A stretch of 64,000 nucleotides of DNA, from the NCBI GenBank assembly GCA_965197855.1, contig OZ240230.1:64153-128152 (forward strand), read 5' to 3'. Positions within the stretch are counted from its first letter, which is position 1. Each line of letters starts with the position of its first letter. Below are positions 1-64,000 of this stretch, in pieces. Made by a program: the position numbers and the translations under genes. Source of the stretch: Bdellovibrionales bacterium (GTDB lineage Bacteria; Bdellovibrionota; Bdellovibrionia; Bdellovibrionales; UBA1609). Below the pieces are notes generated by a model. It was not told the DNA's origin. It searched no databases and saw nothing but the letters and a program-made list of their open reading frames with translations.

Positions 1-1578
1 GGATAAAATATTTCCCCCACTTTTTGTTTTGAGCATATTGACAAAACTCATTAAGCTTGGAATTTGTAAACCCTCTGTCATATCCTTGCCTTCTAAAATA
101 TTTTTTTCACTGGCCATAGCTCCAACATTTTTAAAATCTTTTAATAGTCCCAGAAGGGGAAGGGCAGAGCCTACATTGACAAAGTTAGTTCCAAATCCAA
201 AGATAGATTCGTTGCCAGGCTGTTTCATTAAATCACCAAAGCTATGAGAGCTAAATCCTATACGAGGGAGTAGACCGCTTAATTCTCCTTTTTTATCTGT
301 TAAGAATTTATAGGTAGTAATATCCCAAGTAAAATTATCTTCTGCATTGAGATCCATAATAATGGTTTTAATAAAGACCTGATTTTTAGGAATATCAATT
401 TTATCGAGTATAGATTTTAAAATCTGATAGTGATGCCTTTTGGCTGTAATTAGAAGACTGTTTGTGTTCTTGTCATGAGAGACCTTGATGGTATCTTGCA
501 TGCCGCCGGAAGAGCCAAAAAGAGTGTGCAGTCCAAATCGTTGGATATTTCTTGGGGCATTTTTACCGGTTGTTTTTGGTGTTTGCAGAATACTATTTAA
601 AGTTTTCTCAATATCTGCGGCAATTCCATATTTGACATAATAGACAAAGATACCTCCAGCGGCCTGGGAGTCGAATTTAATATCCAGTTTTTTAATTAAA
701 TTTTTTACTTTAAGAATACCGTCGTTGGTTCCTGAAATAATGATGGAATTGGTTCTCTCATCGGGAATCAGAGCAGATACCCCGGATGTGTTGGCCTGTG
801 AGGAGGAAATGAGATTAGAGCCGGGACGCTGTCTAGTGGTGCTGGAAAACCTTCGTGAAGAAGTCCTGTTATTAATCAATAAATAAAGTTTATTTGTTAA
901 ATCCACAGCCGTGGCGTGCTTGATAGGCACAACTTCTAATTGAGTATGAACATTTGGAATATCCAGCTCTTTAATAATTTGGCTGACTTTTTCAATAGTG
1001 GCCCCATAGTCGCTGACAATAATGGTATTGGCTTCCTCATAAAATAGAGCTTTACTGTTTTTATCAGAGAGAAATTGTTTTAAATGTTTTTCTAAAACTT
1101 TAACATTGGCATGTTTTAGTTTAAAAATTTTTGTGATGTATTGATCAACGTCCGGAAAATATTCCCCTTTGTAAACTTGTACATTGTCTCTGGAAGCCTT
1201 GTCGGCGCTAATAACTTTCCAAAAGGCGCCGCTTCGAACTAAAGCATACCCGTTGATAGATAAGGCGGATAAAAAGGCCTGAAACGCTTCAGCGACAGTG
1301 ATGGGCGATGGCGCCACAATACTGATTTTACCTTTAATGTTTGGATCAATAATAAAATTAATCCCTGTCAACTTACTCATGGCTTTGACAATGTCAGCGA
1401 TGTTGGCATTCGGATAATCAAAACTTTTTATAACGTCGGGAAAATTTTCGGAATCAATGTCATCAATAAAGGCTTCATTGAGAGGGATGCCGGAGACAGC
1501 GCCTTTTTTTTGAATCACTTGTGCTAAAGAAAAAGGTGCAGATATCACGCAATATGCGATTATAAAAATCCATTTCAT
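1..1578 (-). CDS. gspD: Type II secretion secretin GspD, N-terminal 526 codons; the gene continues past the window start
   Basis: Absent from the ORF track because there is no stop in the window. My reverse-strand translation from the ATG at 1576-1578 reads MKWIFIIAYCVISAPFSLAQ (signal peptide). It continues with repeated secretin N-domain-like modules (ANIADIVKAMSKLTGINFIID, FKLKHANVKVLEKHLKQFL, VPIKHATAVDLTNKLYLL, YYVKYGIAADIEKTLNSIL) and the onset of the secretin core (NQVFIKTIIMDLN). The frame is open to base 1, and a gspC-like gene lies directly upstream. Confidence 0.8.
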   Translation of the reverse strand, partial: MKWIFIIAYCVISAPFSLAQVIQKKGAVSGIPLNEAFIDDIDSENFPDVIKSFDYPNANIADIVKAMSKLTGINFIIDPNIKGKISIVAPSPITVAEAFQAFLSALSINGYALVRSGAFWKVISADKASRDNVQVYKGEYFPDVDQYITKIFKLKHANVKVLEKHLKQFLSDKNSKALFYEEANTIIVSDYGATIEKVSQIIKELDIPNVHTQLEVVPIKHATAVDLTNKLYLLINNRTSSRRFSSTTRQRPGSNLISSSQANTSGVSALIPDERTNSIIISGTNDGILKVKNLIKKLDIKFDSQAAGGIFVYYVKYGIAADIEKTLNSILQTPKTTGKNAPRNIQRFGLHTLFGSSGGMQDTIKVSHDKNTNSLLITAKRHHYQILKSILDKIDIPKNQVFIKTIIMDLNAEDNFTWDITTYKFLTDKKGELSGLLPRIGFSSHSFGDLMKQPGNESIFGFGTNFVNVGSALPLLGLLKDFKNVGAMASEKNILEGKDMTEGLQIPSLMSFVNMLKTKSGGNILS

Positions 1579-1637
1579 AAAGACTTCCTTGTTATTATGT
1601 TTCTATCATAGTCAGTTTTCAAGATGAGAACAAGTCC

Positions 1638-2675
1638 CTATTGGACGGAGGCATCCTCATTGATATTATAGGAGATTTCACGGGCTTCTCCCTTTTCGTT
1701 TTCCACAACGACAGAGAATTGACTGTCGGCTCGAAATTGTTGAAAGAGTTTTTGGGCTTCCATGTTGTCATTGACCTTTTCACCATTGACGGAAACCAGC
1801 ATATCTCCTTTAAGGAAGCCTAAGCTTCCAAAAATACTTCCATCTTCAATCCATGTAAAAGTATGCCCTAATATTTTACCATCTGTGCCATATTGTGGTT
1901 CGACTCTAGCTTGTTGCAAGATGTCAGGAAGTTGCTGTAAATATTCATTAAGGGAGGAGCGAGCGACAGAATATCGATTATTGTCTAATTGGGAAATACC
2001 TTTGTGATTGGGCGTTTTTTTCTCTGGGGGTTTAATTGGTTCATCTTTGTTTGTTATTTTTGATTCTTTTGAAAAACTAATCAATGACTCTTCCTTGGGA
2101 ATTTCTAAATGTTCCAATTGGTTGTTGAGTAAATTAACAAATATAACTTTTCTTCTTTGCACCTGTGTGACTCTGGCTTTGTTGTCAATTGTATCTCCGA
2201 CAAAGTAAGAATTTGTCTCCCCGGAGGAAGTTACTTGAATGGAAGCCATGGATCTTTTGGGATTAAAATTTTCAATAGTTCCCAGTAATTTGAAAGGCAG
2301 TCCTGTTTTTTTGGATTCACCGATGATTGTGAGTTCTTGCTTTTTTTCCAGTTCTTTAAGGGGAGGGGGAATGGGACCGCTATGGAAAATATTTACTGTA
2401 TGTATAAAATTTGAAGAAGTAGATGAATTTTTTTTGAATGGAAGAGTTTTTGGTTTTTGAAGTGTAATGTCATTTTTTGGAAGCAAGGCAGACCTGATAA
2501 ATAAAATAACAAGGTCTGCTAGGGCTAAAGTAATTAAAAAAGTCAGTATCCAGCGGCTGTATTTAAAAAAAAAAGGAGGAATTTTTTTTAAAATAGTGTT
2601 GAAATCCATTTTTTGGAATTGTTTCCAAAGAAAGTTCTTAGATTGGTGTACAAAATTTAATATTAACTGTTTCAA
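1638..2675 (-). CDS. gspC: GspC-like T2SS inner-membrane component (N-terminal TM helix plus C-terminal PDZ-like domain)
   Basis: 345-aa ORF with TM segment WILTFLITLALADLVILFI and a C-terminal PDZ-like stretch FGSLGFLKGDMLVSVNGEKVNDNMEAQKLF. It sits immediately upstream of gspD on the same strand, the canonical gspC-gspD order. Confidence 0.55.
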   Translation of the reverse strand: MKQLILNFVHQSKNFLWKQFQKMDFNTILKKIPPFFFKYSRWILTFLITLALADLVILFIRSALLPKNDITLQKPKTLPFKKNSSTSSNFIHTVNIFHSGPIPPPLKELEKKQELTIIGESKKTGLPFKLLGTIENFNPKRSMASIQVTSSGETNSYFVGDTIDNKARVTQVQRRKVIFVNLLNNQLEHLEIPKEESLISFSKESKITNKDEPIKPPEKKTPNHKGISQLDNNRYSVARSSLNEYLQQLPDILQQARVEPQYGTDGKILGHTFTWIEDGSIFGSLGFLKGDMLVSVNGEKVNDNMEAQKLFQQFRADSQFSVVVENEKGEAREISYNINEDASVQ

Positions 2676-2677
2676 AA

Positions 2678-3772
2678 TTATGATCCAGGTTGATTATTCA
2701 TTTTTTCAATATACAAACTCTGGCTGGGGAAAGCAAACTCAACATTCATTTGCTGAGCGAGTTTGAGAATTTCCAGAAAGATATCTTGTCTGAATTGGAG
2801 TTCTTCATTCCAATTGGCTACTTGTAAAAAGAAATTGACAAAAATATTCAAACTAGAATCTGCATAGCCTGAAAAGGACACCTGATAATAATCTTTTTTT
2901 GTTTTAGGATGATTTTGAACAATGTCTTTTATTCCTTTTATAAAAGATTGGATTTTTTCAGTCGAGGTGGAGTAAGTGATTCCCAATGTAAAACGGGTTC
3001 TTCGAAATTTTCTTTTTCCCATATTATCAATTTGGGCATTGGCAATAGTAAAGTTTGGCACGGAGATTACAGAGTCATAAAAGGTTTTAATTTGAGTGGA
3101 TCGAAATCCAATCTGCTCTACAGTTCCTTCTATTTTATCAAATTGAATCCAGTCTCCTACCACAAAGGGGCGGTCAAAGAGAATAACTAAAGATCCAAAA
3201 ATATTGGAGAGAGTGTCTTTGGCAGCTAAGGCGATAGCTAACCCCCCGAGTCCTAGGCCGGCGAGAATAGATGTGACATTGTAGCCCAGGTTTTGAATCA
3301 TAATTAAGCCCCCTACTATGAATATAAGGAAGCTAAGTGTTTTTCTAAAAAATTCAAAGAAAGCCTGATGCTGAGAATATTCTTTTAATTGATTTTTCTG
3401 TACCCGATGGATCAGAGGAGATAAGGTGTGATGAATCAGAAATAAAACAGTTACCCCTATATAAATCTGAAAGAACTTTGTAATTAAGGGAAAATCGTGA
3501 GTTACAACAGAACCAATCAGTAAAACAAAAAGAGCAAAGAGGCCGTGTGGAATCCAAAAACGAAGACCTTTGCAGTCTTTTTGTTTTAAAAAAGGAATAA
3601 GAAAAAAAATCCATCGGCTGAGTATGTAAGAAATGATCAAACAAATGAAGAGGAGGACTGTAAAAGCCAGAATCCCCCATACAATATCGCTCATAAAAAA
3701 GCCGGGCAGTAATTCTTTGTATTTTTCAATAAGCATAGGCGAAAGTTTAATAGCTCTTTCTAATCTCATCAA
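2678..3772 (-). CDS. MscS-family small-conductance mechanosensitive channel
   Basis: 364 aa with several N-terminal TM helices, then the characteristic MscS core LAAKDTLSNIFGSLVILFDRPFVVGDWIQF...GTVEQIGFRSTQIKTFYDSVISVPN. Confidence 0.9.
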   Translation of the reverse strand: MMRLERAIKLSPMLIEKYKELLPGFFMSDIVWGILAFTVLLFICLIISYILSRWIFFLIPFLKQKDCKGLRFWIPHGLFALFVLLIGSVVTHDFPLITKFFQIYIGVTVLFLIHHTLSPLIHRVQKNQLKEYSQHQAFFEFFRKTLSFLIFIVGGLIMIQNLGYNVTSILAGLGLGGLAIALAAKDTLSNIFGSLVILFDRPFVVGDWIQFDKIEGTVEQIGFRSTQIKTFYDSVISVPNFTIANAQIDNMGKRKFRRTRFTLGITYSTSTEKIQSFIKGIKDIVQNHPKTKKDYYQVSFSGYADSSLNIFVNFFLQVANWNEELQFRQDIFLEILKLAQQMNVEFAFPSQSLYIEKMNNQPGS

Positions 3773-3858
3773 GCAGAGTCTGTGTTAATAATACAGTGTG
3801 CAGAGCATAAATAAAGCTTTTATGAAGCATGGCTATTTTCTAAAGAGTTTCAATGTAT

Positions 3859-4557
3859 TTATAGTGTTTTAGTAGGAGGTTTTTCACGAGCGAACATAGG
3901 AGAGTCTTTAAGGTGTTTTTGTTTAAAGGGTTGTATACGTTGAAGGGTGCGGATGGCTATACTGTGTATTCTGGGATCAGTGTCTTCCAGCAAAGTTAAA
4001 AATAAATCCTGGTCTGTGTGATCGGAAAATTCAGATAATGTTTGTGCAATCGTATAACGAACCCATAAACTTTTCCCATTTCTAAAATTTTCTTCAGCTC
4101 CCAATTGAGTCCATAAAATATCTTTGTATTGTTTGGCTTTTCTTCTTTGAATTAATTCCACACTAGCTGTTCTGAGCATTAGTGCAGGGTGATCCAAAAA
4201 TTCAGAAGCTTTTCTGACAGCTGATTCAGGTTGAATAATTTCCAAAGCAATCAAGCCTGCATTTTTTAAAAACCAATCAGAGCTGTTTAAGGCTTGGTCA
4301 ATAGAGGGTTGGGCTTGTTGAGGATTCAGGCGAGTCATGCTCATCAGAGCCTGCCATTTCATAGAGGGCGAGCTTTTTTGTGTTTGGAAGATATGTTTTA
4401 AATAAATAAAGTAATGAGGTCTTTTTTGAAAGAATTGATTTCTGCGGTTCAGCGGCAGATCCAAAGCTTGTTTAAGAACTTGGTATTGTTTTTCAGACAT
4501 TTTTAAAGCGTATGCATTTAGCCCTATTAAAAGGGAGCTGAGTAATAAGAGTTTCAT
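3859..4557 (-). CDS. Secreted alpha-helical (HEAT/ARM-like repeat) protein, function unknown
   Basis: 232 aa with signal peptide MKLLLLSSLLIGLNAYA. The repetitive helical segments carry patterns such as DPRIHSIAIRTL and LMLRTASVELI that are typical of HEAT-like repeats. No catalytic motif was seen. Confidence 0.35.
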   Translation of the reverse strand: MKLLLLSSLLIGLNAYALKMSEKQYQVLKQALDLPLNRRNQFFQKRPHYFIYLKHIFQTQKSSPSMKWQALMSMTRLNPQQAQPSIDQALNSSDWFLKNAGLIALEIIQPESAVRKASEFLDHPALMLRTASVELIQRRKAKQYKDILWTQLGAEENFRNGKSLWVRYTIAQTLSEFSDHTDQDLFLTLLEDTDPRIHSIAIRTLQRIQPFKQKHLKDSPMFAREKPPTKTL

Positions 4558-4629
4558 TTTTTTGATCTTAGAATAGAAAAAAATAAAAAGGATGGCTTAA
4601 CAAAGAGTATTAGGACCTTTATCTATACT

Positions 4630-4779
4630 CTTCTTTTAGAAAAAGAAGCAAAAGTCTTAACTTCTCTTCGTTATAGGATTTCATTATTATATTTTTAAGT
4701 TTGTTGTAGTGGGTAGGCAATACTGTGGTATAAGTGAATCAAACACACAACTCGTTTGATTCACTTATACCACAGTATT
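4630..4779 (+). repeat. Family B intergenic repeat, copy 1 (short hairpin plus 26-bp perfect hairpin with loop ACACAACTC)
   Basis: Short hairpin cttcttt..aaagaag. The long stem 4719-4744 (aatactgtggtataagtgaatcaaac) pairs perfectly with 4754-4779. The copy aligns end to end with 13012-13147. Confidence 0.85.
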
Positions 4780-4910
4780 TCAATGAGTTAGGTTTTACAA
4801 GTTAAAAGGTGATGTTCCTTCTGTATTTTTTGGTCAGTAGTTTCGGTTAAATATAGATTTTGGTTTTTAGCTAATTATTTAGAATTTAACAATATGTAAG
4901 GACTTAAAGA

Positions 4911-5939
4911 TTAGTATGCTTCATCAATTTGGTCTTTTAAATGTTGTGAAGAACCGTTAATAATTTTATATGTTACGCTACTATCAGATGGGTAAGTAGA
5001 TAGGAATATAAGCGGGAGGGATGCAGAAGCAGCAAAAAGACCGCCTACGATTACAGCGGTGGGGTTATCTTGTATTATTCCTAGGGGGGTGAAAACTACT
5101 CCCATTGCAGCCATCACTGAGGTTGCTCCCATGAGTAGTAGTGTTCCATGGGTTGGTTCTAATTGTGATAATGTTTTACTATGTCGATTTGTACGATATT
5201 GAGTGTAAGTTTCAATTGCCCCTATAGTTTGCATTTGTGATAAAATAGATTCGAAAACCTGAGAGGATATATAATTATTATTTCCATATTTACTAACATT
5301 AATGATAATAAGTCCTCCAGGCTCAGTGACTCTTGTTAAATTTTCCAACCATTGCTTCATGGAGGATGGATTATTATCCTTAGCTCTAGTGGTAGTTGAT
5401 GACTTATCTTCAAATTCTCTTACTACTGCTAATGTAATATCTGATAGGTTTTCTTCCAAGTGAGCTTTTATTTCATTTACTTCTTTTTGTGTGAGAGTTC
5501 GTTCGCTTAATGTACGATGATCTAATCGATTGTCTGTAAGGCTAAAAGCGGATTTTGCTCCAAAAACGTTTCTCAAGTAATTTACAATAGTTCTATGATT
5601 TGTCTCTGCAGGAAAGTGTTGTGTATCTACAGCGTATAAGATATTTAATTTTTCTATTTCCTCTGGTTGTAATCCAGAGATTTTTAATACATTTTGGACT
5701 TCTTGAGGGAAACGGGTAAATGATTGTTGTATCCGTTGTACTGTTTTAGGTGTTTTGAGGGTTTTGAAGGTTTTGAAGGTTGATAATCTTGAAAAAGCAT
5801 TAACGCAAGTATTAGCTAGAATAGCCTGAGTATAAAAAAACAGAAAAAATAGAGGTATTATAAGTTTCACTCTGAAGTTTCCTTTTTCAATGAAGTAGTA
5901 TTGTTGATACGTTATTGACGATAAAATGATATGAGTCAA
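4911..5939 (-). CDS. Hypothetical membrane protein (N-terminal TM, two C-terminal TM helices) with an internal FKT/LKT tripeptide repeat
   Basis: 342-aa ORF. Hydrophobic segments are LIIPLFFLFFYTQAILA and LLLMGATSVMAAMGVVF / VIVGGLFAASASLPLIFL. I recognised no family motif. A family B repeat lies beside it. Confidence 0.5.
   Translation of the reverse strand: MTHIILSSITYQQYYFIEKGNFRVKLIIPLFFLFFYTQAILANTCVNAFSRLSTFKTFKTLKTPKTVQRIQQSFTRFPQEVQNVLKISGLQPEEIEKLNILYAVDTQHFPAETNHRTIVNYLRNVFGAKSAFSLTDNRLDHRTLSERTLTQKEVNEIKAHLEENLSDITLAVVREFEDKSSTTTRAKDNNPSSMKQWLENLTRVTEPGGLIIINVSKYGNNNYISSQVFESILSQMQTIGAIETYTQYRTNRHSKTLSQLEPTHGTLLLMGATSVMAAMGVVFTPLGIIQDNPTAVIVGGLFAASASLPLIFLSTYPSDSSVTYKIINGSSQHLKDQIDEAY
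5744..5779 (-). repeat. In-frame 9-bp tandem repeat (about 4 units, ttttgaagg-like) encoding TFKTFKTLKTPKT
   Basis: Units read directly from the sequence: ttttaggtg / ttttgaggg / ttttgaagg / ttttgaagg. The unit length is a multiple of 3, inside CDS 4911-5939. Confidence 0.7.
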
Positions 5940-5991
5940 TACAAAAAAAGTATGTACAAATTACAGCCTGAAAAAATCCTTTTATAAAGAA

Positions 5992-6900
5992 TTACAGTAT
6001 TTTATTTACTTTGTACTTGTGGCCATTCTTGTAATGATAAGAGCAGTTCTTAGAACAAGTTTGATAAAGTTTATCTTTTTTTATGCAAATGGAACAAACG
6101 ACACATTCTTTATGGCAGTGCTGGCATGAGATGGATTGATCTCCGGCTTGTCCGCAGTGCGGACAGAGTTTGTATTTTTGAGATGGTTTTAATTCTTGGT
6201 TGAGGGTGACTCGATGATCAAACACAAAGAGATCTCCTCTAAATTGAGAGTTTGGAAACTCTTTTAAATAATTAAGAACCCCTCCTTTAAGTTGCTGAAC
6301 TTGTTTAAAACCTTGGGTTCTCATTTCATTGAGAGCTTTTTCACATCGAATACCTCCTGTACAGTAAATAAGAATATTTTTATCTTTTGGAATTGGAGAT
6401 TCTTTTAGTTTTTCTGGAAAATCTTTAAATTGATTGAGATTTAAGTCTAAAGCTGTTTCAAACTTTCCCGCTCGTATTTCATAATTATTTCGAATATCCA
6501 GTAGGATAGATTGTTTATCTTTCATAGCAGATTCCCACTCAGAAGGAGTGAGATGTGTGTTTTCTGAAAAAGGGGAGAGCTTATCTTTTCCTGATGCGAC
6601 CAGTTCTTTTTTAATTTTAACTCTCAGTTTTTTAAATCCCCAGGAATTGGATATTTGCCATTTGGCTTGAATGGGAATTCCTGTCTCTTCGCGTAAAACT
6701 TGTAAATATCTTTTCAGATGACGTAAAGAACCTACTAATGTAGCATTGATACCTTCTCCGGAAAGTAATACCAATCCTCGAAGGCCTAAACCCCTACTGA
6801 GAATAACCTCGCTTAACGTATTGAGACGTTCGCTGGGCAGGGGGTGATAGTGATAAAAGGTGCAGACAGAAAGAGGTTTTTTAGTTAAGAGTGAATTCAT
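5992..6900 (-). CDS. trhO: Rhodanese-domain protein of the YceA/TrhO (UPF0176) family, a putative tRNA uridine(34) hydroxylase
   Basis: 302 aa with the active-site loop YCTGGIRCEKA typical of this family and a C-terminal Cys-rich tail (CPHCGQ...CQHCHKECVVCSIC). Confidence 0.8.
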   Translation of the reverse strand: MNSLLTKKPLSVCTFYHYHPLPSERLNTLSEVILSRGLGLRGLVLLSGEGINATLVGSLRHLKRYLQVLREETGIPIQAKWQISNSWGFKKLRVKIKKELVASGKDKLSPFSENTHLTPSEWESAMKDKQSILLDIRNNYEIRAGKFETALDLNLNQFKDFPEKLKESPIPKDKNILIYCTGGIRCEKALNEMRTQGFKQVQQLKGGVLNYLKEFPNSQFRGDLFVFDHRVTLNQELKPSQKYKLCPHCGQAGDQSISCQHCHKECVVCSICIKKDKLYQTCSKNCSYHYKNGHKYKVNKIL

Positions 6901-6945
6901 GGAAAGGATTGTACTGAAAATAAAAAAAAGGGCAATAATAAAAAG

Positions 6946-7836
6946 ATGGATGTATTAAAAGTTTCAAATTTAGTTAAGAATTATGGGGATTTTTGTGCTG
7001 TGGATGGAGTGTCCCTGCAAGTGCAAAAAGGAGAGATACTAGGGTTGTTAGGACCTAATGGTGCAGGCAAAACCTCTTTGATCCATTCCATTGTTACTGT
7101 GGAGGACTTTCAAAGCGGCTCTATTGAAGTTTGTGGTTATGATTTAAAAAAAGAAACTCGTCTCTGTAAATCAGTTATTGGCTATATGCCTCAGGAGATT
7201 ATCAATCACTCTTATTTTACTTTGGAGGAGGTGCTTTACTATCATTCCGGTTATTATGGGTGTTTTAATAATCAGGATTATTTAGATCATTTAATGAAAA
7301 AGTTTGAACTCTGGGAGCATCGAAAAAAACGTATTATACAACTGAGCGGAGGGATGAGAAGAAGATTGTTGCTTGCCAAATCTTTAGTACACAAGCCACA
7401 GCTTTTATTATTGGATGAGCCCACATCAGGCGTGGATGTAGGTTTGCGGGATGATGTATGGGAGTTTGTTCGACGTTTAAGAGATGAGGGTAAGGCTATT
7501 TTGTTTACCACACACTATCTGGAAGAAGCGGAGAAGCTTTGTGATCGTGTGGCTATTATTCATAAAGGTAAACTGGTTCGACACAATAAAACCAGCAGTT
7601 TGATTCAGGAATTTACCTTAAGAAAACTCAGCCTTCAGCTTAAAACAAAAGTGAATGTAAGTCATAAGTATTTAAAGGTAAATAATGAAAATTACTTGGA
7701 ATTTCAAATTCCATTTTCCTTAGATATAGGTCGTTTGCTGGAAGAAGCCGGTTTGAATTTATCCCAAATTCAGGATATTCAAATTCAAGAGGGTAAGTTA
7801 GAGGATGTGTTCAAAGATGTGTTGGATGGAGAGTAA
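6946..7836 (+). CDS. ABC transporter ATP-binding protein (ABC-2 exporter type)
   Basis: Walker A GPNGAGKTS, ABC signature LSGGMRRRL and Walker B LLLLDEPTSG. A permease gene follows with abutting stop and start. Confidence 0.9.
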   Translation: MDVLKVSNLVKNYGDFCAVDGVSLQVQKGEILGLLGPNGAGKTSLIHSIVTVEDFQSGSIEVCGYDLKKETRLCKSVIGYMPQEIINHSYFTLEEVLYYHSGYYGCFNNQDYLDHLMKKFELWEHRKKRIIQLSGGMRRRLLLAKSLVHKPQLLLLDEPTSGVDVGLRDDVWEFVRRLRDEGKAILFTTHYLEEAEKLCDRVAIIHKGKLVRHNKTSSLIQEFTLRKLSLQLKTKVNVSHKYLKVNNENYLEFQIPFSLDIGRLLEEAGLNLSQIQDIQIQEGKLEDVFKDVLDGE

Positions 7837-8658
7837 ATGATGTTAGAATCTGATCAAATTAAATCCATTCAAAGGCGTATTAAGTGGCTTCCTTTTGTTG
7901 CCTTTTTCAAAAGAGAGATTCATCGATTTTCAAAAGTATTTATTCAAACTATTTTTATTCCTGTTATTAACTCTTCTCTGTACTTGGTTATTTTTGGTGT
8001 GAGTTTAGGGTCCAGATTGGATCTGGAAGGTTTTTCTTATTTGGAATTTATTATTCCTGGGTTGGTTATGATGAGTTGTCTGTCCAATGCTTTTCAAAAC
8101 AGCGCCAGTTCTATACTGAGTTTGAAATTTGCAGGGGATATTACGGATGTTCGGGTCTCTCCTTTAACTCTTCAACAAACCCTTTGGGCTTTGGCGTTTG
8201 GGGGTGTTTGTAGGGGGGTATTGGTTGGAGGAGTTGTTCTTCTTGTGGGTGAAGTATTTCATTTTTATTATTTGGATCGCTGGCTCATTCCTCATTCTGT
8301 AGGCGGACTTTTGGTTTTTTCTATTTTAGCTGGCTTGGTATTTAGCAAAATGGGGGTGGTCATTGCTCTTTGGGCTAAAACCTTTGATCATATTGGAGCT
8401 GTGGGAGGGCTGGTTATTACTCCTTTGACTTATCTTGGAGGAGTGTTTTTTTCATTGGATATGCTCAGTCCATTTTGGCAGAAGGTCTCTTTGTTTAATC
8501 CTATTTTATATTTTATTAATGGAGTGAGATGGAGTTTAATTGGCACTTCTGATGTGACTGTTTCTGTTAGTTTGTTGGTTTCAGGGCTGGCTTTGATTGT
8601 ATGCCATACAGCGGGAGTCTTCATGATTAGAAACAGTCAGTACTATCGTCGGTGGTAG
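7837..8658 (+). CDS. ABC-2 type transporter permease
   Basis: 273 aa with about 6 predicted TM helices. Its start directly abuts the stop of the ATPase gene (7836/7837). Confidence 0.8.
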   Translation: MMLESDQIKSIQRRIKWLPFVAFFKREIHRFSKVFIQTIFIPVINSSLYLVIFGVSLGSRLDLEGFSYLEFIIPGLVMMSCLSNAFQNSASSILSLKFAGDITDVRVSPLTLQQTLWALAFGGVCRGVLVGGVVLLVGEVFHFYYLDRWLIPHSVGGLLVFSILAGLVFSKMGVVIALWAKTFDHIGAVGGLVITPLTYLGGVFFSLDMLSPFWQKVSLFNPILYFINGVRWSLIGTSDVTVSVSLLVSGLALIVCHTAGVFMIRNSQYYRRW

Positions 8659-8668
8659 GAGAAGATAG

Positions 8669-9325
8669 ATGAAAGATGCGGTGATTACTGTAGATGGTCC
8701 AGTGGCTTCTGGTAAAACTGTTTTATGTCAAAGATTGGTCCAAAGATTGGAATCTTGGGATTGGCTTTCCACAGGGGTGTTCTACCGTGGTTTGGCCTAT
8801 ATGATTTTGGATTTGAATTTAAAAGACTCTGAAGAAAAATGGCCTCATTTGATTTCTGAAAAAAAATGGAAGGTGGAAAAAGAAACACATCAAACCTCTT
8901 TTTGGTATAATGGGAAAGATATGACAACTTTGATTTATAATGCCTCTATGGATCAAATGGCTTCCAGAGTGGCTCAAAGTATTCCTGTTCGCCAGGCTTT
9001 GATTCCCTATCAACGAGCTCATAAGGAGGAGGGAAGAGGTCTCCTTGCAGAAGGCAGAGATTGTGGTACGGCTATTTTCCCTCAAGCTGAATTAAAAATT
9101 TATTTAACAGCTCAGGATGAAATTCGGGCTCAAAGAAGAGCTCGAGAGAGAAATGAGCTTCCGGATCGTGTTATTTCAGAACAAAGAAGAAGGGATTATT
9201 ACGATTCAAAAAGAGCTTTTAATCCTTTGAAAAAACCAGAAGGTGCTTGGATGATTCATACCGATCAGTATTCGCTGGATGACATGGAGGAAATGGTTTA
9301 TAAGAAGGTACTTAGTTTATTTTAA
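8669..9325 (+). CDS. cmk: Cytidylate kinase
   Basis: 218 aa with P-loop ITVDGPVASGKT. It lies immediately upstream of rpsA, the conserved cmk-rpsA synteny. Confidence 0.85.
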   Translation: MKDAVITVDGPVASGKTVLCQRLVQRLESWDWLSTGVFYRGLAYMILDLNLKDSEEKWPHLISEKKWKVEKETHQTSFWYNGKDMTTLIYNASMDQMASRVAQSIPVRQALIPYQRAHKEEGRGLLAEGRDCGTAIFPQAELKIYLTAQDEIRAQRRARERNELPDRVISEQRRRDYYDSKRAFNPLKKPEGAWMIHTDQYSLDDMEEMVYKKVLSLF

Positions 9326-9383
9326 TTGACTTTCTTTGCTTTTTCAGTGAGTGTTTACTTTCGCAATAAAATAAGAGGACGAA

Positions 9384-11288
9384 ATGATTTTTAAAAAAGA
9401 TACAGCCGAATCAGAGGCTCAGCCGGAATCTGTTGGCAAAAAAGTTCAAATTCAAAGAGAAGTTTTACTGACTCAATTGGATAAAGAGGATGCTAACATT
9501 GAACCCAATCCTCATGAAAAATCTTATGGTGATGAATCTCATACTTTTGAAAAATTTTATAATGAAAATATAGCTCAGCAAAACTTTGAAGTGGGCGCTA
9601 TTGTAAAAGGTAAGATTGTGGAAGTGGATGACGATTATGTGGTTGTGGATGTGAATTACAAAAGTGAAGGGCTTATTCCTAAATCAGAATTTCAAGGCGC
9701 TGAAGGTTTTGTCGGTATTGAGATTGGTGGAGAGGTCGAAGTTTATATTGATTCTATTGAAAATGATAATGGAATGATGGGGCTATCTAAGGATAGAGCA
9801 GATATTATTCGTGTCTGGGAAGATATTTCTCGAGTGGCTAAAAATCAAGAAGTTATTGAAGGCACTGTCATCGCAAAAATTAAAGGCGGTTTGCAAGTAG
9901 ATATTGGAGGGGTCAAAGCATTTTTACCCGGAAGTCAATTGGAGCTTCGCCCTGTTAGAAATCTCAATCAGTATTTAGGTAACAAATATTCTTTTAAAAT
10001 TATTAAATTTAATCAGAAGAGAGGAAATATTGTTCTTTCCAGAAGAGTGATTTTAGAGGAAGAAAGAGCCAGCCTAAGAACTCAAACTTTGGACGGCATC
10101 GAAAAAGGTTCGGTTGTCAGTGGTATTGTTAAAAATATTACAGATTATGGTGTGTTTTTGGATTTAGGCGGTATTGATGGACTCTTGCATATTACGGATA
10201 TTAGTTGGAGCCGCATTAAACATCCTTCTGAAAAACTTTCTATTGGTGAGACTATTCAAGTTAAAGTTTTGAAATTTGATAAAGAGAAAAAGAGGGTGAG
10301 TTTGGGTTTAAAACAGCTTCATGAACATGAAAACCCTTGGGAACAAATAAAAAATGATATTAAAGCGGGATCAAAGGTAAAAGGAAAAGTCATGAGCTTT
10401 ACGGATTACGGAGCTTTTGTGGCTATTAAAGAAGGTGTTGAGGGGTTAGTGCATATTAGTGAAATGAGCTGGGGTAAAATAGTTAAAACTCCGTCTGATG
10501 TATTAAAAATTGGTGAGGAAGTGGACTTACAGGTGATTCATGTGGATCAGGAACAACAGCGTATTAGTTTTAGTATAAAAAGGCTTCAGGAAAATCCATT
10601 TCAAAAATGGATTGCTAAGTATCCTGTCGGGGAAAACCAGGAAGTCGTAGTGGATTCTATAATGGATTTTGGATTTCTTGTACATTTTGTAGAGGAGGAA
10701 GAAGTCGAAGGCTTAATTCGTTTAGCGGATTTGACATGGTCTTCTCGAGCTACAAAACCAAAATATCAAATTGGGGATAGAGTGAAAGTTGCTGTTTTAG
10801 GGTTTAATGTGGAAGAGGAAAAATTTCAATTAGGGGTTAAACAGCTTCATAAAAATCCTTGGGAGCAAATTGAATCTCTTTATTCTATTGGCTCCGTCTA
10901 TAAGGTAAAAGTAGTGAAGATTATGGACTTTGGAGCTTTCGTGGAACTGTGTGATCATAAAGATGCTGGAGTTGTAGAGGGTTTAATTCATATTAGTGAG
11001 CTGGATACGAAAAGAGTGGCCAAAGTTGAAGATGTAGTAAAGATTGGAGATGTTTTAGATGCTGAAATTATTACTATGGATAAAGAGTCTCATAAAATTG
11101 GTCTGAGTGTTAAATTAGTTAAGCTGAGACAAGGACCGGAACATGTCTCTAAGGATAAAACTTCAGCACCTATGAAGACTTCTCCTAGTGAATCTGAAGA
11201 ACAAAAAGAAAGTTTCTTTGCAAAAGCTCTTCGTGCTTCTATTTCCAAAGGGAAATCTACTCCAAAAGAAAAATCTGAAGATATATAG
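9384..11288 (+). CDS. rpsA: 30S ribosomal protein S1
   Basis: 634 aa with six recognisable S1/OB repeats (for example GAIVKGKIVEVDDDYVVVDV, GSVVSGIVKNITDYGVFLDLGGIDGLLHITDISW, GSKVKGKVMSFTDYGAFVAI...GLVHISEMSW). The true start could be downstream of the annotated ATG. Confidence 0.9.
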   Translation: MIFKKDTAESEAQPESVGKKVQIQREVLLTQLDKEDANIEPNPHEKSYGDESHTFEKFYNENIAQQNFEVGAIVKGKIVEVDDDYVVVDVNYKSEGLIPKSEFQGAEGFVGIEIGGEVEVYIDSIENDNGMMGLSKDRADIIRVWEDISRVAKNQEVIEGTVIAKIKGGLQVDIGGVKAFLPGSQLELRPVRNLNQYLGNKYSFKIIKFNQKRGNIVLSRRVILEEERASLRTQTLDGIEKGSVVSGIVKNITDYGVFLDLGGIDGLLHITDISWSRIKHPSEKLSIGETIQVKVLKFDKEKKRVSLGLKQLHEHENPWEQIKNDIKAGSKVKGKVMSFTDYGAFVAIKEGVEGLVHISEMSWGKIVKTPSDVLKIGEEVDLQVIHVDQEQQRISFSIKRLQENPFQKWIAKYPVGENQEVVVDSIMDFGFLVHFVEEEEVEGLIRLADLTWSSRATKPKYQIGDRVKVAVLGFNVEEEKFQLGVKQLHKNPWEQIESLYSIGSVYKVKVVKIMDFGAFVELCDHKDAGVVEGLIHISELDTKRVAKVEDVVKIGDVLDAEIITMDKESHKIGLSVKLVKLRQGPEHVSKDKTSAPMKTSPSESEEQKESFFAKALRASISKGKSTPKEKSEDI

Positions 11289-11300
11289 GTACAGGCTATT

Positions 11301-12272
11301 ATGAGTCAGCAAAAGAATTGGTATGATTTTCTCTCTTCCATCAGTCAGAATATTATGGTGGCTGTAAATATCTTGATACTGTTGTTTATTCTGGGTGGAT
11401 GCATGGTTTTTTGTTCCGCCTTTGTTGGCAAATCTTCTTTTTCCTCTATTCGTGAGAGGGTTCCTCAGGATTCTATTTTAGTTCTCAGGTTAGAGGGCGT
11501 CATTATTGATTCATCAGAATTTTTGGAAGATCTTCATGAATATATAGGAGATAAAAAAATTAAAGGAGTGTTGATTCGTGTGAACTCTCCGGGAGGAACT
11601 ACATCAGCCAGTCAGGAGATTTACAAAGAAATTCATCGTTTGAAAGCCTTATATAAGAAACCTATTGTTGTTTCTATGAGTTCTCTTGGAGCCAGTGGAG
11701 CTTTTTATATTTCAATGGCAGGGGATAAAATTGTGGCCAATGAGTCCACTTTAATGGGATCTATTGGTGTTGTGATTTATCTCACTAATTTAGAGAGGTT
11801 ATATGAATGGGCTAAAGTAGAAAATTATGTTTTAAAAACAGGGGAGTTTAAAGATGCAGGCTCTCAATTTCGCCCTTTGACCAATAGGGAGAGGGATTTG
11901 TTTCAAGATTTGATGGATCAATTTTTGAATCATTTCAAAGAAGTTATTATTAAAGATAGAAAACTGTCTAACGAGCTTGTAGAGGAATTTGCAGATGGAC
12001 GTGTTTTTTCAGGAGAAACAGGATTGCTTCAAGGATTTATTGATCAGACGGGCACCTACTATGAAGCTTTGAATCTCATTGGGGAGATGACAGGTTTGGG
12101 AGCGGATCCTGAAATTTTTGAACCCATTAAAAAAGTGGATCGTTGGGTGGAATTATTAAATGCCTCTTTAAAATCACTCTTCCCGTGGTTTCAACAATCT
12201 ATTTTTGTTCCACAGGAATTAAAAGCCCGCCCTCTTTATCTATTGCCTGAGACTATTGGTCTTTCAAAATGA
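11301..12272 (+). CDS. sppA: Signal peptide peptidase SppA (36K type, S49 family)
   Basis: 323 aa with an N-terminal TM helix and S49 motifs IRVNSPGGT and SLGASGAFYIS. Confidence 0.85.
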   Translation: MSQQKNWYDFLSSISQNIMVAVNILILLFILGGCMVFCSAFVGKSSFSSIRERVPQDSILVLRLEGVIIDSSEFLEDLHEYIGDKKIKGVLIRVNSPGGTTSASQEIYKEIHRLKALYKKPIVVSMSSLGASGAFYISMAGDKIVANESTLMGSIGVVIYLTNLERLYEWAKVENYVLKTGEFKDAGSQFRPLTNRERDLFQDLMDQFLNHFKEVIIKDRKLSNELVEEFADGRVFSGETGLLQGFIDQTGTYYEALNLIGEMTGLGADPEIFEPIKKVDRWVELLNASLKSLFPWFQQSIFVPQELKARPLYLLPETIGLSK

Positions 12273-13009
12273 GGCAGAGTTATTCAGTGGGGTTCCCTGT
12301 TGTTTCTCCTTTTGTTAAAGCTTTAGTTATTACAAATGTTGTAGCTTGGTTTGTCTTGGTTTTATTGCTTCAGCAATTTTTTTTGGATTCTCCTTATGTA
12401 TTTCAATTTTTAGGTTTGGTTCCCGCCTCATTTTTAAAGGGATACTTATGGCAGTCTTTTACTTACATGTTTATTCATGCATCTGGTATTTTTCATATTT
12501 TATTTAATATGTTGATTCTATGGATGTTCGGCTCAGAGCTGGAAAGACTTTGGGGGTCGCGTTTTTTTCTAACCTACTACCTTACTTGTGGAGTAGGAGC
12601 GGCTTTCATCTATTGTCTTGTTTTAATGTGTGTGGCTTTTTTTACAGACGTGCATTTAACAGGGGTTCCTGTAGTGGGCTCTTCAGGAGCTATCTTTGGA
12701 TTGATGGTGGCTTATGGCCTTATTTTTAAAGATCGCATTTTGTATGTCATGATGATTTTTCCAATGAAAGCGCGCACTTTTATTTATTTTCTTGCAGGTA
12801 TTGAAATTTTAAGTGTCTTAAGCTCTGGATTGGGAGGCCCTGTAGCTAACTTAGCACACTTGGGAGGATTGGTAACAGGGGTGCTTTTTTTGGTTTCTTG
12901 GAAAAACTGGCATAGCGTTTCATCTTGGATCAAAAGAAAAAAACCTCATCGCCTGCGTGTGATTCATTCAGATGATACGGATGAGAAAAGTAATAGGCGC
13001 TGGCACTGA
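12269..13009 (+). CDS. Rhomboid-family intramembrane serine protease
   Basis: 246 aa, polytopic. The catalytic GxSG reads VVGSSGAIFGL, and the His-bearing helix reads AHLGGLVTG. There is a 4-nt overlap with sppA. Confidence 0.85.
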   Translation: MRQSYSVGFPVVSPFVKALVITNVVAWFVLVLLLQQFFLDSPYVFQFLGLVPASFLKGYLWQSFTYMFIHASGIFHILFNMLILWMFGSELERLWGSRFFLTYYLTCGVGAAFIYCLVLMCVAFFTDVHLTGVPVVGSSGAIFGLMVAYGLIFKDRILYVMMIFPMKARTFIYFLAGIEILSVLSSGLGGPVANLAHLGGLVTGVLFLVSWKNWHSVSSWIKRKKPHRLRVIHSDDTDEKSNRRWH

Positions 13010-13011
13010 GT

Positions 13012-13147
13012 TTGCTTCTTTAAAAAAAAGAAGCAAAAGTCTTAGCTTCTCTTCGCTATAGGATTTCATTATTTTTAAGTTTGTTATAGTGAATAGGAAA
13101 TACTTTATATAAGTGGCTCAAACACACAACTCATTTGAGCCGCTTAT
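13012..13147 (+). repeat. Family B intergenic repeat, copy 2 (distal stem arm replaced by a family A repeat)
   Basis: tttgcttcttt..aaagaagcaaa hairpin directly after the rhomboid stop. The inner stem 13109-13122 / 13134-13147 keeps pairing through compensatory changes relative to copy 1. The same loop sequence is present. Confidence 0.85.
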
Positions 13148-13217
13148 GATGACTTGGCTCAGCGATTTCGGTTGGCACCTCAATCGCTTCGCTCCTGCGA
13201 AAGCAGGAATCCAGATC
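13148..13217 (-). repeat. Family A GC-rich palindromic repeat, long form (copy A1)
   Basis: gatgacttggctcagcgatttcggttggcacctcaatcgcttcgctcctgcgaaagcaggaatccagatc. The strand is given relative to the orientation of the copy at 36675. Confidence 0.85.
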
Positions 13218-13316
13218 TTTTTCATGAAAGGGGATTAGTTTTGTAAAGATAGACTTGTCTAAAATCCTCTTATAGAGTATTATGCCAGTATTCAAATAAT
13301 TTCAGGGTGAAAAATT

Positions 13317-13511
13317 ATGCTCGATAAATGTTTAGAAAAGTTATACTTTGATAAAAGAATGATTCAATGGGGATTAAGTCAGGGGCTTATCTCTCACAAA
13401 GATGTTGAACAGCATTTATCTAAGTTGGAAGACATAAAAGATAAAGCGGATTTTATTCAACAGCCTTCTACAGAAAAAGAAAATACAGAAGAAGAAGAAA
13501 AGAAAGATTAA
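13317..13511 (+). CDS. Hypothetical small acidic protein (64 aa)
   Basis: ORF only; no motif recognised. Its stop overlaps the convergent gene's stop at a TTAA. Confidence 0.3.
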   Translation: MLDKCLEKLYFDKRMIQWGLSQGLISHKDVEQHLSKLEDIKDKADFIQQPSTEKENTEEEEKKD

Positions 13512-13999
13512 CGCAGACTTTGTTTCACAAAGTGGGTCATGTAGTAGCGGATCAGATAATCTATTTGAATATCTTTTTCCTGATGGGTCCACTTAAGTTC
13601 TCCAAAAGCTCCCCAAGTTCCCTTAAGATAATCTGAAGGGCGGTTTTGTTCTTCCTGCCCAGGTAATGCCGCATCCATATTAGCAAAACGTATTGAAATC
13701 CATCCGGCTTCCTTCATGGAGAAAATCATTTTATACCCATTTCGAAAAAGCATAAAATCTGCTAAGGTGCCAGTAATCCCATAAATACGAATACTGCCCA
13801 TATAGCCTTTAAGTTGATTAAAGAAAGAGATGTGCTGTGTAAACGCGGTGCGAAGCTGTTTTAAAAACTCTACAGTATGTTCTTGTAGCTCTTCTTTAGA
13901 TGGGGCAAATGGATTAGTAGTGGAAATTTTACCTGTTTTTTCCATCTGCTCTTCGTGATGCACCAAGGTTTTAACCCAATTATTATGAAGTGTTTCCAT
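13508..13999 (-). CDS. Hypothetical protein (163 aa)
   Basis: ORF with normal-looking composition. No family motif recognised. Confidence 0.45.
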   Translation of the reverse strand: METLHNNWVKTLVHHEEQMEKTGKISTTNPFAPSKEELQEHTVEFLKQLRTAFTQHISFFNQLKGYMGSIRIYGITGTLADFMLFRNGYKMIFSMKEAGWISIRFANMDAALPGQEEQNRPSDYLKGTWGAFGELKWTHQEKDIQIDYLIRYYMTHFVKQSLR

Positions 14000-14154
14000 A
14001 AAAAACCTCTGATACTGCAGTTATTTTGTTTGCCGTGAATCATCCTTGATCTATATGCTGAAAGTCAAGAAATGAAGCTGTTTATTTTTTTCAATTTGTG
14101 TCGTGATTTTAATGCTAAAATGTGACAAAATGTCAGTCTATCTTTTAAAAAGGA

Positions 14155-14661
14155 GTGGTTTTTATGAGGTTCAAGAATATCTTAGCGTGTTTATTGTTTA
14201 GTTTTTGTACAATTTCCTGCAGTAGTTTATGGAAAAAGTTTACCGGAAAAGATAGCGACATTGAAGGAGATATGGCCAGTGATATTGTATCGCAGGATAT
14301 GGATGCGGATCACAGAGGCAGTGACAGCGGCGATATTGATGGTCTATCCAGTGTGTTTTTTGCCTATGACAGCTCTGTTTTATCTGAGTCTGCAAAAAAA
14401 GATTTAAGGGACAATGTGGATTGGATAAAAAGTAATGATCGTGTTTCTCGTGTTGAATTAGAAGGGCATTGTGATCCTATGGGTTCTGAAGCCTATAATG
14501 TGGGCTTAGGGTTAAGAAGAGCTCAAGCTGTCAAAACTTTTTTGATTTCCTTGGGTGTTTCTGATGATAAGTTTTCTATTGTAAGCTATGGTGAAGAAAG
14601 GCCTATATCACAGACGGATAATTCTAAAAACAGACGTGTTAACTTTGTGCCTATTTATTAG
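14155..14661 (+). CDS. pal: Peptidoglycan-associated lipoprotein (Pal / OmpA C-terminal domain)
   Basis: Lipobox FCTISC-SS and OmpA-C motifs VFFAYDSSVL...GHCDPMGSEAYNVGLGLRRA...NRRVNF. The probable true start is the ATG at 14164 (MRFKNILA). Confidence 0.85.
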   Translation: MVFMRFKNILACLLFSFCTISCSSLWKKFTGKDSDIEGDMASDIVSQDMDADHRGSDSGDIDGLSSVFFAYDSSVLSESAKKDLRDNVDWIKSNDRVSRVELEGHCDPMGSEAYNVGLGLRRAQAVKTFLISLGVSDDKFSIVSYGEERPISQTDNSKNRRVNFVPIY

Positions 14662-14663
14662 AG

Positions 14664-14987
14664 ATGTTTAGAAATATTTTTAAGTTATTAGTTTTTATTA
14701 TTTTTGTTTCCGGTTTTTGCTCCTCTTGTGCTTCGACTATTTCTTTTAAAGAGTATGCTTTTGCAGAAGCGGCTCTTACTGCATCAACTCGTTTAGATGC
14801 TCAAAAGTTAAGCTCTCATTCTTATGTCAAAGCACAATCTTACTTTAGGCAGGGCAAAGTGGAATTTAAACAGGCCAATTATGATAAAGCTCGTTCTTAT
14901 TTTAATAAGGCTCAGGAATTAGCTGAGACAGCTGAATTGTTGAGTTATATTAAACGCAGTCAGGCCGGTGGAGATACTCTTTACTAA
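14664..14987 (+). CDS. Small helical lipoprotein (DUF4398-like)
   Basis: 107 aa with lipobox SGFCSSC-AS and helical A/E/K-rich content. The family assignment is from memory of the pattern only. Confidence 0.45.
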   Translation: MFRNIFKLLVFIIFVSGFCSSCASTISFKEYAFAEAALTASTRLDAQKLSSHSYVKAQSYFRQGKVEFKQANYDKARSYFNKAQELAETAELLSYIKRSQAGGDTLY

Positions 14988-15069
14988 AAACTGTAAAAAT
15001 GTAGAGTCTTAAGCAAGACCTTGTCGAGTTGATGTTAACAATGTAAAAGTGTTAAAAAGGCAGTAAAAA

Positions 15070-15657
15070 ATGAAGTATTTTTTATATCTTTTTCTATTGG
15101 TTGTTTTTTGTAGCTGTGAAAGCACACAGAAAACTGTTGCTGATAGCAGTCGCCAATTAGAGGAAGCCTGGTTAAACGGAAGCCGTGCTTTATCGAATAA
15201 ACTATCTTCTTTTTCTAAGAGAAAATCTGCTCCAACATTAAATGATATGCAGAAGAACTTGGATTCTATTAAAGAGCGTTTGGATCTTTTAGAACGAGAT
15301 ATGGTTTCTAAATCAGACGTAGATTCTTCCATAGAACTTTTAAGGCGTGAATTATTAGATATTAAAAAAAGCATTCCAGAGGTTGAAGAAAAAAAACCTA
15401 TGGAAGAGAAAACCTTGTTAGAGCAGGCTGAAGAACATTTTAAAAATGAAAAATGGAAGCAGGCTATTTTTACTTATGAGGAATTTCGTAAAAAAAATCC
15501 TCAATCAGATAAATTTGCAGAAGCTACCTTAAATATTGGTTTAAGTTTTCAAAATTTGGATTTGAAAGAAGAGGCCAGGATTTTTCTAAAAGAAGTATTG
15601 GATCAATTTCCTCGTTCTGAAGAAGCTAAAAAGGCCGAACAGGCTTTAGCACAGTGA
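15070..15657 (+). CDS. cpoB: CpoB/YbgF-like Tol-Pal-associated protein (lipoprotein, coiled coil plus C-terminal TPR)
   Basis: 195 aa with lipobox VVFCSC, a central coiled-coil region and a C-terminal TPR-like region (WKQAIFTYEEFRKKNPQSDKFAEATLNIGLSFQNL...). It lies downstream of pal, as in tol-pal clusters. Confidence 0.6.
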   Translation: MKYFLYLFLLVVFCSCESTQKTVADSSRQLEEAWLNGSRALSNKLSSFSKRKSAPTLNDMQKNLDSIKERLDLLERDMVSKSDVDSSIELLRRELLDIKKSIPEVEEKKPMEEKTLLEQAEEHFKNEKWKQAIFTYEEFRKKNPQSDKFAEATLNIGLSFQNLDLKEEARIFLKEVLDQFPRSEEAKKAEQALAQ

Positions 15658-16667
15658 AAAAAGTATTAGCTGTTGAAACCAGTTGTGATGACACTTGTGT
15701 GTCTGTTGTGGGTGAAGATGGTTTTGTTGATTTATCTTTAAGACAGGATCAGGATGAGATTCATTCTCCTTTTGGCGGTGTTGTGCCGGAGAGAGCCAGC
15801 AGAAATCATAGCCGGCATTTGCTTTCTTTGTTAGATCAGGCTTTGCAAAAAATTCCTATTGAAAAAATCTCTCTTTTAGCTTTTACAAACCGACCTGGTT
15901 TAATGGGCTCTCTTTTAGTTGGATCTGTGACCGTCAGAACATTATCAGAGCTTTATGAAAAACCTGTGTTGGGAGTCAATCATATTGAAGGTCATATTCT
16001 ATCTCCTTTTTTGTGGGATAAGGATTATCAAAAAAAATGGGATTTTCCTTATTTGGCTTTAGTTGTCAGTGGAGGACACACTCATCTTTTTGAAGTTCCA
16101 TCTTTGTCAAAGTATGTTTTATTGGGCAAAACTTTGGATGATGCCGCGGGAGAGGCTTTTGATAAATTTGCCAGATTTGTGGGTTTGCCTTATCCAGGAG
16201 GTGTTTATGTGGACAAAGAAGCTCAAAAAGGGGAATGCTCTTTTTCATTTCCAACAGCCATGCAGAAGAGAGGACTGGATTTTAGTTTTTCAGGTTTGAA
16301 GACTTCTGCACATTTATTATTAAAAAAAGTGGATTATAAAAAATATAGAGAATCTTTATGTGCTTCTTTTCAGTCTGCAGTTGTCAGACAAATTATGAGC
16401 AAGTTAGATGAATGTATTCGTCTTTATCCTTCGTATAAGAGAGTGGCTGTCGTGGGGGGTGTGAGTGCAAATTCGTATTTAAGAAAGACATGTCTTCAAT
16501 GGGCTGAGAAAAATTCTATAGACTTAGCTCTTCCTCCTTTAAAATATTGTACGGATAATGCGGCTATGATTGGATATACAGCCATTCAGAAATATTTAAG
16601 CGGAAATTTTTCTGAAGATTTAAACTGCAGTGCCAATCACAGGCCGGAAGATTTTATTTATCCATAA
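15654..16667 (+). CDS. tsaD: tRNA N6-adenosine threonylcarbamoyltransferase TsaD
   Basis: 337 aa with LAVETSCDDT at the N-terminus and metal-binding NHIEGHIL, plus GGVSAN and CTDNAAMIG. The GTG start overlaps the cpoB stop (gtga). Confidence 0.9.
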   Translation: MKKVLAVETSCDDTCVSVVGEDGFVDLSLRQDQDEIHSPFGGVVPERASRNHSRHLLSLLDQALQKIPIEKISLLAFTNRPGLMGSLLVGSVTVRTLSELYEKPVLGVNHIEGHILSPFLWDKDYQKKWDFPYLALVVSGGHTHLFEVPSLSKYVLLGKTLDDAAGEAFDKFARFVGLPYPGGVYVDKEAQKGECSFSFPTAMQKRGLDFSFSGLKTSAHLLLKKVDYKKYRESLCASFQSAVVRQIMSKLDECIRLYPSYKRVAVVGGVSANSYLRKTCLQWAEKNSIDLALPPLKYCTDNAAMIGYTAIQKYLSGNFSEDLNCSANHRPEDFIYP

Positions 16668-16672
16668 TTAGC

Positions 16673-16700
16673 ACGTCATCCCTGCGAAAACAGGGGTCCA
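16673..16700. repeat. Family A hairpin-only module (A2) between convergent tsaD and the pseudouridine synthase gene
   Basis: acgtcatccctgcgaaaacaggggtcc, with stem ccctg/caggg. It may double as a bidirectional terminator. Confidence 0.6.
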
Positions 16701-16711
16701 CCTTGCGTACA

Positions 16712-17407
16712 TTAAGAAGAGAAGACTTTCTTTAGGTCTCTTTCGTTTAAAAAACGAGCATCCGCTTTTTTCAAAGAGCCTAACTTTAAACGTCCTATAG
16801 CTACTCTTTTAAGTCTGTTGACACTAAATCCAATTTTATTAAACATGTAGTGGATTTGTTTGTTTTTTCCTTCTGTAATAACAATTTGAATCCACGCTCC
16901 TGATTTTCTATAAACAGAAAGAGCTTTCACACGTCCTCCCGGAATACTTACACCGCGTTTCAATTTTTCTAATTTTTCCATACTGACTCGTCCATCCAAT
17001 TTAGCTAAATATGTTTTTGGAATTTGAGAGCACATTACCTTTTGTGAAAATTCTCCATCATTGGTCATTAACAACAAACCCTCTGTGTTCCAATCTAAGC
17101 GACCCACAGCAAATACTCTGTATTTTAATTTTTTAAAATAATGAAAAACAGTGGCTCGATTGGAAGGATCCCGGCTGGTTGTTAAAGTTTTTTCCGGTTT
17201 ATTAAAAGCAATATATACAGGATGAATAATAGGACGAATGACTTTTCCCCTTATCTTCACACGATCTGTTTTTATATCCACAAAAGAAGAAAGATGCTTG
17301 ACGATATGATTATTCAAACGCACTTTTTTTTCTTTGATTAGAAGATCTGCTTCTCTTCTTGAGTAGAAAGCATATTTGGAAATAAAATGATTTAAACGTA
17401 TTTTCAT
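16712..17407 (-). CDS. RsuA/RluB-family pseudouridine synthase (S4 domain plus catalytic domain)
   Basis: 231 aa with an N-terminal S4-like segment RLNHFISKYAFYSRREADLLI and the catalytic motif GRLDWNTEGLLLMTNDG. Confidence 0.9.
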   Translation of the reverse strand: MKIRLNHFISKYAFYSRREADLLIKEKKVRLNNHIVKHLSSFVDIKTDRVKIRGKVIRPIIHPVYIAFNKPEKTLTTSRDPSNRATVFHYFKKLKYRVFAVGRLDWNTEGLLLMTNDGEFSQKVMCSQIPKTYLAKLDGRVSMEKLEKLKRGVSIPGGRVKALSVYRKSGAWIQIVITEGKNKQIHYMFNKIGFSVNRLKRVAIGRLKLGSLKKADARFLNERDLKKVFSS

Positions 17408-17420
17408 AACGACACTAAAG

Positions 17421-18596
17421 TTATTGAGATGAAGTTTTGGATTTTTCTAAATTGTAAATTTTCTCAAGAGTGGTATGCACAGCACTAGGTATGATCTTTT
17501 TTCCATTTACAAATAGAGCAGGAGTTCCTTGAATTTTTAGTTTTCGCCCTTCTGAAATTTGTTTGAAAACAGCTGTTGAGGTTTCCTTCGATTCTACACA
17601 GTGTTGGATATCCGGAACTTGCCATTGATTGAGTTGGTTTTGAATTTGTCTTTTTATCTCTTCAACATTTTGTCTGAGTTGAACCCAATTCTCTTGATGA
17701 GAAAAAATAAAGTTTTGCAGTTCGAGTTTTTTTGTTGTGGAACAAAAAACAGCTTTGGACAAATAACAGGAAGCGCTGTTGGATTCTTCTTTTTCCTGAC
17801 AGCCCTTTGGGTTTAATGGAAAGTGCATGTATTCCAAACGTATACCCGGATATGCTTTTTGAAATGTTTGTAAAACCTTATAAACGCGCTGGCAGTGAGG
17901 ACATAAAAAATCAACAAACTCAGTAACGGTTAAAATGGCTTGGGGGCGCTGGGGGCCGGAGGATAAGTAATTTGACTTTGAGGATGTGTATTGAATATCT
18001 GCTTGCCTCCAATCTATAAAATTAGACAGAGCCATGGATTTTTGAGCAGGGTAAAGTTGAAGACTCCAGCCATGCAGAAGTAGAGTTAAAACTCCTGTCG
18101 AAAGGGCAATGATACTCAATACTTGAATGTCAGGTTTAATTCCCACAAAAGTGACAAGTTGGGTTTTGGACAGTCCTCTCTTAAGGGGCCATAAAACCAG
18201 AAAAGATAAAATATAACAAACAGTGCAAAGAGGACAGAGAGTATTGAGGATTGCAATAGAAATCACAAGCATACATAGAGAGCTTAGTGCGGAGAGTACG
18301 GCGACTCTCCAAACCCACGAGGACCAAATGTTTTCCAGCCATCTCCATTGAAGTAAAATGAGGGTGATGAGGCAAAATGCATTGAGAGCTATGGCAAAGT
18401 GAGAGATAGGTATGCCAAAAATCTCTGAAAAAGCAGAGGTCAGGGCTTGGTCGCAGTTCCATGTAGACCCTATTTCACATAGATTAAGAAAAGAGGAATC
18501 TGCCTTAAGGGAATAGGAACGTAAAGATAGATAGAGCTGTACGGCTATAGAAAAGCCAAATAAAATAAGGCTTGGAATAAGAAATCTTTTTTTCAT
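17421..18596 (-). CDS. VKOR-family oxidoreductase fused to a thioredoxin/DsbA-like domain (periplasmic disulfide formation)
   Basis: 391 aa. The N-terminal half is polytopic, with a loop Cys pair (CEIGSTWNC) and the membrane CxxC (LCPLCTVC). The C-terminal half is soluble, with the thioredoxin-fold CxxC (FLCPHCQ). Confidence 0.7.
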   Translation of the reverse strand: MKKRFLIPSLILFGFSIAVQLYLSLRSYSLKADSSFLNLCEIGSTWNCDQALTSAFSEIFGIPISHFAIALNAFCLITLILLQWRWLENIWSSWVWRVAVLSALSSLCMLVISIAILNTLCPLCTVCYILSFLVLWPLKRGLSKTQLVTFVGIKPDIQVLSIIALSTGVLTLLLHGWSLQLYPAQKSMALSNFIDWRQADIQYTSSKSNYLSSGPQRPQAILTVTEFVDFLCPHCQRVYKVLQTFQKAYPGIRLEYMHFPLNPKGCQEKEESNSASCYLSKAVFCSTTKKLELQNFIFSHQENWVQLRQNVEEIKRQIQNQLNQWQVPDIQHCVESKETSTAVFKQISEGRKLKIQGTPALFVNGKKIIPSAVHTTLEKIYNLEKSKTSSQ

Positions 18597-18709
18597 AGAG
18601 AAAATTAAAGATAGAAAATTGCTTGAAACTTGTCACTTGTGAATTTTTCTCTATAACGCAGAGCTAAATAATATTTTCTGTATGATATGGGGAGATTGTT
18701 TTATGTAAT

Positions 18710-19213
18710 ATGTACAATAATAGGTCAGAGATGAATTATTACTTAAAAAGTTTTAAATCTGCAGAGGCAAAAGGTATTGGCCTGTCTGAGGGGTCTCCAT
18801 TAAGAGGGCCTTTTAATAAGAAACAGGTTTTGCAGTTTCTATTTAGAAATTGGGTGGATGCAAATACGGAGCTATTAAAGTCTAATAAGTGGAAAAAATT
18901 ATCTACTTACTTTGGTTTGTTTTCTGAAGATGTAAAGTGTTCCTGGACTTTATTAAAGAGACATAAAGGGGACTTTGTGCAAACAGGACCTTACAGTCGG
19001 GAGGGGATCCAAACTTTGCTGAGAAAGGGTTTTTTGTCGGATCAGGACTTTGTATGGAAAGAGGGTTTTTCATCATGGAAGAGAATTTCTCTTTGTTCTG
19101 AGTTTCATACTCGCATAGAGGGAGCTTTAGAGGATTTTATGGATCAGGAGTTTTTAAAATCCAAAGCTTCCCCTGAGACTCTTGTGTATAAAAGGAAATC
19201 TCCTAGTATATAA
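18710..19213 (+). CDS. GYF_2 (DUF4339)-domain protein
   Basis: 167 aa. The C-terminal segment GPYSREGIQTLLRKGFLSDQDFVWKEGFSSWKRI matches the GYF_2 pattern (GP...L...G.I...T.VW..G...W). Confidence 0.55.
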   Translation: MYNNRSEMNYYLKSFKSAEAKGIGLSEGSPLRGPFNKKQVLQFLFRNWVDANTELLKSNKWKKLSTYFGLFSEDVKCSWTLLKRHKGDFVQTGPYSREGIQTLLRKGFLSDQDFVWKEGFSSWKRISLCSEFHTRIEGALEDFMDQEFLKSKASPETLVYKRKSPSI

Positions 19214-19216
19214 GGT

Positions 19217-19312
19217 GGATTCCTGCGAAAGCGGGAATCCAGTCAATCTTGGCTCAACGTTTTTGGTTGGCACCTCAACCGCCTCGCTCCTGCGAAAGCA
19301 GGAATCCGGTCA
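19217..19312 (-). repeat. Family A repeat, long form with hairpins at both ends (A3)
   Basis: ggattcctgcgaaagcgggaatcc ... cttggctcaacgtttttggttggcacctcaaccgcctcgctcctgcgaaagcaggaatcc. Confidence 0.85.
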
Positions 19313-19377
19313 TAAAAAAATAAGTGACTTAACTTCTTTGTGTTTATAGGATTACAATTTGTATTTGGAGTAAAGAT

Positions 19378-21021
19378 ATGGAGAAGATAAAACAGGATTT
19401 AGCTCAAGTTCTCTTTCCTTTGCTTTCTATCGATACAACTCAAATTATTTCTTTAATTAAAAAACCAAAGAAAAGACAATGGGGGCTTTTGTCTCTTCCT
19501 GTATTTTCTTTGAGTTCAAATCCGGCTCAATTAGCTCAGGATTTATCACAAAAAATTCAAGCGGAGTTTATTTCTGACACAACTGTTGTGGGCGGATTTT
19601 TAAATTTTCATTTTCACTCTCATTATTTACAGAAGATCTTCAATCAAACGTTTTCAGGAGATTCTTGGTGGTCTTCCACAAAAGGAAAAGGACAAACATG
19701 GGTGGTGGATTACTCTTCCCCCAATGTAGCAAAATATATGAATGTGGGTCATTTAAGGGCCACAGCGATTGGTCAGTCTTTGGTGAATATGGCTCGAGCT
19801 CAGGGCTATAAAGTTATTGCTTTAAATCATTTGGGAGACTGGGGAACTCAATTTGGCAAACTTATTGTAGCTTATCAAAAATGGGGTTCTGAGATTTCCT
19901 TATCTCACCTGGTGGACTTATATGTGAGATTTCATAAGGAGGCGGATGAACCTTTAAATCAACAAGCCAGACAAGTTTTTAAGGAAATGGAAGAGGGCAA
20001 GCATTTGGATCTATGGTCTTCTTTTGTGAAAACATCTATGCAAAACTATGACATTTTGTGGAAAAGACTGGGTGTTCAGCATGATTTGGTGCAGGGGGAG
20101 TCTTTTTATAGAGACAAAACCAAATCTGTTGAGGAGTTATTGAAGAAAAAAAATCTTTTGGAAAAAAGTGAAGGAGCTTTAGTTGTCTTTATAGGAGAGG
20201 GCCCTCCCTGTTTAATTAGAAAGGGGGATGGGGCTTCCACTTATGCTTGTCGTGATTTGGCTAGTGTATTTTATCGTTTTGAGAACTTGAAAGTTCAAAA
20301 AAATATTTATGTAACCGGGGTCGATCATACTTTGCACTTTAGGCAGTTAAAAAAAGTTTTGGAAAAGATTGATTTGAAATGGGCTAAAAACACTATTCAT
20401 CTTCCTTTTGGAATGTATCGTTTTAAAGGAAAAGGCAAGCTGTCATCCAGGAAGGGACAAAGTGTTTCTTTATCAGATTTAATGGATCAATCTGTTTCTA
20501 TGGTGTTGAATATTATTAAAGAAAAAAATCCTTCATTGAAAAATAAAGAAGAGGTGGCGGAAAGTGTAGGGATTGGAGCATTGGTTTTTAATGATTTAAT
20601 GAATGATAGAGTCAGGGATGTGGATTTCTCCTGGGATAAAATCCTGGATTTTGAAGGGGACTCCGGGCCCTATATTCAGTATTGTCATGTCCGCTGTGTC
20701 AGTGTGATGCAAAAAGCAGGACTTAAAGAGGAATGGAGTGACTTACCCATTCAAAATGAATTAGAAGATTTGGAGTTGAGATTGATGGAGGTGTTGTTGG
20801 ACTTTGAAAGCAAGCTATCTCAGGCTTTTAACAAATATAGCCCTCATATTTTAGCTAGTTATTTATTGGATTTATGCAGAATATTTAATCAATTTTATGC
20901 AAAATATAGAATTATTGATTCACCAAATATGTTGTTTCGTGCGGGACTGGTAAAAGCCGTCAGAAGAGTTTTAAATCGAGGGCTTTGGTTGTTGAATATT
21001 AAATCTCCTTTATCTATGTAA
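19378..21021 (+). CDS. argS: Arginine--tRNA ligase
   Basis: 547 aa with SSPNVAKYMNVGHLR (the HIGH-region equivalent of ArgRS), GDWGTQFG and a C-terminal anticodon-binding helical domain ending in M. Confidence 0.9.
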   Translation: MEKIKQDLAQVLFPLLSIDTTQIISLIKKPKKRQWGLLSLPVFSLSSNPAQLAQDLSQKIQAEFISDTTVVGGFLNFHFHSHYLQKIFNQTFSGDSWWSSTKGKGQTWVVDYSSPNVAKYMNVGHLRATAIGQSLVNMARAQGYKVIALNHLGDWGTQFGKLIVAYQKWGSEISLSHLVDLYVRFHKEADEPLNQQARQVFKEMEEGKHLDLWSSFVKTSMQNYDILWKRLGVQHDLVQGESFYRDKTKSVEELLKKKNLLEKSEGALVVFIGEGPPCLIRKGDGASTYACRDLASVFYRFENLKVQKNIYVTGVDHTLHFRQLKKVLEKIDLKWAKNTIHLPFGMYRFKGKGKLSSRKGQSVSLSDLMDQSVSMVLNIIKEKNPSLKNKEEVAESVGIGALVFNDLMNDRVRDVDFSWDKILDFEGDSGPYIQYCHVRCVSVMQKAGLKEEWSDLPIQNELEDLELRLMEVLLDFESKLSQAFNKYSPHILASYLLDLCRIFNQFYAKYRIIDSPNMLFRAGLVKAVRRVLNRGLWLLNIKSPLSM

Positions 21022-21072
21022 AAATACAATTTACATACATGAGTATATTATGAGGAATAGGAAAATGAAGAG

Positions 21073-22131
21073 ATGAATTTAAAGACTGTTCGTTATGGTG
21101 AACACGAAAGTGTTCATTTTTATTCTGATGAGTCCGTAGGGCTTTTTGCGATTATTGCTATACATACTACTTTTTCCGGCTGTAGTTTAGGCGGCTGTCG
21201 TATAAAATCATTTGCTTCAGAAAAAAAAGCTGTTCAAGAGGTATTGCGTCTTTCAGAACATATGACGTATAAATCTTTGCTTTGTGATTTGAAGATGGGA
21301 GGGGGGAAATCAGTTATTGTCGCCGTTCCTGGTTTTAAAAAAACTCCTCAACTGCTCAAGTCTTTTGCCAATGCTGTTAATTCCTTGGGAGGACAGTATA
21401 TTGTGTCTGTGGATATGGGCAGTGACTCAGAAGATATGGAGTTTATTAAGAAAACGACCAATCATGTTATTGGCTATGATCAGAAAAAAGGAGGAGCGGG
21501 GGATCCTGGTGTGTATACTGCCCGGGGTGTCCTAGTAGGGATGAGAATAGCTCTTCAGGAAAAATATTCCACATCCTCTTTTAAGGGGCGAAAAGTTTGT
21601 GTTGTAGGGATTGGAGATGTGGGCAGACCTTTATGTCAGCAGTTGATGGAAGAGGGAGCTCAATTAGTGGTATCAGATATTGATCAGAAACAGATCGATT
21701 GGATCAAAGAGCATGGAGAGGTGGAAGTGGTAGAACCGGAGAAAGCTCATCAAGTGCATTGTGATATTTTTTCTCCTTGTGCCGCAGGGGATGTGTTTAC
21801 AGAAGAGAAAGTCAAAGAGTTGAACTGCCATGTGATTGCTGGTGCGGCCAACAATCAACTGACTTCTGAAGAAGAAGGGAAAGCTTTATTTCAAAGGGGT
21901 ATTTTATATTTGCCAGATTTTGCAGTGAATGCCGGAGGCCTTGTAGGAGTTGTGCTGGGAGGCATTAGAAAAAAAAATATGGAAGAAACTTATAAAAAAG
22001 TGGATGATATTGGGGAGCTTATTCGGGATATTCTTCAGGAGTCTAAAAAGCAGAAAAAACCTACCAGTCAGGTGGCCTTGGAAATGGCTCGTAAAAAATA
22101 TAATATTATGTATTCCAAAACACGTTTATAA
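21073..22131 (+). CDS. Leu/Phe/Val-type amino-acid dehydrogenase (Glu/Leu/Phe/Val dehydrogenase family)
   Basis: 352 aa with the catalytic-Lys region LKMGGGKSVI and Rossmann motif VVGIGDVGRPL. The size and layout match leucine or phenylalanine dehydrogenases. Confidence 0.8.
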   Translation: MNLKTVRYGEHESVHFYSDESVGLFAIIAIHTTFSGCSLGGCRIKSFASEKKAVQEVLRLSEHMTYKSLLCDLKMGGGKSVIVAVPGFKKTPQLLKSFANAVNSLGGQYIVSVDMGSDSEDMEFIKKTTNHVIGYDQKKGGAGDPGVYTARGVLVGMRIALQEKYSTSSFKGRKVCVVGIGDVGRPLCQQLMEEGAQLVVSDIDQKQIDWIKEHGEVEVVEPEKAHQVHCDIFSPCAAGDVFTEEKVKELNCHVIAGAANNQLTSEEEGKALFQRGILYLPDFAVNAGGLVGVVLGGIRKKNMEETYKKVDDIGELIRDILQESKKQKKPTSQVALEMARKKYNIMYSKTRL

Positions 22132-22150
22132 CTTTTTTTACATGTGAAAG

Positions 22151-22852
22151 GTGAAAGAAATGAAATGGATATACTCATATAGATATTACTTAATAGGCGT
22201 AGCAGGTGTTTGCGTTCTGGCAGGCTTGTCTTATTGGGGATGGGGTCTTTATTTACAAAAGCAAAATGAGCAAGCGGAGACAGCTCTTTATCCTTTTCGC
22301 TTTCGTTTAATAGAGGCAGAAAAAAAAGCAGGGGGTGAGTTGCTCAGTTCCCGTTCTTTGTTTCAAGAAAAAAAAGCTGATTTTGAATCTGTTTCTAAAG
22401 AAGTGGAGAGTTATAAAAACTTTTTGATGTCTCAAAACACAGCTCGGCCGGCTCATTTAATTTCAGCTATTGAACTTGCTTCTTTTCTTATTAAATATGA
22501 AAAACAAGATAGTGCTTTAAGTCTTTTGGATTTTGTACGTATGAAATCCTTTTCTCGCTCTAACTGGCTTTATTCTGTTTTATTGATTCAACTGGGTACT
22601 TTGTTTATGGACAAAGGGGACTTTACAAGAGCTATTGATTTGTTTTCAGAAGTTTTATCCTTTAAAAGCGCCAGGCCTTTTTATCAGGAGATCTTATTAA
22701 AAACAGCTCTTTGTTATGAATCTATAGGGGAGCTTGAAAAATCTTCTGATATTTATAATGAAATTCGTCAAAATAAAAATGCAGGGCTTTACAAAGAAAG
22801 GGCTCTTCATTATGATCGTCTTTTTCGATTAAAGAAAAAGTTGGGGAAGTAG
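22151..22852 (+). CDS. YfgM-like membrane-anchored TPR protein
   Basis: 233 aa with one N-terminal TM helix (YLIGVAGVCVLAGLSYWGWGLYL) and a TPR-like C-terminus. It lies directly upstream of bamB, as yfgM-bamB does in proteobacteria. Confidence 0.5.
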   Translation: MKEMKWIYSYRYYLIGVAGVCVLAGLSYWGWGLYLQKQNEQAETALYPFRFRLIEAEKKAGGELLSSRSLFQEKKADFESVSKEVESYKNFLMSQNTARPAHLISAIELASFLIKYEKQDSALSLLDFVRMKSFSRSNWLYSVLLIQLGTLFMDKGDFTRAIDLFSEVLSFKSARPFYQEILLKTALCYESIGELEKSSDIYNEIRQNKNAGLYKERALHYDRLFRLKKKLGK

Positions 22853-23944
22853 ATGATATTTAGATTGGTTTTATTATTTTTGTTGTTGGGCTGTCAGCAT
22901 ATAGCTCAAAAGGAGCCGGGTTGGTTGAGAAAAGAGTGGATTGTCAATACTCTTTCTGAACCTTATTTAAAAACAAAAATCCTTCAAAAAACAAAATCCA
23001 TTTTAACTCAAAACCTGGTTGTACAAGGAGATTCTTTGTATGGAGTGCGGGCTTATAGCCGGGACAGCGGCAACCTTCAATGGTTTTTTGCTGTTACTGG
23101 AGGTGTTGAAGGGGGCTTGGCTGTTGATAAAGAACGTTTGGTTTTCGGAGGTTCGGACGGCTTCTTTTATTGTTTGGAACTTAAAACAGGTGTCTTACTT
23201 TGGAAGTTTTATACAGGCTCTGAAAATTTAGGCGAGCCTTCTGTTTCCAATGGTCATGTGTACTTTTTAACATCAAAAGAAAAAGTTTATGCCTTGAGCA
23301 TTCGAACTGGAAAGCTTATTTGGGTGCATCGCCCTCAAAATATTGCTCCTTTAAGTATTCGAGGGGTCAGTCGTCCTTTTGTGGATGCTCAAAGAGTTTA
23401 TGTGGGCTTTAGTGATGGCACTGTCTCTGCTTTAAATAGAAAAACTGGTCAGTGGATATGGAAAGTTTCTCTTGCTAAAGGTAAGGAGAGGTTTAAAGAT
23501 GTAGACGCCAGCCCTATTGTTAGAGGAAACCTGCTTTATGTGTCCAGTTTTGACGGGGGTCTTTTTTGTTTAAATAAAATAACAGGGAAGACAGTTTGGA
23601 GAAATAAAAAGGGAAGTTATTTTGCTCCTTCTATTGAGGGTAAGAGGTTATATTATGCTTCTACTAATTCTGAGATTTTAGCTCTCAACCGTTTGTCAGG
23701 AAAAATTCTTTGGAAGAAAAAAATTAAAGGCTTAGCTACAAGGCCTGTTATTTATCAGTCGTTTTTGTTATACGGGCTTTCTACAGGTCCTTTTCATATT
23801 ATTGATAAACAAGACGGCTCTTTGTCTTATAAGTTGAATATGTTTCGAGGTGTTTCTGCTGAGCCTGTTTTAGATTCTACTTTAAAAGAACTATACGTCA
23901 TGTCTATTGAGGCCTGGTTGTACAAGTTTGCTCTTCTATTTTAA
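22853..23944 (+). CDS. bamB: BamB-like outer-membrane assembly lipoprotein (PQQ-like beta-propeller)
   Basis: 363 aa with lipobox LLLGC-Q and repeated propeller blades with the G..Y.....G.L.W pattern (GKLIWVH, GQWIWKV, GKTVWRN, GKILWKK). Confidence 0.7.
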   Translation: MIFRLVLLFLLLGCQHIAQKEPGWLRKEWIVNTLSEPYLKTKILQKTKSILTQNLVVQGDSLYGVRAYSRDSGNLQWFFAVTGGVEGGLAVDKERLVFGGSDGFFYCLELKTGVLLWKFYTGSENLGEPSVSNGHVYFLTSKEKVYALSIRTGKLIWVHRPQNIAPLSIRGVSRPFVDAQRVYVGFSDGTVSALNRKTGQWIWKVSLAKGKERFKDVDASPIVRGNLLYVSSFDGGLFCLNKITGKTVWRNKKGSYFAPSIEGKRLYYASTNSEILALNRLSGKILWKKKIKGLATRPVIYQSFLLYGLSTGPFHIIDKQDGSLSYKLNMFRGVSAEPVLDSTLKELYVMSIEAWLYKFALLF

Positions 23945-23953
23945 TTGTACTGT

Positions 23954-24006
23954 ATTCCTGCTTTCGCATCACACGTCATCCCCGCGAAGGCGGGGATCCA
24001 GTCATA
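23954..24006. repeat. Family A repeat, short composite (A4), just after bamB and upstream of the Cys-rich operon
   Basis: attcctgctttcgca + acacgtcatccccgcgaaggcggggatccagtc. Confidence 0.8.
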
Positions 24007-24108
24007 TACCCTTTGGATTTACAGTCCAATCGTATCAATTTAGTACAAAAGGCTTAATATTGTTTGAAAAATTTGTATTTTTTCTGTGAGAAGTGGATAA
24101 TTATTGGA

Positions 24109-24173
24109 ATTCTTTTGTCTTCACGGATGTGAGAGGCTTGTTATCTTATTGTGGAGTGACAAGACAAAAGAAT
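24109..24173 (+). promoter_or_regulatory. Long inverted repeat about 80 nt upstream of the Cys-rich operon (candidate operator or leader hairpin)
   Basis: The left arm attcttttgtcttcac (24109-24124) pairs with the right arm gtgaCAagacaaaagaat (24156-24173). That is 12 perfect bp plus 4 more after a 2-nt bulge, around a 31-nt loop. Confidence 0.3.
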
Positions 24174-24250
24174 ATTTGAAACATAACCTTATATAAGGTG
24201 GGTATTGTTAAAATCATGAAGATTACAAGAATTCACAAAGTATTTGCTAA

Positions 24251-26098
24251 ATGGATTTTAAAGATACGAGAAGGTATATGTTTCGATTCAGAAGTTACAT
24301 AGGCTCCAAAAAAGGAAGCCTTGTTTTGTCTTTAGTTGCTTCAGCTACTGTAGCGGCAACTATTGTAGCCACTCATCAGGTGGCGCAACGTTTTGCCAGT
24401 GGAGCTGTAGGAGCTTTCAATCAACAGCAAGCTTATGTACTCGCCCAAAAATCTCTGGCTGTCGCGGGCCTCATGGTCAATAGAAACGTCATTCTTTGCT
24501 CGAATATACCAAAGGGGGCGGGAGGTAGAGCAGTTGGCTGTAATTGGAAAGAACCTTTAGCGGATGATAGTTTAGCAAGAGAACTTTATAATTCTTTAAA
24601 ACTAGATACTACATGGTTTAATGTGGGGAATAATATTGATAATAATAACCATGATGCTTATGCTCAATATTATCTAACACTTAAAAATCCTAAAGAGAAC
24701 TACCTTGGTTCTGTTTTTAAAAATGCGGAAGTGACCTGGGCTTTAAGGAGTTTAAAAGATACGAACCTTCGTTCTATTTCCGGGGCTTTCAGCAAAGGGT
24801 ATACTTGTCGAAATGTAAATACTTTTGATGTGATTGAGGAAGGTTATTGTGACTTAATGGATGAAGATAGATCAGATGAAGAAAAGTTCTCGGGCATGTT
24901 GAGCAACCTCGATAGCCATCTTTTAAGTGATGAAAATAAAAAATGTAGAACAGTAGACACCACTAGTGATAATAAGATTGATAAAGATGATGATGTTAAC
25001 GATTCAAGGAATGATGATAGTGTTTGCGATTATTATGCGCATTCGGATGGGGACACTGCGATTGTGTTTATCAGTGTCAAGGTGCCTTATCAAGTGTCAG
25101 ATGCTGAAGAAGAGGGATCCAAAAATTTAATTGTAAATGCGGCCATTCGAAGACCTATGTCTATTATTAAAACTCAGATTAAAGAGGATTCTTCTATGTG
25201 TCCTGTTAGCTGTATAATAGCCAAGCGCACGAATATGGGCTCTTCAAATGTTGATTTTCCGGAGTGTGCAGGTTTTGCTTCCGGCAATCAAAATGGAGAA
25301 CAATATTTTTCGGATAATATTCATACTGTTGAAACCAAACTGAAGCTTAAAAATTATGGACCGGGTGTTTTATATGGCATTAGCTTATTAAAAGAGGATA
25401 TTGATCCCAGAACAGGTCTTCTTTTAGGAAGAAGTATGGTGAGTTTCCAAGATTCAGATCCTTCTTCTCTTGCAGATACTCCTTTAGAACCGGCTCATTT
25501 AACAACAAACCCACCGGATGTTGAAGAGGGGGTGAGAGTGCTTGCACACCATACTCCTTGTTATTCTTCCAACTTTTACAAACCAAATCTTCAACGTATA
25601 ACCTGTGATTGTGAGCTGAATCCTCCTGATCCTCCTGATCCCACCACAGGTTCCAAAAATACTGCAAATGGAGTGATTTGCATGAAGGGAACATCCGTTT
25701 GTGCCGGCAAAAATATTTTTGTCAGTAATGTCCCAGGTGTCTTGCAGGATGATTCTACAACGCAGGACGCTCGCAACAGTTTAAGTGGTTGTTTTCATGC
25801 TCCGGGTACATTGGAAGATCTTCCAACTCTTTCCAATGCTGTAGTTACTGCATTTGAAAAACCATGTATAGACGCAACAGACTGTCAGTTTACTCGTATT
25901 GATAATGATCAGATTAGCACTACAAAAGAATCATGGTGTGGAAATGATTATGTCGGAAATGACCCTTCTACAAAACCTACAGGAAGAGAACTTCGCCCTA
26001 CAGACGAAACACAAGTGGCGTTTCCTGACCCTGTGGAATCGACGGTTTTTTCAGCGGCTAACCAAGCTGATATACCTTTAACTACACCTAGCCCTTAA
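24251..26098 (+). CDS. Large secreted/anchored Cys-containing protein with a PilX_N-like (minor-pilin-like) N-terminus; operon gene 1
   Basis: 615-aa ORF. The N-terminus KKGSLVLSLVASATVAATIVATHQVAQRF...QQQAYVLAQKSLAVAG resembles the hydrophobic helix plus A..AE.G pattern of PilX/GspK-type N-termini, but it lacks Glu+5. An AAGG lies 3-4 nt upstream of the ATG at 24278 (MFRFRSY), which is the more likely start. The rest is D/N/S/T-rich with many Cys and a PPDPPDP tract. Confidence 0.6.
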   Translation: MDFKDTRRYMFRFRSYIGSKKGSLVLSLVASATVAATIVATHQVAQRFASGAVGAFNQQQAYVLAQKSLAVAGLMVNRNVILCSNIPKGAGGRAVGCNWKEPLADDSLARELYNSLKLDTTWFNVGNNIDNNNHDAYAQYYLTLKNPKENYLGSVFKNAEVTWALRSLKDTNLRSISGAFSKGYTCRNVNTFDVIEEGYCDLMDEDRSDEEKFSGMLSNLDSHLLSDENKKCRTVDTTSDNKIDKDDDVNDSRNDDSVCDYYAHSDGDTAIVFISVKVPYQVSDAEEEGSKNLIVNAAIRRPMSIIKTQIKEDSSMCPVSCIIAKRTNMGSSNVDFPECAGFASGNQNGEQYFSDNIHTVETKLKLKNYGPGVLYGISLLKEDIDPRTGLLLGRSMVSFQDSDPSSLADTPLEPAHLTTNPPDVEEGVRVLAHHTPCYSSNFYKPNLQRITCDCELNPPDPPDPTTGSKNTANGVICMKGTSVCAGKNIFVSNVPGVLQDDSTTQDARNSLSGCFHAPGTLEDLPTLSNAVVTAFEKPCIDATDCQFTRIDNDQISTTKESWCGNDYVGNDPSTKPTGRELRPTDETQVAFPDPVESTVFSAANQADIPLTTPSP

Positions 26099-26116
26099 GG
26101 AACTTGGAGAAAGGAT

Positions 26117-29100
26117 ATGAAAGAGATTTTATGGATGAAAAAGATTAGAAATATTTTTATAATTTTTTTATTTTTGTTTGAGTTTTCTGTATTTTCAGTA
26201 CCTGGAATTAATTCGACCGCAATTTGTCGAGCTATATTCAATAGAGTCGGTATGTCATGCAATCAAATAAGTTATACATTTGATCCACACTTGAAATGTC
26301 TATGTGATGGGAATGAGGTAAATAATAACCCCACTTCTTCCTGTCCGTCAGGATCAACTTATGTGAAAAGACCCATTCCTATTACTTCTTCTTATAGTAT
26401 TAGTTGTGATTTCAAATCCTATCATAGGGGTAAGGACACTCATGAATCTGCATATCCATCATCTACGGATAGAAGTGAACCCCTACGTAGTTGTAAGGCT
26501 AATTTGAATGTAGAAAAAAGTCTTTTATCAAACTCAATATATTGTGGCCAACATACAGGAACTAATGTGCCTTTAACGCTTCAGACAGTTTGTCCTTATA
26601 ATGATTTACAACAATGTAAAGATGAGTTGATAAATATGATTGAGGGGCGTGTGACATTCAAACCTGGTGAAGTAGTAAGCAGGAATAGTAGTTGCTGTAA
26701 AAAGCAATGGAATCACTGTACTTTTGCAACTAATTATTATCGGAATAATGGATCCCTTGTGGATAATATTTGTACTAAAAAACTGTATGATAGAACAACG
26801 AACCTTCCAGTACATGATTTATTTATTCCTAATAATAAGCTAGATCGTATTGTATTAGCTTCAGAGAACGGGCCGTTTGCAGATATGCAATGTATTTCAG
26901 ATAATATTAAATATGAAGATATGTGCGTATGTAATAATGGTAATTATGAATTTGAGTTAGGGCAAGACTTTACTTGTGAATGCTGTGGGGGAGTGGATAG
27001 GGATCCAAATACTGGAAATTGTCTTCCTCCTCCTCCTGGATCTCCTTGTTGTAATATTCCTGTTGGTACATCAAATTTTATAGGAACGGAGATTAATCCC
27101 CCAATTACAGCTCCTGGATCCTGTCGTTGTAAGTGTCCTAATGCCGGTATGGAACAGACTAGTTTTCTAGTTTCAAATACTGCAACAGCCTGTCCGACTA
27201 CCCCTCCAGCAGAGTGTATCATTAATGATAAATGTCCTGATGAGCCTAATTGGAACACCTCTGATCCAACGAATTCACCCATACATCCTTTTGTGACATC
27301 AAAGCCAGGACAAATAAATAATGCAGATAGGTGTAAAAATATTGGTGGATTATTTGTAAATACAGGAGTGGGATTTTGTGAGATGGATGCAATTTGTGAA
27401 CCAGATGTTGATGATATCGCATGCTCTTCTGGGACAGAAGAAACTATTCATGGTAAATGTCAAGAGGTAGGAGTAATGCAGAAAGTATGTCTGTATGGGA
27501 GTCACATTACTCCAGGTGATGGTAATAGTAACGATGACTGCCCGGATGGCTGGATAGAGGAAAAGGTTTATGGTCAACATACAGTATGTATGAGCATAGA
27601 GAGTGCTATAATACGTGGTACAATAGCCATGGTTATTACTCCTCCTGCTTCCTCTGAGATAACAGCTCCTCCTTGTCAGGGCAGGCTTATCAGATTTCCT
27701 TATGTAAAGTTAGATACTGCTAATCCTTACCCACCCTGCAGTCCCGGTAAAGAGAAGATAACACTAGATCCCCTATATTCTTCACTTGTGGTAGCATCAA
27801 GGGAAGTATGTAGTGATCCTATTTCTAGCAATGGAATTCCTAATATTATACCGGGTTCATATATTTGTAATATAGGAGCTCCGAGTTCTCTGAATGATAG
27901 CTGTGAGTGTAAAACTTCAAAACCTGGGCAGGTTTGTCCTGCCACACACGATAGAACAAGTGACAGTATGGGATTAGGCAGTTGTGATTGTCTTGATTCC
28001 ACTTGGACTAACAACTCAGGTACTTGCTCTAAAACTCCTTCTGGCTCTGCTGGTCTTACTTTATATACTAACTATTGGCAGAGTACAGGATCGAAAATAA
28101 CCCCGGCCAGTCTCAATCCTATATATGCACACATGCCAGAACCTCCAGGTCCTGCTACATATGCAGAGGCTATAGCAGATAATTGGGGTTGTTTTTCGGT
28201 CCCACCTTCTGATGTAATGGGGCTACCAGGATTACCTTGGATTGGGAATCCTCAACCAGCTTATACCTGTTGGAAAGATACAAAGTCGTGTCCGGATGGA
28301 GGGACATACAATGTCGGCCCACCAGAAGTGTGCGAGATGCCTTGTACTCAGCAAAATGATCCGATTAATTGCAGATGTGTGAAAGACATTACCAGCTGTG
28401 AATGTGACACAGGTGGAGGTTGGTTCGCTCATGGCAGTAAATGTAGGAAACAAGCTAATAATCCTTCTCCTAGATTATGTACTTGTGAGTGTTATTCGCC
28501 TTCGCAAGACCTAAATATGAATTTTTCCCCTGGAGATTTGCTCACGAAGAGGATGTATGAAGCAATCAGCAATGACATTCTAGCAAATCCAACAAACCCA
28601 ACGATTTGTACTGAGGATACCTCAGGTGGGGACTGTGATCCAGTGGATTCTTGTTGTCATCAAGGGGTATGTCATGCTTCCTGTCCCGTTATTACACCTG
28701 ATAACGTGTGTTGCAAAAATTGCCTTGATGGAAGTCCAATACCAGCACCTCCAGGTGGTTGTTGCCCCAATGGAACGGCTATTGCTGATTTAAAGAATTG
28801 CTCATCAGGAGTTCATATTGGGGGCAATCCTATGGGGATTGATATAGCCTTTGGCTCCAATAATTCCGCCTCTATTTATTCAGTTTATTCTACAGGCTCT
28901 ATGGACAGACCGGATTATATTTGTTGGATGAATGATCCTAATGGAAGCTCTACCAGAGTGCAAAAAAGAGACCTGCTTTGCCCTCCTCAAGAGGACTGTG
29001 GTGGAGGGGCTAGAGATGTCAGTACACAACAATGGTGTCAGTGCCAGGGTTTGAATGCTTCCGATGAATTATTTAATGTAGATAATACCTACTGTGAATA

Positions 29101-29227
29101 CGCGGCTAGAGATCCTATGAGGTTTGAAGATGGGATTATCAAAGGGGATCTGCCTTCTTCAAGACAAAATGATAAATATGAAACAGATATTAGAATTTTC
29201 AAACAAACCCCTATTATCACACCCTAG
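26117..29227 (+). CDS. Extremely cysteine-rich secreted protein (1036 aa), unknown family; operon gene 2
   Basis: Signal peptide-like N-terminus IFIIFLFLFEFSVFSVPG. My manual count gives about 78 Cys (7-8 percent), many in CxC, CC or CxCxC clusters (KCLCDG, DMCVCNNG, FTCECCGG, GSCRCKCP, SCECK, SCDCL, NCRCV, SCECD, LCTCEC, WCQCQG). It is P/G/T/S/N-rich. The SD-like ggagaaagga lies ahead of the ATG, 18 nt after the gene 1 stop. Confidence 0.75.
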   Translation: MKEILWMKKIRNIFIIFLFLFEFSVFSVPGINSTAICRAIFNRVGMSCNQISYTFDPHLKCLCDGNEVNNNPTSSCPSGSTYVKRPIPITSSYSISCDFKSYHRGKDTHESAYPSSTDRSEPLRSCKANLNVEKSLLSNSIYCGQHTGTNVPLTLQTVCPYNDLQQCKDELINMIEGRVTFKPGEVVSRNSSCCKKQWNHCTFATNYYRNNGSLVDNICTKKLYDRTTNLPVHDLFIPNNKLDRIVLASENGPFADMQCISDNIKYEDMCVCNNGNYEFELGQDFTCECCGGVDRDPNTGNCLPPPPGSPCCNIPVGTSNFIGTEINPPITAPGSCRCKCPNAGMEQTSFLVSNTATACPTTPPAECIINDKCPDEPNWNTSDPTNSPIHPFVTSKPGQINNADRCKNIGGLFVNTGVGFCEMDAICEPDVDDIACSSGTEETIHGKCQEVGVMQKVCLYGSHITPGDGNSNDDCPDGWIEEKVYGQHTVCMSIESAIIRGTIAMVITPPASSEITAPPCQGRLIRFPYVKLDTANPYPPCSPGKEKITLDPLYSSLVVASREVCSDPISSNGIPNIIPGSYICNIGAPSSLNDSCECKTSKPGQVCPATHDRTSDSMGLGSCDCLDSTWTNNSGTCSKTPSGSAGLTLYTNYWQSTGSKITPASLNPIYAHMPEPPGPATYAEAIADNWGCFSVPPSDVMGLPGLPWIGNPQPAYTCWKDTKSCPDGGTYNVGPPEVCEMPCTQQNDPINCRCVKDITSCECDTGGGWFAHGSKCRKQANNPSPRLCTCECYSPSQDLNMNFSPGDLLTKRMYEAISNDILANPTNPTICTEDTSGGDCDPVDSCCHQGVCHASCPVITPDNVCCKNCLDGSPIPAPPGGCCPNGTAIADLKNCSSGVHIGGNPMGIDIAFGSNNSASIYSVYSTGSMDRPDYICWMNDPNGSSTRVQKRDLLCPPQEDCGGGARDVSTQQWCQCQGLNASDELFNVDNTYCEYAARDPMRFEDGIIKGDLPSSRQNDKYETDIRIFKQTPIITP

Positions 29228-29236
29228 GAGAGCATT

Positions 29237-32200
29237 TTGAATTATTTTAAAAGATCAAATCGTGGTTTCTCCTTAATAGGCTCTCTTCTTGGGTTTTCTC
29301 TTTTAGGATTATCCACAGTAGGGCTTGCCACATATATGGGAAGTTTTGAACAGGTAAAAGTTACTTATTCTCGTCAATCCAATGTTAACTTTATGCATTC
29401 CGAGCTTTTGGGAAGTATGGGAAAAATTATAACGATGACTAAAACAGAGGTCACAAGTCCTAATGCTACAAATTCTCATTTAAAAAAAGAGTTTGGTTTG
29501 TGTGCAGTGGTAAAACAAGATAATCAATACGACTCTGTTAAAGATAAAGCCATTTGTGCCATTACACTGACAGGCTCTGCTATTGTTTCTCCTTCTGGAG
29601 CAAATGCCTATAATGAAGATGATCGTTGGAGTTACTTTATTCAAGAAGGTAAAAACTGGCAGGTCTCTTCAGGGAATTGTACAAATGGCAGTAATGGTTT
29701 TGTAGGGGACTTTAGTGAAGATGAATTTAATAAATGTGTGAAGTATATTGGGAAAACTCAGACAGATGATATTTTTGCTCGCCTTAGTATGGAGCCACAA
29801 AGGCTTCCCTCTTTTAACAAAATTGACAATTCAGATAGTATTCCTGTGGATGAATTGGTTTTTAAATTACATTCTGTTATTTCTGTTCCTCGTGAGTTAG
29901 AAGTTGGCAATATAGTTTTTTCATTAAGTAAAAGTGAAAAATATCTATGGAGTACAGAGGTCTTGGACTGTCATATTTGTGATAGTGGTCAATGTAAGCT
30001 AGCTCGATTTTCTACAGCCTCTCAAGGTACAGCCGCAAGACATAGTCGAATCTGTTATCACTCTCCTTATAAAATGAAAGAGAAAAAAGATGCTTTGGAA
30101 ATTATTGTGGAAAAAATTCCTCCAGAATTTGAAGAAAGTGGAAATCGAATTGTTGCAAGTACGACTCAACAGGATTACTCTTCTTCATGCCGCTCCAATT
30201 TATTTCGATGTGGAAATGCTGTAGATGTAAAAGATTTTGATCCGGCTCTTAAGTTTCGCTTTTTATTAAATTATGACCAGCCGGAAGATTCTTATATTAA
30301 TAAAATGGGTTTAAAAATTACTGATGGCTCGGATGACAAAGAGTATGGAACTTTATTTGTATCTGCAGATCAACAAGCTCGTGTAGGTCGAACTCAAGGT
30401 GGTGTTGACAGTGAGTTTGTTGATAAGGATTCAACAACAGCTAATAAACACTTTTGGCCTTTAAGAGCAGGTACAAATGAGATTACATCTTTTATGGCGG
30501 ACCAGGATTCTTCTGATTCAATTTGTACAGATATTTGTTCCGGCTCCAGCCCTTCTTACTATCCGGAATTAACTGTTGAGTATGGAGGCTCTCAGTGTGA
30601 TAGCGGTAACTGTACGGAATCGCTGCTATCTGCTTCATCTCTTAAAATTGCATGCTTTCAATGTAATATGAAAAGTTGTCATCGCTATGGTATAAAAACT
30701 CATACGGGTGTAGATTCTAGTAATAACTATGTCGCTAGAAGTAGTGAACCTCTAGATGGAATTGTTCCTGAATGTCTTATTGAAGATAATGTGAGTGTAA
30801 GTGCGGATACAACTTTAATTACAAGTGGTGTGACTGATGCTGTAAATAATAAATGTTTACAAACAACTAGCGGAAATAATTTAAAGGCTGTTACTTGTAC
30901 CAATACCTCTGGAGGTGGAGACCCTGTATTTATACAAGGTACGACTAAATCAGCTTGTTTTTTAGAAGGGCAGACTAAAATTTTGGAGGGAGGCTATACT
31001 GGCGGTTTGGATGCTCGAAATAACTGTCTACAGGTCTTATATGAAGAACAGCTTATTGGACAAGGTACAGATGGAGTTTGGAGAGAGGGTATTTTGCCTA
31101 ATATAGCTATAGCTTATAATATTCTTCCAGAAGGGGATGGGACAGATCGAGGTGTCAAAGAAGTTTTGGAAGATCAGGAGTTTGGAGGACTCGATCCAAG
31201 CTCAGGTGGAACATATACTTTTAATAATTATGCCAGATTTTCTACATTTTTTGGAGATCATACAGATGTTACTGAGCCAGATGTATTTGTGACTTTTCAA
31301 AGGGATGCTTCCGGAATGTTTCATTCAGGCTGGCATCGTTTCTTAGGGGTTGCAAATAGTGGTACAACTGCAGAAAGAGAGCGCTGGGCTTTTTTCTATA
31401 GAGAGCCTTTTAACAGTATTAATTTTCATGATGTAGGTGGTTTAACAGTATTAAATAATAATGATGGTAGTAAAAATACCGGTGAATTACCTAAAGGTAC
31501 CACCAGAAAAGAATTTTTAGGAAGAGCTCGGCCCTCTCGTCCTGTTTATATTAAAATGGGCAATGATTTTCATGCGGATTATCCAGGTTTAAAGCAATTA
31601 AACGATAATCCTCCGAATCATTATCTGGCTTTAATTCATCACTTGACTTTTAAAGGGATTCGTCCTGTTAAAACTCCTGCAAAAAATAATTATCCTTATC
31701 TATGTAGAAATATAAAAGCCACAACTTATAAAGAGGCTTTTGTGATCACTGTGGCTGAAGGAAGAGATATAAATAATGGGTATCAGAATTGCCGTAATTT
31801 AAACCCTCCTCCTCCTCCTCCTCCTCTAGAGCCTAGTGAAGACTGGTATTTTATTCCTCCGGATTCCAGAGAACTTTGGGTGGCGGCCTTGCAGGCGGTG
31901 GCTCCAAATGCCCTTCGCTATCCTTTTCCTAATCCTTTTAATTTTGCAGATGGTATTCCTTTTTGGAGAGAGCGAAAAAGCGGCGATATGGGTTATGATG
32001 CTAAAAAACGTCAATGGGAGCTTAGCTACAGTTATGCAGATATGTCTTCTGATGATTATTTGTTGTCTGAAAAAAATGATCATCAGTTTTTATTTAAAAA
32101 CAGTGTGGGCAGTCCATCACCTAAACCTTCTGGAACTTTAGCCAGACCTGCCACAGCTTGGATTGGAGGGCTTGCTCCAATTGCGCTAACAGGAGGTAAT

Positions 32201-33823
32201 GCCGGGGTCAGCTGGAGCTGGAAGCCGGATTGGCTGAAGATATTAGGAAATTCTTTTACTCTTGGGTATGATCCTTTGGAGGATACTGCACTTTCACTGC
32301 TTTTTAATGATAGCTTAACTGCTGCTCTAATAGATACTCTTATTGTTGAACTTGAAGATGACACTAACTTTGATAATATCGGTGTTCTTAACTCTAATGG
32401 TCGTGTGATGAGTTTTAAGTCTTTAAGACAGCCTAATAATTTAGGTGAGTTTCAAGATAAGGTTACTAAATTATGTAGATACGATGAAAATGTACAGCAA
32501 TTGGATTTTCATAGAGCTTTAATTATAACAGGAAAGGGTACTAATTGGCCTTCTGGAAATGACTGTAGTGGTTTATCTTCTTCCAATTCAGAAAGCTTTT
32601 TAGCAGATGATCTAGACAGTATTTATTTTGAAATACCTTCCACTCCGGGTAACAGCAACTTGAAAAATCTAGCAGGAGATGATTTTGTAGAAGTTCGACA
32701 GGGGATTCGTACTTTAATTCCACTTTTGGCCTATAAGAAGCAAGGAGCTATGCATGTCCATAATACAGATAAGTTTTGTCGGGCTTGGAAGAGGGAGAAA
32801 AAAAGAAGAGCTGTTGGAAATTGTATTATTGAAAATTATAATGCCGGTACTCTTTCTAAAGGGGGTGTGAATCATGGTTTGCCAGTGACTCAAACTGTCA
32901 GGACTCAGGCTGTATGCCATCCATTAAGTAAAAATTGTGATATTGCTCCTAGTTCTTTCCAAACTCAGCTTACTACCAAACAAGCTGAGCTTTCAACTGC
33001 TCAGTCGCAGTTGGCTACAGCAAACAATAATTTAGCCTCAGCAACCACTACTTGTAATCAAATTTGTCCTGCTTGTGTTACTGTTCCTGACACTGCATTC
33101 ACTTCGTGCCAGCAAGCTTGTTGGAGCTGTCTCAGTGGATGCAGTGGTGATCCCGATCAAGCTGTTTGTGAGAGTGTTTGTAGAGGCGCGATGGTCAACT
33201 GCAGAACTTCGTGTGGCTGTCCAACACCACCCTGTGGTACTACAACAGATTGTTCAGTACGAGATGCTTGTGTAGCTTCTAGAAATGCCGCTTGCAATAG
33301 TAGACCTGGAATACAAGTTCAAATAACATCTCTTACAGATATAATAGATGAATTAGAAAACAATGTAATTCCTTGTATGCAGGCAAATATAGGAAGTATC
33401 ACAAAGGCAAGCTGTATGGCTAATCTCGATAATGTTAATTCACATGCCACAGTTTACTCTCCAGCTTTTGCTTCTTGTCCACAGGCTTCGGCTTTGTCGA
33501 TTGATTTTAAGATATCACATTTAGGTAGTGCGAGCGATAGTAGATGCTGGCGTTTAGATGATTTAAAGCCGAAGTATGAATTTAGCTTTAATGATGGAAC
33601 CTCCAATTTAACTGGTAGAGTTGGTGTATTGGGAGATAGCCAGGCGCTTACAGACTGGGATCACGATCGTAACTGTGGTACAGCATCTACTTCTCTATAT
33701 CCATTACCTGCCGCTTGTGACAACTACTATACTGACTTGATTAATTTACATAATAATCTTTGTAATGATGGGATAGATTATGGTAATCAAACTTGTGAAC
33801 ATAATTATACTGGACCTTTATAA
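29237..33823 (+). CDS. Giant (1528 aa) protein with a prepilin-like N-terminal helix, a long unknown body, a coiled-coil segment and a Cys-rich C-terminus; operon gene 3
   Basis: The TTG start at 29237 is preceded by AGGAG (29226-29230) at 6-nt spacing. That AGGAG overlaps the gene 2 stop (29225-29227). The N-terminus KRSNRG-FSLIGSLLGFSLLGLSTVGLATYM resembles the type IV pilin/pseudopilin class III signal (G|F-x-L-I-x), with Gly instead of Glu at +5. There is a Pro7 run, a C-terminal coiled coil (TQLTTKQAELSTAQSQLATANNNLASA), then a dense Cys region (CNQICPACV...CQQACWSCLSGCSG...CESVCRGAMVNCRTSCGCPTPPCG). Confidence 0.75.
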   Translation: MNYFKRSNRGFSLIGSLLGFSLLGLSTVGLATYMGSFEQVKVTYSRQSNVNFMHSELLGSMGKIITMTKTEVTSPNATNSHLKKEFGLCAVVKQDNQYDSVKDKAICAITLTGSAIVSPSGANAYNEDDRWSYFIQEGKNWQVSSGNCTNGSNGFVGDFSEDEFNKCVKYIGKTQTDDIFARLSMEPQRLPSFNKIDNSDSIPVDELVFKLHSVISVPRELEVGNIVFSLSKSEKYLWSTEVLDCHICDSGQCKLARFSTASQGTAARHSRICYHSPYKMKEKKDALEIIVEKIPPEFEESGNRIVASTTQQDYSSSCRSNLFRCGNAVDVKDFDPALKFRFLLNYDQPEDSYINKMGLKITDGSDDKEYGTLFVSADQQARVGRTQGGVDSEFVDKDSTTANKHFWPLRAGTNEITSFMADQDSSDSICTDICSGSSPSYYPELTVEYGGSQCDSGNCTESLLSASSLKIACFQCNMKSCHRYGIKTHTGVDSSNNYVARSSEPLDGIVPECLIEDNVSVSADTTLITSGVTDAVNNKCLQTTSGNNLKAVTCTNTSGGGDPVFIQGTTKSACFLEGQTKILEGGYTGGLDARNNCLQVLYEEQLIGQGTDGVWREGILPNIAIAYNILPEGDGTDRGVKEVLEDQEFGGLDPSSGGTYTFNNYARFSTFFGDHTDVTEPDVFVTFQRDASGMFHSGWHRFLGVANSGTTAERERWAFFYREPFNSINFHDVGGLTVLNNNDGSKNTGELPKGTTRKEFLGRARPSRPVYIKMGNDFHADYPGLKQLNDNPPNHYLALIHHLTFKGIRPVKTPAKNNYPYLCRNIKATTYKEAFVITVAEGRDINNGYQNCRNLNPPPPPPPLEPSEDWYFIPPDSRELWVAALQAVAPNALRYPFPNPFNFADGIPFWRERKSGDMGYDAKKRQWELSYSYADMSSDDYLLSEKNDHQFLFKNSVGSPSPKPSGTLARPATAWIGGLAPIALTGGNAGVSWSWKPDWLKILGNSFTLGYDPLEDTALSLLFNDSLTAALIDTLIVELEDDTNFDNIGVLNSNGRVMSFKSLRQPNNLGEFQDKVTKLCRYDENVQQLDFHRALIITGKGTNWPSGNDCSGLSSSNSESFLADDLDSIYFEIPSTPGNSNLKNLAGDDFVEVRQGIRTLIPLLAYKKQGAMHVHNTDKFCRAWKREKKRRAVGNCIIENYNAGTLSKGGVNHGLPVTQTVRTQAVCHPLSKNCDIAPSSFQTQLTTKQAELSTAQSQLATANNNLASATTTCNQICPACVTVPDTAFTSCQQACWSCLSGCSGDPDQAVCESVCRGAMVNCRTSCGCPTPPCGTTTDCSVRDACVASRNAACNSRPGIQVQITSLTDIIDELENNVIPCMQANIGSITKASCMANLDNVNSHATVYSPAFASCPQASALSIDFKISHLGSASDSRCWRLDDLKPKYEFSFNDGTSNLTGRVGVLGDSQALTDWDHDRNCGTASTSLYPLPAACDNYYTDLINLHNNLCNDGIDYGNQTCEHNYTGPL
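31805..31825 (+). repeat. (CCT)7 trinucleotide repeat encoding Pro7 inside operon gene 3
   Basis: Read directly as cct x7 at 31805-31825, in frame with the 29237 start (peptide NPPPPPPPLEP). Confidence 0.9.
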
Positions 33824-33842
33824 GTAATGGTATCCCTATAAA

Positions 33843-33980
33843 ATGTCATCTCTGTAAAAACACAGAACGCCAGAAACTTTGGAATTCTTTATAAGCCTTC
33901 GCTCAGAAGTTTCGGTTGGCATCTGCACCACTTCGTCATCCTTACAATACATGTCATCCCTGCGAGAGCAGGGATCCAGT
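33843..33980 (-). repeat. Family A repeat, long composite (A5), between the Cys-rich operon and PBP1A
   Basis: gtcatctctgtaaaaacacaga ... gccttcgctcagaagtttcggttggcatctgcacc ... gtcatcc ... gtcatccctgcgagagcagggatccagt. Confidence 0.8.
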
Positions 33981-33990
33981 AATCAAAAAA

Positions 33991-35913
33991 TCACTTTTCA
34001 AAAATAAGTTCTATTTTTTCTTTTGGATCATCCTCTAAAGAGAAAAACTGATTGTCCTCTTGGTCTTGAACAGGTATTTCTTTTATCAATAGAGCTTCTT
34101 GTTGAGGAATGGATTTTACTTCTATATCAGAAGGCCATTTAAAATCTGAGTCTTTAATATCAAGACTTTTCATAAAGTTCAGCCAAAGACTTAAGGCTCC
34201 CGCAGAGCCGCTGAGGCCATGAGAGCTGTTATCATCGTAGCCAATCCATGTTGTAGCTAAGTATTCAGGGGTAAAACCTACAAACCAGGAGTCTCTTTCT
34301 TCATTAGAGGTTCCTGTTTTGCCGGCACTAATCAGAGGCCAGAAATCTTTAATCCACTTGGCTGTTCCAGTCTGCAGTACCTGTTTCATCATGCCTATAA
34401 TGACTGCTGTTTTTTGAAGGGAGAGTCTTTGTTCTTCTTTATTATTATTTTGATAAATAATTTGATCTTCAGACATAATTTTTTCAATAAAAGAAAGCTC
34501 TGTATAAGAGCCCATACGAGCTAGTGTGGAATACATTTGGCTGACCTCAAGGGGGGAGAGTTCTAAAGCTCCAAGGCCAATAGAAGGATGAGCTTGAATT
34601 GGAGATTTTAAGCCTAATTTTTTAAAAGTTTTGATAATATTACTAAGCCCTGTTTTTAAGGCTAATTGAGCGCTTGCTGTATTTAGCGAATGAGTGAGTG
34701 AAAAATATAAAGGCACTTTGCCGTAATATCTGTTTTTATAATTTTTAGGAGACCAATTATCTTCAGTGAAAGGTTCATCTATTAAAGTGCTAAGTGGAGT
34801 TATATTTTGATAGATAAGAGCTGAGAGATAAGTCCAGGGTTTTACTAAAGAACCAATAGGGCGTTTGGCAGTCAGTGCTCGGTTGAATTGGCTTTGACGA
34901 AAGTTTTGACCTCCCACAAGGGCTTTAACTTGATTTGTTTTTAAATCAATAAAAATAAGCGCTCCTTCAAGGTTTTCTTTATTTAAAGTTTTTAGAGTTC
35001 TTTTTATAGTTTGGTGGGCCTTATTTTGAATATTTAAATTAATGGTGGTGTAAACTTTAAGATCTTGATTGAGATCAATGTTTAAATTTTTTAGTTCTTT
35101 ATCCACAGCCTGTACAAAGTAAGAGGCTTGAGTGGGGGGAGTGTCGGGAGAGGGAAGGGCCTTTGCTTTTGAAGTTTCTAATTCTTCTTCTGAGATAACA
35201 GCTTGTTCGTTCATTTTATTTAAAATCATATTTCTTCTGGATAAAGCTTTTTGAGTTTGAGAAAAGGGATTAAATCTGCCAGGGGAGGGAACAATACCAG
35301 CCAGCAGGGCGCACTCATGCGCTTTAAGTTTTTTTAAGCTTTTGTTAAAATAATATCTGGAAGCTGAAGCAAAGCCATAGAGACTATAAGTTCCGGTATT
35401 TCCCATATAGATAGTATTAAGATAAAGTTCTAAAATTTCGTCTTTTGTGAGTTTGCTTTCTAAAATAAGGGAGATTAAGAGTTCCTTCCATTTTCGCTTA
35501 AAAGTTTTCTCATGACTGAGAAATTTATTTTTTACTAATTGTTGTGTAATAGTGCTTCCGCCCTCTTTGATACGAAGGTTTTGAATATTTTTAAAAAAAG
35601 CCCGAAAAATAGCTGTAGCACTAGCCCCTTTATGAATGAGGAAATTATGATCTTCAGAAAGCGTAATGGCTTGAAGACAAAGATAAGGCACTTCAGATAT
35701 TTTAAATCTTTTTCTAAGGTGGGATGAAGAGCCTTCTCTTTGAGCAAATAAAACAGGTTCAGAATTTGTATGGGCATAGTATTCCAAAGAGGGCGGAAAC
35801 CAGCCTTCATTAAGAGCTTGATTTACTTGTTTATTGAGGCTTCGTATAAAGAAAAAAAAGCTTATTCCAAAGAGAGTGATAAGAAGGGTTAATAAATAAA
35901 CAGTTTTTTTCAT
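33991..35913 (-). CDS. mrcA: Class A penicillin-binding protein (PBP1A-type: GT51 transglycosylase plus transpeptidase)
   Basis: 640 aa with an N-terminal anchor. GT51 motifs are EDHNFLIHKGAS, GGSTITQQLVKN and RKWKE. Transpeptidase motifs are SxxK (GSLVKPW), SxN (THSLNT) and KTG (GKTGTS). Confidence 0.9.
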   Translation of the reverse strand: MKKTVYLLTLLITLFGISFFFFIRSLNKQVNQALNEGWFPPSLEYYAHTNSEPVLFAQREGSSSHLRKRFKISEVPYLCLQAITLSEDHNFLIHKGASATAIFRAFFKNIQNLRIKEGGSTITQQLVKNKFLSHEKTFKRKWKELLISLILESKLTKDEILELYLNTIYMGNTGTYSLYGFASASRYYFNKSLKKLKAHECALLAGIVPSPGRFNPFSQTQKALSRRNMILNKMNEQAVISEEELETSKAKALPSPDTPPTQASYFVQAVDKELKNLNIDLNQDLKVYTTINLNIQNKAHQTIKRTLKTLNKENLEGALIFIDLKTNQVKALVGGQNFRQSQFNRALTAKRPIGSLVKPWTYLSALIYQNITPLSTLIDEPFTEDNWSPKNYKNRYYGKVPLYFSLTHSLNTASAQLALKTGLSNIIKTFKKLGLKSPIQAHPSIGLGALELSPLEVSQMYSTLARMGSYTELSFIEKIMSEDQIIYQNNNKEEQRLSLQKTAVIIGMMKQVLQTGTAKWIKDFWPLISAGKTGTSNEERDSWFVGFTPEYLATTWIGYDDNSSHGLSGSAGALSLWLNFMKSLDIKDSDFKWPSDIEVKSIPQQEALLIKEIPVQDQEDNQFFSLEDDPKEKIELIFEK

Positions 35914-35962
35914 TATTTTTGTAGTTTATTTGTAATAGGCGTTTCTGTCACTTATTCAACAC

Positions 35963-36046
35963 ATGTTATTCCTGCACCACTTGGCTCATCGGTTTTCGGT
36001 TGGCACCTCAATCCTTTGCTCCCGCGAAAGCGGGGATCCAGTCATA
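35963..36046 (-). repeat. Family A repeat, long form (A6), between PBP1A and the LRR gene
   Basis: attcctgcaccacttggctcatcggttttcggttggcacctcaatcctttgctcccgcgaaagcggggatccagtc. Confidence 0.85.
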
Positions 36047-36108
36047 TCCGTTTTCTGAATCCCTGCATGAGAAAACTGTGAAATTTTTACACACTTTTAG
36101 CTTTCCTA

Positions 36109-44926: not shown

Positions 44927-45124
44927 GTCATCCCTACGTATGTATTATTTACGTCATCCCTTAACACATGCTTTCCTGCCAATACATGCCACCCTTTGCG
45001 CTTGTCATCCCCCTAGGCACGTTGTCATTTCTCAAAGACCGTCATCCTAGCAAAAGCACAAGTCATTCTCATAAAAACACGTCATCTTGTACACACGTCA
45101 TCCCCGCGAAGGCGGGGATCCGCC
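44927..45124 (+). repeat. Array of 8 GTCAT(C/T)(C/T) half-site motifs at about 16-26-bp spacing (one 51-bp gap), ending in a family A hairpin (A9a)
   Basis: Motif starts at 44927, 44953, 45004, 45024, 45041, 45062, 45081 and 45097. Several are preceded by acac or ttac. The last runs into gtcatccccgcgaaggcggggatcc. Confidence 0.7.
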
Positions 45125-45152
45125 TTTCATATACGACTCAGTCTTTGTACGT

Positions 45153-45217
45153 CTGGATTCCTGCTTTCGCAGGAACGAGGCGGTGAGGTGCCAATCGAAA
45201 TCGCTGAGTCAAGTCAC
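45153..45217 (+). repeat. Family A repeat, long form (A9b), abutting the tRNA-Ser-linked tandem elements
   Basis: ctggattcctgctttcgcaggaacgaggcggtgaggtgccaatcgaaatcgctgagtcaagtc. Confidence 0.85.
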
Positions 45218-45238
45218 AGGCACCATATCTTTTTATCA

Positions 45239-45393
45239 TGCGGAGAGAGGGGGATTCACCCACTACAGTCACTCACTTCCAGTTCGTTCCTTGCGTAGGC
45301 TCACTTCAAGCACTAAGCAAAACATCCAGTTTTGCTTCTCCGTATTAGCTGTTTTCACAGCTCACACGGATCGTGTTTTCATTTCGAATCCCC
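45239..45393 (-). repeat. tRNA-linked structured element, Ser copy 2 (tandem; the 202-bp period includes the 47-nt hairpin spacer)
   Basis: Identical to copy 1 except for 2 substitutions that I could find (gattcAcc vs gattcGcc; agctGtttt vs agctAtttt). tgcgg anchors at 45239, 45441 and 45643 give an exact 202-bp period. Confidence 0.8.
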
Positions 45394-45440
45394 ATTAGGA
45401 CAAAAAGATATGAAATCTTCGATCCCATATCTTTTTATCA

Positions 45441-45595
45441 TGCGGAGAGAGGGGGATTCGCCCACTACAGTCACTCACTTCCAGTTCGTTCCTTGCGTAG
45501 GCTCACTTCAAGCACTAAGCAAAACATCCAGTTTTGCTTCTCCGTATTAGCTATTTTCACAGCTCACACGGATCGTGTTTTCATTTCGAATCCCC
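45441..45595 (-). repeat. tRNA-linked structured element, Ser copy 1 (155 nt): conserved core closed by a 9-bp stem and ending in the exact 3' T-stem/acceptor strand of tRNA-Ser
   Basis: The minus strand reads GGGGATTCGAAATG...[core]...CTGTAGTGGGCGAATCCCCCTCTCTCCGCA. The last 20 nt are identical to the 3' end of tRNA-Ser plus its 2 trailing nt. The core is homologous to the Ala-linked copy at 48504-48655. Confidence 0.8.
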
Positions 45596-45603
45596 ATTAG
45601 GAC

Positions 45604-45638
45604 AAAAAGATATGAAATCTTCGATCCCATATCTTTTT
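45604..45638 (-). terminator. A/T-rich hairpin immediately 3' of tRNA-Ser (candidate terminator)
   Basis: 11-bp inverted repeat aaaaagatatg (45604-45614) / catatcttttt (45628-45638). On the minus strand the second arm ends in a T-run. The whole hairpin is duplicated at 45402-45436 as part of the 202-bp repeat. Confidence 0.4.
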
Positions 45639-45644
45639 ATCATG

Positions 45645-45733
45645 CGGAGAGAGGGGGATTCGAACCCCCGAGATGGTTTTAGCCATCTACACGCTTTCCA
45701 AGCGTGCGCCTTCAGCCGCTCGGCCATCTCTCC
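45645..45733 (-). tRNA. tRNA-Ser (anticodon GGA)
   Basis: The reverse complement folds by eye into a cloverleaf. Acceptor GGAGAGA/TCTCTCC plus discriminator G; anticodon stem CACGC/GCGTG with loop TTGGAAA (GGA). There is a long variable arm (TAGATGG...CCATCTC), as expected for Ser. T-arm GGGGG-TTCGAAT-CCCCC. No encoded CCA. Confidence 0.9.
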
Positions 45734-46163
45734 TAGTCTGGAAATACATTCAATACCGAGTGTTATGCAAAGCAATAATATCTTTGTATTTTGACAAAAC
45801 TATCTAATATTTGAAAAAATTTCAATAGGAATCACTTTCAAGGATAGAAAGATTAAAAAACCCATATTAGATCAAAGAAATTCCAAGGATTGGAAAATTG
45901 TCCAATCTATTCCCATCCCATCTTCCTCCCTTAAAGAGAAGCTGGAATTTCTTCCATCAAAAGAAGAAAAAATAAGACCCCTTAAACTTATCGACCAAAG
46001 AGATCTAAGTTTTCAGGAATCCACTACAACTGCCAAAGCACCCGCTCCAACTCCCGAACAAAAATCTTCCAGCACTCCTGTTCAACAAACAACAAAACAA
46101 AAATCCAAATCTTCATACTTTGTTCAACAGCTAAAAAAACAAACTATTTATTACAACAAACTC

Positions 46164-48374
46164 TTGAATCACAAAATGAAAGCTTTATCTAATTCGCTCA
46201 CTAAAAAATACCAACATGAACTTCAAGTTTTACAAGATCAAATAGAAGTTCTTCATGAAAAACACATAAAAGAGATCAATCATATTAATCTCAAACATAA
46301 AGCACAAGAGCTTCACCTGCAGGAAACCTATCAGGAAAATGAAGAGCTGATAAAAAATAAACACCATAAAGATGTATGTAAACTCAAAGAAGCTCACCGT
46401 AAAAAAATAACTCAGTTTCATAGTGCAAATCAGAAAAAAATGCGTGTTTTAAGAGAAGCATCTAAAGGAGCAACAACATACGATAATAAGAAACAAATTT
46501 CTAAGTGGCTGAAACATAGAAACCTACTGCAGACAACCATAGGAAGTTTGAAACAGAAATTAGAAGCAAAATCCAGTCAAATCAACACCCTTAAACAGGA
46601 ATTGGATAGTCAATTCCAAAAAATTCAAAATGCTGAACAAATCCACCAAGATCGTATTACAAAAGTGAAAAAAGAGTATGAGGTGAGGGCGCATACTGCA
46701 CATTTGTTACAGCAAACTAAAATGAATCAGTTGCAAAATGAAAATCTTTCTTTAGATAAGTTTAAAGAAAAATATCATGTGTATATTCAAAATCTACAGT
46801 TAAAACATGAATTTAATACTCAGGAAATTAAGAAAAACTTCAGAGCTAAAATGTATGCTTTTCAATTAGCACATAAAAAAGAAATCCAATCTTTAATCCA
46901 GAAATCGTCTGCTCAATCCTCTCAAAAAGACTATGAAGAAAAGATACAAGCGATCCAACAAGACCACACTCAATGTGTAGAAGAGTTGGAGAAAAACTTT
47001 TCTGCTAAATTACATGCACTTCAGCTGAAAAATAAAGCCTCTCTGAATAAAATTAAACAAGACCACTCCTTTAAAAAAATAACTGCTCAGCATAAACAGC
47101 AAATAGCAGAAATAAATAAGCACTATGAAAGTCAAATACGCTGGATGAAGTCTGATTATGAGCAAAATACAGCCCTTATGAAGAAAGACTATGAATCTCA
47201 GATATACCACCTGGAAAGAGAAGAAAATCAAAAAATTAAAGAATTAGAAAAGATTGTTGAAAGCAATGGAAAAGATCAAAAGCTTTATAATGAACTTCAA
47301 AGTAAAGTTGAGAATTATCAACTTCAAGTAAAACAGTTAGAAAATACAATTCAAGACCAATCTGTACAGGAACAAAAATTATTAAAAGAACAAACTCGTT
47401 ATACAGAATTGATAGAAGAACATAAAAATCAAGTCACAGATTTAACAGAGCAAGTTCAAAAGTATCAATCTAACACCGACAATACTCAAGATGATTTTAA
47501 CGTATCCTTAGCTCAGCTTAAAACAAATTATTATAAGGATAAAGTTGACATCAGAAATCAAAGTGAAATTTCTATAAAAAAATTAAAAGCTGAATTTCAT
47601 GCGGATAAACTTTCGTGGATTCAACAGGTTGAAAAAAGGGAATGCCTTTTAAAAGAAACTCATCAAGAAGAGATGACTCAAGTGAAAGCAGATTTTGAAC
47701 AATCTATTCAAAAATTACAAGAATCACAAAATCAAATGGTCCGAAAGTTAAAAGATTCTCACAAAAAAGATATGAAGGAAGTCCGATACAATCTGGAAGA
47801 AGAACTCAAAGACTCTAAAGCTCACTATGAAAAAACTTTAGAAGATTTAGAAGATAATTTTACAAATCGAATAGCAGAGTTAAAAACGTCTCATGAAAAA
47901 CATTTGTATCAATTGAGCAGGGAAATGGAAACTGCTTTAATTGCTGAGAAGAAAAAAAATGAAGAGCTTACTCAACTTTATGACAAGGATACAGTGAATA
48001 TACAAAGAGAACTGTTTTCTTTACAGACACGTTTTAAAACAACTAGTGAAAGTGTGGGTCAATTGACTTCTGAAAATCAAGTATTGTTCACAAGAGTTCA
48101 TAAACTTTTATCTGAGAATCAAACTCTTAAAGATCAATACACTTCAATGCAATTAAATTGGAGTGAAATTAAACAAGAGCTGGAAACTAAAAATAGTCAA
48201 ATTCAATCTCTACAGAAATTAAATCAACATATCAGTCAAACTTTGTTTCAAGTTCGAAAGAAAGCATCAGAAAAAGTTCAAACACCTGTAAAAAAAGACA
48301 GTGTTCAACAGAAACAAACAGGCGGCGAAAAACAAGATGACAGCGATCTTATTTCTGAGCTTCGTTTATATTAG
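46164..48374 (+). CDS. Long coiled-coil protein (K/E/Q-rich), unknown function
   Basis: 736-aa ORF from TTG 46164 (first ATG at 46176), heptad-like and charged almost throughout. The same frame is open with no canonical start codon for 123 further codons upstream (45795-46163). Confidence 0.7.
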   Translation: MNHKMKALSNSLTKKYQHELQVLQDQIEVLHEKHIKEINHINLKHKAQELHLQETYQENEELIKNKHHKDVCKLKEAHRKKITQFHSANQKKMRVLREASKGATTYDNKKQISKWLKHRNLLQTTIGSLKQKLEAKSSQINTLKQELDSQFQKIQNAEQIHQDRITKVKKEYEVRAHTAHLLQQTKMNQLQNENLSLDKFKEKYHVYIQNLQLKHEFNTQEIKKNFRAKMYAFQLAHKKEIQSLIQKSSAQSSQKDYEEKIQAIQQDHTQCVEELEKNFSAKLHALQLKNKASLNKIKQDHSFKKITAQHKQQIAEINKHYESQIRWMKSDYEQNTALMKKDYESQIYHLEREENQKIKELEKIVESNGKDQKLYNELQSKVENYQLQVKQLENTIQDQSVQEQKLLKEQTRYTELIEEHKNQVTDLTEQVQKYQSNTDNTQDDFNVSLAQLKTNYYKDKVDIRNQSEISIKKLKAEFHADKLSWIQQVEKRECLLKETHQEEMTQVKADFEQSIQKLQESQNQMVRKLKDSHKKDMKEVRYNLEEELKDSKAHYEKTLEDLEDNFTNRIAELKTSHEKHLYQLSREMETALIAEKKKNEELTQLYDKDTVNIQRELFSLQTRFKTTSESVGQLTSENQVLFTRVHKLLSENQTLKDQYTSMQLNWSEIKQELETKNSQIQSLQKLNQHISQTLFQVRKKASEKVQTPVKKDSVQQKQTGGEKQDDSDLISELRLY

Positions 48375-48385
48375 TATATCTATAT

Positions 48386-48458
48386 GGGGCTGTAGCTCAG
48401 CTGGGAGAGCGCGACGCTGGCAGTGTCGAGGTCAGGGGTTCGATCCCCCTCAGCTCCA
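48386..48458 (+). tRNA. tRNA-Ala (anticodon GGC)
   Basis: GGGGCTG acceptor (G3:T70 pair present), D-arm GCTC-AGCTGGGA-GAGC and anticodon stem CGACG/TGTCG with loop CTGGCAG (GGC). T-arm AGGGG-TTCGATC-CCCCT and 3' strand CAGCTCC plus A. No encoded CCA. Confidence 0.9.
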
Positions 48459-48467
48459 ATAAAAAAA

Positions 48468-48496
48468 AGAGGGGGCTGTAAGCTCTCTCTTTTTTT
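48468..48496 (+). terminator. Rho-independent terminator after tRNA-Ala
   Basis: 10-bp stem agagggggct (48468-48477) / agctctctct (48481-48490) with two G-T wobbles and loop gta, followed by tttttt (48491-48496). Confidence 0.75.
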
Positions 48497-48503
48497 GTCG
48501 GAA

Positions 48504-48655
48504 GGGGGATCGAATTGAAGTCTCGATTCGTGTTGGCTGTGAAACAGCTAATACGAAGAAACAAAACTAGATGTTTTGCTTAGAGACTGAAGAGAGTCTA
48601 CGCAAGTTGTGAGCGTGAAGCGAACAACTGTAGTGGGCGATCCCCCTCAGCTCCA
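48504..48655 (+). repeat. tRNA-linked structured element, Ala copy (152 nt): same core as the Ser copies but ending in the exact 3' T-stem/acceptor strand of tRNA-Ala
   Basis: It reads GGGGGATCGAATTGAAG...[core]...CTGTAGTGGGCGATCCCCCTCAGCTCCA. The last 18 nt (CGATCCCCCTCAGCTCCA) are identical to tRNA-Ala 48441-48458. The closing stem is 48504-48512 / 48638-48646. Internal hairpins are at 48536-48548, 48562-48578, 48584-48599 and 48605-48629. Confidence 0.8.
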
Positions 48656-48800
48656 TGTCAAATGGCAATAAAGTGTGAATATTTTACATTCCTTTAGAGA
48701 TAATTTAATATGTTTATGAAAAATAATACTATTTTATTGGCTTTTATAGTGTTTTCGAATATATCAGTAATTAATATATTTTTAATAAAGGAAAACAATT

Positions 48801-49097
48801 ATGAAAAATATTTCAATAGTTTTAGCGCTTATTTTCATTACTCCTCTTTCATCTTTAGCGGATGATGAAGAAACCACACAAGGAAAACAATATGTATGTA
48901 CAAAGGAAAACGAAACAGTAATAGTAGAAAAATTAACATCGAGAGAAGAAGTTTCTTCTTGCTATATACTTATTAATGAGTCTGATACACAGGCACTCCT
49001 ACCTTCTAAAAATGATGACACTTGTGAGATAGACTTAGCAGAACATATAGTAAAATATATAAATGAAGGATATGCCTGTTCTATTAGGTTGTATTAG
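48801..49097 (+). CDS. Small secreted protein (98 aa), unknown
   Basis: Signal peptide MKNISIVLALIFITPLSSLA, four Cys, and an SD-like aaggaaa upstream. Confidence 0.5.
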   Translation: MKNISIVLALIFITPLSSLADDEETTQGKQYVCTKENETVIVEKLTSREEVSSCYILINESDTQALLPSKNDDTCEIDLAEHIVKYINEGYACSIRLY

Positions 49098-49248
49098 TAA
49101 ATCCAATTTAAATAAAAGCAATAAATAATAGAACTCGTTGCGATCAAATTCTACAGCAATATGAAGCTGAAGATTTTTCTAAATAATAAAAAGAATGATT
49201 TATGAAGAAATGTGATCTTTATACAGTGGTTTTGATTAAATTTACATC

Positions 49249-49276
49249 TGGATTCCTGCCTGCGCAGGAATGACGT
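49249..49276. repeat. Family A hairpin-only module (A10), downstream of the Omp85 gene stop
   Basis: ctggattcctgcctgcgcaggaatgacgta, with stem attcctgc/gcaggaat. Confidence 0.65.
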
Positions 49277-49323
49277 ATTATATACAGGAGTAATAAAATC
49301 TATAAATAATCTTTGACTTATGA

Positions 49324-51810
49324 TTAGAAGAAGCCGATAGAGAAATCTGTGTGAATCATGTCAAGCCTTCCATCTTTTGTCTTATGTGTACGAGTGTCTA
49401 AACGATATCCTACATTAATTACTGCAGGAATACCAAGAGGGGTTAACCCATAAAGACCCACACCTACAGAATGCCCATAAGACCTTTCTAATTTTGTTTT
49501 ATGCAAGAAAACCAAACCTCCGTCATAAAATAAAGTCAAACCTAACCTTCGATCAATAGGTATCCTCACTTCATTTTTGGCTAATACATAAGCAGAAGAA
49601 TAAGGTTTGTTCTCAAGAGCATTTTTAATAGGTAACTCGTCAGTACTTGGAACCCGATGCGCATGGTCCCCTCTATGTTCTCCATTATATCCACGTAAAG
49701 ATCCCACTCCCCCTAAAATAAACAAGCGGCCCACAGGCACCTGCCCTGAGTTGATTCGATAAACTACACCTCCATGTATCGATTGAGCAAAAATAGCATT
49801 TGTATAGATAATAGGTGCATAATAAGTGTGTTTTGCTTCTGCTCTTATAAAATGAATATCTTTATGAGCTCCAATAAAAGGGCTGGAATAATTTAAAGTT
49901 GATTCAAATTGAAAACCTTTTTTTGGAAAGAACCTATTGTCTCTCCGATCCACTCTAACTTCCAAGCCTGTTTCTGCAATGATAGTTTGGTTTTTAAATT
50001 TAGATATCATTTGATTTTGGATCTTATCTGGATAGAAAAGGAAATCTTGAATATGTGAACTGCTTAAATCCACTTCCCAGATTTTAAAATTTAATAAAGT
50101 GTTTAAATCAAATTTTCTTTCTAAATTAAAACTAAACTTATGAGATTTAAGCCACTCCACTTGTTCTGAGCTATCCAAATAAGATATATCTGAATCTTGA
50201 AGTGGAGATAGTTTCACAAATGAGTATATACTATTTGCATGTGAATAACTCATTTGTCCGCTCCATCTGGTCCCTAATACATAGTATCTTTTATAACTAC
50301 CAGATAAAGAGTAAGGTAAATATTGTCCAATAGATTGAGGATTTGTAAAAGTATTCCATCGAGCAGAAGGAAGATAAAACATATTTCTAAAAAGACGGTA
50401 GTTAGGCTGAGTCTCCATATTCAATAATAATTGGCTGTTATTATCTTTAAATACATTTTTCGTATTTAATTCAGCTAAAATTCTACCTGATAATGTATGT
50501 TCTGTGTTAACTCCTAATCTAAATCGAAGAGAATTAAATGTATTTTCTTGTACAGAAATAGCCACAGAATCTCCTTGGCTGGGCTGAATATCTACACGAG
50601 TAAAAAGTCCTAAATCTTCTATAAAATCAAGAGATTGCCTGATTTTTTTATAGGTTAGAATATCATCTGATTTTAATGAAGAGGCATGAATAATAAAATC
50701 AGAATCAATTTTTTTATTTCCTTCAACTTTTATATTCTTAGCGTAAACCTTTTGGCCTTCTGAAATTTGAACTGTAATAATAGCGGACTTAGAAACTCTT
50801 AGAATTTTAACTAGATTTTCTTTATTAATTTCAACCCGAAGAAAACCTTTTTCAAAATACTTTTGTATAAGTTTTCCAACATTTTCTTCTAATTTTGGAA
50901 TATCCAGGTTTTCATCTGGTTTTAAGTCAATAATATTTTGAATTGTCTTTTTATTAAATTGCCGATTTCCTTTAATGACAATTTTTTCTATTGTTATGGG
51001 AGTTTGTTCATTCAGGATAATTTCAATAAAAACTTTATTTTGTTTATAAAAAATATTCTTATGGTAAATAACAGCATTGTAAAATCCTCTTTTTCTTAAA
51101 TGGGTTACCACTTTTTGTAATGTGGACTCAAATTCTTTTTCCACATAATAATTGGATTTAAGAGAGTTAGTGGCATAAGTTTTAAACAAACGCAAATAAC
51201 GATCACTCTCTTTATCGATGACACCGGATATTTTTAAATCATGTATCATAAACGGCTGACCTTCAGTAAGGTTCATTCTTAAGTAATGAATATATTTTGA
51301 TTTTTTAATAAGAGAGGATTCTAATTTTATATTGTTAAAAGCTAACGATTTATAATATGCTATAATTTGGTTTTGAATGATGTTTGTAAAGTTTGGATGA
51401 TTTAGTAAGTTTTCTTTATTTATAATTTTGTATAAAGTGGAAGTACGCACTTGTTTGTTTCCACGTATAATAAAATGATATTGCAAGGGATTGTTTACCT
51501 TGTAACTTAAAACAGATTTACGAGGTTGAACCATTTGAACAACAGGGGTATGAAGGGTTGCCTGCAGATATTTATTGTTGAGTAGATAATCAATAATTTC
51601 TGATTGAATTTCATTCATTGTATCTTGGGTAGAGAAGCTTCCTCGATACTGGCGCAGAAGTTTTTCTAAATTATTTTTTAATTTTGTATTTTCAGTGATA
51701 ATGTGAATATCTGTTATTGTTATTGAGGAATGTACAAGCTCTTTAGCTTCAATTCCATGAGCTAAAAAAACTATCAGGTAACATTTTTTTATCCATTTAA
51801 AATAAGCCAT
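49324..51810 (-). CDS. Omp85/BamA-family outer-membrane protein (POTRA repeats plus C-terminal beta-barrel), a possible TamA-like partner of TamB
   Basis: 828 aa with a signal peptide. The N-terminal two-thirds has POTRA-like repeats (for example ITIEKIVIKGNRQFNKKTIQNIIDLKPDENLD and KNIKVEGNKKIDSDFIIHASSLKSDDILTYKKIRQS). The barrel carries the Omp85 motif GGVGSLRGY and a terminal F. It is located directly downstream of the TamB-like gene. Confidence 0.75.
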   Translation of the reverse strand: MAYFKWIKKCYLIVFLAHGIEAKELVHSSITITDIHIITENTKLKNNLEKLLRQYRGSFSTQDTMNEIQSEIIDYLLNNKYLQATLHTPVVQMVQPRKSVLSYKVNNPLQYHFIIRGNKQVRTSTLYKIINKENLLNHPNFTNIIQNQIIAYYKSLAFNNIKLESSLIKKSKYIHYLRMNLTEGQPFMIHDLKISGVIDKESDRYLRLFKTYATNSLKSNYYVEKEFESTLQKVVTHLRKRGFYNAVIYHKNIFYKQNKVFIEIILNEQTPITIEKIVIKGNRQFNKKTIQNIIDLKPDENLDIPKLEENVGKLIQKYFEKGFLRVEINKENLVKILRVSKSAIITVQISEGQKVYAKNIKVEGNKKIDSDFIIHASSLKSDDILTYKKIRQSLDFIEDLGLFTRVDIQPSQGDSVAISVQENTFNSLRFRLGVNTEHTLSGRILAELNTKNVFKDNNSQLLLNMETQPNYRLFRNMFYLPSARWNTFTNPQSIGQYLPYSLSGSYKRYYVLGTRWSGQMSYSHANSIYSFVKLSPLQDSDISYLDSSEQVEWLKSHKFSFNLERKFDLNTLLNFKIWEVDLSSSHIQDFLFYPDKIQNQMISKFKNQTIIAETGLEVRVDRRDNRFFPKKGFQFESTLNYSSPFIGAHKDIHFIRAEAKHTYYAPIIYTNAIFAQSIHGGVVYRINSGQVPVGRLFILGGVGSLRGYNGEHRGDHAHRVPSTDELPIKNALENKPYSSAYVLAKNEVRIPIDRRLGLTLFYDGGLVFLHKTKLERSYGHSVGVGLYGLTPLGIPAVINVGYRLDTRTHKTKDGRLDMIHTDFSIGFF

Positions 51811-52002
51811 TCACTTCGTAGATCCTTTATTTATATCCTTTAAGTATACTAGTAAAATAGCATATTTATAAGTATATTTTAAGATAAAGTATGAAGTATT
51901 TTGAATTTTAAAAAGATACAAAACTCTATCTTAAACATACTGAGTATCCTCTCTATGCTTAGGAGAATCAATTTTTTTATTTTTTATTAAAACTAAGTTT
52001 TA

Positions 52003-55000
52003 TTAAAAATCCAATTGGTACTCAAATTCTAAGCCTAAAGTATTGGACTGATCTTGATTGAGTGTTTCTTTCTTCTCCCAAATGCCTAAAAAAGAAAAAG
52101 CCGGTGAAAGCATATATTCTACCTTAAAACTATCATAATCTCTTTCTACAGAGCCTATATAAGAAGTATTCATCTTTTCAAACCATCGTTTGTGGATGCC
52201 AATTTTATTTGAAGGTTTATTACGGCTTATACTCATATAAGGGGTAAAGGAAAGTCTTAGACCTAATGATTTATTTAATTCACGTCCAAAAATATCTTGA
52301 AATAAAACAGCTCCAATTTGAGCATAGGAGTATCTTGCCACTTGTCCTTGAGCAATTTGAGCAGGGGAGAACCCTGAGGAATCTCCAATGGAACGAGCTC
52401 CAAGTGCCATCATAGATAAAATATCTGATTCAGACAAAGCGGGTTGACTGCTGAGTTCAAACTGAAAATTACTGGGAGTGCCAGTAATATCTGCTGTAAT
52501 GTTATATTGGCTCTTAGTTTCTCTTTCATTATCATATCGGGTTTCTTCAAACTGAGTGGTTCCAATGATTTGTAGTTGAGGTTCAAAAATAGACTGGGAG
52601 GTATAGTTTAAACGACCAGATGTAATCTCAAAATCATAATCTCTAATATAAAATTTTCCTCCTGGTATAAAAGTGATTTGCCCGGAAACACTGGGATTTA
52701 AGAAATCTCCATTGAGGTGGAAAGACCCTGTTAGTAGCGAGGAGAATAATGTATTTTCAACAGGGAAGGGGTTGTCAAACTGCACTCTTAAATCCCAGTA
52801 AAAAGGATAGAGAGCATCCTCACTAGCTTCTAATAATGCAATATCTTTTTGATCCTCTGTAGAGTCAAATTCCTGTTTAAAAGATCCTGTTCTGATATTG
52901 AAAATACCTGACAACGTATAGGGGATTTTATCCCCATATATTTTAACGGATCCATAACCCACTCCATGAATTTTATCAGAAAGATAAACAGCTACTTTAT
53001 CATTAAGTTGAGCTGAAATATCTAAAGGAAGAAGATTTGGTTCAGAAAAATCAATGAGACCGACTGCTTCAACACTTCCTCCTAAAGGGGTTAATGCTGT
53101 TAATTGATCAATTCGCATCACTTGAGATTTTAAAGTGCCGCTTAAGTTAATAGATTGAAATGGATTGATGTGACTGCTAATATTTATTATGCCATTTTCT
53201 ATTTGAATATCCCCTTCAGGGGAGAAATTATTTAAATCGTTTCTTATTTTTAAATCAGCTTGTAAATCTCCTCTGATGTTTTTCACTTCCGGGAAAATTA
53301 AGTTGAAGATTTCCATTCCCATAATACCGGATAATTGGCTGTAATTTGAGTTTGTTTTAGTTAAAGTCATTTCATTGTCATTAGTTTTCCACTTTAAAGA
53401 GGAGCCTCGAAAAGAAAACTTTCCTTTATTAAATTCTACATAAATAGGATCTGAGTGACTGGATTGGTTTAAGCCGTATTGAATATTTATTTCTTTTATA
53501 TCCGCAAAACCTGAAGGTTTTTTTAAATCATTTGAGAAATGCAATGAAGCTTCTCCTGTTAATTTAGAAACAATCAATGATGGAGATGTTTTTCTTGTTA
53601 ATTGGATAAAATCCCAATCTTTGGCTACTGCGGTTAAAGATACATTTTGTCGATTCGGAGAAAATTTAAAGTTACGAATTAATAAACTGTTTTCAAAAAA
53701 ATCTCCTTCACCTCTAATTTGAGAAGGAGTTAATTGAGCTGTAAATTTTGCTAATTTTTTTTGAGCAGGGGACATAATAGAGCCGAAGAGATCTCCTTTT
53801 GGATCTGTAAGGAAACCTGTAACACCTAGTTGAAAATCTAATATTCCTAATAAATTCATCCAGCGATTAAAAATTTCTGATTTTTCTATTGGTATATTAG
53901 AACCTGTGATTTTTACATTGAGAGAGTTAGAGGTATTTAAAGTGCCGGTTGCTTGAATGGATGAATTTTTAGTTTTTTCTGCCACAGCTTTTGTAATACG
54001 CACCAACCCATTTTTTGATGAAATATTTACAGTCAAGTTTCTAAAGAATTCATCGTAAATTTTTACATTTTGAAATTGTGAGATGACTTTATAATTAAGA
54101 CGTTGAAAAGGACTGTCTATGGACAGTGTAGCTTTTCCTTTTCCAACAAAATTAAGAGGGGCGGGGATAACATCTTTTACGGATACAGACAAATCTTCCA
54201 GGAACAATGGAGCAAGTTGAGTTTGTGCTTGAATTTTTTCTTTTTCAAACAGGATATGTACATGCCCTTTATATTTGCTTTCTCCTAATTTTGCTGTAAT
54301 TTTATTCAAATAAAGACCTTGATTAGTTAATTTTAAATTTGTTTTTACGTTTCCAAACAAATATTGAGAAAAGTATAGATTTTTTGAATCCAGTTCAGAA
54401 TCAATAGAGATACTATTGTTTGATAAAACCATTTCTCCTTTCCACTGTGAGGCTAGCCCTTGTAAATTAAAACCATAAACATGTTGAACATGATCAAAAT
54501 TCATCGGGCCATCAAACAAGATTTTAATTTGATGGTTGTCAATAGATCCTTCAAAAGCGATTTTGGAATCTAGAATAGATCCGAGTGTGATGTTTCCTTT
54601 TAAAGTAGATTTATCCGGCGTCCACATAAAATCTGAAACTATTTGGCCGCTTTTCACTGCAAAAATATGAGGATCCTCTAAAGATTCTGAGTTCATATAT
54701 ATATCTTGCATATTTACCCGCATAGAACAGTCGAGTTGCAGTTTAGACCAATTCCCTGTGCAGTCTGATTGAAGTTGTCCTTGAAATTGGATAGAGCTAT
54801 TCCAGCCTAAAAGATGTTCAACAGAACTGAAGTCTTCAATGGAGGAATAGTTTTTTAATTTGAAATTTTTATTTTTATTCAAAGAAATTTGTGTATTTTC
54901 AAAGTAACTTGTAAATTCTTTTTCTTTTTCAAAGTGAGCCATTTCTAATTTTATAAGTTTATTTTCAAAACTTCCTTTTATTTTTATTTGAGAAAAATTA

Positions 55001-55851
55001 ATATGTTCCCATATAAAATTTTTTGAAAAAAGTTCAAAAGGCCCCGTAAAACCTTTTTGATTTGAGTATTTAAATTGAGATTTTATATTAAAAAATCCTT
55101 GGATTGGAAAAGGATCCATCCAAATCTCCGTCCACGCATTTAAGTCATTGGCATCAAAGTCAGATTGTATATCAAGAAATAGTTCTTGGATTTTTGTGGT
55201 TCCAACTATTTTTCCTGATAAGGATAGCTGAGATATATTATTGTTGATTTGTAATGATATGATATCAGTTTGGTTTTTCTTTAAATATAAATGACTTTGG
55301 AAAGAAAAGGGGGACTTTTTCAATATAGGTTGGGATTTTATTTTCATGTATAAAGAGTCTCTGTGTTTTCGTAATTGAATATCAGTTTGTGGAGCTGAGA
55401 TAGTTTTTCTAGGGCTGATGAGACTTAAATGGGCGGATTTCAGAGTTACTTTATTGAGAGGAAGAGATTCAAATAGTTCAAACAAGTCTTTATTAGAGTC
55501 TTGGGATAAATTTATCTGGTATTTAAAACCAGTAATTGTAATATTTAATATGAGAGATTGCTTAATAAAAGAAGCCCATGGAGCCACTTGAACAGTGAGT
55601 TTTTTAGGAGTTATTTCCTGTTGGATAGCTGTTGTTTGGCGCTTAGGTTGAATAAGCACATTTGTGAAATGAACCTTAAGGGCCGCACTATTGACAGTCA
55701 TAGATTCCCATTGAAAAACTACATTTTTTTGAATTTCTTGAATTCGACTTAAACTCTGTTGAGTCATCCAGTCATTCATCCATATATTCCATCTCCAAAC
55801 ACCTAGTCCGACAATTATAAAAAGAGCAATCCAATAATAATACTTTTTCAT
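52003..55851 (-). CDS. tamB: TamB-like translocation and assembly module protein (AsmA/TamB family)
   Basis: 1282 aa with a single N-terminal anchor (YYWIALFIIVGLGVW) and a long beta-rich repetitive body. The C-terminal region has a DUF490-like character and ends in GLEFEYQLDF. The gene is adjacent to the Omp85 gene. Confidence 0.7.
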   Translation of the reverse strand: MKKYYYWIALFIIVGLGVWRWNIWMNDWMTQQSLSRIQEIQKNVVFQWESMTVNSAALKVHFTNVLIQPKRQTTAIQQEITPKKLTVQVAPWASFIKQSLILNITITGFKYQINLSQDSNKDLFELFESLPLNKVTLKSAHLSLISPRKTISAPQTDIQLRKHRDSLYMKIKSQPILKKSPFSFQSHLYLKKNQTDIISLQINNNISQLSLSGKIVGTTKIQELFLDIQSDFDANDLNAWTEIWMDPFPIQGFFNIKSQFKYSNQKGFTGPFELFSKNFIWEHINFSQIKIKGSFENKLIKLEMAHFEKEKEFTSYFENTQISLNKNKNFKLKNYSSIEDFSSVEHLLGWNSSIQFQGQLQSDCTGNWSKLQLDCSMRVNMQDIYMNSESLEDPHIFAVKSGQIVSDFMWTPDKSTLKGNITLGSILDSKIAFEGSIDNHQIKILFDGPMNFDHVQHVYGFNLQGLASQWKGEMVLSNNSISIDSELDSKNLYFSQYLFGNVKTNLKLTNQGLYLNKITAKLGESKYKGHVHILFEKEKIQAQTQLAPLFLEDLSVSVKDVIPAPLNFVGKGKATLSIDSPFQRLNYKVISQFQNVKIYDEFFRNLTVNISSKNGLVRITKAVAEKTKNSSIQATGTLNTSNSLNVKITGSNIPIEKSEIFNRWMNLLGILDFQLGVTGFLTDPKGDLFGSIMSPAQKKLAKFTAQLTPSQIRGEGDFFENSLLIRNFKFSPNRQNVSLTAVAKDWDFIQLTRKTSPSLIVSKLTGEASLHFSNDLKKPSGFADIKEINIQYGLNQSSHSDPIYVEFNKGKFSFRGSSLKWKTNDNEMTLTKTNSNYSQLSGIMGMEIFNLIFPEVKNIRGDLQADLKIRNDLNNFSPEGDIQIENGIINISSHINPFQSINLSGTLKSQVMRIDQLTALTPLGGSVEAVGLIDFSEPNLLPLDISAQLNDKVAVYLSDKIHGVGYGSVKIYGDKIPYTLSGIFNIRTGSFKQEFDSTEDQKDIALLEASEDALYPFYWDLRVQFDNPFPVENTLFSSLLTGSFHLNGDFLNPSVSGQITFIPGGKFYIRDYDFEITSGRLNYTSQSIFEPQLQIIGTTQFEETRYDNERETKSQYNITADITGTPSNFQFELSSQPALSESDILSMMALGARSIGDSSGFSPAQIAQGQVARYSYAQIGAVLFQDIFGRELNKSLGLRLSFTPYMSISRNKPSNKIGIHKRWFEKMNTSYIGSVERDYDSFKVEYMLSPAFSFLGIWEKKETLNQDQSNTLGLEFEYQLDF

Positions 55852-56858
55852 AGCTCTTCCTCAGATTTCCATTGGGATAGAAGTGTTTTAGCAGATCGAT
55901 ATTGGGGGCGAAGTAAAACCAGATCGTTAAGTATGGTTTTTGCTTTATCGTATTCCTTTAAACCATAATAGGCTTGCGCTTTAGCGTAGTTCAAAGCAAA
56001 GGCAGTGTCTGAATTAGGATTTGTTTGTAAGAATGTGTGTTCTACAAAATTTAAACATTTAAAACATTGGTTATCTTCTAATAACAAGTCCAAATAAATC
56101 CATTTTCTGTCATCAGTATCCAAGTGGTTTTCCAAAAATTCTATCGCCAAATGAGTATGACCGGTAGAAGATAAAATAATAACCATATCATCTATGAGTT
56201 TTGGAGAGTGTTTTTTGGTCAATTGATTTAAACCTTTTACAAGGTTTTTAAGGATTTTGTCTTCTTCTATCGAGGTGTTCTTTTGAATAGCGTAAAAGGA
56301 ATCTTGATGAGCATTTTTGTATTCATTAAAGACATCTCTAGCTTGTTTGTATTGATACGTCTGCCAGTGCTGTTGAAATAAAGGATTTTTATTATCCATT
56401 TGAATTAAATCTTGGATCAACTCTCCTTCTTTTTTTAATAGGTTTTGAGATATTGCAATTTGTAGTTCTTTTTCAACATTGAGTTGAGGGTCTTGTCTAT
56501 AGCATTGCTCTAAATATTTATTACGAAGATTTATCAGTTCAGCAGAATCCAAACAATGACTATTAGAAATAAGAGAAGGGTCTTCTTGATGGTTTAAAAA
56601 TACTTGTGTGATCATTTCTGTATCAATATCCAGTTGATACTTTTTAATTAAGGCACATAAATAAGTCCATGGAATAGACAAGTCCTGTTCTAAACGTTCG
56701 ATTAAATATTTGAACAGGGTTTTATGAAGTCCAGCTGAAAACAAAAAAGTGCAATAATCAGTACAATGTTGAGTGTCTTTGAGTTTGTCGGCTATTTTCT
56801 GTAAGGAATAGCCTTTTAAAGCCAAGCTTGAAATAATGTTATCTAAAGCAGTTTGCAT
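55848..56858 (-). CDS. Hypothetical helical protein with a C-terminal TPR-like motif
   Basis: 336 aa. The C-terminus AKAQAYYGLKEYDKAKTILNDLVLLRPQYRSA is TPR-like. The stop overlaps the tamB start by 4 nt, so translational coupling is plausible. Confidence 0.5.
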   Translation of the reverse strand: MQTALDNIISSLALKGYSLQKIADKLKDTQHCTDYCTFLFSAGLHKTLFKYLIERLEQDLSIPWTYLCALIKKYQLDIDTEMITQVFLNHQEDPSLISNSHCLDSAELINLRNKYLEQCYRQDPQLNVEKELQIAISQNLLKKEGELIQDLIQMDNKNPLFQQHWQTYQYKQARDVFNEYKNAHQDSFYAIQKNTSIEEDKILKNLVKGLNQLTKKHSPKLIDDMVIILSSTGHTHLAIEFLENHLDTDDRKWIYLDLLLEDNQCFKCLNFVEHTFLQTNPNSDTAFALNYAKAQAYYGLKEYDKAKTILNDLVLLRPQYRSAKTLLSQWKSEEEL

Positions 56859-56907
56859 TCTACTTTTAAATTAACATAAGGAGACTGGAAATAAAAGTAC
56901 GGAGTTT

Positions 56908-57114
56908 TTAAGTGCTCTCAACTTTGGAGACAACCACTTGCCGTCCCTTATACCACCCGCAAGAAAGGCATAGTTTATGCGGCAGGACTGCGGCCTTACA
57001 ATTAGGACAAGTATTGAGAGTATATTTTCTAATTGCAAGATGAGATCGACGCATTCCTCTTTTAGAACGGCTAATCCTACTCTTTGGCACTGTGGACATA
57101 ATGAAACTCCTCAA
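56908..57114 (-). CDS. rpmF: 50S ribosomal protein L32
   Basis: STVPKSRISRSKRGMRRSH followed by the zinc-ribbon CPNC...CLSC. The probable true start is the ATG at 57099 (MSTVPKS). Confidence 0.85.
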   Translation of the reverse strand: MRSFIMSTVPKSRISRSKRGMRRSHLAIRKYTLNTCPNCKAAVLPHKLCLSCGWYKGRQVVVSKVEST

Positions 57115-57143
57115 ACTCAGCTAACTTATATAAAAGAGGGAGG

Positions 57144-58457
57144 TTAATCAAGCTGATTTTGAACGGATTCTTCTAAAAATACTCGTGTCCAATGAGAAGG
57201 GCTGATTAAATATTGAGGCCAATGAACGGAAGAAGGGGACCTTTCATCCTTATTTGATGGATGGCTTAATGTAACAATATCTTTAAAAATAGCTATTTCT
57301 GAAGACTCTTTGTCGCCTTCTGCATTTATTTGTCCAAGCATTTCGTCAGAATATTTAATAAGGCTTCCATCAACAGCTGTATTTGAATCTTCAGATCCCA
57401 AGGCCATGTAAAAATTAGCTCGTCCCCCTGTCTCACTTTTATCTTTTAAGTCAAATTTAAAATCTGTGGTTTTAGATAAATAACTAATAATGTCGGATGG
57501 CATATCTAATTTTTTATAGTGTTTTACTAAAACAGCCCCCCCTGTAAAGATAGGAGTGGATTGAGACGTCCCTGTCAAAAATCCACATCGACCTGAAGGT
57601 AAAGTAGAATAAATTTTTGTACCTGGAGCATGGGCTTTAATAAATTTTCCTCTATTTGAAAAATTAGAGTGTTTATCTGATCTGTCTGAAGCTCCTACAG
57701 CTAGAATATTCGGAAGTCCATAACTGGCAGGATAGTAGGGTTTTTCTTCAATATTTGATTTTTCATTTCCTCCAGCTGTCACTAATAAGATGTTTTTTTC
57801 TAAAGCCAGTTCGACAGCTTTTCTTTCTTCTTCATTAGCTTGAGGGCCTCCTCCAGAGAAATTAATAATATGGGCACCGTTTTGAATAGCATAATGAATG
57901 GAATTAATCGTATTTGTTAAATTTATTACACCAGAGGCCCCTGGAGAATAATATTTTAAAATCATCAGGCTGACCTGCGGAGCTACACCTGGTTTGCAAA
58001 CTTTTCCTTTTCCTCCAATGATACCGGCTACATGAGTTCCATGTCCGTGATAATCCATGACCACATTACTGTTATCAGCAAAGTTCCAGCCATGAATATC
58101 ATCAACAAAACCATTGCTATCATCGTCAATTCCTTTTTTCCCTTCTTTTTCTGCTTTATTAATCCAGAGGTTTTCTTTTAAATCCGAGTGTGATGTATCA
58201 ATTCCTGTATCTATAATTGCTACGATAATATCTTTATTGCCTTTGGAAATTTGCCAGGCTTTTTGAGTTTTTGTGATATTCAAGTGCCATTCCAGTTTTT
58301 CTGATTCCGGCAAAGCATAAGGACTGCCCAATTCCAAATTACGTTGTTTTTGGTTGATCTCTCGAGCCTCTTTTAAATGAGAGCAGGATACACTTAATAA
58401 CAAACTGAAATAGAGAAGATATTTAATCATCTTTGTAATAATCGGAAAGTTTATCAA
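57144..58457 (-). CDS. Secreted subtilisin-like serine protease (peptidase S8)
   Basis: Catalytic-triad motifs VAIIDTGID (Asp), HGTHVAGIIGG (His) and GTSQSTP (Ser), with a lipoprotein-like signal LLLSVSC-S. Confidence 0.9.
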   Translation of the reverse strand: MINFPIITKMIKYLLYFSLLLSVSCSHLKEAREINQKQRNLELGSPYALPESEKLEWHLNITKTQKAWQISKGNKDIIVAIIDTGIDTSHSDLKENLWINKAEKEGKKGIDDDSNGFVDDIHGWNFADNSNVVMDYHGHGTHVAGIIGGKGKVCKPGVAPQVSLMILKYYSPGASGVINLTNTINSIHYAIQNGAHIINFSGGGPQANEEERKAVELALEKNILLVTAGGNEKSNIEEKPYYPASYGLPNILAVGASDRSDKHSNFSNRGKFIKAHAPGTKIYSTLPSGRCGFLTGTSQSTPIFTGGAVLVKHYKKLDMPSDIISYLSKTTDFKFDLKDKSETGGRANFYMALGSEDSNTAVDGSLIKYSDEMLGQINAEGDKESSEIAIFKDIVTLSHPSNKDERSPSSVHWPQYLISPSHWTRVFLEESVQNQLD

Positions 58458-58559
58458 AAAATTGAGGAATTATAATACTTAAGTCCAGATTTTATTACAG
58501 ACTATCATCTTAAGAAAAAAGTCTTAAGACTTATGGATTAAACATCCGTTTAGAAAAAC

Positions 58560-60266
58560 ATGAAAAAATATAGCATATTGTTAATTATTGCCCTTTATGG
58601 TGCCTTTTCTCTTATCTCTTGTCAGCCAGTCAAGGGAGCCTTGTCTTCCAATGTTATGGATGTCCCATATGAAATTATGGATTCAGCTCCTCTTTTCTGT
58701 TCTACAGATTCTCAGGATTTTTATGAAAGTAGGGTGTTATTTGTTGTAGATCAAACTGCAAGTAATAAAAAGTCTGACCCTGAAAAAATAATACGTAAAA
58801 AAAGTATTCAAACCTTTATTGATCAAAATAAGAAAAATAATGTGTCGTATGGAATTATTGCTTTTTCAAATGAAGTTTTTAGTCCAATCACTTTGGAACA
58901 GGATGGGGTTTTAACTGATATCCCTACATTTACTTCTGATTCTGAAGTTATTGAAACATCTTTAACAGAAACTTTTTCCAGAAAAGATAAAGGAAGAGGA
59001 AATTATTCAAAGTTGTTAGGTAAAGTGTTACATGAAGTAAGAGAAGCTATCGATTTTGATACACGCATGACTCGAAATAAAGTGGTGGATTACCATATTG
59101 TTTTTATGTCTGATGGAAACCTTTCTGTGAGTGAAAGCACTCAAAAAGGATTCGTCAATGGGATTGACGAAATGACAGATATATTTGAACGTGTGCACAT
59201 TCATTCTATGTATTATGGGGATTATAATAATAAGGGCCCTGGTGTAACAAAAAGGTTGGAGCAAGGGGCAGGTGCGGCCTTTCAACTATGGGTGTTCTTT
59301 TCAACTGGGTTTCCGCTCTTCAACCCAATGTATGCTTCTCATAATCAAGATCCTTCTTTTTCATCATCACGGGACACAGACGATGTTCGTCGAATAAGAG
59401 AAATTTCAGAAGAGGGGCAAGGGCAATATATAGATCAAAATGAAAATTCAGGATGGGCTTTGGATCTTAGTCAACAGTGGAATACAAATTCTTTTATTGT
59501 ATATAATTTGAATGCTGGTTTCTGTTTGGATGGTTATATAGGTTTAGACTCTGATATGGATGGTCTTTGCGACCAAGATGAAATGAAGATAGATGCTTTT
59601 GATCCTGATAATCGATTTAGCTTTAATGATGGCTATGGAGATTATTTTCATTGGTTAGAATATATGCAACAAGAAAACCTCCCTCAATGTTTAAGTCGAG
59701 AAGATAAAGATCATGATTTACTCACTGATTGTGAAGAACAGTATATAAGTTCTATTGAGAGTGATTTTCCGCCCTTAAGTATAGATAATCCGGATTCAGA
59801 TGGAGATAGAATTTTAGATGGAATTGAAGTTTTGGTTTATTGGGCTAAAGATCATTTAGCCGCCAGGAACCCTTATAATTTAGATCAGGAATCTGAAGGT
59901 TTAAGTGATTATGACAAAATAGTAAAACATATTAGCCCTTTTGTTCCGGTAGAAGAGCAGACTGCTTATGATACGTTTTTAGTTCCTGTCAAAGGAGAAA
60001 ATGGCAGTTGTTATTCTTTGAGGCAAACAAAACTACCTCTTTACTCCACTCTATCTGTCGATAAAGATGACACATTAAGCCAAGTTTCACAAGCTCAAGG
60101 GGAAAATACCTTACTTGTTTATACGCTTAAAAGGAGAAAGGATTCTGATTCTTATATATATCAGTTCATGTATAGAAAGATTTATGAAGATTCTGGGAAA
60201 TTAAGCTTGCCAGTAGAAGGAGATTCTTTTCAATACCTGGCTTTTACAAATTCTTTGGGAAATTGA
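58560..60266 (+). CDS. Lipoprotein with a vWA-like N-terminal domain and thrombospondin-type-3-like Ca-binding Asp-rich repeats
   Basis: Lipobox FSLISC-Q. VLFVVDQTASN resembles a MIDAS DxSxS variant. The D-rich loops DSDMDGLCDQDE, DKDHDLLTDCEE and NPDSDGDRILDGIE resemble TSP3/calcium-binding repeats. Confidence 0.5.
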   Translation: MKKYSILLIIALYGAFSLISCQPVKGALSSNVMDVPYEIMDSAPLFCSTDSQDFYESRVLFVVDQTASNKKSDPEKIIRKKSIQTFIDQNKKNNVSYGIIAFSNEVFSPITLEQDGVLTDIPTFTSDSEVIETSLTETFSRKDKGRGNYSKLLGKVLHEVREAIDFDTRMTRNKVVDYHIVFMSDGNLSVSESTQKGFVNGIDEMTDIFERVHIHSMYYGDYNNKGPGVTKRLEQGAGAAFQLWVFFSTGFPLFNPMYASHNQDPSFSSSRDTDDVRRIREISEEGQGQYIDQNENSGWALDLSQQWNTNSFIVYNLNAGFCLDGYIGLDSDMDGLCDQDEMKIDAFDPDNRFSFNDGYGDYFHWLEYMQQENLPQCLSREDKDHDLLTDCEEQYISSIESDFPPLSIDNPDSDGDRILDGIEVLVYWAKDHLAARNPYNLDQESEGLSDYDKIVKHISPFVPVEEQTAYDTFLVPVKGENGSCYSLRQTKLPLYSTLSVDKDDTLSQVSQAQGENTLLVYTLKRRKDSDSYIYQFMYRKIYEDSGKLSLPVEGDSFQYLAFTNSLGN

Positions 60267-60365
60267 TCTTTCCAAGCCTTTTTTATCAAAAATAATCATA
60301 CTTTAGATTGACCATTTCAATAATTACTTTTATTTTACAAATAGACTTCAATGGAATTTTAGATC

Positions 60366-60668
60366 ATGGCTTTGGAATCTCATTCATTAAAAATATACGA
60401 TGTTCAAATTGGAGGATACTCTCTCAGGCTAAAGGCCAGTCAGGAAACAGATCAAGTGGAACGACTTATTCAAACTGTTGAAAAAAGAGTGCAGGAATCC
60501 TTAAAAAGCAATAAGAACATTTCTATGCAAAAAGCTTTGATTTTATCTTGTCTTAATCTTGCTGAAGATCATTTTGCTCTCAAAGAGCAAACACTTCAGG
60601 AAATAAATCATCTAGAATCCAAACTCCAATCGATTGTTGCTCTGTTGAAGTCTGAACAAAAAGCCTAA
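60366..60668 (+). CDS. zapA: Cell division protein ZapA
   Basis: 100 aa, with the beginning V.IGG..Y.L and then a coiled-coil tail. It lies directly upstream of the 5-formyl-THF cyclo-ligase gene, the conserved zapA-(ssrS)-ygfA neighbourhood. Confidence 0.65.
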   Translation: MALESHSLKIYDVQIGGYSLRLKASQETDQVERLIQTVEKRVQESLKSNKNISMQKALILSCLNLAEDHFALKEQTLQEINHLESKLQSIVALLKSEQKA

Positions 60669-60725
60669 GAAAATCCAAAGGATTTTGTAGGGCTTTTAAA
60701 GACGAACAAACAGAGAGGTCTGATT

Positions 60726-61250
60726 TTGGAAAAAGTTATATTTAGAAAACATTTTAAAAACCACTGTAATAACTTTATTTTAAACAATAATATTCAAGCA
60801 TTATCAAAAGAAGTACAGGCTTTGCTCCAAGCTTTGAATTGGTCGAAGTTTCAAACAGTGGCTGTATATCGCCCCTTTAAGGATGAGGTTTCGCTTTCTG
60901 ATTTACAAAAAGAATACCCTCAGATTCAATGGCTGTATCCTCAAAAGAATCCGGGTTTTTCCGAGGAATCTAATGATTCCACTCACCCCATAGAGGAGAT
61001 TGATTTATTTTTAGTGCCTGGTGTGACTTTTGATCACCAACTCCGCAGGCTGGGACGTGGTTTAGGTTTTTATGACAAAGTCTTATCTCAAGTCAATAAA
61101 GCATTAAAAATTGGAGTCTCCTGGAGTGTTCAAATAAGTTCAGAACCTTTGCCGGAAGAAGAGCATGATATTCGTATGGATGCCTGTGTAAATGAAAAGT
61201 TTTTATTATGTTCTCCTCATTTTTTTAAAAAATATAGAAAGGATTTATAA
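60726..61250 (+). CDS. 5-formyltetrahydrofolate cyclo-ligase
   Basis: 174 aa with the family motif DLFLVPGVTFDHQLRRLGRGLGFYDK (LVP..AFD..G.RLG.G.G.YD). Confidence 0.8.
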   Translation: MEKVIFRKHFKNHCNNFILNNNIQALSKEVQALLQALNWSKFQTVAVYRPFKDEVSLSDLQKEYPQIQWLYPQKNPGFSEESNDSTHPIEEIDLFLVPGVTFDHQLRRLGRGLGFYDKVLSQVNKALKIGVSWSVQISSEPLPEEEHDIRMDACVNEKFLLCSPHFFKKYRKDL

Positions 61251-62828
61251 ATGGATTATACGTCTTTAGCTTTACTAGTAGCTTTATTTACAGGTGGATT
61301 TGTTGGAAGCGGTGTTTTTCTGATCTATCAACTTCTATTCAATAAACAACGTGAAAAAAAGTTAGAGAAGGAAACATCCCGTATTTTAAACAAAGCACAA
61401 TCAGAAGCTTATCGTATTGAGAAAAAGGCGGAAATTAAGGCACAAGACTGGCTTATTAAAATGAAAAAACAACTTGAGGAGGAACAAACTGAAACTTTAA
61501 AGAAACTACATGCTGAAAATGAAAGACTTCAATTAAGACAGACAAAACAAGAGCATGAGTTTTTAAAGCAAAAAGAGAGTTTAAAGGAACAAGAACAAGA
61601 ATTAGAGTTAGAAAAAACTAAATTGGAACAAAGGAAAACTCACCTTAAAGGTCTTGAAAAACAAAAAGAAGGTCAGTTGAATGAACTAAGATCTTTATTA
61701 GAAAATACCTCTCAATTGTCTCAAGAAGATGCTAAACAAGAATTAATGAGGCTGATTGAAGAAGACGTCAAAGTAAGCATTGCTCCTAAGTTAAAACAAA
61801 TTGAAGACCAATTGAAACAAGATAGTGAAATGAAATCTAAAAATATTTTAGCTCGAACTATTGCTCGTCATGCTTCTGCTGTGACGACTGAAAAAACAAC
61901 CACTGTTCTGACTTTATCAGGGGATGAGGTTAAAGGTAAAATTATTGGAAGAGAGGGCAGAAATATTCGAGCTATTGAAAATTCGTGTGGAGTGGATGTT
62001 CTTATTGAAGAAGGGCAGGGGGGTATTATACTTTCATGTTTTGACCCTGTTCGAAGAGAAATTGCAAAAACAGCTATTCATCGACTGATTAAGGATGGAC
62101 GAGTGCACCCATCCCGTATTGAAGAAGTTGTAGAAAAGGTTAAAACTGAGATTTCTAAAACTATGCAGGAAGTAGGTGAAAAAACCTGCTTTGAACTTAA
62201 TTTACATGATGTGCATCCACAAATAATTAAAACTTTAGGCGAATTACATTTTAAGACTATTAATGGGAGAAATGCTTTGAAGGTTTCAGTAGATCTCGCT
62301 TTATTGGCTGGACATATTATGTCTGAACTAGGGGAAGATGAAAAAAGAGCTAAAAGAGCGGCCCTCTTGCATTGTATTGGTTTGAATGTGGATCATAAGG
62401 TAGAAGGAAGTTATGCAGAAGTAGGTGCAGATTTTGCAAAGAAATATAGGGAAAAACCGGATATTGTACATGCTATTTTATGCCATAATTCTACAGCTCC
62501 TGCTGAAACAATTTTGGACCATGTGATGCAAGCCAGTTTTAATCTTTATCAATCTATACCAAATGTTAAAAGTTCTAACATTGAAAGTTTTATCAGTCGT
62601 ATGAAAAATGTAGAATCAATTGCCAATAGTTTTGCTGGTGTGATTCGAAGTTATGCGATACGTGCAGGAAAGGAAGTGCGTGTTCTAGTAGACAGCTCTC
62701 AAGTGACTGATGATCAAAGTCTTATGCTTTGCTCTGATATAGTTAAGAAATTAGAGAGAGAAATTCACTCTCATCAAATTAAAGTCAGTGTCATTCGGGA
62801 ATCCAGAATTATTGAACATGCGAGATAA
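61251..62828 (+). CDS. rny: Ribonuclease Y
   Basis: 525 aa with an N-terminal TM helix, a long K/E coiled coil, a KH domain ([15 protein letters not shown]) and an HD domain (HSxxVA-like LALLAGHI...ALLHCIG). Confidence 0.9.
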
Positions 62829-62830
62829 AT

Positions 62831-64000: not shown

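Follow-up and report, generated by a model that had tools for sequence, protein, structure and literature searches.

Three adjacent genes in the window (the entire 64,000-nucleotide stretch of Bdellovibrionales DNA analyzed here) encode cysteine-rich surface proteins that form an undescribed set; two of the proteins are derived from type IV pilins. We think it reasonably probable that the operon specifies a minor-pilin-type complex, specialized as an adhesin, that primes assembly of a type IV filament and sits at its tip. A type IVa pilus is the most likely filament. The first-pass annotation had proposed a surface complex associated with a pilus or a T2SS. The proposal as a whole is supported, both by the link to pilins and by the co-occurrence of the genes, and the part that concerns the T2SS found no specific support.

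The three genes are tightly spaced and co-oriented on the plus strand (genes 1, 2, and 3; ~606-615, 1036, and 1528 aa). The intergenic gaps are 18 nt (genes 1/2) and 9 nt (genes 2/3), and at both junctions a GGAG-type Shine-Dalgarno sequence abuts or overlaps the previous stop codon (taaGGAacttGGAGaaaggatATG and ccctAGGAGagcatTTG). Each protein has one hydrophobic segment, always N-terminal, and an even number of cysteines: 18 in gene 1 (3.0%), 78 in gene 2 (7.5%), and 54 in gene 3 (3.5%), together 150, compared to a window median of 0.9%. Searches of Pfam, NCBIfam, and PDB sequences gave no match for any of the three, in agreement with the initial failure to recognize a catalytic or known adhesin domain. 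The inverted repeat upstream of gene 1, with two perfect 13-nt arms, could serve as an operator or form a hairpin in the 5'-UTR. The "family A" repeat, a REP-like palindrome (GTCATCCCYGCGARRGCRGGGATCCAG), is present in five copies in the window (zero expected by chance), two of which flank the operon. Because the other three are at unrelated intergenic sites, the element is not specific to the operon and is a genome-wide intergenic repeat. The gene layout, the cysteine content, the inverted repeat, and the flanking repeats had all been described in the first-pass annotation and were confirmed from the sequence.

Table 1. Positions of the operon, its parts, and two context loci in the window.
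Feature	Position	Strand	Details or basis
gspC (1638-2675) and 5' part of gspD (secretin, 1 to ~1580), context only	1..2675	-	domain matches
VKOR-DsbA fusion, context only	17421..18596	-	Pfam VKOR, Thioredoxin_4, and DSBA matches
REP-like palindromic element, upstream copy	23975..24001	+	
Inverted repeat 5' of gene 1	24109..24173	.	arms 24109-24121 and 24161-24173
Gene 1, Glu5-less pilin-like partner protein	24251..26098	+	ORF; 615 aa from first ATG
Gene 1 class-III-like signal	24278..24373	+	sequence; leader MFRFRSYIGSKKG, then hydrophobic alpha1N SLVLSLVASATVAATIVA
Gene 2, Sec-exported hypervariable protein	26117..29227	+	ORF; ATG start
Gene 2 conserved C-terminal domain	28784..29224	+	similarity between distant orthologues
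Gene 3, giant pilin-derived protein	29237..33823	+	ORF; TTG start
Gene 3 prepilin-type signal and alpha1N	29237..29350	+	leader MNYFKRSNRG, then FSLIGSLLGFSLLGLSTVGLATYMGSFE; Gly at +5
Gene 3 predicted pilin head	29351..30016	+	AF2; alpha-beta loop and antiparallel beta-sheet, residues ~39-260
Gene 3 hypervariable Cys-rich module	32987..33436	+	residues 1251-1400; 18 Cys
REP-like palindromic element, downstream copy	33953..33979	+	

By homology, gene 3 descends from type IV pilins, an ancestry that we regard as established. The protein starts MNYFKRSNRG/FSLIG (the slash marks the end of the leader), confirming the earlier report of a prepilin-like signal in which Gly replaces Glu at +5; the public gene call (P0001) begins at M34 and so misses the pilin-like N-terminus. 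Residues 1-50 are the most conserved part of the protein (73% mean identity), and G10 (Gly-1) is aligned with and invariant in comparison to relatives that are 18-20% identical and have G/FSLVE. The alpha1N segment shows unusual conservation and contains many small residues (G15-x3-G19-x4-G24-x4-G29), and throughout the gene 3 branch Glu5 is replaced by Gly or Ser. An AF2 model predicts a single 51-residue N-terminal helix (residues 16-66) followed by beta-sheet, with moderate confidence in the head (pLDDT 65-83 over residues 140-250). The structure models were mediocre (pLDDT 47 and 62), and Foldseek searches with them gave no significant PDB match, pilins included. Gene 3 itself fails the PF07963, TIGR02532, PilX, GspK, PilV, and PilW models. 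The cysteine-rich module diverges rapidly: even in the close clade, identity is 14-17% and gaps make up 22-58%.

Gene 3 has ~20 close homologues and a much wider superfamily of ~150 clusters. A profile of residues 1-1200, searched against 1.84 billion representative proteins, recovered 152 clusters of unnamed proteins of 900-1850 aa, with E values down to 1e-61 for relatives without Glu5 and from 1e-41 to 1e-20 for members with Glu5. The canonical prepilin signal, G/[FMLI][ST][LIV][LIV]E, was found in 51 of the 86 recognizable N-termini. Four giant pilins of the wider family were compared with pilin models: P0080 passed both Pfam N_methyl (24.0 bits; threshold 21.2) and TIGR02532 (20 bits; threshold 16.3), P0096 was slightly below the N_methyl threshold (18.4 vs 21.2 bits), P0069 had a weak N_methyl match in a precomputed record, and P0042, which lacks Glu5, matched none of the pilin motif models. 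In the PDB, a 100-sequence profile of the superfamily found type IV pilins and nothing else, with matches over the leader and alpha1 helix: Geobacter PilA-N came first (1.3e-4), followed by TcpA, PilE1, and PilA. Sensitive searches, which the first-pass annotation had named as a test for known families unrelated to pili, placed gene 3 in a superfamily in which most members have a canonical prepilin signal, with PDB matches only to pilin alpha1 helices.

Comparative sequence analysis identifies gene 1 as the constant partner of the giant pilins. It has 15 close homologues and is homologous to the gene directly 5' of every giant pilin of the wider family (BLASTP 1e-19 to 1e-5; loci L007, L008, L010-L012, and L014-L016). 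Its true start is probably the second ATG (position 24278; 606 aa), because the homologue consensus begins there; in the public gene call (P0021, 590 aa) the pilin-like N-terminus is cut off. From the second ATG, a short basic leader ending in Gly (KKG/SLVLS) is followed by a ~20-aa hydrophobic helix with Ser, not Glu, at +5. The signal is conserved across the family, and the boundary Gly is invariant in 20 sequences with identity down to 16%. Further along come the conserved A..LA.AG.MV.RNV.LC motif and one of the GGIRRP type, and the C-terminus is variable and rich in Cys and Pro. Gene 1 matched nothing in Pfam, NCBIfam, or the PDB, and it fails the same pilin models as gene 3. The hydrophobic N-terminus that had been called PilX_N/GspK-like is real; the label itself reflects architecture and has no HMM match behind it. 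Gene 1 lacks Glu5 and is cap-like.

The gene 1-gene 2-gene 3 cassette is syntenic in L001, L002, and L004, between unrelated flanks, and it is kept in every related genome examined (1.3-2 Mb, labelled "Bdellovibrionales bacterium"). The co-occurrence suggested earlier as a check is thus found for all three genes among these genomes and for the gene 1 and gene 3 pair superfamily-wide. At loci of the Glu5 branch, the giant pilin is followed by a small pilin above the N_methyl threshold, giving a trio of one Glu5-less pilin and two with Glu5; loss of Glu5 coincides with loss of this small pilin in the two reduced-genome branches. Judged from these comparisons, gene 2 takes the place of the small pilin. 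Its N-terminus is a Sec-type signal, the ordinary signal peptide noted before, as are those of its orthologues in L001, L002, and L004, which have the same operon position and 7.4-8.3% Cys. No known domain was found in gene 2, nor was similarity to the PilY1 beta-propeller. Distant orthologues align only over the ~150-aa C-terminus (E values of 7e-9 and 3e-17; S.YSVYS.G..DRPDY.C ... TYCEYA.RDP.R ... IR.FK.T.VV.P), which is presumably a docking module, and the remainder is unalignable. With its Sec signal, cysteine richness, and conservation confined to these residues, gene 2 would behave like a presented adhesin.

At least one machine of the type 4 filament class is encoded in the genome, as gspC and gspD show. 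The gspC and gspD genes annotated at one end of the window are real, as indicated by T2SSC and PDZ matches for gspC and by type_II_gspD_N0 and three Secretin_N matches for the gspD fragment. The proposed tie between these genes and the operon has no specific support; they are 22 kb apart. Pilus machinery adjoins the module in one of the 12 loci examined, L011, where the module is ~2.5 kb downstream of pilB-pilT-pilC-pilS-pilR, and no pilus genes were found near the operon in any locus examined from the core clade (the window's own). L011, the sole informative context, favors a type IVa pilus as the machinery. The window also encodes a VKOR-DsbA fusion, a periplasmic disulfide-forming enzyme that could oxidize the cysteines of genes 1-3.

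By analogy, the complex would be kin in kind to modular pilins, GspK-GspI-GspJ, CofB-CofJ, and KilLMN tips. Like the modular type IV pilins PilB and PilC of S. sanguinis, gene 3 combines a class III signal, an alpha1 helix, and a small predicted beta-sheet head with a bulky module, and the wider family also resembles them in matching PF07963/TIGR02532 (P0080, and P0069 by its weak record). The geometry of a pilin with a bulky extra module is expected to fit only the filament tip (Raynaud et al. 2021, PMC8179133). The giant pilins are larger, at 900-1850 aa compared to 860 aa for the most extreme modular pilin in that survey, and, unlike in known modular pilins, the ~1270 extra residues of gene 3 match no known domain. 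Gene 3 would also escape an InterPro-based survey, since its branch has lost Glu5 and is not recognized by the motif models.

The wider family resembles the GspK-GspI-GspJ pseudopilus cap and the PilVWX-FimU/PilY1 priming complex of T4aP in that a pilin-like set is encoded together, one member without Glu5 (gene 1-like) and two with it, and, as in GspK, the Glu5-less member is enlarged. In the window's clade, gene 2 has the gene-order position of PilY1 and is likewise Sec-exported, with a variable N-terminal and a conserved C-terminal part. However, no similarity at the level of sequence or models was found to GspK, PilX, PilW, PilV, FimU, or the PilY1 beta-propeller, there are three components and not four or five, and the window's clade has two Glu5-less subunits. 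The KilL/KilM/KilN Tad tips of Myxococcus (Herrou et al. 2025, PMC12075869) are also encoded in a three-gene cluster of predatory bacteria away from the machine genes, and combine numerous predicted disulfides with one giant pilin, the distal domain of which has no PDB homologue. This domain varies between paralogues, and prey recognition has been proposed for the Kil tips (PMC12075869). The Kil tips are homologous to TadE/F/G and belong to the T4c class, whereas the signals of the family described here are of the GF(S/T)L(I/V)E type, in the T4a/T2SS class, and one relative adjoins pilBTC. Another difference is that the Kil set consists of three pilins, but gene 2 is no pilin. The tip systems CofB-CofJ (ETEC CFA/III) and TcpB (V. 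cholerae) use a large minor pilin as the adapter for an adhesin that is secreted separately. Here gene 3, together with gene 1, would be the adapter and gene 2 the adhesin. No homology to the operon proteins was detected, and these systems differ in being T4b, with a homotrimeric CofB of ~520 aa and a CofJ that is not Cys-rich.

Genes 1 and 3 both lack Glu5, a point that the first-pass annotation did not make and that is atypical for a tip complex; the tip complexes known to us have one Glu5-less subunit only. An N-terminal amine is thereby left unpaired, and polymerization under a filament is in doubt. The complex might no longer function in a filament, the window's clade having lost Glu5 and the small pilin from an ancestral tip complex, an alternative that we consider unlikely but take seriously. 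It could stand alone in the envelope, anchored in the inner membrane by the helices of genes 1 and 3, or it could be pushed once through a secretin, like a short pseudopilus. In both forms the complex would do without an extended pilus, either presenting gene 2 or working at the surface or in the periplasm. Absence of Glu5 from both proteins, its loss in parallel with the small pilin, an alpha1N pattern in gene 3 suited to tight packing of transmembrane helices, and the core-clade loci without adjacent pilus genes are all consistent with this. However, the invariant boundary Gly of genes 1 and 3 would be needless in a plain membrane anchor, the leader is still short and basic, the hypervariability of the Cys-rich modules suggests that they face the exterior, and the genome retains a secretin and gspC.

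Alternatively, genes 1 and 3 could be GspK- and GspJ-like pseudopilins capping the T2SS of the window's gspCD, with gene 2 as the substrate pushed out, which seems to us quite improbable. The textbook example of a modular cap without Glu5 is GspK (PMC8179133, PMC10191384), gspC and gspD are 22 kb away, P0080 has weak, sub-threshold matches to GspJ models (E ~0.04), and gene 2 has a Sec signal, as do T2SS substrates. Against this, T2SS operons normally have their own gspH-I-J-K, the Gsp pseudopilin models gave no threshold-level match, housekeeping genes separate the operon from gspCD, and the only machinery-linked relative adjoins pilB-pilT-pilC-pilS-pilR. PilT is the retraction ATPase and is absent from T2SSs. 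Finally, we give very little credence to three unrelated Sec- or membrane-anchored Cys-rich envelope proteins (for example, S-layer or cell-wall associated) with pilin-like N-termini by coincidence. No window protein directly matches a pilin model and the structure models are poor, but gene 3 is homologous, with high significance, to ~50 proteins that have canonical prepilin signals, and one relative adjoins pilBTC. Coincidence is largely refuted by those signals, by the adjacent small pilins that pass N_methyl, and by a family profile that matches only pilins in the PDB.

We favor the filament tip complex, which would be built as follows. Gene 3 would be a giant modular pilin in which the N-terminal pilin module (leader, alpha1 helix, and beta-sheet head) anchors the ~1270 further residues, including the hypervariable Cys-rich module, and gene 1 would be its constant partner, a second pilin-like subunit without Glu5 that resembles a cap. 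After cleavage at the invariant Gly, presumably by prepilin peptidase, the alpha1N helices of both would bundle in the inner membrane. Gene 2, exported by Sec and then oxidized in the periplasm, would dock via its conserved C-terminal domain onto the gene 1/gene 3 complex and expose a fast-evolving, disulfide-stapled surface. There are precedents for these steps: in tip complexes the Glu5-less subunit is the cap and the complex primes assembly (PMC10191384), the CofB trimer presents secreted CofJ (PMC10191384), modular pilins are expected to be exposed at the tip (PMC8179133), and KilLMN tips come from disulfide-rich three-gene clusters distant from the machine genes (PMC12075869). The gene 1/gene 3 complex would prime filament assembly and then ride at the tip, where, as an adhesin, the tip complex would make the contact of reduced-genome Bdellovibrionota with host or prey cells.

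Gene 3, the last gene of the operon, encodes a derived type IV pilin. The first-pass annotation had described a prepilin-like signal lacking Glu5 (the Glu at +5), and this is what we found: the leader MNYFKRSNRG↓F (↓, presumed cleavage point) opens into FSLIG, with Gly at +5. The boundary glycine, G10, was invariant across 12 sequences with identities down to 17 %, and it aligned with the cleavage-site Gly of wider-family giant pilins that have prepilin signals and of type IV pilins in the PDB. Within the clade, the N-terminus was nearly invariant, (K/R)G↓FS(L/I/V)(I/L/V)(G/S)SLLGFSLLGLSTVGLATYMG(S/N)FE, and the first 50 residues were the most conserved of the protein (mean identity of 73 % versus 35-58 % over most of the rest). 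The motif models PF07963 and TIGR02532 did not match gene 3 even at E ≤ 1, and they likewise failed on P0042, a Glu5-less relative.

Gene 3 belongs to a large family of giant proteins, many of which have a textbook prepilin signal. When residues 1-1200 served as the profile in an exhaustive HMMER search (cutoff E ≤ 1e-3), 152 clusters were returned, mostly proteins of 900-1200 aa that matched over the N-terminal 550-700 residues. The signal G↓(F/M/L/I)(S/T)(L/I/V)(L/I/V)E was present in 51 of the 86 recognizable N-termini, and the members closest to gene 3 had Gly or Ser at +5. The full-length homology of gene 3 to Glu5-bearing members was significant, and one giant homologue, P0080, scored above threshold with both Pfam N_methyl (24.0 versus 21.2 bits) and NCBIfam TIGR02532 (20 versus 16.3 bits). 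Sensitive searches placed gene 3 in no family unrelated to pili: a 100-member superfamily profile matched only type IV pilins among 177,635 PDB sequences (best for Geobacter PilA-N, with E 1.3e-4 and 1.5e-4, followed by TcpA, PilE1 and PilA), and the matches were confined to the leader and alpha1 helix. A metagenome scan yielded a single locus, with the same architecture as the wider-family locus L010. A Lectin_C match in P0080 (E 0.65) resembles C-type-lectin-like Cys spacing by eye; it is not significant and we do not claim it.

The structure predicted for gene 3 is consistent with a pilin. An AF2 model of residues 1-1200, made from a shallow alignment (pLDDT 62, pTM 0.52), contained a single 51-residue helix (16-66) and then an antiparallel sheet (165-257, pLDDT 65-83), and this predicted order is that of pilin topology. 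Foldseek comparison of the AF2 models with the PDB gave nothing at E ≤ 0.001; the best matches were generic beta-sandwiches such as the diphtheria-toxin R domain, which we rejected as non-specific. Toward the C-terminus, residues 1251-1400 contain 18 Cys and were hypervariable, sharing 14-17 % identity among members of the close clade. A separate stretch, residues 473-513, reads C-x2-C-x2-K-x-C-H followed by G.GTFGP and EPLD...PEC; it was invariant across the superfamily down to 17 % identity, has no known counterpart, and could form either a disulfide knot or a site for metal binding.

The N-terminus of gene 1 is laid out like that of cap minor pilins, GspK and PilX among them, and its homologues are constant partners of the giant pilins. 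Its leader is MFRFRSYIGSKKG↓S, and the residue at +5 is Ser (SLVLS). In all 20 aligned family members, the leader was short and basic and its last residue an invariant Gly; about 20 hydrophobic residues came next, lacking Glu at +5, and the motif A..LA.AG.LV..N.I.C was shared as well. In each of the wider-family loci examined (L007, L008, L010, L011, L012, L014, L015 and L016), a homologue lay directly 5' of the giant pilin; BLASTP E values against gene 1 ranged from 1e-19 to 1e-5, and those between the homologues reached 1e-37. Gene 1 and five gene 1-like relatives had no Pfam or NCBIfam match at E ≤ 10, including to PilX_N (PF14341) and T2SSK (PF03934), and a gene 1 superfamily profile matched no PDB sequence, leaving homology to bona fide pilins unsupported for this protein. 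The AF2 model (shallow alignment) was poor, with pLDDT 47 and a helix at 56-77 plus strands at moderate confidence. The earlier description of gene 1 as PilX_N/GspK-like therefore holds for the Glu5-less, pilin-like N-terminus, and the family label itself is unproven: since none of these models matched and the structure prediction was poor, the resemblance is functional and architectural rather than demonstrated membership.

Gene 2 encodes an exported protein that is rich in cysteine and mostly unalignable. As had been proposed, it has an ordinary signal peptide, and all of its orthologues have Sec-type N-termini and 7.4-8.3 % Cys. Distant orthologues aligned over the last 130-200 residues only (E 7e-9 and 3e-17), and the remaining 550-900 residues could not be aligned between them. 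Gene 2 and five orthologues had no Pfam match at E ≤ 10, and a profile of the C-terminal domain matched no PDB sequence. We considered whether gene 2 might be a PilY1/PilC protein (PF05567/IPR008707) and rejected this; there was no Pfam match, and the C-terminal domain of about 150 aa is too small for a propeller. BLASTP also gave no similarity that would make the small pilin encoded 3' of the wider-family giants a relative of gene 2 or a part fused into the C-terminus of gene 3.

The three proteins are undescribed, as the first-pass annotation had supposed. None had a Pfam or NCBIfam match at E ≤ 1 save one sub-threshold coiled-coil hit, in agreement with its claim of no known domain, and clade-level profiles of genes 1 and 3 matched no PDB sequence. 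Among 5.8 billion clusters, the close family of gene 3 comprised about 20 proteins, that of gene 1 had 15 and that of gene 2 had 2, all unnamed or labelled 'hypothetical protein', and no experiment on any member appeared in the literature searched.

The operon is laid out as first described. The three ORFs are separated by 18 and 9 nt, ribosome-binding sites of the GGAG type adjoin the preceding stop codons, and an inverted repeat with perfect 13-nt arms lies upstream (see table). Gene 3 starts with TTG, and the homologue consensus of gene 1 sets in at the second ATG (24278), the probable start of this gene. The proteins contain 18, 78 and 54 Cys, an even number in each, which amounts to 3.0-7.5 % versus a window median of 0.9 %. 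Each has one hydrophobic segment, N-terminal at about residues 10-32. No sigma54 -24/-12 element was found upstream of gene 1, and sigma70-like and terminator-like sites were not enriched. A REP-like 27-nt palindrome, GTCATCCCYGCGARRGCRGGGATCCAG, does flank the operon on both sides, as had been noted; it is not specific to the operon. There were five intergenic copies in the window (0 expected by chance), and three of these are at unrelated sites, indicating a genome-wide repeat. The public gene calls obscure the pilin signature. The call for gene 3, P0001 (1495 aa), begins at Met34 because the TTG start was missed, and that for gene 1, P0021 (590 aa), begins about 25 codons into the gene. Both pilin-like N-termini are thus cut off, and the signature is invisible in the deposited annotation.

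Coordinates of features in the window and in related loci (aa, lengths of encoded proteins)
Feature	Locus	Position	Strand	Remark
Gene 1	window	24251-26098	+	615 aa
Gene 2	window	26117-29227	+	1036 aa
Gene 3	window	29237-33823	+	1528 aa
Inverted-repeat arms	window	24109-24121, 24161-24173		
REP-like palindrome copies	window	16675, 23975, 33953, 45097, 49248		intergenic
Stretch affected by call P0021	window	24251-24325		
Stretch affected by call P0001	window	29237-29335		
Gene 3 residues 473-513	window	about 30653-30775		
Three-gene cassette	L001			634, 870, 1684 aa
Three-gene cassette	L002 (OZ252021.1)			563, 705, 1655 aa
Three-gene cassette	L004			579, 1067, 1599 aa
VKOR-DsbA fusion	window	17421-18596	-	
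PQQ_2/BamB-type beta-propeller gene	window	22151-23944		adjoins pilin module
PQQ_2/BamB-type beta-propeller gene	L007	14667-15956	-	adjoins pilin module
PQQ_2/BamB-type beta-propeller gene	L011	15835-17106		adjoins pilin module
PQQ_2/BamB-type beta-propeller gene	L014	15737-16903		adjoins pilin module
CCP_MauG gene	L010	13960-15768		
CCP_MauG gene	L012	14017-15798		
CCP_MauG gene	L013	12514-14331		
CCP_MauG gene	L014	13931-15718		
CCP_MauG gene	L015	14916-16718		
MoxR, DUF58/VWA and 297-aa genes	L001	2655-5389		5' of trio
Hjc/DUF8196-like genes	L001	15445-19352		3' of trio
Metalloprotease/leucine-rich-repeat gene	window	36109-39567	+	1152 aa
Skewed, low-G+C region	window	46001-48000		AT skew +0.32, G+C 0.31
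Large ORF, low-G+C region	window	46164-48374		736 aa
Large ORF, low-G+C region	window	42317-44860	-	
Large ORF, low-G+C region	window	41106-42320		

The conserved unit is the cassette and not its neighbourhood. The three genes recur together in three distant relatives (L001, L002 and L004) with unrelated flanks, in favour of the first-pass annotation, which had named co-occurrence as a check. The wider family falls into a series of modules. In the Glu5 branch, a gene 1-like gene is followed by a giant Glu5 pilin and a small Glu5 pilin (275-373 aa, passing N_methyl), so that two pilins with Glu5 accompany one without it, likewise the composition of the GspK-I-J cap. A sister Glu5-less branch, from apparently circular genomes of 1.33 and 2.03 Mb, has only the gene 1-like gene and the giant pilin. 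In the clade of the window, the module is gene 1-gene 2-gene 3. Glu5 loss coincides with loss of the small pilin and with small genomes. Every long-contig Glu5-less member (P0001, P0014, P0020, P0042 and P0045) comes from a very small genome (1.28, 1.33, 1.40, 1.60 and 2.03 Mb, of which those of 1.28, 1.33 and 2.03 Mb are apparently circular), and these sizes suggest a host- or prey-dependent lineage of Bdellovibrionota, as classified by record titles. The complete chromosome of one relative measures 1.28 Mb, and the contig of the window 1.40 Mb.

Several neighbours of these modules are worth recording. A gene for a CCP_MauG protein (about 600 aa, di-haem cytochrome c peroxidase-like) often lies directly 3' of the small pilin in the Glu5 branch and is absent from the operon of the window. 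Myxococcus TfcP, a cytochrome c of a minor-pilin/PilY1 cluster, offers only a loose parallel, since this small, mono-haem protein occurs in Myxococcales alone. A PQQ_2/BamB-type gene stands beside the pilin module in four otherwise different loci, accompanied in L007 and L011 by a pentapeptide-repeat gene and a gene for a membrane protein of about 395 aa; either synteny kept from an ancestor or a functional link could account for this. The copy in the window is probably the true bamB, since a yfgM-like TPR gene precedes it directly upstream of the operon. In L001, the most distant core-clade relative, a Bat-like set (a MoxR-type AAA ATPase, a DUF58/VWA protein and a 297-aa gene) is directly 5' of the trio, and four paralogous Hjc/DUF8196-like genes are 3' of it.

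The window is otherwise ordinary chromosome of about 37 % G+C, with tsaD, argS, rpsA, cmk, bamA/tamB-type and PBP1 genes. A VKOR-DsbA fusion, a disulfide-forming system of the DsbB-replacing type, fits a proteome with very Cys-rich exported proteins. Directly 3' of a divergent PBP1 gene is a gene for a protein with a reprolysin/M12B-type metalloprotease domain and a long leucine-rich-repeat array, another candidate host- or prey-interaction factor. A region of low G+C and skewed AT contains large ORFs, several without a Pfam domain.

Nothing links the operon specifically to the T2SS genes of the window, contrary to an earlier suggestion. The left edge holds gspC and the 5' part of a secretin gene encoding the GspD N0 domain and three Secretin_N domains. 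These genes show no more than the presence of at least one type 4 filament machine. Such a machine requires a prepilin peptidase. In L011, the module is about 2.5 kb downstream of pilB (MshEN plus T2SSE), pilT, pilC, pilS and pilR, which points to a type IVa pilus. There were no machine genes within 10 kb in the other 11 loci; minor-pilin clusters and Myxococcus Kil tips are commonly located away from machine genes (PMC12075869). The proposal of a pilus- or T2SS-associated surface complex is supported overall, without the tie to gspCD and without the family label for gene 1.

The operon resembles known tip complexes in how it may work, and the homology is limited to the N-terminal pilin module. 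This applies to GspK-I-J, PilVWX/PilY1, CofB-CofJ, KilLMN and modular pilins. Like the GspK/PilX_N caps, the gene 1 family lacks Glu5 and, in the Glu5 branch, is encoded with two Glu5 pilins, a functional resemblance only. TadE/TadF/TadG-KilLMN (PF07811) differ; there was no TadE match, and the family signal GF(S/T)L(I/V)E is of the T4a/T2SS type and not of the Tad class. The largest pilin in a published survey of modular pilins is 860 aa (PMC8179133), in contrast to 900-1850 aa in the giant-pilin family. Unlike known tip complexes, this family has unassigned folds and a dedicated gene 1 partner family, and in the clade of the window two subunits have in addition lost Glu5 and the third component is a secreted, Cys-rich protein.

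Known tip complexes prime pilus assembly and remain at the tip with a Glu5-less subunit as their cap; CofJ, a secreted protein, is presented by CofB (PMC10191384, PMC8179133). From this framework and the pilin ancestry, we infer how the three proteins might act. Once in the inner membrane, the proteins of genes 1 and 3 would be cleaved behind the invariant Gly, and their alpha1N helices would bundle. Gene 2 would be exported by Sec, oxidized, perhaps by the VKOR-DsbA fusion nearby, and docked through its conserved C-terminal domain. The complex would prime filament growth and end at the tip, where the hypervariable, disulfide-stapled modules of genes 2 and 3 would bind host or prey surfaces. 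The main weakness of this tip model is that both pilin-like subunits lack Glu5, which departs from the known pattern and keeps alive the alternative that, in the clade of the window, the complex is no longer polymerised under a filament.

We also considered a bolder reading of the tip model, one that we regard as possible and on balance unlikely. Bdellovibrionota with reduced genomes (1.3-2 Mb), presumably obligate predators or symbionts, may have turned an ancestral tip complex of three pilins into a new kind of host- or prey-recognition device. Glu5 would have been lost from both of the remaining pilin-derived subunits, and a hypervariable, disulfide-knotted protein exported by Sec would have taken the place of the small pilin. 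Host range would then depend on the variable Cys-rich modules (gene 2 and residues 1251-1400 of gene 3), much as it does on receptor-binding proteins in phages, and the device might work without an extended pilus.

These results bring into view giant modular pilins of 900-1850 aa in about 150 clusters, each paired with a Glu5-less partner of its own, which current annotation overlooks and lists as hypothetical proteins. The clade of the window indicates how a pilus tip complex can change, with Glu5 lost in two subunits and a pilin swapped for a secreted Cys-rich protein. The series from Glu5 trio to Glu5-less pair to Glu5-less pair plus secreted protein is testable, and it could be used to ask what roles Glu5 and the cap subunit have in filament priming. 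Its members come from uncultured Bdellovibrio-like lineages whose genomes are very small and in which attachment to host or prey is probably the central step of the life cycle. We believe that these giant pilins are a possible key to that attachment, and that their hypervariable modules are candidate determinants of host range.

Follow-up and report, generated by a model that had tools for sequence, protein, structure and literature searches.

What role could a bacterial protein of 1036 residues, 78 of them cysteines, play in the cell that makes it? The question is raised by gene B, which lies within a 64,000-nucleotide stretch of DNA (hereafter the window) as the middle gene of a three-gene operon that we call A-B-C (Table 1). 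Few bacterial proteins have about 39 disulfides, and the family to which B belongs is unannotated, is covered by no Pfam or NCBIfam model and lacks a structure, whether solved or predicted with confidence. The operon also stands out as one of a handful of lineage-specific features that can be seen in this uncultivated clade. A preliminary description of the locus had suggested that B could be built from divergent modules resembling the EGF-like or laminin-EGF-like ones of eukaryotes, that these might mimic the host extracellular matrix, and that B may have been acquired horizontally like a nearby LRR protein. The analysis reported here suggests that B is probably a surface recognition subunit and not a run of EGF-like modules taken over from a host. 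In the explanation that we find best overall (rough probability 0.4), B would be the exposed and variable binding subunit docked on an anchor formed by A and C.

Table 1. Positions in the window of the A-B-C operon, the parts of its products and the nearby oxidase gene.
Feature	Position	Strand	Basis
VKOR-DsbA fusion, periplasmic disulfide-forming oxidase	17421..18596	-	Pfam VKOR 6.8e-15, DSBA 5.2e-14, Thioredoxin_4 4.2e-16
Gene A, 606 aa from the conserved Met, 18 Cys	24278..26098	+	ORF opens at 24251; N-terminus alignment
Gene B, middle gene of operon A-B-C	26117..29227	+	ORF and translation, ribosome-binding site, homologues P0002-P0012 and P0018
Predicted Sec-type signal peptide of B, residues 1-27	26117..26197	+	Read from sequence; pre-region alignment
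Fast-evolving Cys-scaffolded N-terminal region of mature B, residues 28-886	26198..28774	+	Alignment, identities
CECDTGGGWFAHGSKC site of B, residues 761-776	28397..28444	+	Short pattern match in relatives
Conserved C-terminal domain of B, about residues 887-1036	28775..29224	+	Alignment of relatives, identities
Gene C, 1528 aa, 54 Cys	29237..33823	+	TTG start, AGGAGA ribosome-binding site
Prepilin-like N-terminal segment of C, residues 1-38	29237..29350	+	Missing from public annotation (P0022 starts at Met34)

Gene B and its cysteines

Gene B is a genuine gene. Its reading frame opens with ATG, closes with TAG at 29225-29227 and is preceded by a ribosome-binding site (GGAG..AAGG, 26106-26114); scans for promoters and terminators gave no signal above the level of shuffles. 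The encoded protein contains exactly 78 cysteines, or 7.53% of its residues, in agreement with the earlier manual estimate of about 78 (7-8 percent), and the four cysteine-containing strings quoted at that time were all recovered, at residues 270-287, 623-637, 761-776 and 974-993. This cysteine content is the maximum among the 38 ORFs of the window that were examined, most of which have 0-2.4%. The next richest ORF has 4.0%, followed by the two genes neighbouring B (3.5% and 2.9%), and the VKOR-DsbA gene reaches 3.3%.

The arrangement of the cysteines was compared with 5000 shuffles of the mature B sequence. CxC occurs 12 times (5.5 expected, P=0.007), and CxC with the next cysteine 8-18 residues on occurs six times (1.8 expected, P=0.005), which bears out the recurrence of C-x-C with a later cysteine. 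Of the clusters described before, CxC is thus enriched and two CxCxC were seen (336-340 and 788-792), but the six CC pairs are at chance level (5.9 expected).

Predicted export and disulfide bonding

The N-terminus of B has, by inspection, the make-up of a Sec-type signal peptide, with a basic n-region MKEILWMKKIRN and a hydrophobic core IFIIFLFLFEFSVFS; in the homologues the region ends in FA, SA or GA, resembling signal peptidase I sites. After removal of the signal peptide, cysteines come in even numbers in 11/12 full-length proteins of the family (8/8 close and 3/4 distant homologues), while totals range from 45 to 90 (binomial P about 0.003). This suggests complete disulfide pairing, and the even number remarked on earlier is thus meaningful. 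A gene for a VKOR-DsbA fusion is found upstream, at 5.7 kb from the operon and 7.5 kb from gene B. We regard this oxidase as supporting machinery, not necessarily dedicated to the operon. B thus combines a signal peptide, an even cysteine count and an oxidase gene in its vicinity, as is typical of Sec-exported disulfide-bonded proteins, with the disulfides themselves predicted, and we consider it very likely that B is exported and disulfide-bonded. The mature protein of about 1010 residues would be held together by about 39 predicted disulfide bonds that pair essentially all 78 cysteines. The nearby gene for a VKOR-DsbA type oxidase would supply the enzyme that forms these bonds, and the pairing would yield a rigid, protease-resistant scaffold.

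Clusters of the CxC, CC and CxCxC kind are typical of metal-binding sites too, and the cysteines might instead be ligands of a metal or cofactor, as in metallothionein-like, zinc-ribbon or Fe-S proteins. We consider this highly improbable: the signal peptide would send B to an oxidising compartment, a VKOR-DsbA oxidase is encoded nearby, parity is even in 11/12 members, no family with a His/Cys motif was matched, and the cysteines are spread across 1000 residues and not grouped in fours.

Search for EGF-like modules in B

Several observations are in keeping with a chain of EGF-like modules. CxC is enriched, one site in the relatives resembles a short EGF pattern, and a sub-threshold cEGF match was obtained in one distant relative. 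The genomes that carry the operon also contain LRR-reprolysin, collagenase and ankyrin genes, so that a host-interaction theme is possible for B. The profile searches point the other way. No model of Pfam or NCBIfam, whether EGF, laminin-EGF, furin-like or of any other family, matched B at E<=0.1, and none exceeded its threshold in seven relatives at E<=1, where the sole EGF-type match was that of cEGF (14.5 bits vs a cut-off of 26.6). A regular expression for the generic six-cysteine EGF spacing found no match in B or in 8/8 close homologues; the search with generic six-cysteine EGF and laminin-EGF patterns gave one generic match, in the distant member P0017. The laminin-type EGF signature (PS01248) was absent from 11 family members, and Laminin_EGF had no Pfam match.

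The PROSITE patterns (PS00022, PS01186, PS01248) were applied in versions written for this analysis. The EGF_2 pattern (C-x-C-x2-[GP]-[FYW]-x4-8-C) fits the site homologous to CECDTGGGWFAHGSKC in four of eight homologues, and B itself misses it because of a one-residue insertion there. EGF_1 has one match in B, at residue 596, which is not conserved. A short pattern of the EGF_2 kind at a single site does not by itself amount to an EGF domain.

Self-comparison of B with hhalign gave a best off-diagonal probability of 1.3%, so that the suspected internal periodicity was not found; a self-BLAST returned the diagonal only, was uninformative and was replaced by the hhalign comparison. Acquisition from elsewhere did not find support either: GC3 (0.265) and the synonymous-codon log-likelihood (-1.01) of gene B are both inside the range of the neighbouring genes, its codon usage is native, and horizontal transfer was rejected on this ground; B does not appear to be a recent acquisition from eukaryotes. 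Eukaryotic homologues were absent among 1.84 billion representative proteins. The family is an orphan with about 18 representatives in that set, and every genome context recovered for it is bacterial.

A string of EGF-like or laminin-EGF-like modules taken from, or imitating, a host is therefore very unlikely. By the yardsticks that the preliminary description had itself set, internal periodicity and profile similarity to disulfide-rich modules, it is already largely refuted. What survives of the proposed disulfide-knotted modules is a predicted exported, disulfide-scaffolded protein with a conserved cysteine skeleton; the EGF modules, the periodicity and the horizontal acquisition do not.

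A conserved C-terminal domain and a fast-evolving N-terminal region

Conservation of the cysteines in homologues, as anticipated, is high: 56 of the 78 are invariant in 8/8 full-length homologues, and seven or more of these retain 61. The rest of the sequence is conserved unevenly. Compared with the three closest orthologues, the C-terminal domain of about 150 residues shares 60-70% identity and the N-terminal portion of about 850 residues 38-40%, while A (59-70%) and C (52-71%) are close to the former. The cysteine columns of the N-terminal region are mostly invariant despite its 38-40% identity. Its faster evolution could reflect relaxed constraint and not diversifying selection.

The C-terminal domain carries six invariant cysteines, a proline at most three residues from the C-terminus and the motifs GGNPxGIDIAF, S(V/I)Y(S/T)xG..RPDY(I/V)C, CPP, CxC and C(E/D)YAxxDP(M/F/L)R. 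It is the only part that the distant relatives P0014, P0015, P0017 and the B protein of L007 have in common with B, and their cysteine-rich N-terminal parts differ. A profile search of metagenome contigs with this domain and a scan of genome contigs with a three-sequence B alignment returned no match, and a search for protein homologues with an 11-sequence alignment recovered the same three proteins as the first run. The AlphaFold2 model of B has a mean pLDDT of 47.5 and is confident only for residues ~80-280; its best Foldseek match in the PDB (E 0.66) was uninformative, and the model was set aside as evidence on the fold.

Organization and distribution of the operon

The three genes are tightly packed, with gaps of 9-18 nt on the two sides of B (the stop codon of A lies 18 nt before the start of B). 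Of the 11 loci whose length suffices to reveal the operon, 10 have A-B-C (the window, L001, L002, L003, L004, L006, L007, L008, L009 and L011), with unrelated flanks; L010 has A and C without B. All A-B-C loci come from metagenome-assembled genomes of small-genome 'Bdellovibrionales' with contigs of 1.1-2.1 Mb, and as far as the recovered sequences extend, the operon does not occur outside a small clade of such bacteria, all of them uncultivated. Genomes of about 1.1-2.1 Mb, taken together with the LRR-reprolysin, collagenase and ankyrin genes, suggest that these bacteria are probably obligate predators or symbionts. A literature search found nothing specific to the lineage.

No pilus or secretion gene adjoins the operon in the 11 loci examined; gspC and gspD of the window lie 22 kb away. 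A gene for a reprolysin-LRR protein, a reprolysin or an M9 collagenase is found within 5 kb of the operon in four loci. These neighbours, the gspC and gspD genes, the signal peptide of B and its dense disulfides, which are typical of proteins that survive outside the cell, might point to a secreted effector or toxin complex, in which B, alone or with A and C, would be released (for example by the type II system of the genome) and act on prey or host cells alongside the metalloproteases. We think this quite unlikely, as no catalytic or toxin domain was found in any library, the protease neighbours vary and are not present in all loci, and the N-terminal helices of A and C, which are strictly conserved, suit a part in anchoring or assembly more than they do release.

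Prepilin-like N-termini of A and C

The N-terminus of A is invariant among its homologues: a basic leader ends in K-G and is followed by S-L-V-L-S-L-V-A..G-T-V-A-A-T-I-V-A-T-H-Q and then by an acidic Asp-rich stretch. C opens with a short basic leader ending in R/K-G, followed by F-S-(L/I/V)-(I/L/V)-G-S-L-L-G-F-S-L-L-G-L-S-T-V-G-L-A-T-Y-M-G-S-F-E. All 19 C proteins share a basic leader of 6-20 residues with an invariant terminal glycine, followed by F/V-S and a G/S-rich helix that is likewise invariant; Gly10 and Ser12 show no variation among these 19 sequences, and Phe11 is present in at least 90% of them. Within the first 57 residues, 19 columns are invariant in 16-19 homologues. As read from sequence, both proteins thus display the basic leader, the glycine, the Phe/Met and the ~20 hydrophobic residues of a pilin-like N-terminus; in A, serine takes the place of phenylalanine after the glycine (K-G then S-L-x-L-S-L). 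Neither has Glu at +5, a position held by Gly, Ser or Ala. The layout of these N-termini therefore appears prepilin-like except for the missing Glu5.

Among Pfam families, N_methyl (PF07963) came up most often for the N-terminal segment of C, always sub-threshold (best 13.9 bits vs a cut-off of 21.2, in 3/16 C N-termini) and not seen for A. There was no TIGR02532 or other NCBIfam match for A or C, and no TadE (PF07811) match for A, B or C, either full length or as N-terminal fragments (E<=10). Sequence searches of Pfam, NCBIfam, PHROGs and the PDB with the three proteins gave no significant or relevant match, and neither did profile searches of the PDB with B, its C-terminal domain, A, C and the C N-terminus. 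Profile-profile comparison detected no domain common to A, B and C (best, residues 172-264 of A vs the C-terminal domain of B, probability 1%). The AlphaFold2 model of residues 1-700 of C (mean pLDDT 57.9) has a 43-residue helix (24-66) followed by beta-rich domains. Foldseek placed no pilin among its top 50 PDB matches (best E 1.9e-3), and the matches to Kir channels, uromodulin and Als adhesins were dismissed as generic combinations of a helix and a beta-sandwich, with TM-scores up to about 0.2 for long alignments. Neither the B nor the C model matched a pilin or an adhesin at E<=0.001.

Hydrophobic N-terminal helices also suit bitopic inner-membrane proteins with uncleaved signal anchors. 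On that basis A and C could belong to a structural envelope complex with B as their periplasmic or outer-membrane partner, forming a disulfide-cross-linked lattice or an envelope-spanning scaffold that stiffens the cell, like OmcA and OmcB in the cysteine-rich outer membrane complex of chlamydiae. Cysteine is abundant in A, B and C (2.9, 7.5 and 3.5%, where the median of the window is about 1%), contigs of 1.1-2.1 Mb point to small genomes that probably depend on a host, no pilus genes adjoin the operon, and a VKOR-DsbA gene is present. However, the even cysteine count in 11/12 members favours intramolecular pairing over free cysteines for intermolecular cross-links, and the N-terminal part of B has an evolutionary rate about double that of A and C, unusual in a structural lattice. 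The L010 operon does without B, the chlamydial OMP3 and OMP6 families of Pfam were not matched, and a class A penicillin-binding protein (PBP1a) is retained, which suggests a sacculus of normal peptidoglycan. A structural envelope complex is on balance unlikely.

Proposed role of the A-B-C proteins

That B is a subunit of a complex with A and C is likely. In the preferred reading, A (~600 aa) and C (~1500 aa) would use their basic leader, invariant glycine and hydrophobic helix as an anchor, either in a pilus-like fibre or in the inner membrane, although anchorage of the pilus type is doubtful. The C-terminal domain of B would dock it onto the A-C pair, a role suggested by its conservation alone, and the variable N-terminal part would form an exposed surface that recognises a ligand on prey or host. 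We put forward this recognition or adhesion role tentatively. In a more far-reaching and rather improbable version, A-B-C would be an undescribed three-component surface organelle of an ultra-small Bdellovibrio-type clade. Two giant proteins with Glu5-less prepilin-like N-termini would form a membrane- or fibre-anchored stalk, into which the disulfide-armoured, rapidly diversifying B would plug by a new cysteine-knotted docking domain of ~150 residues and so set attachment to prey or host.

Should B prove to be the variable recognition part of an attachment device, it would offer a handle on host or prey specificity in an unknown lifestyle, add a new disulfide-stabilised docking domain and binding scaffold, and be a further case of the pilus-tip design with a conserved dock and a variable head, arisen in the absence of homology. 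As a purely structural envelope protein, B would be of modest interest.

Comparison with known systems

Sequence comparison found no homology of B to a known family, and the likenesses are those of layout. B resembles EGF and laminin-EGF modules in its local C-x-C ... aromatic ... C arrangement, in the PS01186 site of 4/8 homologues and in being disulfide-rich and, by prediction, extracellular; it differs from them in having no profile match, six-cysteine unit or tandem repeat, and the recovered contexts of its family are all bacterial. With OmcA and OmcB it shares the character of an exported cysteine-rich envelope protein of small-genome, host-dependent Gram-negatives whose function depends on disulfides. 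Unlike them, it has no Chlam_OMP3 or Chlam_OMP6 match in Pfam, its even cysteine number suggests intramolecular pairing, it evolves fast and is dispensable in one locus (L010), and its organism keeps PBP1a.

Closer parallels are found among pilus-tip proteins. The Tad/Kil tip complexes are encoded by three-gene clusters away from the machinery genes, and their subunits are joined by an N-terminal helix bundle; one very large subunit has a variable domain of unknown fold with a proposed role in prey recognition, and such complexes occur in predatory bacteria including Bdellovibrio (PMC12075869). Like KilL/KilM/KilN and TadE/TadF/TadG, A-B-C is a cluster of three genes away from machinery genes and includes partners with N-terminal helices. 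In contrast, B has an ordinary signal peptide and no pilin-like N-terminus, the A-B-C proteins are far larger and cysteine-rich, and neither a TadE (PF07811) match nor a structural match was obtained.

PilY1 contacts the minor pilins through a conserved C-terminal domain by beta-strand complementation, and its N-terminal adhesive domain is variable (PMC13190605). Like PilY1/PilC, the tip adhesin of type IVa pili, B is a large, predicted Sec-exported non-pilin encoded among proteins with pilin-like N-termini, with a conserved C-terminal part thought to dock and a variable N-terminal part thought to bind ligands. The two differ in sequence and profile (B has no PF05567 match) and in the docking part itself, which has ~150 residues and six invariant cysteines in B, as opposed to a seven-bladed beta-propeller of ~500 residues with a Ca site. 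B also has only two pilin-like partners, A and C, which have no Glu5 and exceed minor pilins in size by a factor of 10-30, and A-B-C never adjoins pil genes. Taken together, these likenesses and differences suggest that A-B-C is analogous, not homologous, to PilY1 or the Tad-tip complexes.

Cysteine content and disulfide pairing of protein B

Gene B is an intact open reading frame with a GGAG..AAGG ribosome-binding site 3-11 nt 5' of its ATG. Its product contains exactly 78 cysteines (7.53% of residues), in agreement with the approximate count of the preliminary description, and all strings quoted there are found in the translation. This is the highest cysteine content of the 38 open reading frames examined in the window; the operon neighbours of B have 3.5% and 2.9%. 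The recurring clusters noted earlier are all present (12 CxC, six CC pairs and two CxCxC), but only part of the pattern departs from chance. Against 5000 shuffled versions of the mature sequence, CxC was commoner than expected (12 observed vs 5.5 expected, P=0.007), as was CxC with the next cysteine at 8-18 residues (6 vs 1.8 expected, P=0.005), whereas CC pairs showed no enrichment.

Our searches recovered the B family as three clusters among 5.8 billion proteins and as 18 representatives among 1.84 billion, 11 of these at E<1e-30. The eight full-length close homologues have 980-1159 aa and 7.1-7.9% cysteine. Conserved cysteine spacing, on which the earlier reading had partly been made to depend, was borne out: 56 of the 78 cysteines of B occur in every one of the eight, and 61 in at least seven. 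Past the signal peptide, each of the eight has an even number of cysteines (78, 82, 76, 90, 76, 80, 74, 78), and so do three of four distant full-length relatives (50, 78, 72); the fourth has 45. An even count in 11 of 12 members has a chance probability of ∼0.003, which argues that essentially every cysteine of B is disulfide-paired; that the cysteines bind metal is the least likely of the alternatives considered. With conserved cysteines and even counts, the description of B as a disulfide-rich protein is well supported.

At the N-terminus of B, a basic n-region and a hydrophobic core lead to small residues ahead of the mature part; this is a predicted Sec-type signal peptide, and B is very probably exported. 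A VKOR-DsbA fusion encoded in the window is likely this organism's periplasmic disulfide-forming enzyme; fusions of this type make periplasmic disulfides in bacteria without DsbB. In two homologues (P0003 and P0008) the annotated N-terminal extensions contain strings such as SCESRNP, MDPCFRRGD and WTPAFAGVT that look like palindromic repeat elements translated from DNA ahead of the true start.

EGF-like modules and foreign origin

The preliminary description had proposed that B may consist of EGF-like or laminin-EGF modules, possibly mimicking the host extracellular matrix, and had suggested comparing codon usage and GC for signs of horizontal acquisition. By its own measures of profile similarity and internal periodicity, we reject the module and mimicry reading. 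No Pfam or NCBIfam family matched B at E≤0.1 (hmmscan), and the sole match among seven other family members at E≤1 was a sub-threshold cEGF (14.5 bits vs a cut-off of 26.6). Neither the generic six-cysteine EGF spacing nor the laminin-EGF signature occurs in B or any close homologue, and profile self-comparison of B found no internal repeat (top off-diagonal probability 1.3%). The sole leftover resemblance appears to be at residues 761-776 of B, where the short PROSITE EGF_2 pattern fits the equivalent site in four of eight relatives but, through a one-residue insertion, not B. The GC3 of gene B (0.265) and its synonymous-codon likelihood (-1.01) are both within the range of neighbouring housekeeping genes and therefore give no sign of recent transfer.

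The AlphaFold2 model of B, built with 11 sequences, has a mean pLDDT of 47.5, reaching 70-88 at residues ∼80-280 only, and a Foldseek search of the PDB with this low-confidence model returned nothing (best E 0.66). B is a real, unusual orphan protein.

Two-speed architecture of protein B

More interesting than the EGF question are the conserved A-B-C operon and the two rates at which B evolves. Compared with the three closest orthologous loci, the C-terminal 150 residues of B are 60-70% identical, similar to protein A (59-70%) and protein C (52-71%), whereas the N-terminal ∼850 residues are 38-40% identical, with ∼7 points of this contributed by cysteines alone. In B, a conserved C-terminal domain is joined to an N-terminal part that evolves fast. 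The distant relatives P0014, P0015, P0017, P0019 and an 870-aa protein of L007 have only the last ∼150-170 residues in common with B; their N-terminal parts are different cysteine-rich sequences, in some with visibly repeated CxCPxG(S/T) units. The C-terminal domain has six invariant cysteines, a proline at most three residues from the C-terminus, and the motifs GGNPxGIDxAF, S(V/I)Y(S/T)xG..RPDY(I/V)C, CPP, CxC and C(E/D)YAxxDP(M/F/L)R.

The operon and the partners of B

The three genes are tightly packed, with B in the middle: gene A ends 18 nt before B, and B ends 9 nt before C, whose TTG start is preceded by an AGGAGA site of its own. Beyond C lies a convergent PBP1a gene. The same gene order is found in L001, L002, L003, L004, L006, L007, L008, L009 and L011 (the operon of L002 and the B gene of L008 being frameshifted), among housekeeping neighbours that are unrelated; L005 is too short to show gene order. 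In L010, C directly follows A with no B in between; B is either an accessory of the module or has its gene at another place in this genome.

Neither A nor C matches anything in Pfam, NCBIfam, PHROG or PDB. Their N-termini are their most conserved portions. All 19 C proteins begin with a basic leader of 6-20 residues ending in an invariant Gly, followed by F(V)-S-(L/I/V)-(I/L/V) and an invariant G/S-rich hydrophobic segment ...LLGFSLLGLSTVGLATYMGSFE; A proteins have ...K-G, then S-L-V-L-S-L-V-A-x-G-x-V-A-A-T-I-V-A-T-H-Q. This resembles a class III (prepilin) signal architecture without Glu5, which we treat as a lead and not a result. Pfam N_methyl was the most recurrent match to the N-terminus of C, at a sub-threshold 13.9 bits (vs 21.2), and a PDB search with the profile of this N-terminus returned no pilin. 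In the AlphaFold2 model of C residues 1-700, beta-rich domains follow an N-terminal helix of 43 residues, and Foldseek with this low-confidence model returned no pilin. As publicly annotated, C (P0022, 1495 aa) begins at Met34; the missing TTG-initiated segment is strongly conserved and carries the R-G-F-S motif, and the AGGAGA at 29226-29231 favours the upstream TTG. Judged from sequence, A and C are putative N-terminally anchored partners of B in a conserved operon. The three proteins may alternatively form a disulfide-stabilised structural envelope complex.

As a separate observation, profile-profile comparison gave a weak, non-significant hint (probability 1%, E 0.054) between A residues 172-264 (S-I-S..S-K-G-Y-x-C ... 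C ... V-C-D-Y-Y) and B residues 916-998 (S-x-Y-S..G..P-D-Y-I-C ... C ... Y-C-E-Y-A).

Features of the window and of other loci carrying operon genes
Feature	Location	Strand	Remarks
gspC, type II secretion	1638-2675	-	PF11356 plus PDZ
GspD-type secretin, N-terminal part	after gspC, within 1-2675	-	runs past left window edge
Rhomboid-family intramembrane protease	12269-13009	+	
VKOR-DsbA fusion	17421-18596	-	391 aa; VKOR-family membrane domain, DsbA-like thioredoxin domain
Gene A, segment hinted to resemble B	24764-25042	+	
Gene B	26117-29227	+	1036 codons
Gene B, segment hinted to resemble A	28862-29110	+	
C segment missing from P0022	29237-29335	+	
Reprolysin with at least 11 LRRs	36109-39567	+	secreted metalloprotease, ≤5 kb from operon
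PD-(D/E)xK-like protein	39924-40493	+	
tRNA-Ser	45644-45733	-	flanks 736-aa ORF
A-rich stretch	46001-48374		AT skew +0.32, GC 0.31
736-aa ORF	46164-48374		within A-rich stretch
tRNA-Ala	48385-48459	+	flanks 736-aa ORF
Subtilase (S8)	57144-58457	-	
Candidate palindromic repeat elements, as in the P0003 and P0008 N-terminal extensions	L002 6040-6150		
Reprolysin	L002 877-2190	+	≤5 kb from operon
Reprolysin with ≥11 LRRs	L003 4564-7551	-	≤5 kb from operon
M9 collagenase	L006 2003-4612	+	≤5 kb from operon
PD-(D/E)xK-like	L006 14841-19545		
PD-(D/E)xK-like	L007 15445-19352		
PD-(D/E)xK-like	L011 15277-15909		
A-C without B	L010 8282-14662		

Genomic surroundings

Secreted metalloprotease genes flank the operon in four loci and are absent near it in the remaining ones. 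Such neighbours would fit the less probable reading of B as a secreted effector that acts with these metalloproteases; gspC and the GspD-type secretin indicate that the genome has a type II secretion system, its genes lying 22 kb from the operon. Together with BamA, BamB and TamB, also encoded in the window, they identify a Gram-negative (diderm) organism. Two of the operon loci are from Bdellovibrionales bacterium MAGs. C homologues sit on contigs of 1.1-2.1 Mb, one named with a '_c' suffix that may denote a circular contig, which suggests that these genomes are small.

Downstream of C lies a gene for a small PD-(D/E)xK-like protein with weak NERD/Hjc/DUF8196 matches. Such genes occur in 1-4 copies clustered within ∼5 kb, and their products are 52-68% identical across genomes where A and C share just ∼32-59%, which suggests a mobile or multicopy family. 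The product of the 736-aa open reading frame in the A-rich stretch has only a weak apolipoprotein-like match of coiled-coil type.

Comparison with known systems

The novelty lies in an undescribed family and its operon; of what kind they are, we infer. B would dock through its C-terminal domain onto the A-C pair and expose its N-terminal part as a recognition surface. In PilY1, a conserved C-terminal domain engages PilX by beta-strand complementation, and the N-terminal domain is variable and adhesive (PMC13190605). Tad/Kil tips are encoded by three-gene clusters in predatory bacteria; an N-terminal helix bundle holds the tip together, and a large subunit carries a variable domain (PMC12075869). 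The features tested for membership of the PilY1 and Tad/Kil families were absent from B and its operon. PilY1 on minor pilins and the Tad/Kil tip clusters are the two closest functional analogues, and by this analogy B would work like PilY1 or a Tad/Kil tip while belonging to neither family.

Follow-up and report, generated by a model that had tools for sequence, protein, structure and literature searches.

The window, the whole stretch of 64,000 nucleotides of a Bdellovibrionales bacterium that was analysed, carries a three-gene cassette on the forward strand, whose genes we call A, B and C. Type II secretion system (T2SS) genes lie at the left end of the window, and two copies of a palindrome are found outside the cassette.

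1..2675, reverse strand: type II secretion genes, gspC (1638-2675) and the 5' part of gspD (1-1578)
23978..23997, forward strand: REP-like palindrome ATCCCCGCGAAGGCGGGGAT, intergenic, upstream of gene A
24251..26098, forward strand: gene A, first in the cassette, 615 aa, 18 Cys, N-terminus ...GSKKG/SLVLSLVASATVAATIVATHQ
26117..29227, forward strand: gene B, middle gene, 1,036 aa, Sec-type signal peptide, 78 Cys (7.5%), no known domain
29237..33823, forward strand: gene C, 1,528 aa, TTG start
33956..33975, forward strand: second copy of the palindrome, downstream of gene C, with compensated stem changes (CCCTGC...GCAGGG)

The A-B-C cassette and its genomic context

The N-terminus of the gene A product is highly conserved and pilin-like (KKG/S...), without Glu5. 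Gene C is the third gene of the cassette, and at all loci examined the C-like gene has an A-like gene ahead of it; gene B was found in L001, L002, L003 and L008 and is missing from L007. C is always co-encoded with the pilin-like A and, in this clade, usually also with the Sec-secreted, Cys-rich B. The A-(B)-C cassette keeps its make-up although its gene neighbourhood changes from locus to locus, as in a relocating unit. The idea that A and C are paralogs was rejected because of the hhalign probability of 0.2%. A scan of the cassette for promoters and terminators gave counts equal to the shuffled expectation.

Linkage to a pil cluster was detected at a single locus of eight contexts, L009, where the gene C relative P0078 lies 4.4 kb downstream of pilB-pilT-pilC-pilS-pilR, flanked by an A-like gene upstream and a canonical pilin of 345 aa downstream. 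This A-like gene and gene A were matched by hhalign with a probability of 98.1% (E 1.3e-13). In the window and at L001, L002, L003, L007, L008, L011 and L012, the cassette was not linked to filament machinery; a pilus, pseudopilin or prepilin-peptidase gene adjoins it neither in the window nor at five related loci.

The match of gspC to the T2SSC model (30 bits) is above the cut-off of 27, and three Secretin_N domains and the GspD N0 domain were detected in gspD. A T2SS normally comes with pseudopilins and a prepilin peptidase, so gspC and gspD suggest that this genome has a T2SS and, with it, probably a prepilin peptidase. A VKOR-DsbA fusion is also encoded within the window.

Start codon and gene call of gene C

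The gene C open reading frame is real, and its 19 full-length homologs with 28-63% identity (the close family) show that it is more than a chance frame. The translation signals were read directly from the DNA.

29226..29230, forward strand: Shine-Dalgarno AGGAG, overlapping the TAG stop (29225-29227) of gene B
29237..29239, forward strand: TTG start codon of gene C, the sole start-like codon, matching the ATG of an ortholog

The preliminary description had proposed the TTG start with AGGAG 6 nt upstream, and both were confirmed. Upstream of codon 34, as far as the in-frame stop at 29225, TTG is the only ATG, GTG or TTG codon. It aligns with the ATG of the ortholog in L003, both being followed by AAT TAT, and the L003 ortholog has the identical TAGGAG context 5' of its ATG. 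A conserved RGFS block lies downstream of the TTG. The accompanying statement that no in-frame ATG is nearby holds up to codon 34, but this codon is an ATG (29336), from which the public gene call P0001 starts (1,495 aa, beginning MGSFEQ). The public call from Met34 is 33 codons too late, and the prepilin-like signal is thereby hidden. Several gene C homologs are truncated at the N-terminus in the same way; members of this superfamily are easily mis-annotated, the late-start call of gene C being an example.

Body and variable parts of protein C

The following parts were distinguished in protein C.

29237..31336, forward strand: N-terminal module of ~700 aa, common to the wider superfamily of pilin-like proteins of ~0.9-1.2 kaa, beta-rich, with invariant Cys pairs
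31805..31825, forward strand: Pro7 tract (aa 857-863), a lineage-specific insertion missing in nearly all homologs
31847..31966, forward strand: second most conserved block (aa 871-910, YFIPPDSRELWVAALQAVAPNALRYPFPNPFNFADGIPFW), conservation 0.87
32939..33412, forward strand: hypervariable region (aa 1235-1392), lowest conservation in protein C (0.18-0.28)
33413..33823, forward strand: conserved C-terminal domain (aa 1393-1528 and stop), invariant Cys1393, 1437, 1509 and 1520

Protein C contains 54 Cys, and 26 of the 54 are at least 90% conserved, which suggests an extracytoplasmic body. The block at aa 871-910 is presumably the functional core of the clade-specific C-terminal half. The hypervariable region consists of a helix (aa ~1237-1273), a low-confidence Cys-dense insert (~1274-1339) and a return helix (~1340-1387); in the AF2 model two long helices (pLDDT ~76-87) flank a segment with pLDDT below 50, so that the model looks like a helical hairpin. 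Among homologs the hypervariable region is 36-216 aa long and has 2-23 Cys.

Several features of the preliminary description had to be re-read in this light. The Pro7 tract is present but is not conserved in homologs. A helix exists where a Q/A/T/L coiled coil had been noted, but its Q/A/T/L stretch lies at aa ~1241-1272 and not at 1290-1320, and it is not conserved. The Cys-dense C-terminal part does contain the CxxC, CxxxC and CGC patterns (2, 5 and 1 in the Cys cluster), but it covers ~130 aa (aa 1273-1400, 20 Cys) and not ~200, and it is not conserved either. The coiled coil with a Cys cap is not a conserved domain; this part of the protein is its least conserved, indel-rich hypervariable insert.

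The claim of more than 1200 residues without recognisable motifs was borne out, as the Pfam and NCBIfam scan gave no match anywhere in proteins C, A and B. Among the 19 close C-family members, the Pfam search returned only a spurious NADH-G_4Fe-4S_3 match (two members, E 0.023). The whole-family profile had zero matches among PDB sequences at E<=10. Two AF2 models of protein C (aa 1-1200 and aa 330-1528, pLDDT 65-66) were searched with Foldseek against PDB; nothing was found at E<=0.001 (best E 0.038 and 0.29), and no pilin was detected. The sub-threshold matches are generic beta-sandwiches and long helical hairpins (colicin R-domain, dynein stalk). The PilY1 beta-propeller (PF05567) has no Pfam match in A, B or C and does not appear among the Foldseek matches of C. 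The preliminary description had suggested checking the body for a PilY1-like beta-propeller or a beta-helix; neither was found in the predicted models, and no PDB fold matched significantly. By eye, aa 819-1000 (...C..LG..W.FIPP...ELW.AAL...AWIGGL...W.W.PDW) appeared C-type-lectin-like; this candidate was rejected because no member has a Lectin_C match and no CTLD was found by Foldseek.

The N-terminus of protein C

29237..29266, forward strand: basic leader, aa 1-10 (MNYFKRSNRG), ending at invariant Gly10, the putative prepilin-peptidase site G/F
29267..29434, forward strand: alpha1-like helix, aa 11-66, with a hydrophobic part at aa ~10-32 (FSLIGSLLGFSLLGLSTVGLATY) and then an amphipathic part

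The N-terminus of protein C has the layout of a prepilin, a short basic leader ending in Gly, with K/R before the Gly, followed by about 20 hydrophobic residues (MNYFKRSNRG/FSLIGSLLGFSLLGLSTVGLATY). Gly10 is invariant across the 19 close sequences and aligns with the G of the canonical G/FSLVE relatives. The hydrophobic segment of ~23 residues is the only one in protein C (a single Kyte-Doolittle peak). The most conserved 30-aa window of the close-family alignment is aa 11-40 (0.89), which is unlike a disposable Sec signal. The helix of protein C is rich in small residues (G15, G19, G24, G29, S16, S21, S26), and position +5 is Gly15, not Glu; the close clade has G, S or A there throughout.

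Protein C scored 14.1 bits (E 0.035) with the Pfam N_methyl model PF07963, below the cut-off of 21.2, and had no match to TIGR02532 (IV_pilin_GFxxxE) at E<=0.01. In the close family, PF07963 matched only 3 of the 19 members even at E<=1. The N-terminus profile searched against PDB sequences gave chance DARPin and MreD matches only, and no pilins. A pilin fold would have an alpha1 helix of ~53 residues lying on an antiparallel beta-sheet. In the AF2 model residues 25-66 are helical and beta strands follow at 165-258, with pLDDT below 50 for residues 1-48 and an overall mean of 65.

The superfamily and its prepilin-bearing relatives

An exhaustive profile search of 1.84 billion representatives (threshold E<=1e-3, clusters at 50% identity) showed that gene C belongs to a superfamily with 156 or more cluster representatives, most of them 900-1,850 aa long. 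Most of the 156 matches align to profile positions ~1-700 from their own N-termini. In the databases searched the superfamily is unnamed, and it has neither a Pfam or NCBIfam model nor a structural relative.

Many distant members carry the canonical KG/FSLVE prepilin motif and are aligned from their first residues. P0051 was matched with E 1.5e-40 (profile 6-723 on residues 5-697) and P0078 with E 2.9e-30 (profile 6-608 on residues 21-627). P0078 passes the Pfam N_methyl model (24.0 bits, cut-off 21.2), and P0078, P0051 and P0053 pass TIGR02532 (18.9-20.2 bits, cut-off 16.3); P0051 additionally resembles PilV (E 2e-8), below the cut-off of the PilV model. Glu is found at +5 in 46 of the 118 scorable N-termini. 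Gly at -1 is invariant over the superfamily alignment, with K/R before it, and this holds even in clades without Glu5; the bodies are only 26-30% identical across the clades that keep Gly -1 and K/R. At E<=1e-3, an HMM built solely from the N-terminus matched 70 of the 139 distant N-termini, 20 of them with G-x4-E, and none of the shuffled controls.

These N-terminus-aligned matches show common descent of protein C with bona fide prepilin-signal proteins. The N-terminal ~66 residues of protein C descend from a type IV prepilin leader and alpha1 helix; the prepilin (class III) descent follows from homology and not from the motif itself. The class III-signal-like N-terminus of the preliminary description therefore stands as to descent, through the threshold-passing distant homologs, but protein C itself fails the prepilin models and lacks Glu5.

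Discussion

A probable tip complex derived from minor pilins

We lean towards the explanation that the gene C product is a giant, degenerate type IV minor-pilin-like protein working in an adhesive tip complex. In its favour are the TTG start and the strongly conserved N-terminus, the homology to prepilins, the pil-linked relative P0078, the conserved cassette, the T2SS genes and the VKOR-DsbA fusion of the window, the conserved Cys and the KilLMN analogue. More generally, protein C and its partners probably make up an adhesive complex at a tip or on the surface. According to this tip-complex model, preprotein C would insert into the inner membrane in the N-in/C-out orientation, and the prepilin peptidase normally required by the T2SS would remove the basic leader after Gly10. 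The hydrophobic helix of C would bundle with the equally conserved helix of A, and A and C, joined by B, would form a disulfide-stabilised complex, possibly with the contribution of the VKOR-DsbA fusion. The complex would cap a type IV filament, either a pilus or a T2SS-type pseudopilus, as its tip-most part, and would prime its assembly. The tip-most subunits GspK and PilX lack Glu5, and by this likeness the loss of Glu5 in C fits a tip-most subunit. The ~1,450-residue body of C would be the adhesive head, and the hypervariable helical hairpin with its Cys-rich tip (aa 1235-1392) may be the exposed ligand- or host-facing element.

Several observations speak against the tip complex. Protein C (~165 kDa) together with A and B is very large for passage through a secretin. 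Protein C stays below the prepilin cut-offs and has Gly at +5. Machinery genes adjoining the cassette are absent from the window and the five related loci, and only the single locus L009 provides the link to a pil cluster. Neither the PDB-sequence profile nor Foldseek detected a pilin, and two genome-reduced sponge Bdellovibrionota MAGs, which may not belong to this lineage, were reported without type IV pili (PMC9944714).

Part of the same evidence suits another explanation, which we regard as possible, with some doubt: protein C would be a former minor pilin that is not a filament subunit, its uncleaved Gly/Ser-rich helix serving as a permanent inner-membrane anchor. The helix would, in the same tentative scheme, pair with the helix of A and hold a disulfide-rich periplasmic or envelope-spanning A-B-C complex, independently of pilus machinery. 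The lost Glu5 and the below-threshold prepilin scores agree with it, as does the hyper-conserved small-residue helix, shared with A, which fits a specific transmembrane helix-helix interface. The cassette never adjoins pilus genes in the close clade, and the sponge Bdellovibrionota report points in the same direction (PMC9944714). However, the invariant Gly at -1 with K/R in both A and C is explained by a peptidase site and not by a plain anchor. The T2SS in the genome, and hence probably a prepilin peptidase, also argues against an uncleaved helix, and the absence of Glu5 is equally a property of tip-most pseudopilins such as GspK (textbook).

It is very unlikely that A and C are odd pseudopilin-like proteins capping, or presented by, the T2SS pseudopilus rather than a type IVa pilus. 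In its favour, the window shows no type IV filament genes other than gspC and gspD, and Glu5 is missing from A and C as it is from GspK (textbook). Against it, 21 kb with unrelated housekeeping genes separate the cassette from gspC, and the sole machinery-linked relative adjoins pilB/pilT/pilC/pilS/pilR, which are type IVa and not T2SS genes. A role in the T2SS would in any case be a sub-case of the tip complex, having the same mechanism with another filament.

That protein C is an ordinary secreted or outer-surface protein, with a coincidentally prepilin-like long Sec signal that signal peptidase I would remove, for instance behind GLA32, is highly improbable: a small-x-small motif (G-L-A) follows the hydrophobic core and protein C exceeds the threshold of no prepilin model, but no part of the family is as conserved as the hydrophobic segment while cleaved signal peptides normally evolve fast, this segment is ~23 residues long, the homology to proteins with threshold-passing canonical prepilin motifs is collinear, and one prepilin-bearing relative adjoins a pil cluster.

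Comparison with known systems

GspK/PilX-type minor pilins without Glu5 are located at the filament tip, and the Sec-exported non-pilin adhesin PilY1 is co-encoded with them and displayed; the complex primes assembly. From general knowledge of GspK/PilX and PilY1, protein B would be the analogue of PilY1. Sequence or fold similarity of the cassette proteins to GspK, PilX or the PilY1 propeller was not detected by Pfam, NCBIfam, PDB profile or Foldseek searches. The cassette differs from the GspK/PilX arrangement in having two Glu5-less pilin-like proteins and not one, and in sizes 3-8 times larger.

In architecture, the closest analogue of A-B-C is the KilLMN tip complex of Myxococcus. The KilL/KilM/KilN 'Tip' complexes of Myxococcus xanthus belong to the Kil (Tad-like) pilus and are encoded by dispersed, paralogous three-gene sets, with many predicted disulfides (PMC12075869). 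KilN is large, and its distal domain, without PDB homolog, consists of two long alpha-helices and a beta scaffold (PMC12075869). KilLMN and A-B-C are alike in being small clusters of pilin-like genes away from the machinery, disulfide-rich and with one large subunit; the distal parts of KilLMN vary between paralogs, which resembles the variable region of C. KilLMN is a predicted tip complex with a base formed by an alpha1N helix bundle, and the likeness of A-B-C to it is architectural only. KilL, KilM and KilN are homologs of TadE, TadF and TadG, whereas A, B and C have no Tad-family match: the Tad-family Pfam and NCBIfam models gave none for A, B and C at E<=0.01, nor for the 19 C-family members at E<=0.1. 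In contrast to KilLMN, the machinery-linked relative of C adjoins type IVa pilB/T/C/S/R and not tad genes, B carries a Sec signal and not a pilin signal, and C has 1,528 aa and no Glu5.

Modular type IV pilins (S. sanguinis PilB/PilC, ETEC CofB, Thermus ComZ) resemble C in combining an N-terminal pilin module with a bulky grafted functional body, which is presumed to be tip-exposed; such minor pilins act as adhesins. In the InterPro census of modular pilins, made via the IPR012902 motif, the most extreme multi-domain example singled out has 860 aa (PMC8179133). The size of ~1500 aa, described initially as far outside the usual range for pilins, does exceed this extreme, although the superfamily has many members of 0.9-1.85 kaa. 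C also differs from the modular pilins in that its 1,528-aa protein has a body without a recognisable domain. A motif-based census would probably miss C since it scores below the PF07963 and TIGR02532 cut-offs.

Apparent host association and significance

The largest superfamily members were found in Bdellovibrionales genomes of 1.3-2 Mb with ankyrin and LRR genes. Ankyrin and LRR genes in such small genomes suggest host association, and the small-genome Bdellovibrionales MAGs with the cassette appear to be host-associated. Since genomes of this size retain a gene set of ~9.5 kb, it likely has a central part in contact with the host or prey. The literature on the lineage provided general context on reduced sponge Bdellovibrionota only.

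A bolder proposal, which we think unlikely, is that A-B-C is a previously unrecognised 'spearhead' derived from type IV filaments, a disulfide-locked complex of ~300 kDa with two Glu5-less pilin helices. It would be the main device for attachment to, or entry into, the host or prey in this genome-reduced lineage, possibly after loss of the pilus, and specificity would reside in the hairpin tip of C (36-216 aa, 2-23 Cys), evolving under diversifying selection.

The binding partners of a type IV filament are set by its minor pilins and tip adhesins. The results describe an unnamed superfamily whose pilin-like members have 0.9-1.85 kaa and are each encoded as a pair with another pilin-like gene. 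With it, the 'modular pilin / adaptable tip' concept also covers far larger proteins and Glu5-less signals. The family provides a testable handle on the attachment of uncultured relatives of predatory bacteria to their partners.

The A-B-C cassette and the start of gene C

Gene C, encoding the giant pilin-like protein, stands third and last in a set of closely packed genes, and no Pfam or NCBIfam match was detected for A, B or C.

The cassette and other genes of the window
1-2675, - strand: gspC (T2SSC + PDZ) and the start of gspD (first 526 codons of the secretin, N0 + 3 Secretin_N)
17421-18596, - strand: VKOR-DsbA/thioredoxin fusion, 391 aa, disulfide-bond-forming system
24251-26098: gene A, 615 aa
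26117-29227: gene B, 1,036 aa, 7.5% Cys, Sec-type signal
29237-33823, + strand: gene C, 1,528 aa
36109-39567, + strand: 1,152-aa protein, TTG start, reprolysin/metzincin-like protease domain and about 11 leucine-rich repeats
46164-48374, + strand: 736-aa K/E/Q-rich protein, apparently coiled coil nearly throughout, no Pfam match

The C reading frame has 1,528 open codons from a TTG, as the preliminary description proposed. The Shine-Dalgarno AGGAG (29226-29230) lies 6 bases 5' of the TTG and shares bases with the TAG that ends gene B. From the in-frame stop at 29225 up to codon 34, the TTG is the only ATG, GTG or TTG codon. The identical database protein, P0001, has 1,495 aa and starts MGSFEQ, so the public gene call took the ATG at codon 34; the earlier statement that no in-frame ATG lies nearby holds up to that codon only. 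The block (K/R)GFS[ILV][ILV][GS]SLLGFSLLGLSTVGLATYMGSFE, 5' of the codon-34 Met, is kept in 19 aligned homologs, and the ortholog in locus L003 has an ATG at the position of the TTG, with the same TAGGAG before it and the same AAT TAT codons after it. The TTG is thus the correct start, and the public annotation is 33 codons too short. Late public starts, removing the pilin-like leader or helix, are frequent in the family (P0001, P0021, P0038, P0041, P0042, P0050, P0165); the Met34 start of P0001 misses window 29237-29335, and several homologs start within the hydrophobic helix.

The order A-B-C is repeated in four related loci (L001, L002, L003, L008), whose flanking genes differ from locus to locus, while L007 has A and C without B. 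The A N-terminus is strongly conserved (...KKG/SLVLSLVASGAVAATIVATHQ; a slash here and below follows the -1 Gly), and hhalign detected no homology between A and C. A GC-rich palindrome of ~30 bp, ACACGTCATCCCCGCGAAGGCGGGGATCC, has three intergenic copies (23978-23997, 33956-33975, 45100-45119; 0 expected), two of which bracket the cassette. The copy downstream of C carries compensated stem changes (CCCTGC...GCAGGG), suggesting a conserved hairpin, possibly a REP-like element or terminator.

Several neighbours were additionally observed. The VKOR-DsbA/thioredoxin fusion would supply disulfide bonds to A, B and C, which are all very rich in Cys. The presumed T2SS operon continues beyond the left edge of the window, and the 64 kb revealed no gene for a pilus component, a pseudopilin or a prepilin peptidase. 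DUF8196 genes (~210 aa, Hjc/UPF0102-like nuclease fold) adjoin the cassette in multiple copies in three related genomes (L002 15445-19352; L003 1-1440 and 14841-19545; L008 15277-15909), a possible sign that the neighbourhood is mobile or prone to rearrangement. In three contexts that otherwise differ (window 22853-23944; L009 15835-17106; L011 20091-21383), a PQQ_2/BamB-like beta-propeller gene is found within a few kb of A and C, perhaps by chance, perhaps as a trace of a former linkage. The 1,152-aa protein looks like a eukaryote-like host-interaction candidate, and the stretch 46164-48374 stands out by its composition (AT skew +0.32, GC 0.31).

Prepilin descent of the C N-terminus

Taken alone, the C N-terminus is weak evidence for a pilin. 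It scores 14.1 bits against Pfam N_methyl (cut-off 21.2), a model matched even at E<=1 by only 3 of 19 close-family members; TIGR02532 does not match C, the +5 residue is Gly, without Glu, and the profile of the N-terminus found no pilin among PDB sequences.

The decisive result on the pilin question came when the C-family profile was run exhaustively against 1.84 billion representatives: 156 proteins were detected at E<=1e-3 (127 at E<=1e-10). About ten are long close relatives; beside them stands a wide range of proteins of 900-1,200 aa, whose match to profile positions ~1-700 starts at their own first residues. The N-termini of this range grade from an intermediate clade (KRG/FTLVGN or RG/SLIGG) to the textbook prepilin signals of the more distant majority (KKG/FSLVEVLVA, QRG/FSLVEIIMA, QKG/LSLIEVLVS). 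Glu is at +5 in 46 of 118 scorable N-termini; the Gly at -1 and the basic residue before it stay invariant even in members without Glu5. P0078 exceeds the Pfam N_methyl cut-off (24.0 bits), and P0078, P0051 and P0053 all exceed that of TIGR02532; residues 7-88 of P0051 resemble PilV (E 2e-8, under the PilV model cut-off). An HMM built from the first 69 close-family residues matched 70 of 139 distant N-termini at E<=1e-3, 20 of these with G-x4-E, and no shuffled controls. By this homology, the C N-terminus is recognizable as a degenerate descendant of the prepilin signal plus alpha1 helix; the central idea of the preliminary description was largely right, by a route that it could not see.

Association with pilus genes and the A-C pair

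P0078 is located on a 103-kb contig, 4.4 kb downstream of a run of genes identified by Pfam domains and order as pilB, pilT, pilC, pilS and pilR.

The pil gene run near P0078
pilB: MshEN + T2SSE
pilT: T2SSE
pilC: T2SSF
pilS: 6TM_PilS/HisKA
pilR: sigma54 activator

The gene directly before P0078 (428 aa, KNDKG/SLIIGAAIV) is a homolog of A by hhalign (probability 98.1%, E 1.3e-13), and after P0078 follows a 345-aa canonical pilin (EKG/FSLIELAVV, TIGR02532 25.2 bits). In two other genomes A-like and C-like genes form pairs that lie apart from pilus genes and are duplicated in tandem, two pairs per locus (L011 8374-19434; L012 3121-13618), in the ~1.1-kaa intermediate clade; the L011 C copies are 77% identical. 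The arrangement suggests paralog expansion resembling the Myxococcus Tip clusters. From these pairs and the P0078 locus, A-C is the conserved unit and B an addition of the long-C clade.

Conservation and predicted structure

The close family comprises 20 database proteins (1,071-1,684 aa, the 1,071-aa P0012 being a fragment), none with a Pfam domain on record; a Bdellovibrionales MAG supplies the sole source-given name, 'hypothetical protein'. Scanning one genome per GTDB species detected three loci, all in 'Bdellovibrionales bacterium' MAGs, one on a 1.28-Mb record labelled chromosome 1; family members also occur on contigs of 1.4, 1.6 and 2.07 Mb. These sizes, with ankyrin and LRR genes near the loci, suggest a genome-reduced, host-associated lineage.

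The hydrophobic N-terminal helix (aa 11-40) is the most conserved 30-residue window of the C alignment (0.89), followed by aa 871-910 (0.87), and aa 10-32 is the only segment hydrophobic enough to span a membrane. Least conserved is aa 1251-1390 (0.18-0.28), where a coiled coil and Cys-dense cap had been described. The helix exists, at aa 1241-1272 instead of 1290-1320; the Cys-dense stretch is real (20 of 54 Cys), but covers about 130 residues (aa 1273-1400), not 200, and neither is in a conserved part. Between the invariant Cys1234 and Cys1393, homologs have 36-216 residues and 2-23 Cys; 26 of the 54 Cys of C are at least 90% conserved. The Pro7 tract, also noted earlier, is present (aa 857-863) but is an insertion missing from almost all homologs.

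Two AlphaFold2 models on the 20-sequence alignment (aa 1-1200, pLDDT 65.3; aa 330-1528, pLDDT 65.9) placed a long helix at 25-66, after a hydrophobic segment of low confidence. The body is predicted to be mostly beta structure, and towards the C-terminus two long helices modelled with confidence (aa ~1237-1273 and ~1340-1387) flank the low-confidence Cys-dense insert. Foldseek against the PDB returned nothing at E<=0.001 for either model. The best matches of the C-terminal model were long antiparallel helical hairpins, for example the colicin E3 receptor-binding domain (probability 0.84, E 0.77), which only suggests a stalk-like hairpin. No recognisable pilin fold is seen in these low-quality models, nor the PilY1-like propeller or beta-helix body that had been named as possibilities.

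Proposed function and comparison with known systems

C is of prepilin descent, with a ~700-aa module common to the superfamily and an obligatory A partner; its body is extracytoplasmic and disulfide-rich, with a hypervariable distal insert. We propose that the prepilin peptidase normally required by the T2SS of this genome would cleave C and A after their invariant Gly, that their hyper-conserved helices would bundle together, and that C, A and B may constitute a complex that sits at the tip of a type IV filament or primes it, the variable helical hairpin of C being a putative exposed, specificity-determining element. The tip-most GspK and PilX are without Glu5, and the Glu5 loss in C fits such a position.

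The main alternative, possible though rather unlikely, is that in this reduced lineage the C helix is now a permanent membrane anchor of a filament-independent envelope complex. The failed prepilin motif tests, the small residues in which the helix is rich and the report of two reduced sponge Bdellovibrionota MAGs without type IV pili (PMC9944714) favour it, while the invariant Gly at -1 argues against it. A plain Sec signal is very improbable because the hydrophobic segment is the most conserved part of C.

The closest published analogue of A-B-C, by its organization, is the Myxococcus KilLMN tip complex, with three co-encoded minor pilins, paralogous clusters scattered in the genome, many predicted disulfides and a heterotrimer on an alpha1N bundle; the distal domain of its large subunit has no PDB homolog and combines two long helices with a beta scaffold (PMC12075869). 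The three-gene set, dispersed paralogous clusters, disulfides and large subunit with two long helices, beta structure and no PDB match are alike, and the heterotrimer on a helix bundle would be. However, KilLMN are TadE/F/G homologs, and A, B and C match no Tad model, leaving membership of the KilLMN family unsupported. The 'modular pilin' concept also fits C, which at 1,528 aa compares with 860 residues for the most extreme multi-domain case of a census based on the IPR012902 motif (PMC8179133). Since C is under the cut-offs of PF07963 and TIGR02532, models related to IPR012902, such a census would probably miss it.

Taken together, the superfamily of C is sizeable, absent from the searched databases and often mis-started by gene callers, and C is a new, very large, degenerate modular minor pilin or tip-complex subunit, of a kind already known.

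Follow-up and report, generated by a model that had tools for sequence, protein, structure and literature searches.

An apparently undescribed family of structured elements in tRNA 3' trailers, with arms matched to the host tRNA, in a Bdellovibrionales bacterium

The tandem array that follows tRNA-Ser(GGA) in the window, the whole 64-kb stretch of DNA analysed here, is built of 202-bp units, each of which is the terminator hairpin of tRNA-Ser plus an element of ~145 nt that we call E. According to our analysis, E represents an apparently undescribed family of structured modules of this size, located in tRNA 3' trailers on the strand of the tRNA, and literature searches returned no description of it. 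Both tRNA genes of the window bear E, with a common body and with arms that are specific to the tRNA. We see roughly an even chance that E is a structured RNA belonging to tRNA trailers and that the duplicated tRNA tail drives its gain, loss and duplication and gives islands a secondary attachment site. The features on which this reading is based are listed in Table 1.

Table 1. Positions of the tRNA genes, hairpins, repeats and copies of E in the window, with the evidence for each
Feature	Position	Strand	Evidence
tRNA-Ser(GGA)	45644/45645-45733	minus	ARAGORN; Rfam tRNA 57.4 bits
35-nt direct repeat, copy 0 (GAATCCCCCTCTCTCCGCATGATAAAAAGATATGG)	45627-45661	minus	repeat search; 19-mer search
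Terminator-type hairpin of tRNA-Ser, spacer of unit 1	45601-45641	minus	fold; homologous hairpin in L033
Element E, Ser copy 1	45452-45596	minus	R2 match 166 bits; folds; covariation
Single-stranded tail CTCTCTCCGCA of E Ser copy 1	45441-45451	minus	sequence; repeat and 19-mer searches
Second terminator hairpin copy, spacer of unit 2	45399-45439	minus	inverted repeats I10/I11; pair table
Element E, Ser copy 2	45250-45394	minus	R2 match 166 bits; difference list; pair table
Tail of E Ser copy 2 and last 16 nt of the 35-nt repeat	45223-45249	minus	sequence; repeat search
tRNA-Ala(GGC)	48385-48459	plus	ARAGORN; Rfam
Terminator-type hairpin after tRNA-Ala	48461-48499	plus	read from sequence
Element E, Ala copy	48503-48655	plus	blastn; sequence; arm scan; R2 match 154 bits

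Read on the minus strand, positions 45223-45733 hold tRNA-Ser, a hairpin, a segment GGGGATTCGAA...GGGCGAATCCCCCTCTCTCCGCA, the hairpin and the segment once more, and half a hairpin. ARAGORN, Rfam and the sequence itself agree on this order, which is the one given in the original prediction, namely a tRNA-Ser, a hairpin spacer and an element terminated by a tRNA 3' end, then a repetition of both and half of the hairpin. The tRNA gene does not encode CCA, and its discriminator G is at position 45645. A 35-nt direct repeat is present three times at a spacing of 202 nt (45223-45257, 45425-45459, and 45627-45661), and copy 0 of it runs from the T-loop (from GAAT) through the 3' end of tRNA-Ser into 16 nt of trailer. 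The first 19 nt of the repeat (GAATCCCCCTCTCTCCGCA) were matched exactly at 45239, 45441, and 45643 only, against a chance expectation of 0.01, and Tandem Repeats Finder reported a period of 202 with 2.2 copies, 99% matches and no indels, which confirms the period of 202 bp and the anchors that had been placed at these three positions. As had been counted before, exactly two differences separate the two units (45553 T vs 45351 C, and 45460 C vs 45258 T), and a single recent tandem duplication of one unit, likewise proposed earlier, is the best reading of the array. At its distal end (45223-45249) the hairpin is present as its left half only. The spacer had been predicted to form an 11-bp hairpin; the hairpin itself was found, its length was not, since ~19 pairs including G-U pairs are formed before the sequence continues with UUUUUGU. 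Because this hairpin is also present at a site free of E in a relative (L033), we regard it as the terminator belonging to tRNA-Ser. The open reading frames at 45087-45794, which overlap the tRNA and the array, are most simply taken as spurious, and the one of them that was scanned against Pfam gave no match.

The predicted fold of E is a junction of the helices P3, Px (bearing P4a and P4b), and P5. In Ser copy 1 the body comprises Px, P4a with a GAAA loop, P4b, and P5, and the closing helix P3 is formed between an anti-T-arm, GGGGATTCG, and the duplicated 3' end of the tRNA, CGAATCCCC...CTCTCTCCGCA. In full, the P3 strands are GGGGAUUCG and CGAAUCCCC, the latter being a copy of the T-loop and of the 3' strand of the T-stem. 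The 5' end of the Ser element is the reverse complement of the T-loop and T-stem of the tRNA, with the 5' arm GGGGATTCGAA at 45585-45595 and the 3' strand of P3, CGAATCCCC, at 45452-45460. The duplicated acceptor 3' strand, CUCUCUCCGCA, stays outside P3 as a tail, after which the copy of the hairpin follows; this tail (CTCTCTCCGCA) reproduces the acceptor 3' strand of tRNA-Ser together with the discriminator and lies inside the repeat copy at 45425-45459. Two alternative pairings are predicted for the anti-T-arm, one of 11-13 bp with the upstream tRNA and one of 9-10 bp with the tail copy.

One window unit folds at -77.7 kcal/mol, with a z-score of -8.3 relative to shuffled sequence, and the fold of E reaches -56 kcal/mol on the tRNA-sense strand compared to -39 kcal/mol on the antisense strand. 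The orientation of E relative to the tRNA is constant, and its loops are of the GNRA type (GAAA, GUAA). Both differences between the Ser copies (45351 and 45258 in copy 2) exchange G-U and G-C inside predicted stems, and with two changes in all the apparent preservation of the stems is at most suggestive. The P3 arms were also compared against the terminal repeats of MITEs; they are inverted repeats of 9-11 nt whose sequence changes with the host tRNA, and the repeat flanking E is 17-35 nt of tRNA tail, as opposed to the short fixed target-site duplication of a MITE.

A blastn search with the unit against the window and the fetched loci revealed a third E (61 nt, 87% identity, 48546-48606), which lies 2.8 kb from the Ser array behind tRNA-Ala(GGC). 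The order there is a hairpin with an A-run and a U-run, AGGGGGATCGAA, a body homologous to that of the Ser copies, and GGGCGATCCCCCTCAGCTCCA; the hairpin combines the A-run, a G-U-rich stem, the loop CUGUAAG and the U-run. The body is thus shared with the Ser copies, whereas the arms (GGGGGATCG / CGATCCCCCTCAGCTCCA) fit tRNA-Ala. Its 5' arm AGGGGGATCGAA (48503-48514) and the T-loop plus T-stem 3' strand of tRNA-Ala are exact reverse complements, and from the T-loop onwards the 3' end of tRNA-Ala recurs without change as the 3' end of E, CGATCCCCCTCAGCTCCA (48638-48655), the tRNA-tail repeat at this tRNA being 17-18 nt long. At tRNA-Ala, with its non-palindromic T-loop (UUCGAUC), the 5' arm agrees with the reverse complement alone; it is therefore an inverted copy, and a direct copy of the T-stem and T-loop could be ruled out at this tRNA.

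Comparison with a related metagenomic genome (L034) showed that E is 86% identical between the two genomes, against ~52% for the adjacent intergenic DNA and 62% for the neighbouring protein. The 197 aligned columns contain 27 substitutions, 16 of them in paired columns, and 2 pairs are broken, where random placement of those substitutions would be expected to break 9.0 +/- 2.2 (P ~0.0009); the structure used for this test was the minimum-free-energy fold of the window sequence alone. We then aligned five copies (both Ser copies of the window, the Ser copy of L034 and the Ala copies of the window and of L034) and obtained 50 consensus pairs in six helices, with 97.6% of the cells paired as compared to ~40% in slid-structure controls. 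Compensatory changes on both sides were present in 21 of the 50 pairs, and none of 500 shuffles reached the observed values. P3 covaries with the identity of the tRNA (Ser or Ala), and the terminator hairpin of tRNA-Ser has one compensatory pair between the window and L034. E accordingly displays the strand-specific, conserved fold with compensatory changes by which structured RNAs are recognised. For this set of five sequences, the alignment shows the predicted fold to be kept by compensatory changes and under selection, and a neutral scar as the origin of E is disfavoured.

The relatives were retrieved by means of a 736-aa protein neighbouring the array in the window, for which three homologues with 62% identity were found and their contigs compared. 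L034 is syntenic with the window, with two DUF507 genes, a 433-aa gene, a large secreted protein, tRNA-Ser, a coiled-coil gene, and tRNA-Ala. Its tRNA-Ser is followed by one complete unit, 86% identical to the window unit, and by a second unit truncated after ~100 nt. Its tRNA-Ala also bears E, with a tail that includes the CCA encoded by the tRNA-Ala gene of L034, and a further E with 96% identity is situated 2.25 kb downstream of this first tRNA-Ala copy, an AbiEi/AbiEii cassette lying between the two. In L033, the tRNA-Ser is followed by the homologous terminator hairpin and E is absent; at its tRNA-Ala, E is absent as well and an island with an integrase abuts the tRNA directly. The tRNA-Ala of L035 is likewise free of E. 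Since the flank after the first tRNA-Ala E of L034 (TTCTCCTATAAGTTACTGAAAT...) is the sequence found directly after the tRNA in L033, E behaves as a discrete segment of ~205 bp, inserted or deleted, with the tRNA-tail repeat as its boundary. The earlier proposal that the array could expand and contract through the repeated tRNA tail has thereby gained comparative support, with two copies at the tRNA-Ser site of the window, one complete and one truncated copy in L034, and none in L033, and the comparison of copy numbers among relatives that had been suggested together with it gave 0, 1, 1.5 or 2 copies per tRNA site. Copies of E are 96-99% identical within one genome and 86% identical between orthologues, and duplication or homogenisation therefore appears to recur independently in each lineage.

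A similar architecture was found in Patescibacteria. We scanned metagenomes for loci in which GGGGATTCGAA stands 32-62 nt behind the tRNA-Ser 19-mer, a distal copy of the tRNA end not being demanded, and obtained 13 loci. Three of these are unrelated, as a convergent tRNA-Ser gene provides the motif, and one (L015) has a complete tRNA-Ser(GGA) with a body-less GGGGATTCGAATCCCCC hairpin only. The full tRNA-Ser(GGA), the spacer, the 5' arm and two hairpins are present at nine of the 13 loci, most of them with the tRNA 3' end repeated in intact or degenerate form; the element of L022 is truncated, and L016, L017, and L020 have two or three elements in tandem. The nine loci were placed in the CPR by HtpX, LemA, and GroEL neighbours and by the source names "Candidatus Kaiserbacteria" and "Patescibacteria group". 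Tail fragments of foreign tRNA alleles were seen in L022 and L025, and the displaced tRNA fragment of L025 has a 56-nt insertion in its T-loop.

When six "type 1" Patescibacteria cores were aligned on a hand-drawn P3/P4/P5 structure, compensatory changes were present in 12 of 21 pairs (0 of 500 shuffles). In many of the Patescibacteria copies, the tail is paired with a 5' strand, GGAGAGAG, which together with an extra hairpin amounts to a tRNA-like acceptor stem; in the copies with this strand the terminator comes after E, and there the tRNA and E look like a single transcription unit. In some copies, the distal copy of the tRNA end decays and the 5' arm shows no compensation, which is easier to reconcile with a displaced tRNA fragment than with an indispensable RNA helix. 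E is absent from related loci with other tRNA-Ser alleles (L027, L031), and also from L024, whose tRNA is the same as in L011. In L011, two copies with 98% identity bracket a two-gene cassette of 1.1 kb, the ORFs of which had no Pfam match and a sole, marginal PHROG match (E = 0.039, unknown function). Of our two covariance models, R2 did not detect the Patescibacteria copies (<=23 bits) and R1 gave ~20 bits on the window copies. The window and Patescibacteria forms have thus been shown to share an architecture and not sequence homology, and the two groups may be analogous. Divergence of tRNA versus E in the Patescibacteria loci did not separate vertical from horizontal spread.

Searches for a known identity of E were negative. 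Rfam, at gathering and E-value thresholds, assigned no family to E, the tRNA alone reaching threshold, and ARAGORN reported no tRNA or tmRNA in E and only two tRNAs in the window and one per related locus. A metagenome scan with the exact variable arm and 3' end of the tRNA gave 0 matches, as did IMG/VR scans for element-specific junctions and motifs, and blastn against phage records returned nothing. The tRNA-Ser 19-mer also bounds one IMG/VR prophage contig (L004/L006), where it begins at the T-loop position seen in the window and is adjoined by a tyrosine integrase, and for this reason we consider the tail of tRNA-Ser to be a genuine integrase target. No convincing promoter was found inside the unit, and no CsrA homologue was found in the window and the fetched loci. 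Among the ORFs of at least 150 aa in the 64-kb window, Pfam identified no integrase, transposase or reverse transcriptase; Phage_integrase in particular matched none of them, and the units measure only 202 bp. Hammerhead and other small ribozymes, tmRNA, tRNA-Sec, a retron msr/msd, type III antitoxin repeats, a homing site of a CRISPR-associated transposon (CAST), an IS110 bridge RNA and a primer-binding site were all ruled out on anatomy, as the junction sequences differ, no gene for a reverse transcriptase, toxin, transposase or Cas protein is adjacent, and a site complementary to CCA is absent.

Two sets of observations have to be reconciled. An RNA is indicated by the compensatory evolution of the body and the closing helix on the tRNA-sense strand, the GNRA-type loops, the invariant orientation and the dicistronic layout in the CPR. 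On the DNA level, the signature is that of site-specific insertion at tRNA genes, as indicated by the repeat from the T-loop onwards, the precise E-free sites, the stacking with islands and the foreign tail alleles. If E is indeed an RNA module, it would be transcribed with its tRNA by read-through of the hairpin, and the Patescibacteria form would be a dicistron of tRNA and E ending at the terminator past E. E would then accumulate as a stable structured RNA, re-using the tail and terminator of its tRNA for its own 3' end. The duplicated tail, with 19-35 nt identical to the tRNA, would be the substrate for recombination, and unequal exchange between copies would leave 0, 1 or 2 units; the window array may have arisen by unequal exchange between the 35-nt repeats or by integrase-mediated exchange between sister copies. 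The tail copy may also act as a secondary attachment site for integrase-borne islands, which would explain the cassettes between two copies of E. The predicted structure suggests that an E RNA could mimic or sequester the 3' half of the tRNA, and a role in such mimicry or in the control of tRNA maturation is plausible. We also considered a bolder possibility, which we find doubtful, that E is a portable structured RNA tailored to tRNAs, its closing helix being rebuilt for each host tRNA, that spreads across tRNAs and phyla (the Bdellovibrionales-like lineage and Patescibacteria) and whose tail is a programmable landing pad for stacking defence cassettes without risk to the tRNA.

Several observations stand against an RNA. 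A convincing promoter is missing from the unit, and in the window a terminator-like hairpin stands between the tRNA and E; G-T pairs form in single-stranded DNA too, and the T-loop repeat, the E-free sites and the cassettes lying between copies are also what integrase-mediated insertion classically leaves behind; moreover, the sets used for covariation are small, with 5 and 6 sequences. A structure kept while the sequence varies, a strand-specific fold, gene cassettes bracketed by copies of E in L034 and L011, insertions that are precise relative to E-free sites and arms tailored to the target tRNA would also suit a folded single-stranded DNA recombination site, similar to an integron attC or the attP hairpin of the CTX phage, belonging to small non-autonomous integrative cassettes. 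However, the window and the surroundings of all E copies contain no recombinase gene, the ends of E are unlike attC core sites, no sign of a circular or single-stranded form was seen, and the GNRA-type loops and the unvarying orientation along a highly transcribed tRNA are more in keeping with RNA; we consider a single-stranded DNA site unlikely. In such a site, the hairpin of anti-T-arm and tail copy would mimic a double-stranded tRNA attachment site, and the recombinase would be encoded elsewhere.

We judge it quite improbable that E is purely a DNA remnant, be it the ends of a tRNA-integrating island or an integrase-less, cis-mobilizable mini-element, that lost its cargo, was duplicated between att repeats and folds incidentally. 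It is true that the repeat and the terminal repeat of the L004/L006 prophage contig, which has a tyrosine integrase beside it, share their starting position in the T-loop, that the Islander model of a regenerated tRNA and a displaced fragment applies (PMC4383910), that an integrase island abuts tRNA-Ala in L033, and that L022 and L025 contain foreign tRNA-tail alleles. Yet random remnants would not be expected to hold to a single exact layout behind two different tRNAs and in two phyla, to retain an identity of 86% beside unalignable DNA, or to yield 21 of 50 compensated pairs and a strand asymmetry of 17 kcal/mol, and the tailoring of the anti-T-arm to the tRNA would go unexplained. An assembly artefact, or polymorphism within the population that was sequenced, is a hardly credible explanation of the tandem copies: short reads can mis-assemble near-identical repeats of 202 bp, but two fixed differences separate the copies, the independently assembled L034 also has tandem copies, and the source contig is 1.4 Mb in length.

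Genomic islands dock mainly at tRNA genes, and the small repeats that follow these genes are usually written off as scars; integration sites in the T-loop of tRNA genes were reportedly described by Williams in 2002. In the present case the "scar" proves to be a folded, conserved element of ~145 nt, tailored to the tRNA, present behind two tRNAs and with a structural counterpart in Patescibacteria, which is gained, lost and duplicated among close relatives and sometimes brackets defence cassettes. Integron attC sites are characterised by a structure that is conserved beyond the sequence and by a strand-specific fold, and E resembles them in both respects as well as in bracketing cassettes in L034 and L011, while none is bracketed in the window. 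In contrast to attC, E has no IntI integrase and no R/L core boxes (RYYYAAC / GTTRRRY), its ends reading GGGGATTCGAA / CGAATCCCC, and it is anchored at tRNAs and built from tRNA sequence. Small RNAs are also known from the 3' external transcribed spacers of tRNAs (3'ETS-leuZ), and tRNA-like RNAs include tmRNA and YrlA; like these, E occupies a tRNA trailer, on the strand of the tRNA, and makes use of helices derived from tRNA, but it is far larger than a trailer fragment, arranged in tandem, and recognised as a tRNA or tmRNA by neither ARAGORN nor Rfam.

Genomic islands integrated at tRNAs leave a regenerated tRNA 3' end and a displaced fragment, as described for Islander (PMC4383910). Islands and prophages of this type have in common with E a direct repeat that starts in the T-loop and reaches the 3' end of the tRNA or passes it, repeat arrays, sites in relatives that are free of the element, and islands adjoining the copies. 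E differs in that its unit is only ~200 bp, lacks an integrase and contains an inverted copy of the T-arm, and in that its body has a conserved, compensated fold and its orthologous positions are kept between genomes. Of the features of Islander-type islands, the direct repeat of the tRNA tail and an empty site with matching flanks are present, and an internal tyrosine integrase is absent. Cis-mobilizable elements (CIMEs), which are non-autonomous derivatives of integrative elements (PMC5704250, PMC7563491), share with the unit of E the att-like flanking repeats, the lack of recombination genes and tandem arrangements with other elements; they are, however, kilobase-sized, decayed and without a defined fold. 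The model of sX4 (RF02223), a Xanthomonas sRNA (PMC3300014), resembles the locus of E in combining a tRNA-Ser with a trailer whose G-run pairs with the 3' strand of the T-stem. Its matches to our loci were sub-threshold (18-44 bits vs a gathering score of 70), cover the tRNA and spacer and not the body of E, and come from the tRNA-Ser inside that model, by which E as sX4 was ruled out.

If E is an RNA, it would be a new family made from tRNA parts, and if it acts as DNA, it would be a new kind of structured attachment site. Covariance models R1 and R2 are now usable for genome surveys of E. The nearest genome in a genome-contig search was a Bdellovibrionales MAG that has no synteny with the window, and as it was the sole relative there, a Leptospira-like origin, at first considered on account of the GC content, was set aside; a 39% homologue (P0002) was not syntenic either, and exact-sequence look-ups for two window proteins gave no match. 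The window has a GC content of ~35%, and its ORFs of at least 150 aa correspond in Pfam to housekeeping and envelope genes, among them BamA/TamB-like proteins, ArgRS, TsaD, RNase Y, an LRR/reprolysin protein, and a PBP1-type penicillin-binding protein with transglycosylase and transpeptidase domains.

In the relatives of the window organism, tRNA-Ala(GGC), one of the two tRNA genes that carry the folded trailer element, was found to be a hot spot for defence islands. The island in one relative (contig L034) holds AbiEi/AbiEii, BrxR, a CBASS-type set (SMODS, HORMA, and AAA ATPase) and Vsr, while that in another (contig L033) comprises a tyrosine integrase, an HTH_17 protein, an OLD/AAA_15 ATPase and an Eco57I-like gene; none of these island genes was present at the tRNA-Ala(GGC) site of the window. 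Within the L034 island, a degenerate copy of the tRNA-Ala 3' end (CACACCCCTCAGCTCCAAT) lies just ahead of the second element and lacks CCA, unlike the resident tRNA-Ala of this contig, which encodes it. Since the CCA-less copy coexists with a CCA-encoding tRNA, the L034 locus mixes tail alleles of differing origin.

Downstream of the tRNA-Ser array, the window contained six exact GATGAC motifs, compared to approximately 0.03 expected for such a stretch, along with AATGAC and ACGAC variants; the motifs mostly take the form (G)GGATGAC and are spaced by approximately 16-50 nt. This run could be a binding-site array, or it could encode a CsrB-like GGA-repeat RNA terminating at the hairpin at its end; no CsrA homolog was found in any sequence examined. 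The hairpins next to the array (GUUCCUGC-GAAA-GCAGGAAU and CCCCGC-CUUC-GCGGGG) had no match in Rfam. They resemble a further hairpin, CCUGC-GCAGGAAUGACG, on the opposite strand, and the hairpins at both places may be parts of a structured leader or small RNA.

Coordinates of the features described in the window, the relatives and the metagenomic loci
Feature	Sequence	Positions	Strand	Remark
Hairpins with GNRA- and UUCG-type loops	window	45110-45222	minus	immediately past the array
GATGAC motif run	window	44900-45110	minus	in the interval separating the array from the 847-aa gene, which starts at 44860
Terminator-like hairpin	window	44901-44919	minus	at the end of the GATGAC motif run
CCUGC-type hairpin	window	49256-49275	plus	
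DUF507 as two adjacent ORFs	window	40505-41082		one ORF for each half (N- and C-terminal) of the Pfam model
DUF507 as two adjacent ORFs	L034	1697-2276		one ORF for each half (N- and C-terminal) of the Pfam model
Defence island at tRNA-Ala(GGC)	L034	10399-17411		
Defence island at tRNA-Ala(GGC)	L033	10436-18433		
Degenerate tRNA-Ala 3' copy	L034	12709-12730		
CUGUAAG loop, tRNA-Ala terminator hairpin	window	48476-48482		
CUGUAAG loop, tRNA-Ala terminator hairpin	L034	~10493-10499		
Displaced tRNA-Ser copy	L025	~6240-6345		
Partial module	L018	1218-1284	minus	

DUF507 is split in both the window and L034, and the split is therefore conserved; a frameshift error as its cause was excluded on the same grounds.

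The Rfam model RF02223 (sX4), described as a 'Proteobacterial sRNA', includes a complete tRNA-Ser in its consensus and thus gives sub-threshold matches on any tRNA-Ser plus trailer. Published sX4 annotations derived from tRNA sequences should accordingly be read with the tRNA-Ser content of the model in mind.

Another arrangement was seen at L013, L014, L021 and the viral locus L005, where a T-loop-type tRNA-Ser tail fragment is followed by a terminator and a convergent tRNA-Ser gene; these loci fit our search pattern (a tRNA-Ser 19-mer, then the 5'-arm motif within 32-62 nt) only because the inverted tRNA provides GGGGATTCGAA. In the metagenomic locus L025, a displaced tRNA-Ser copy, starting at the anticodon stem, carries a 56-nt, hairpin-bearing insertion placed exactly inside its T-loop, and could represent an intermediate version of the element. 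A CTCTCTCCGC remnant from another tRNA-Ser allele lies nearby. A second metagenomic locus, L018, has a partial module of P4 and P5 (31 bits with R1, the Patescibacteria-type covariance model) upstream (5') of an intact tRNA-Ser; ahead of this module stand the initial 17 nt of a tRNA-Ser (GGAGAGATGGCAGAGTG).

The loop motif CUGUAAG (UGUAA) of the tRNA-Ala terminator hairpins in the window lineage was also found in the P5 loops of type 1 elements, the Patescibacteria counterparts, and the window elements have CUGUAG within the P5 3' strand. GAAC..GAAGUGAG(C/U)AA is common to window-type P5 and Patescibacteria spacers.
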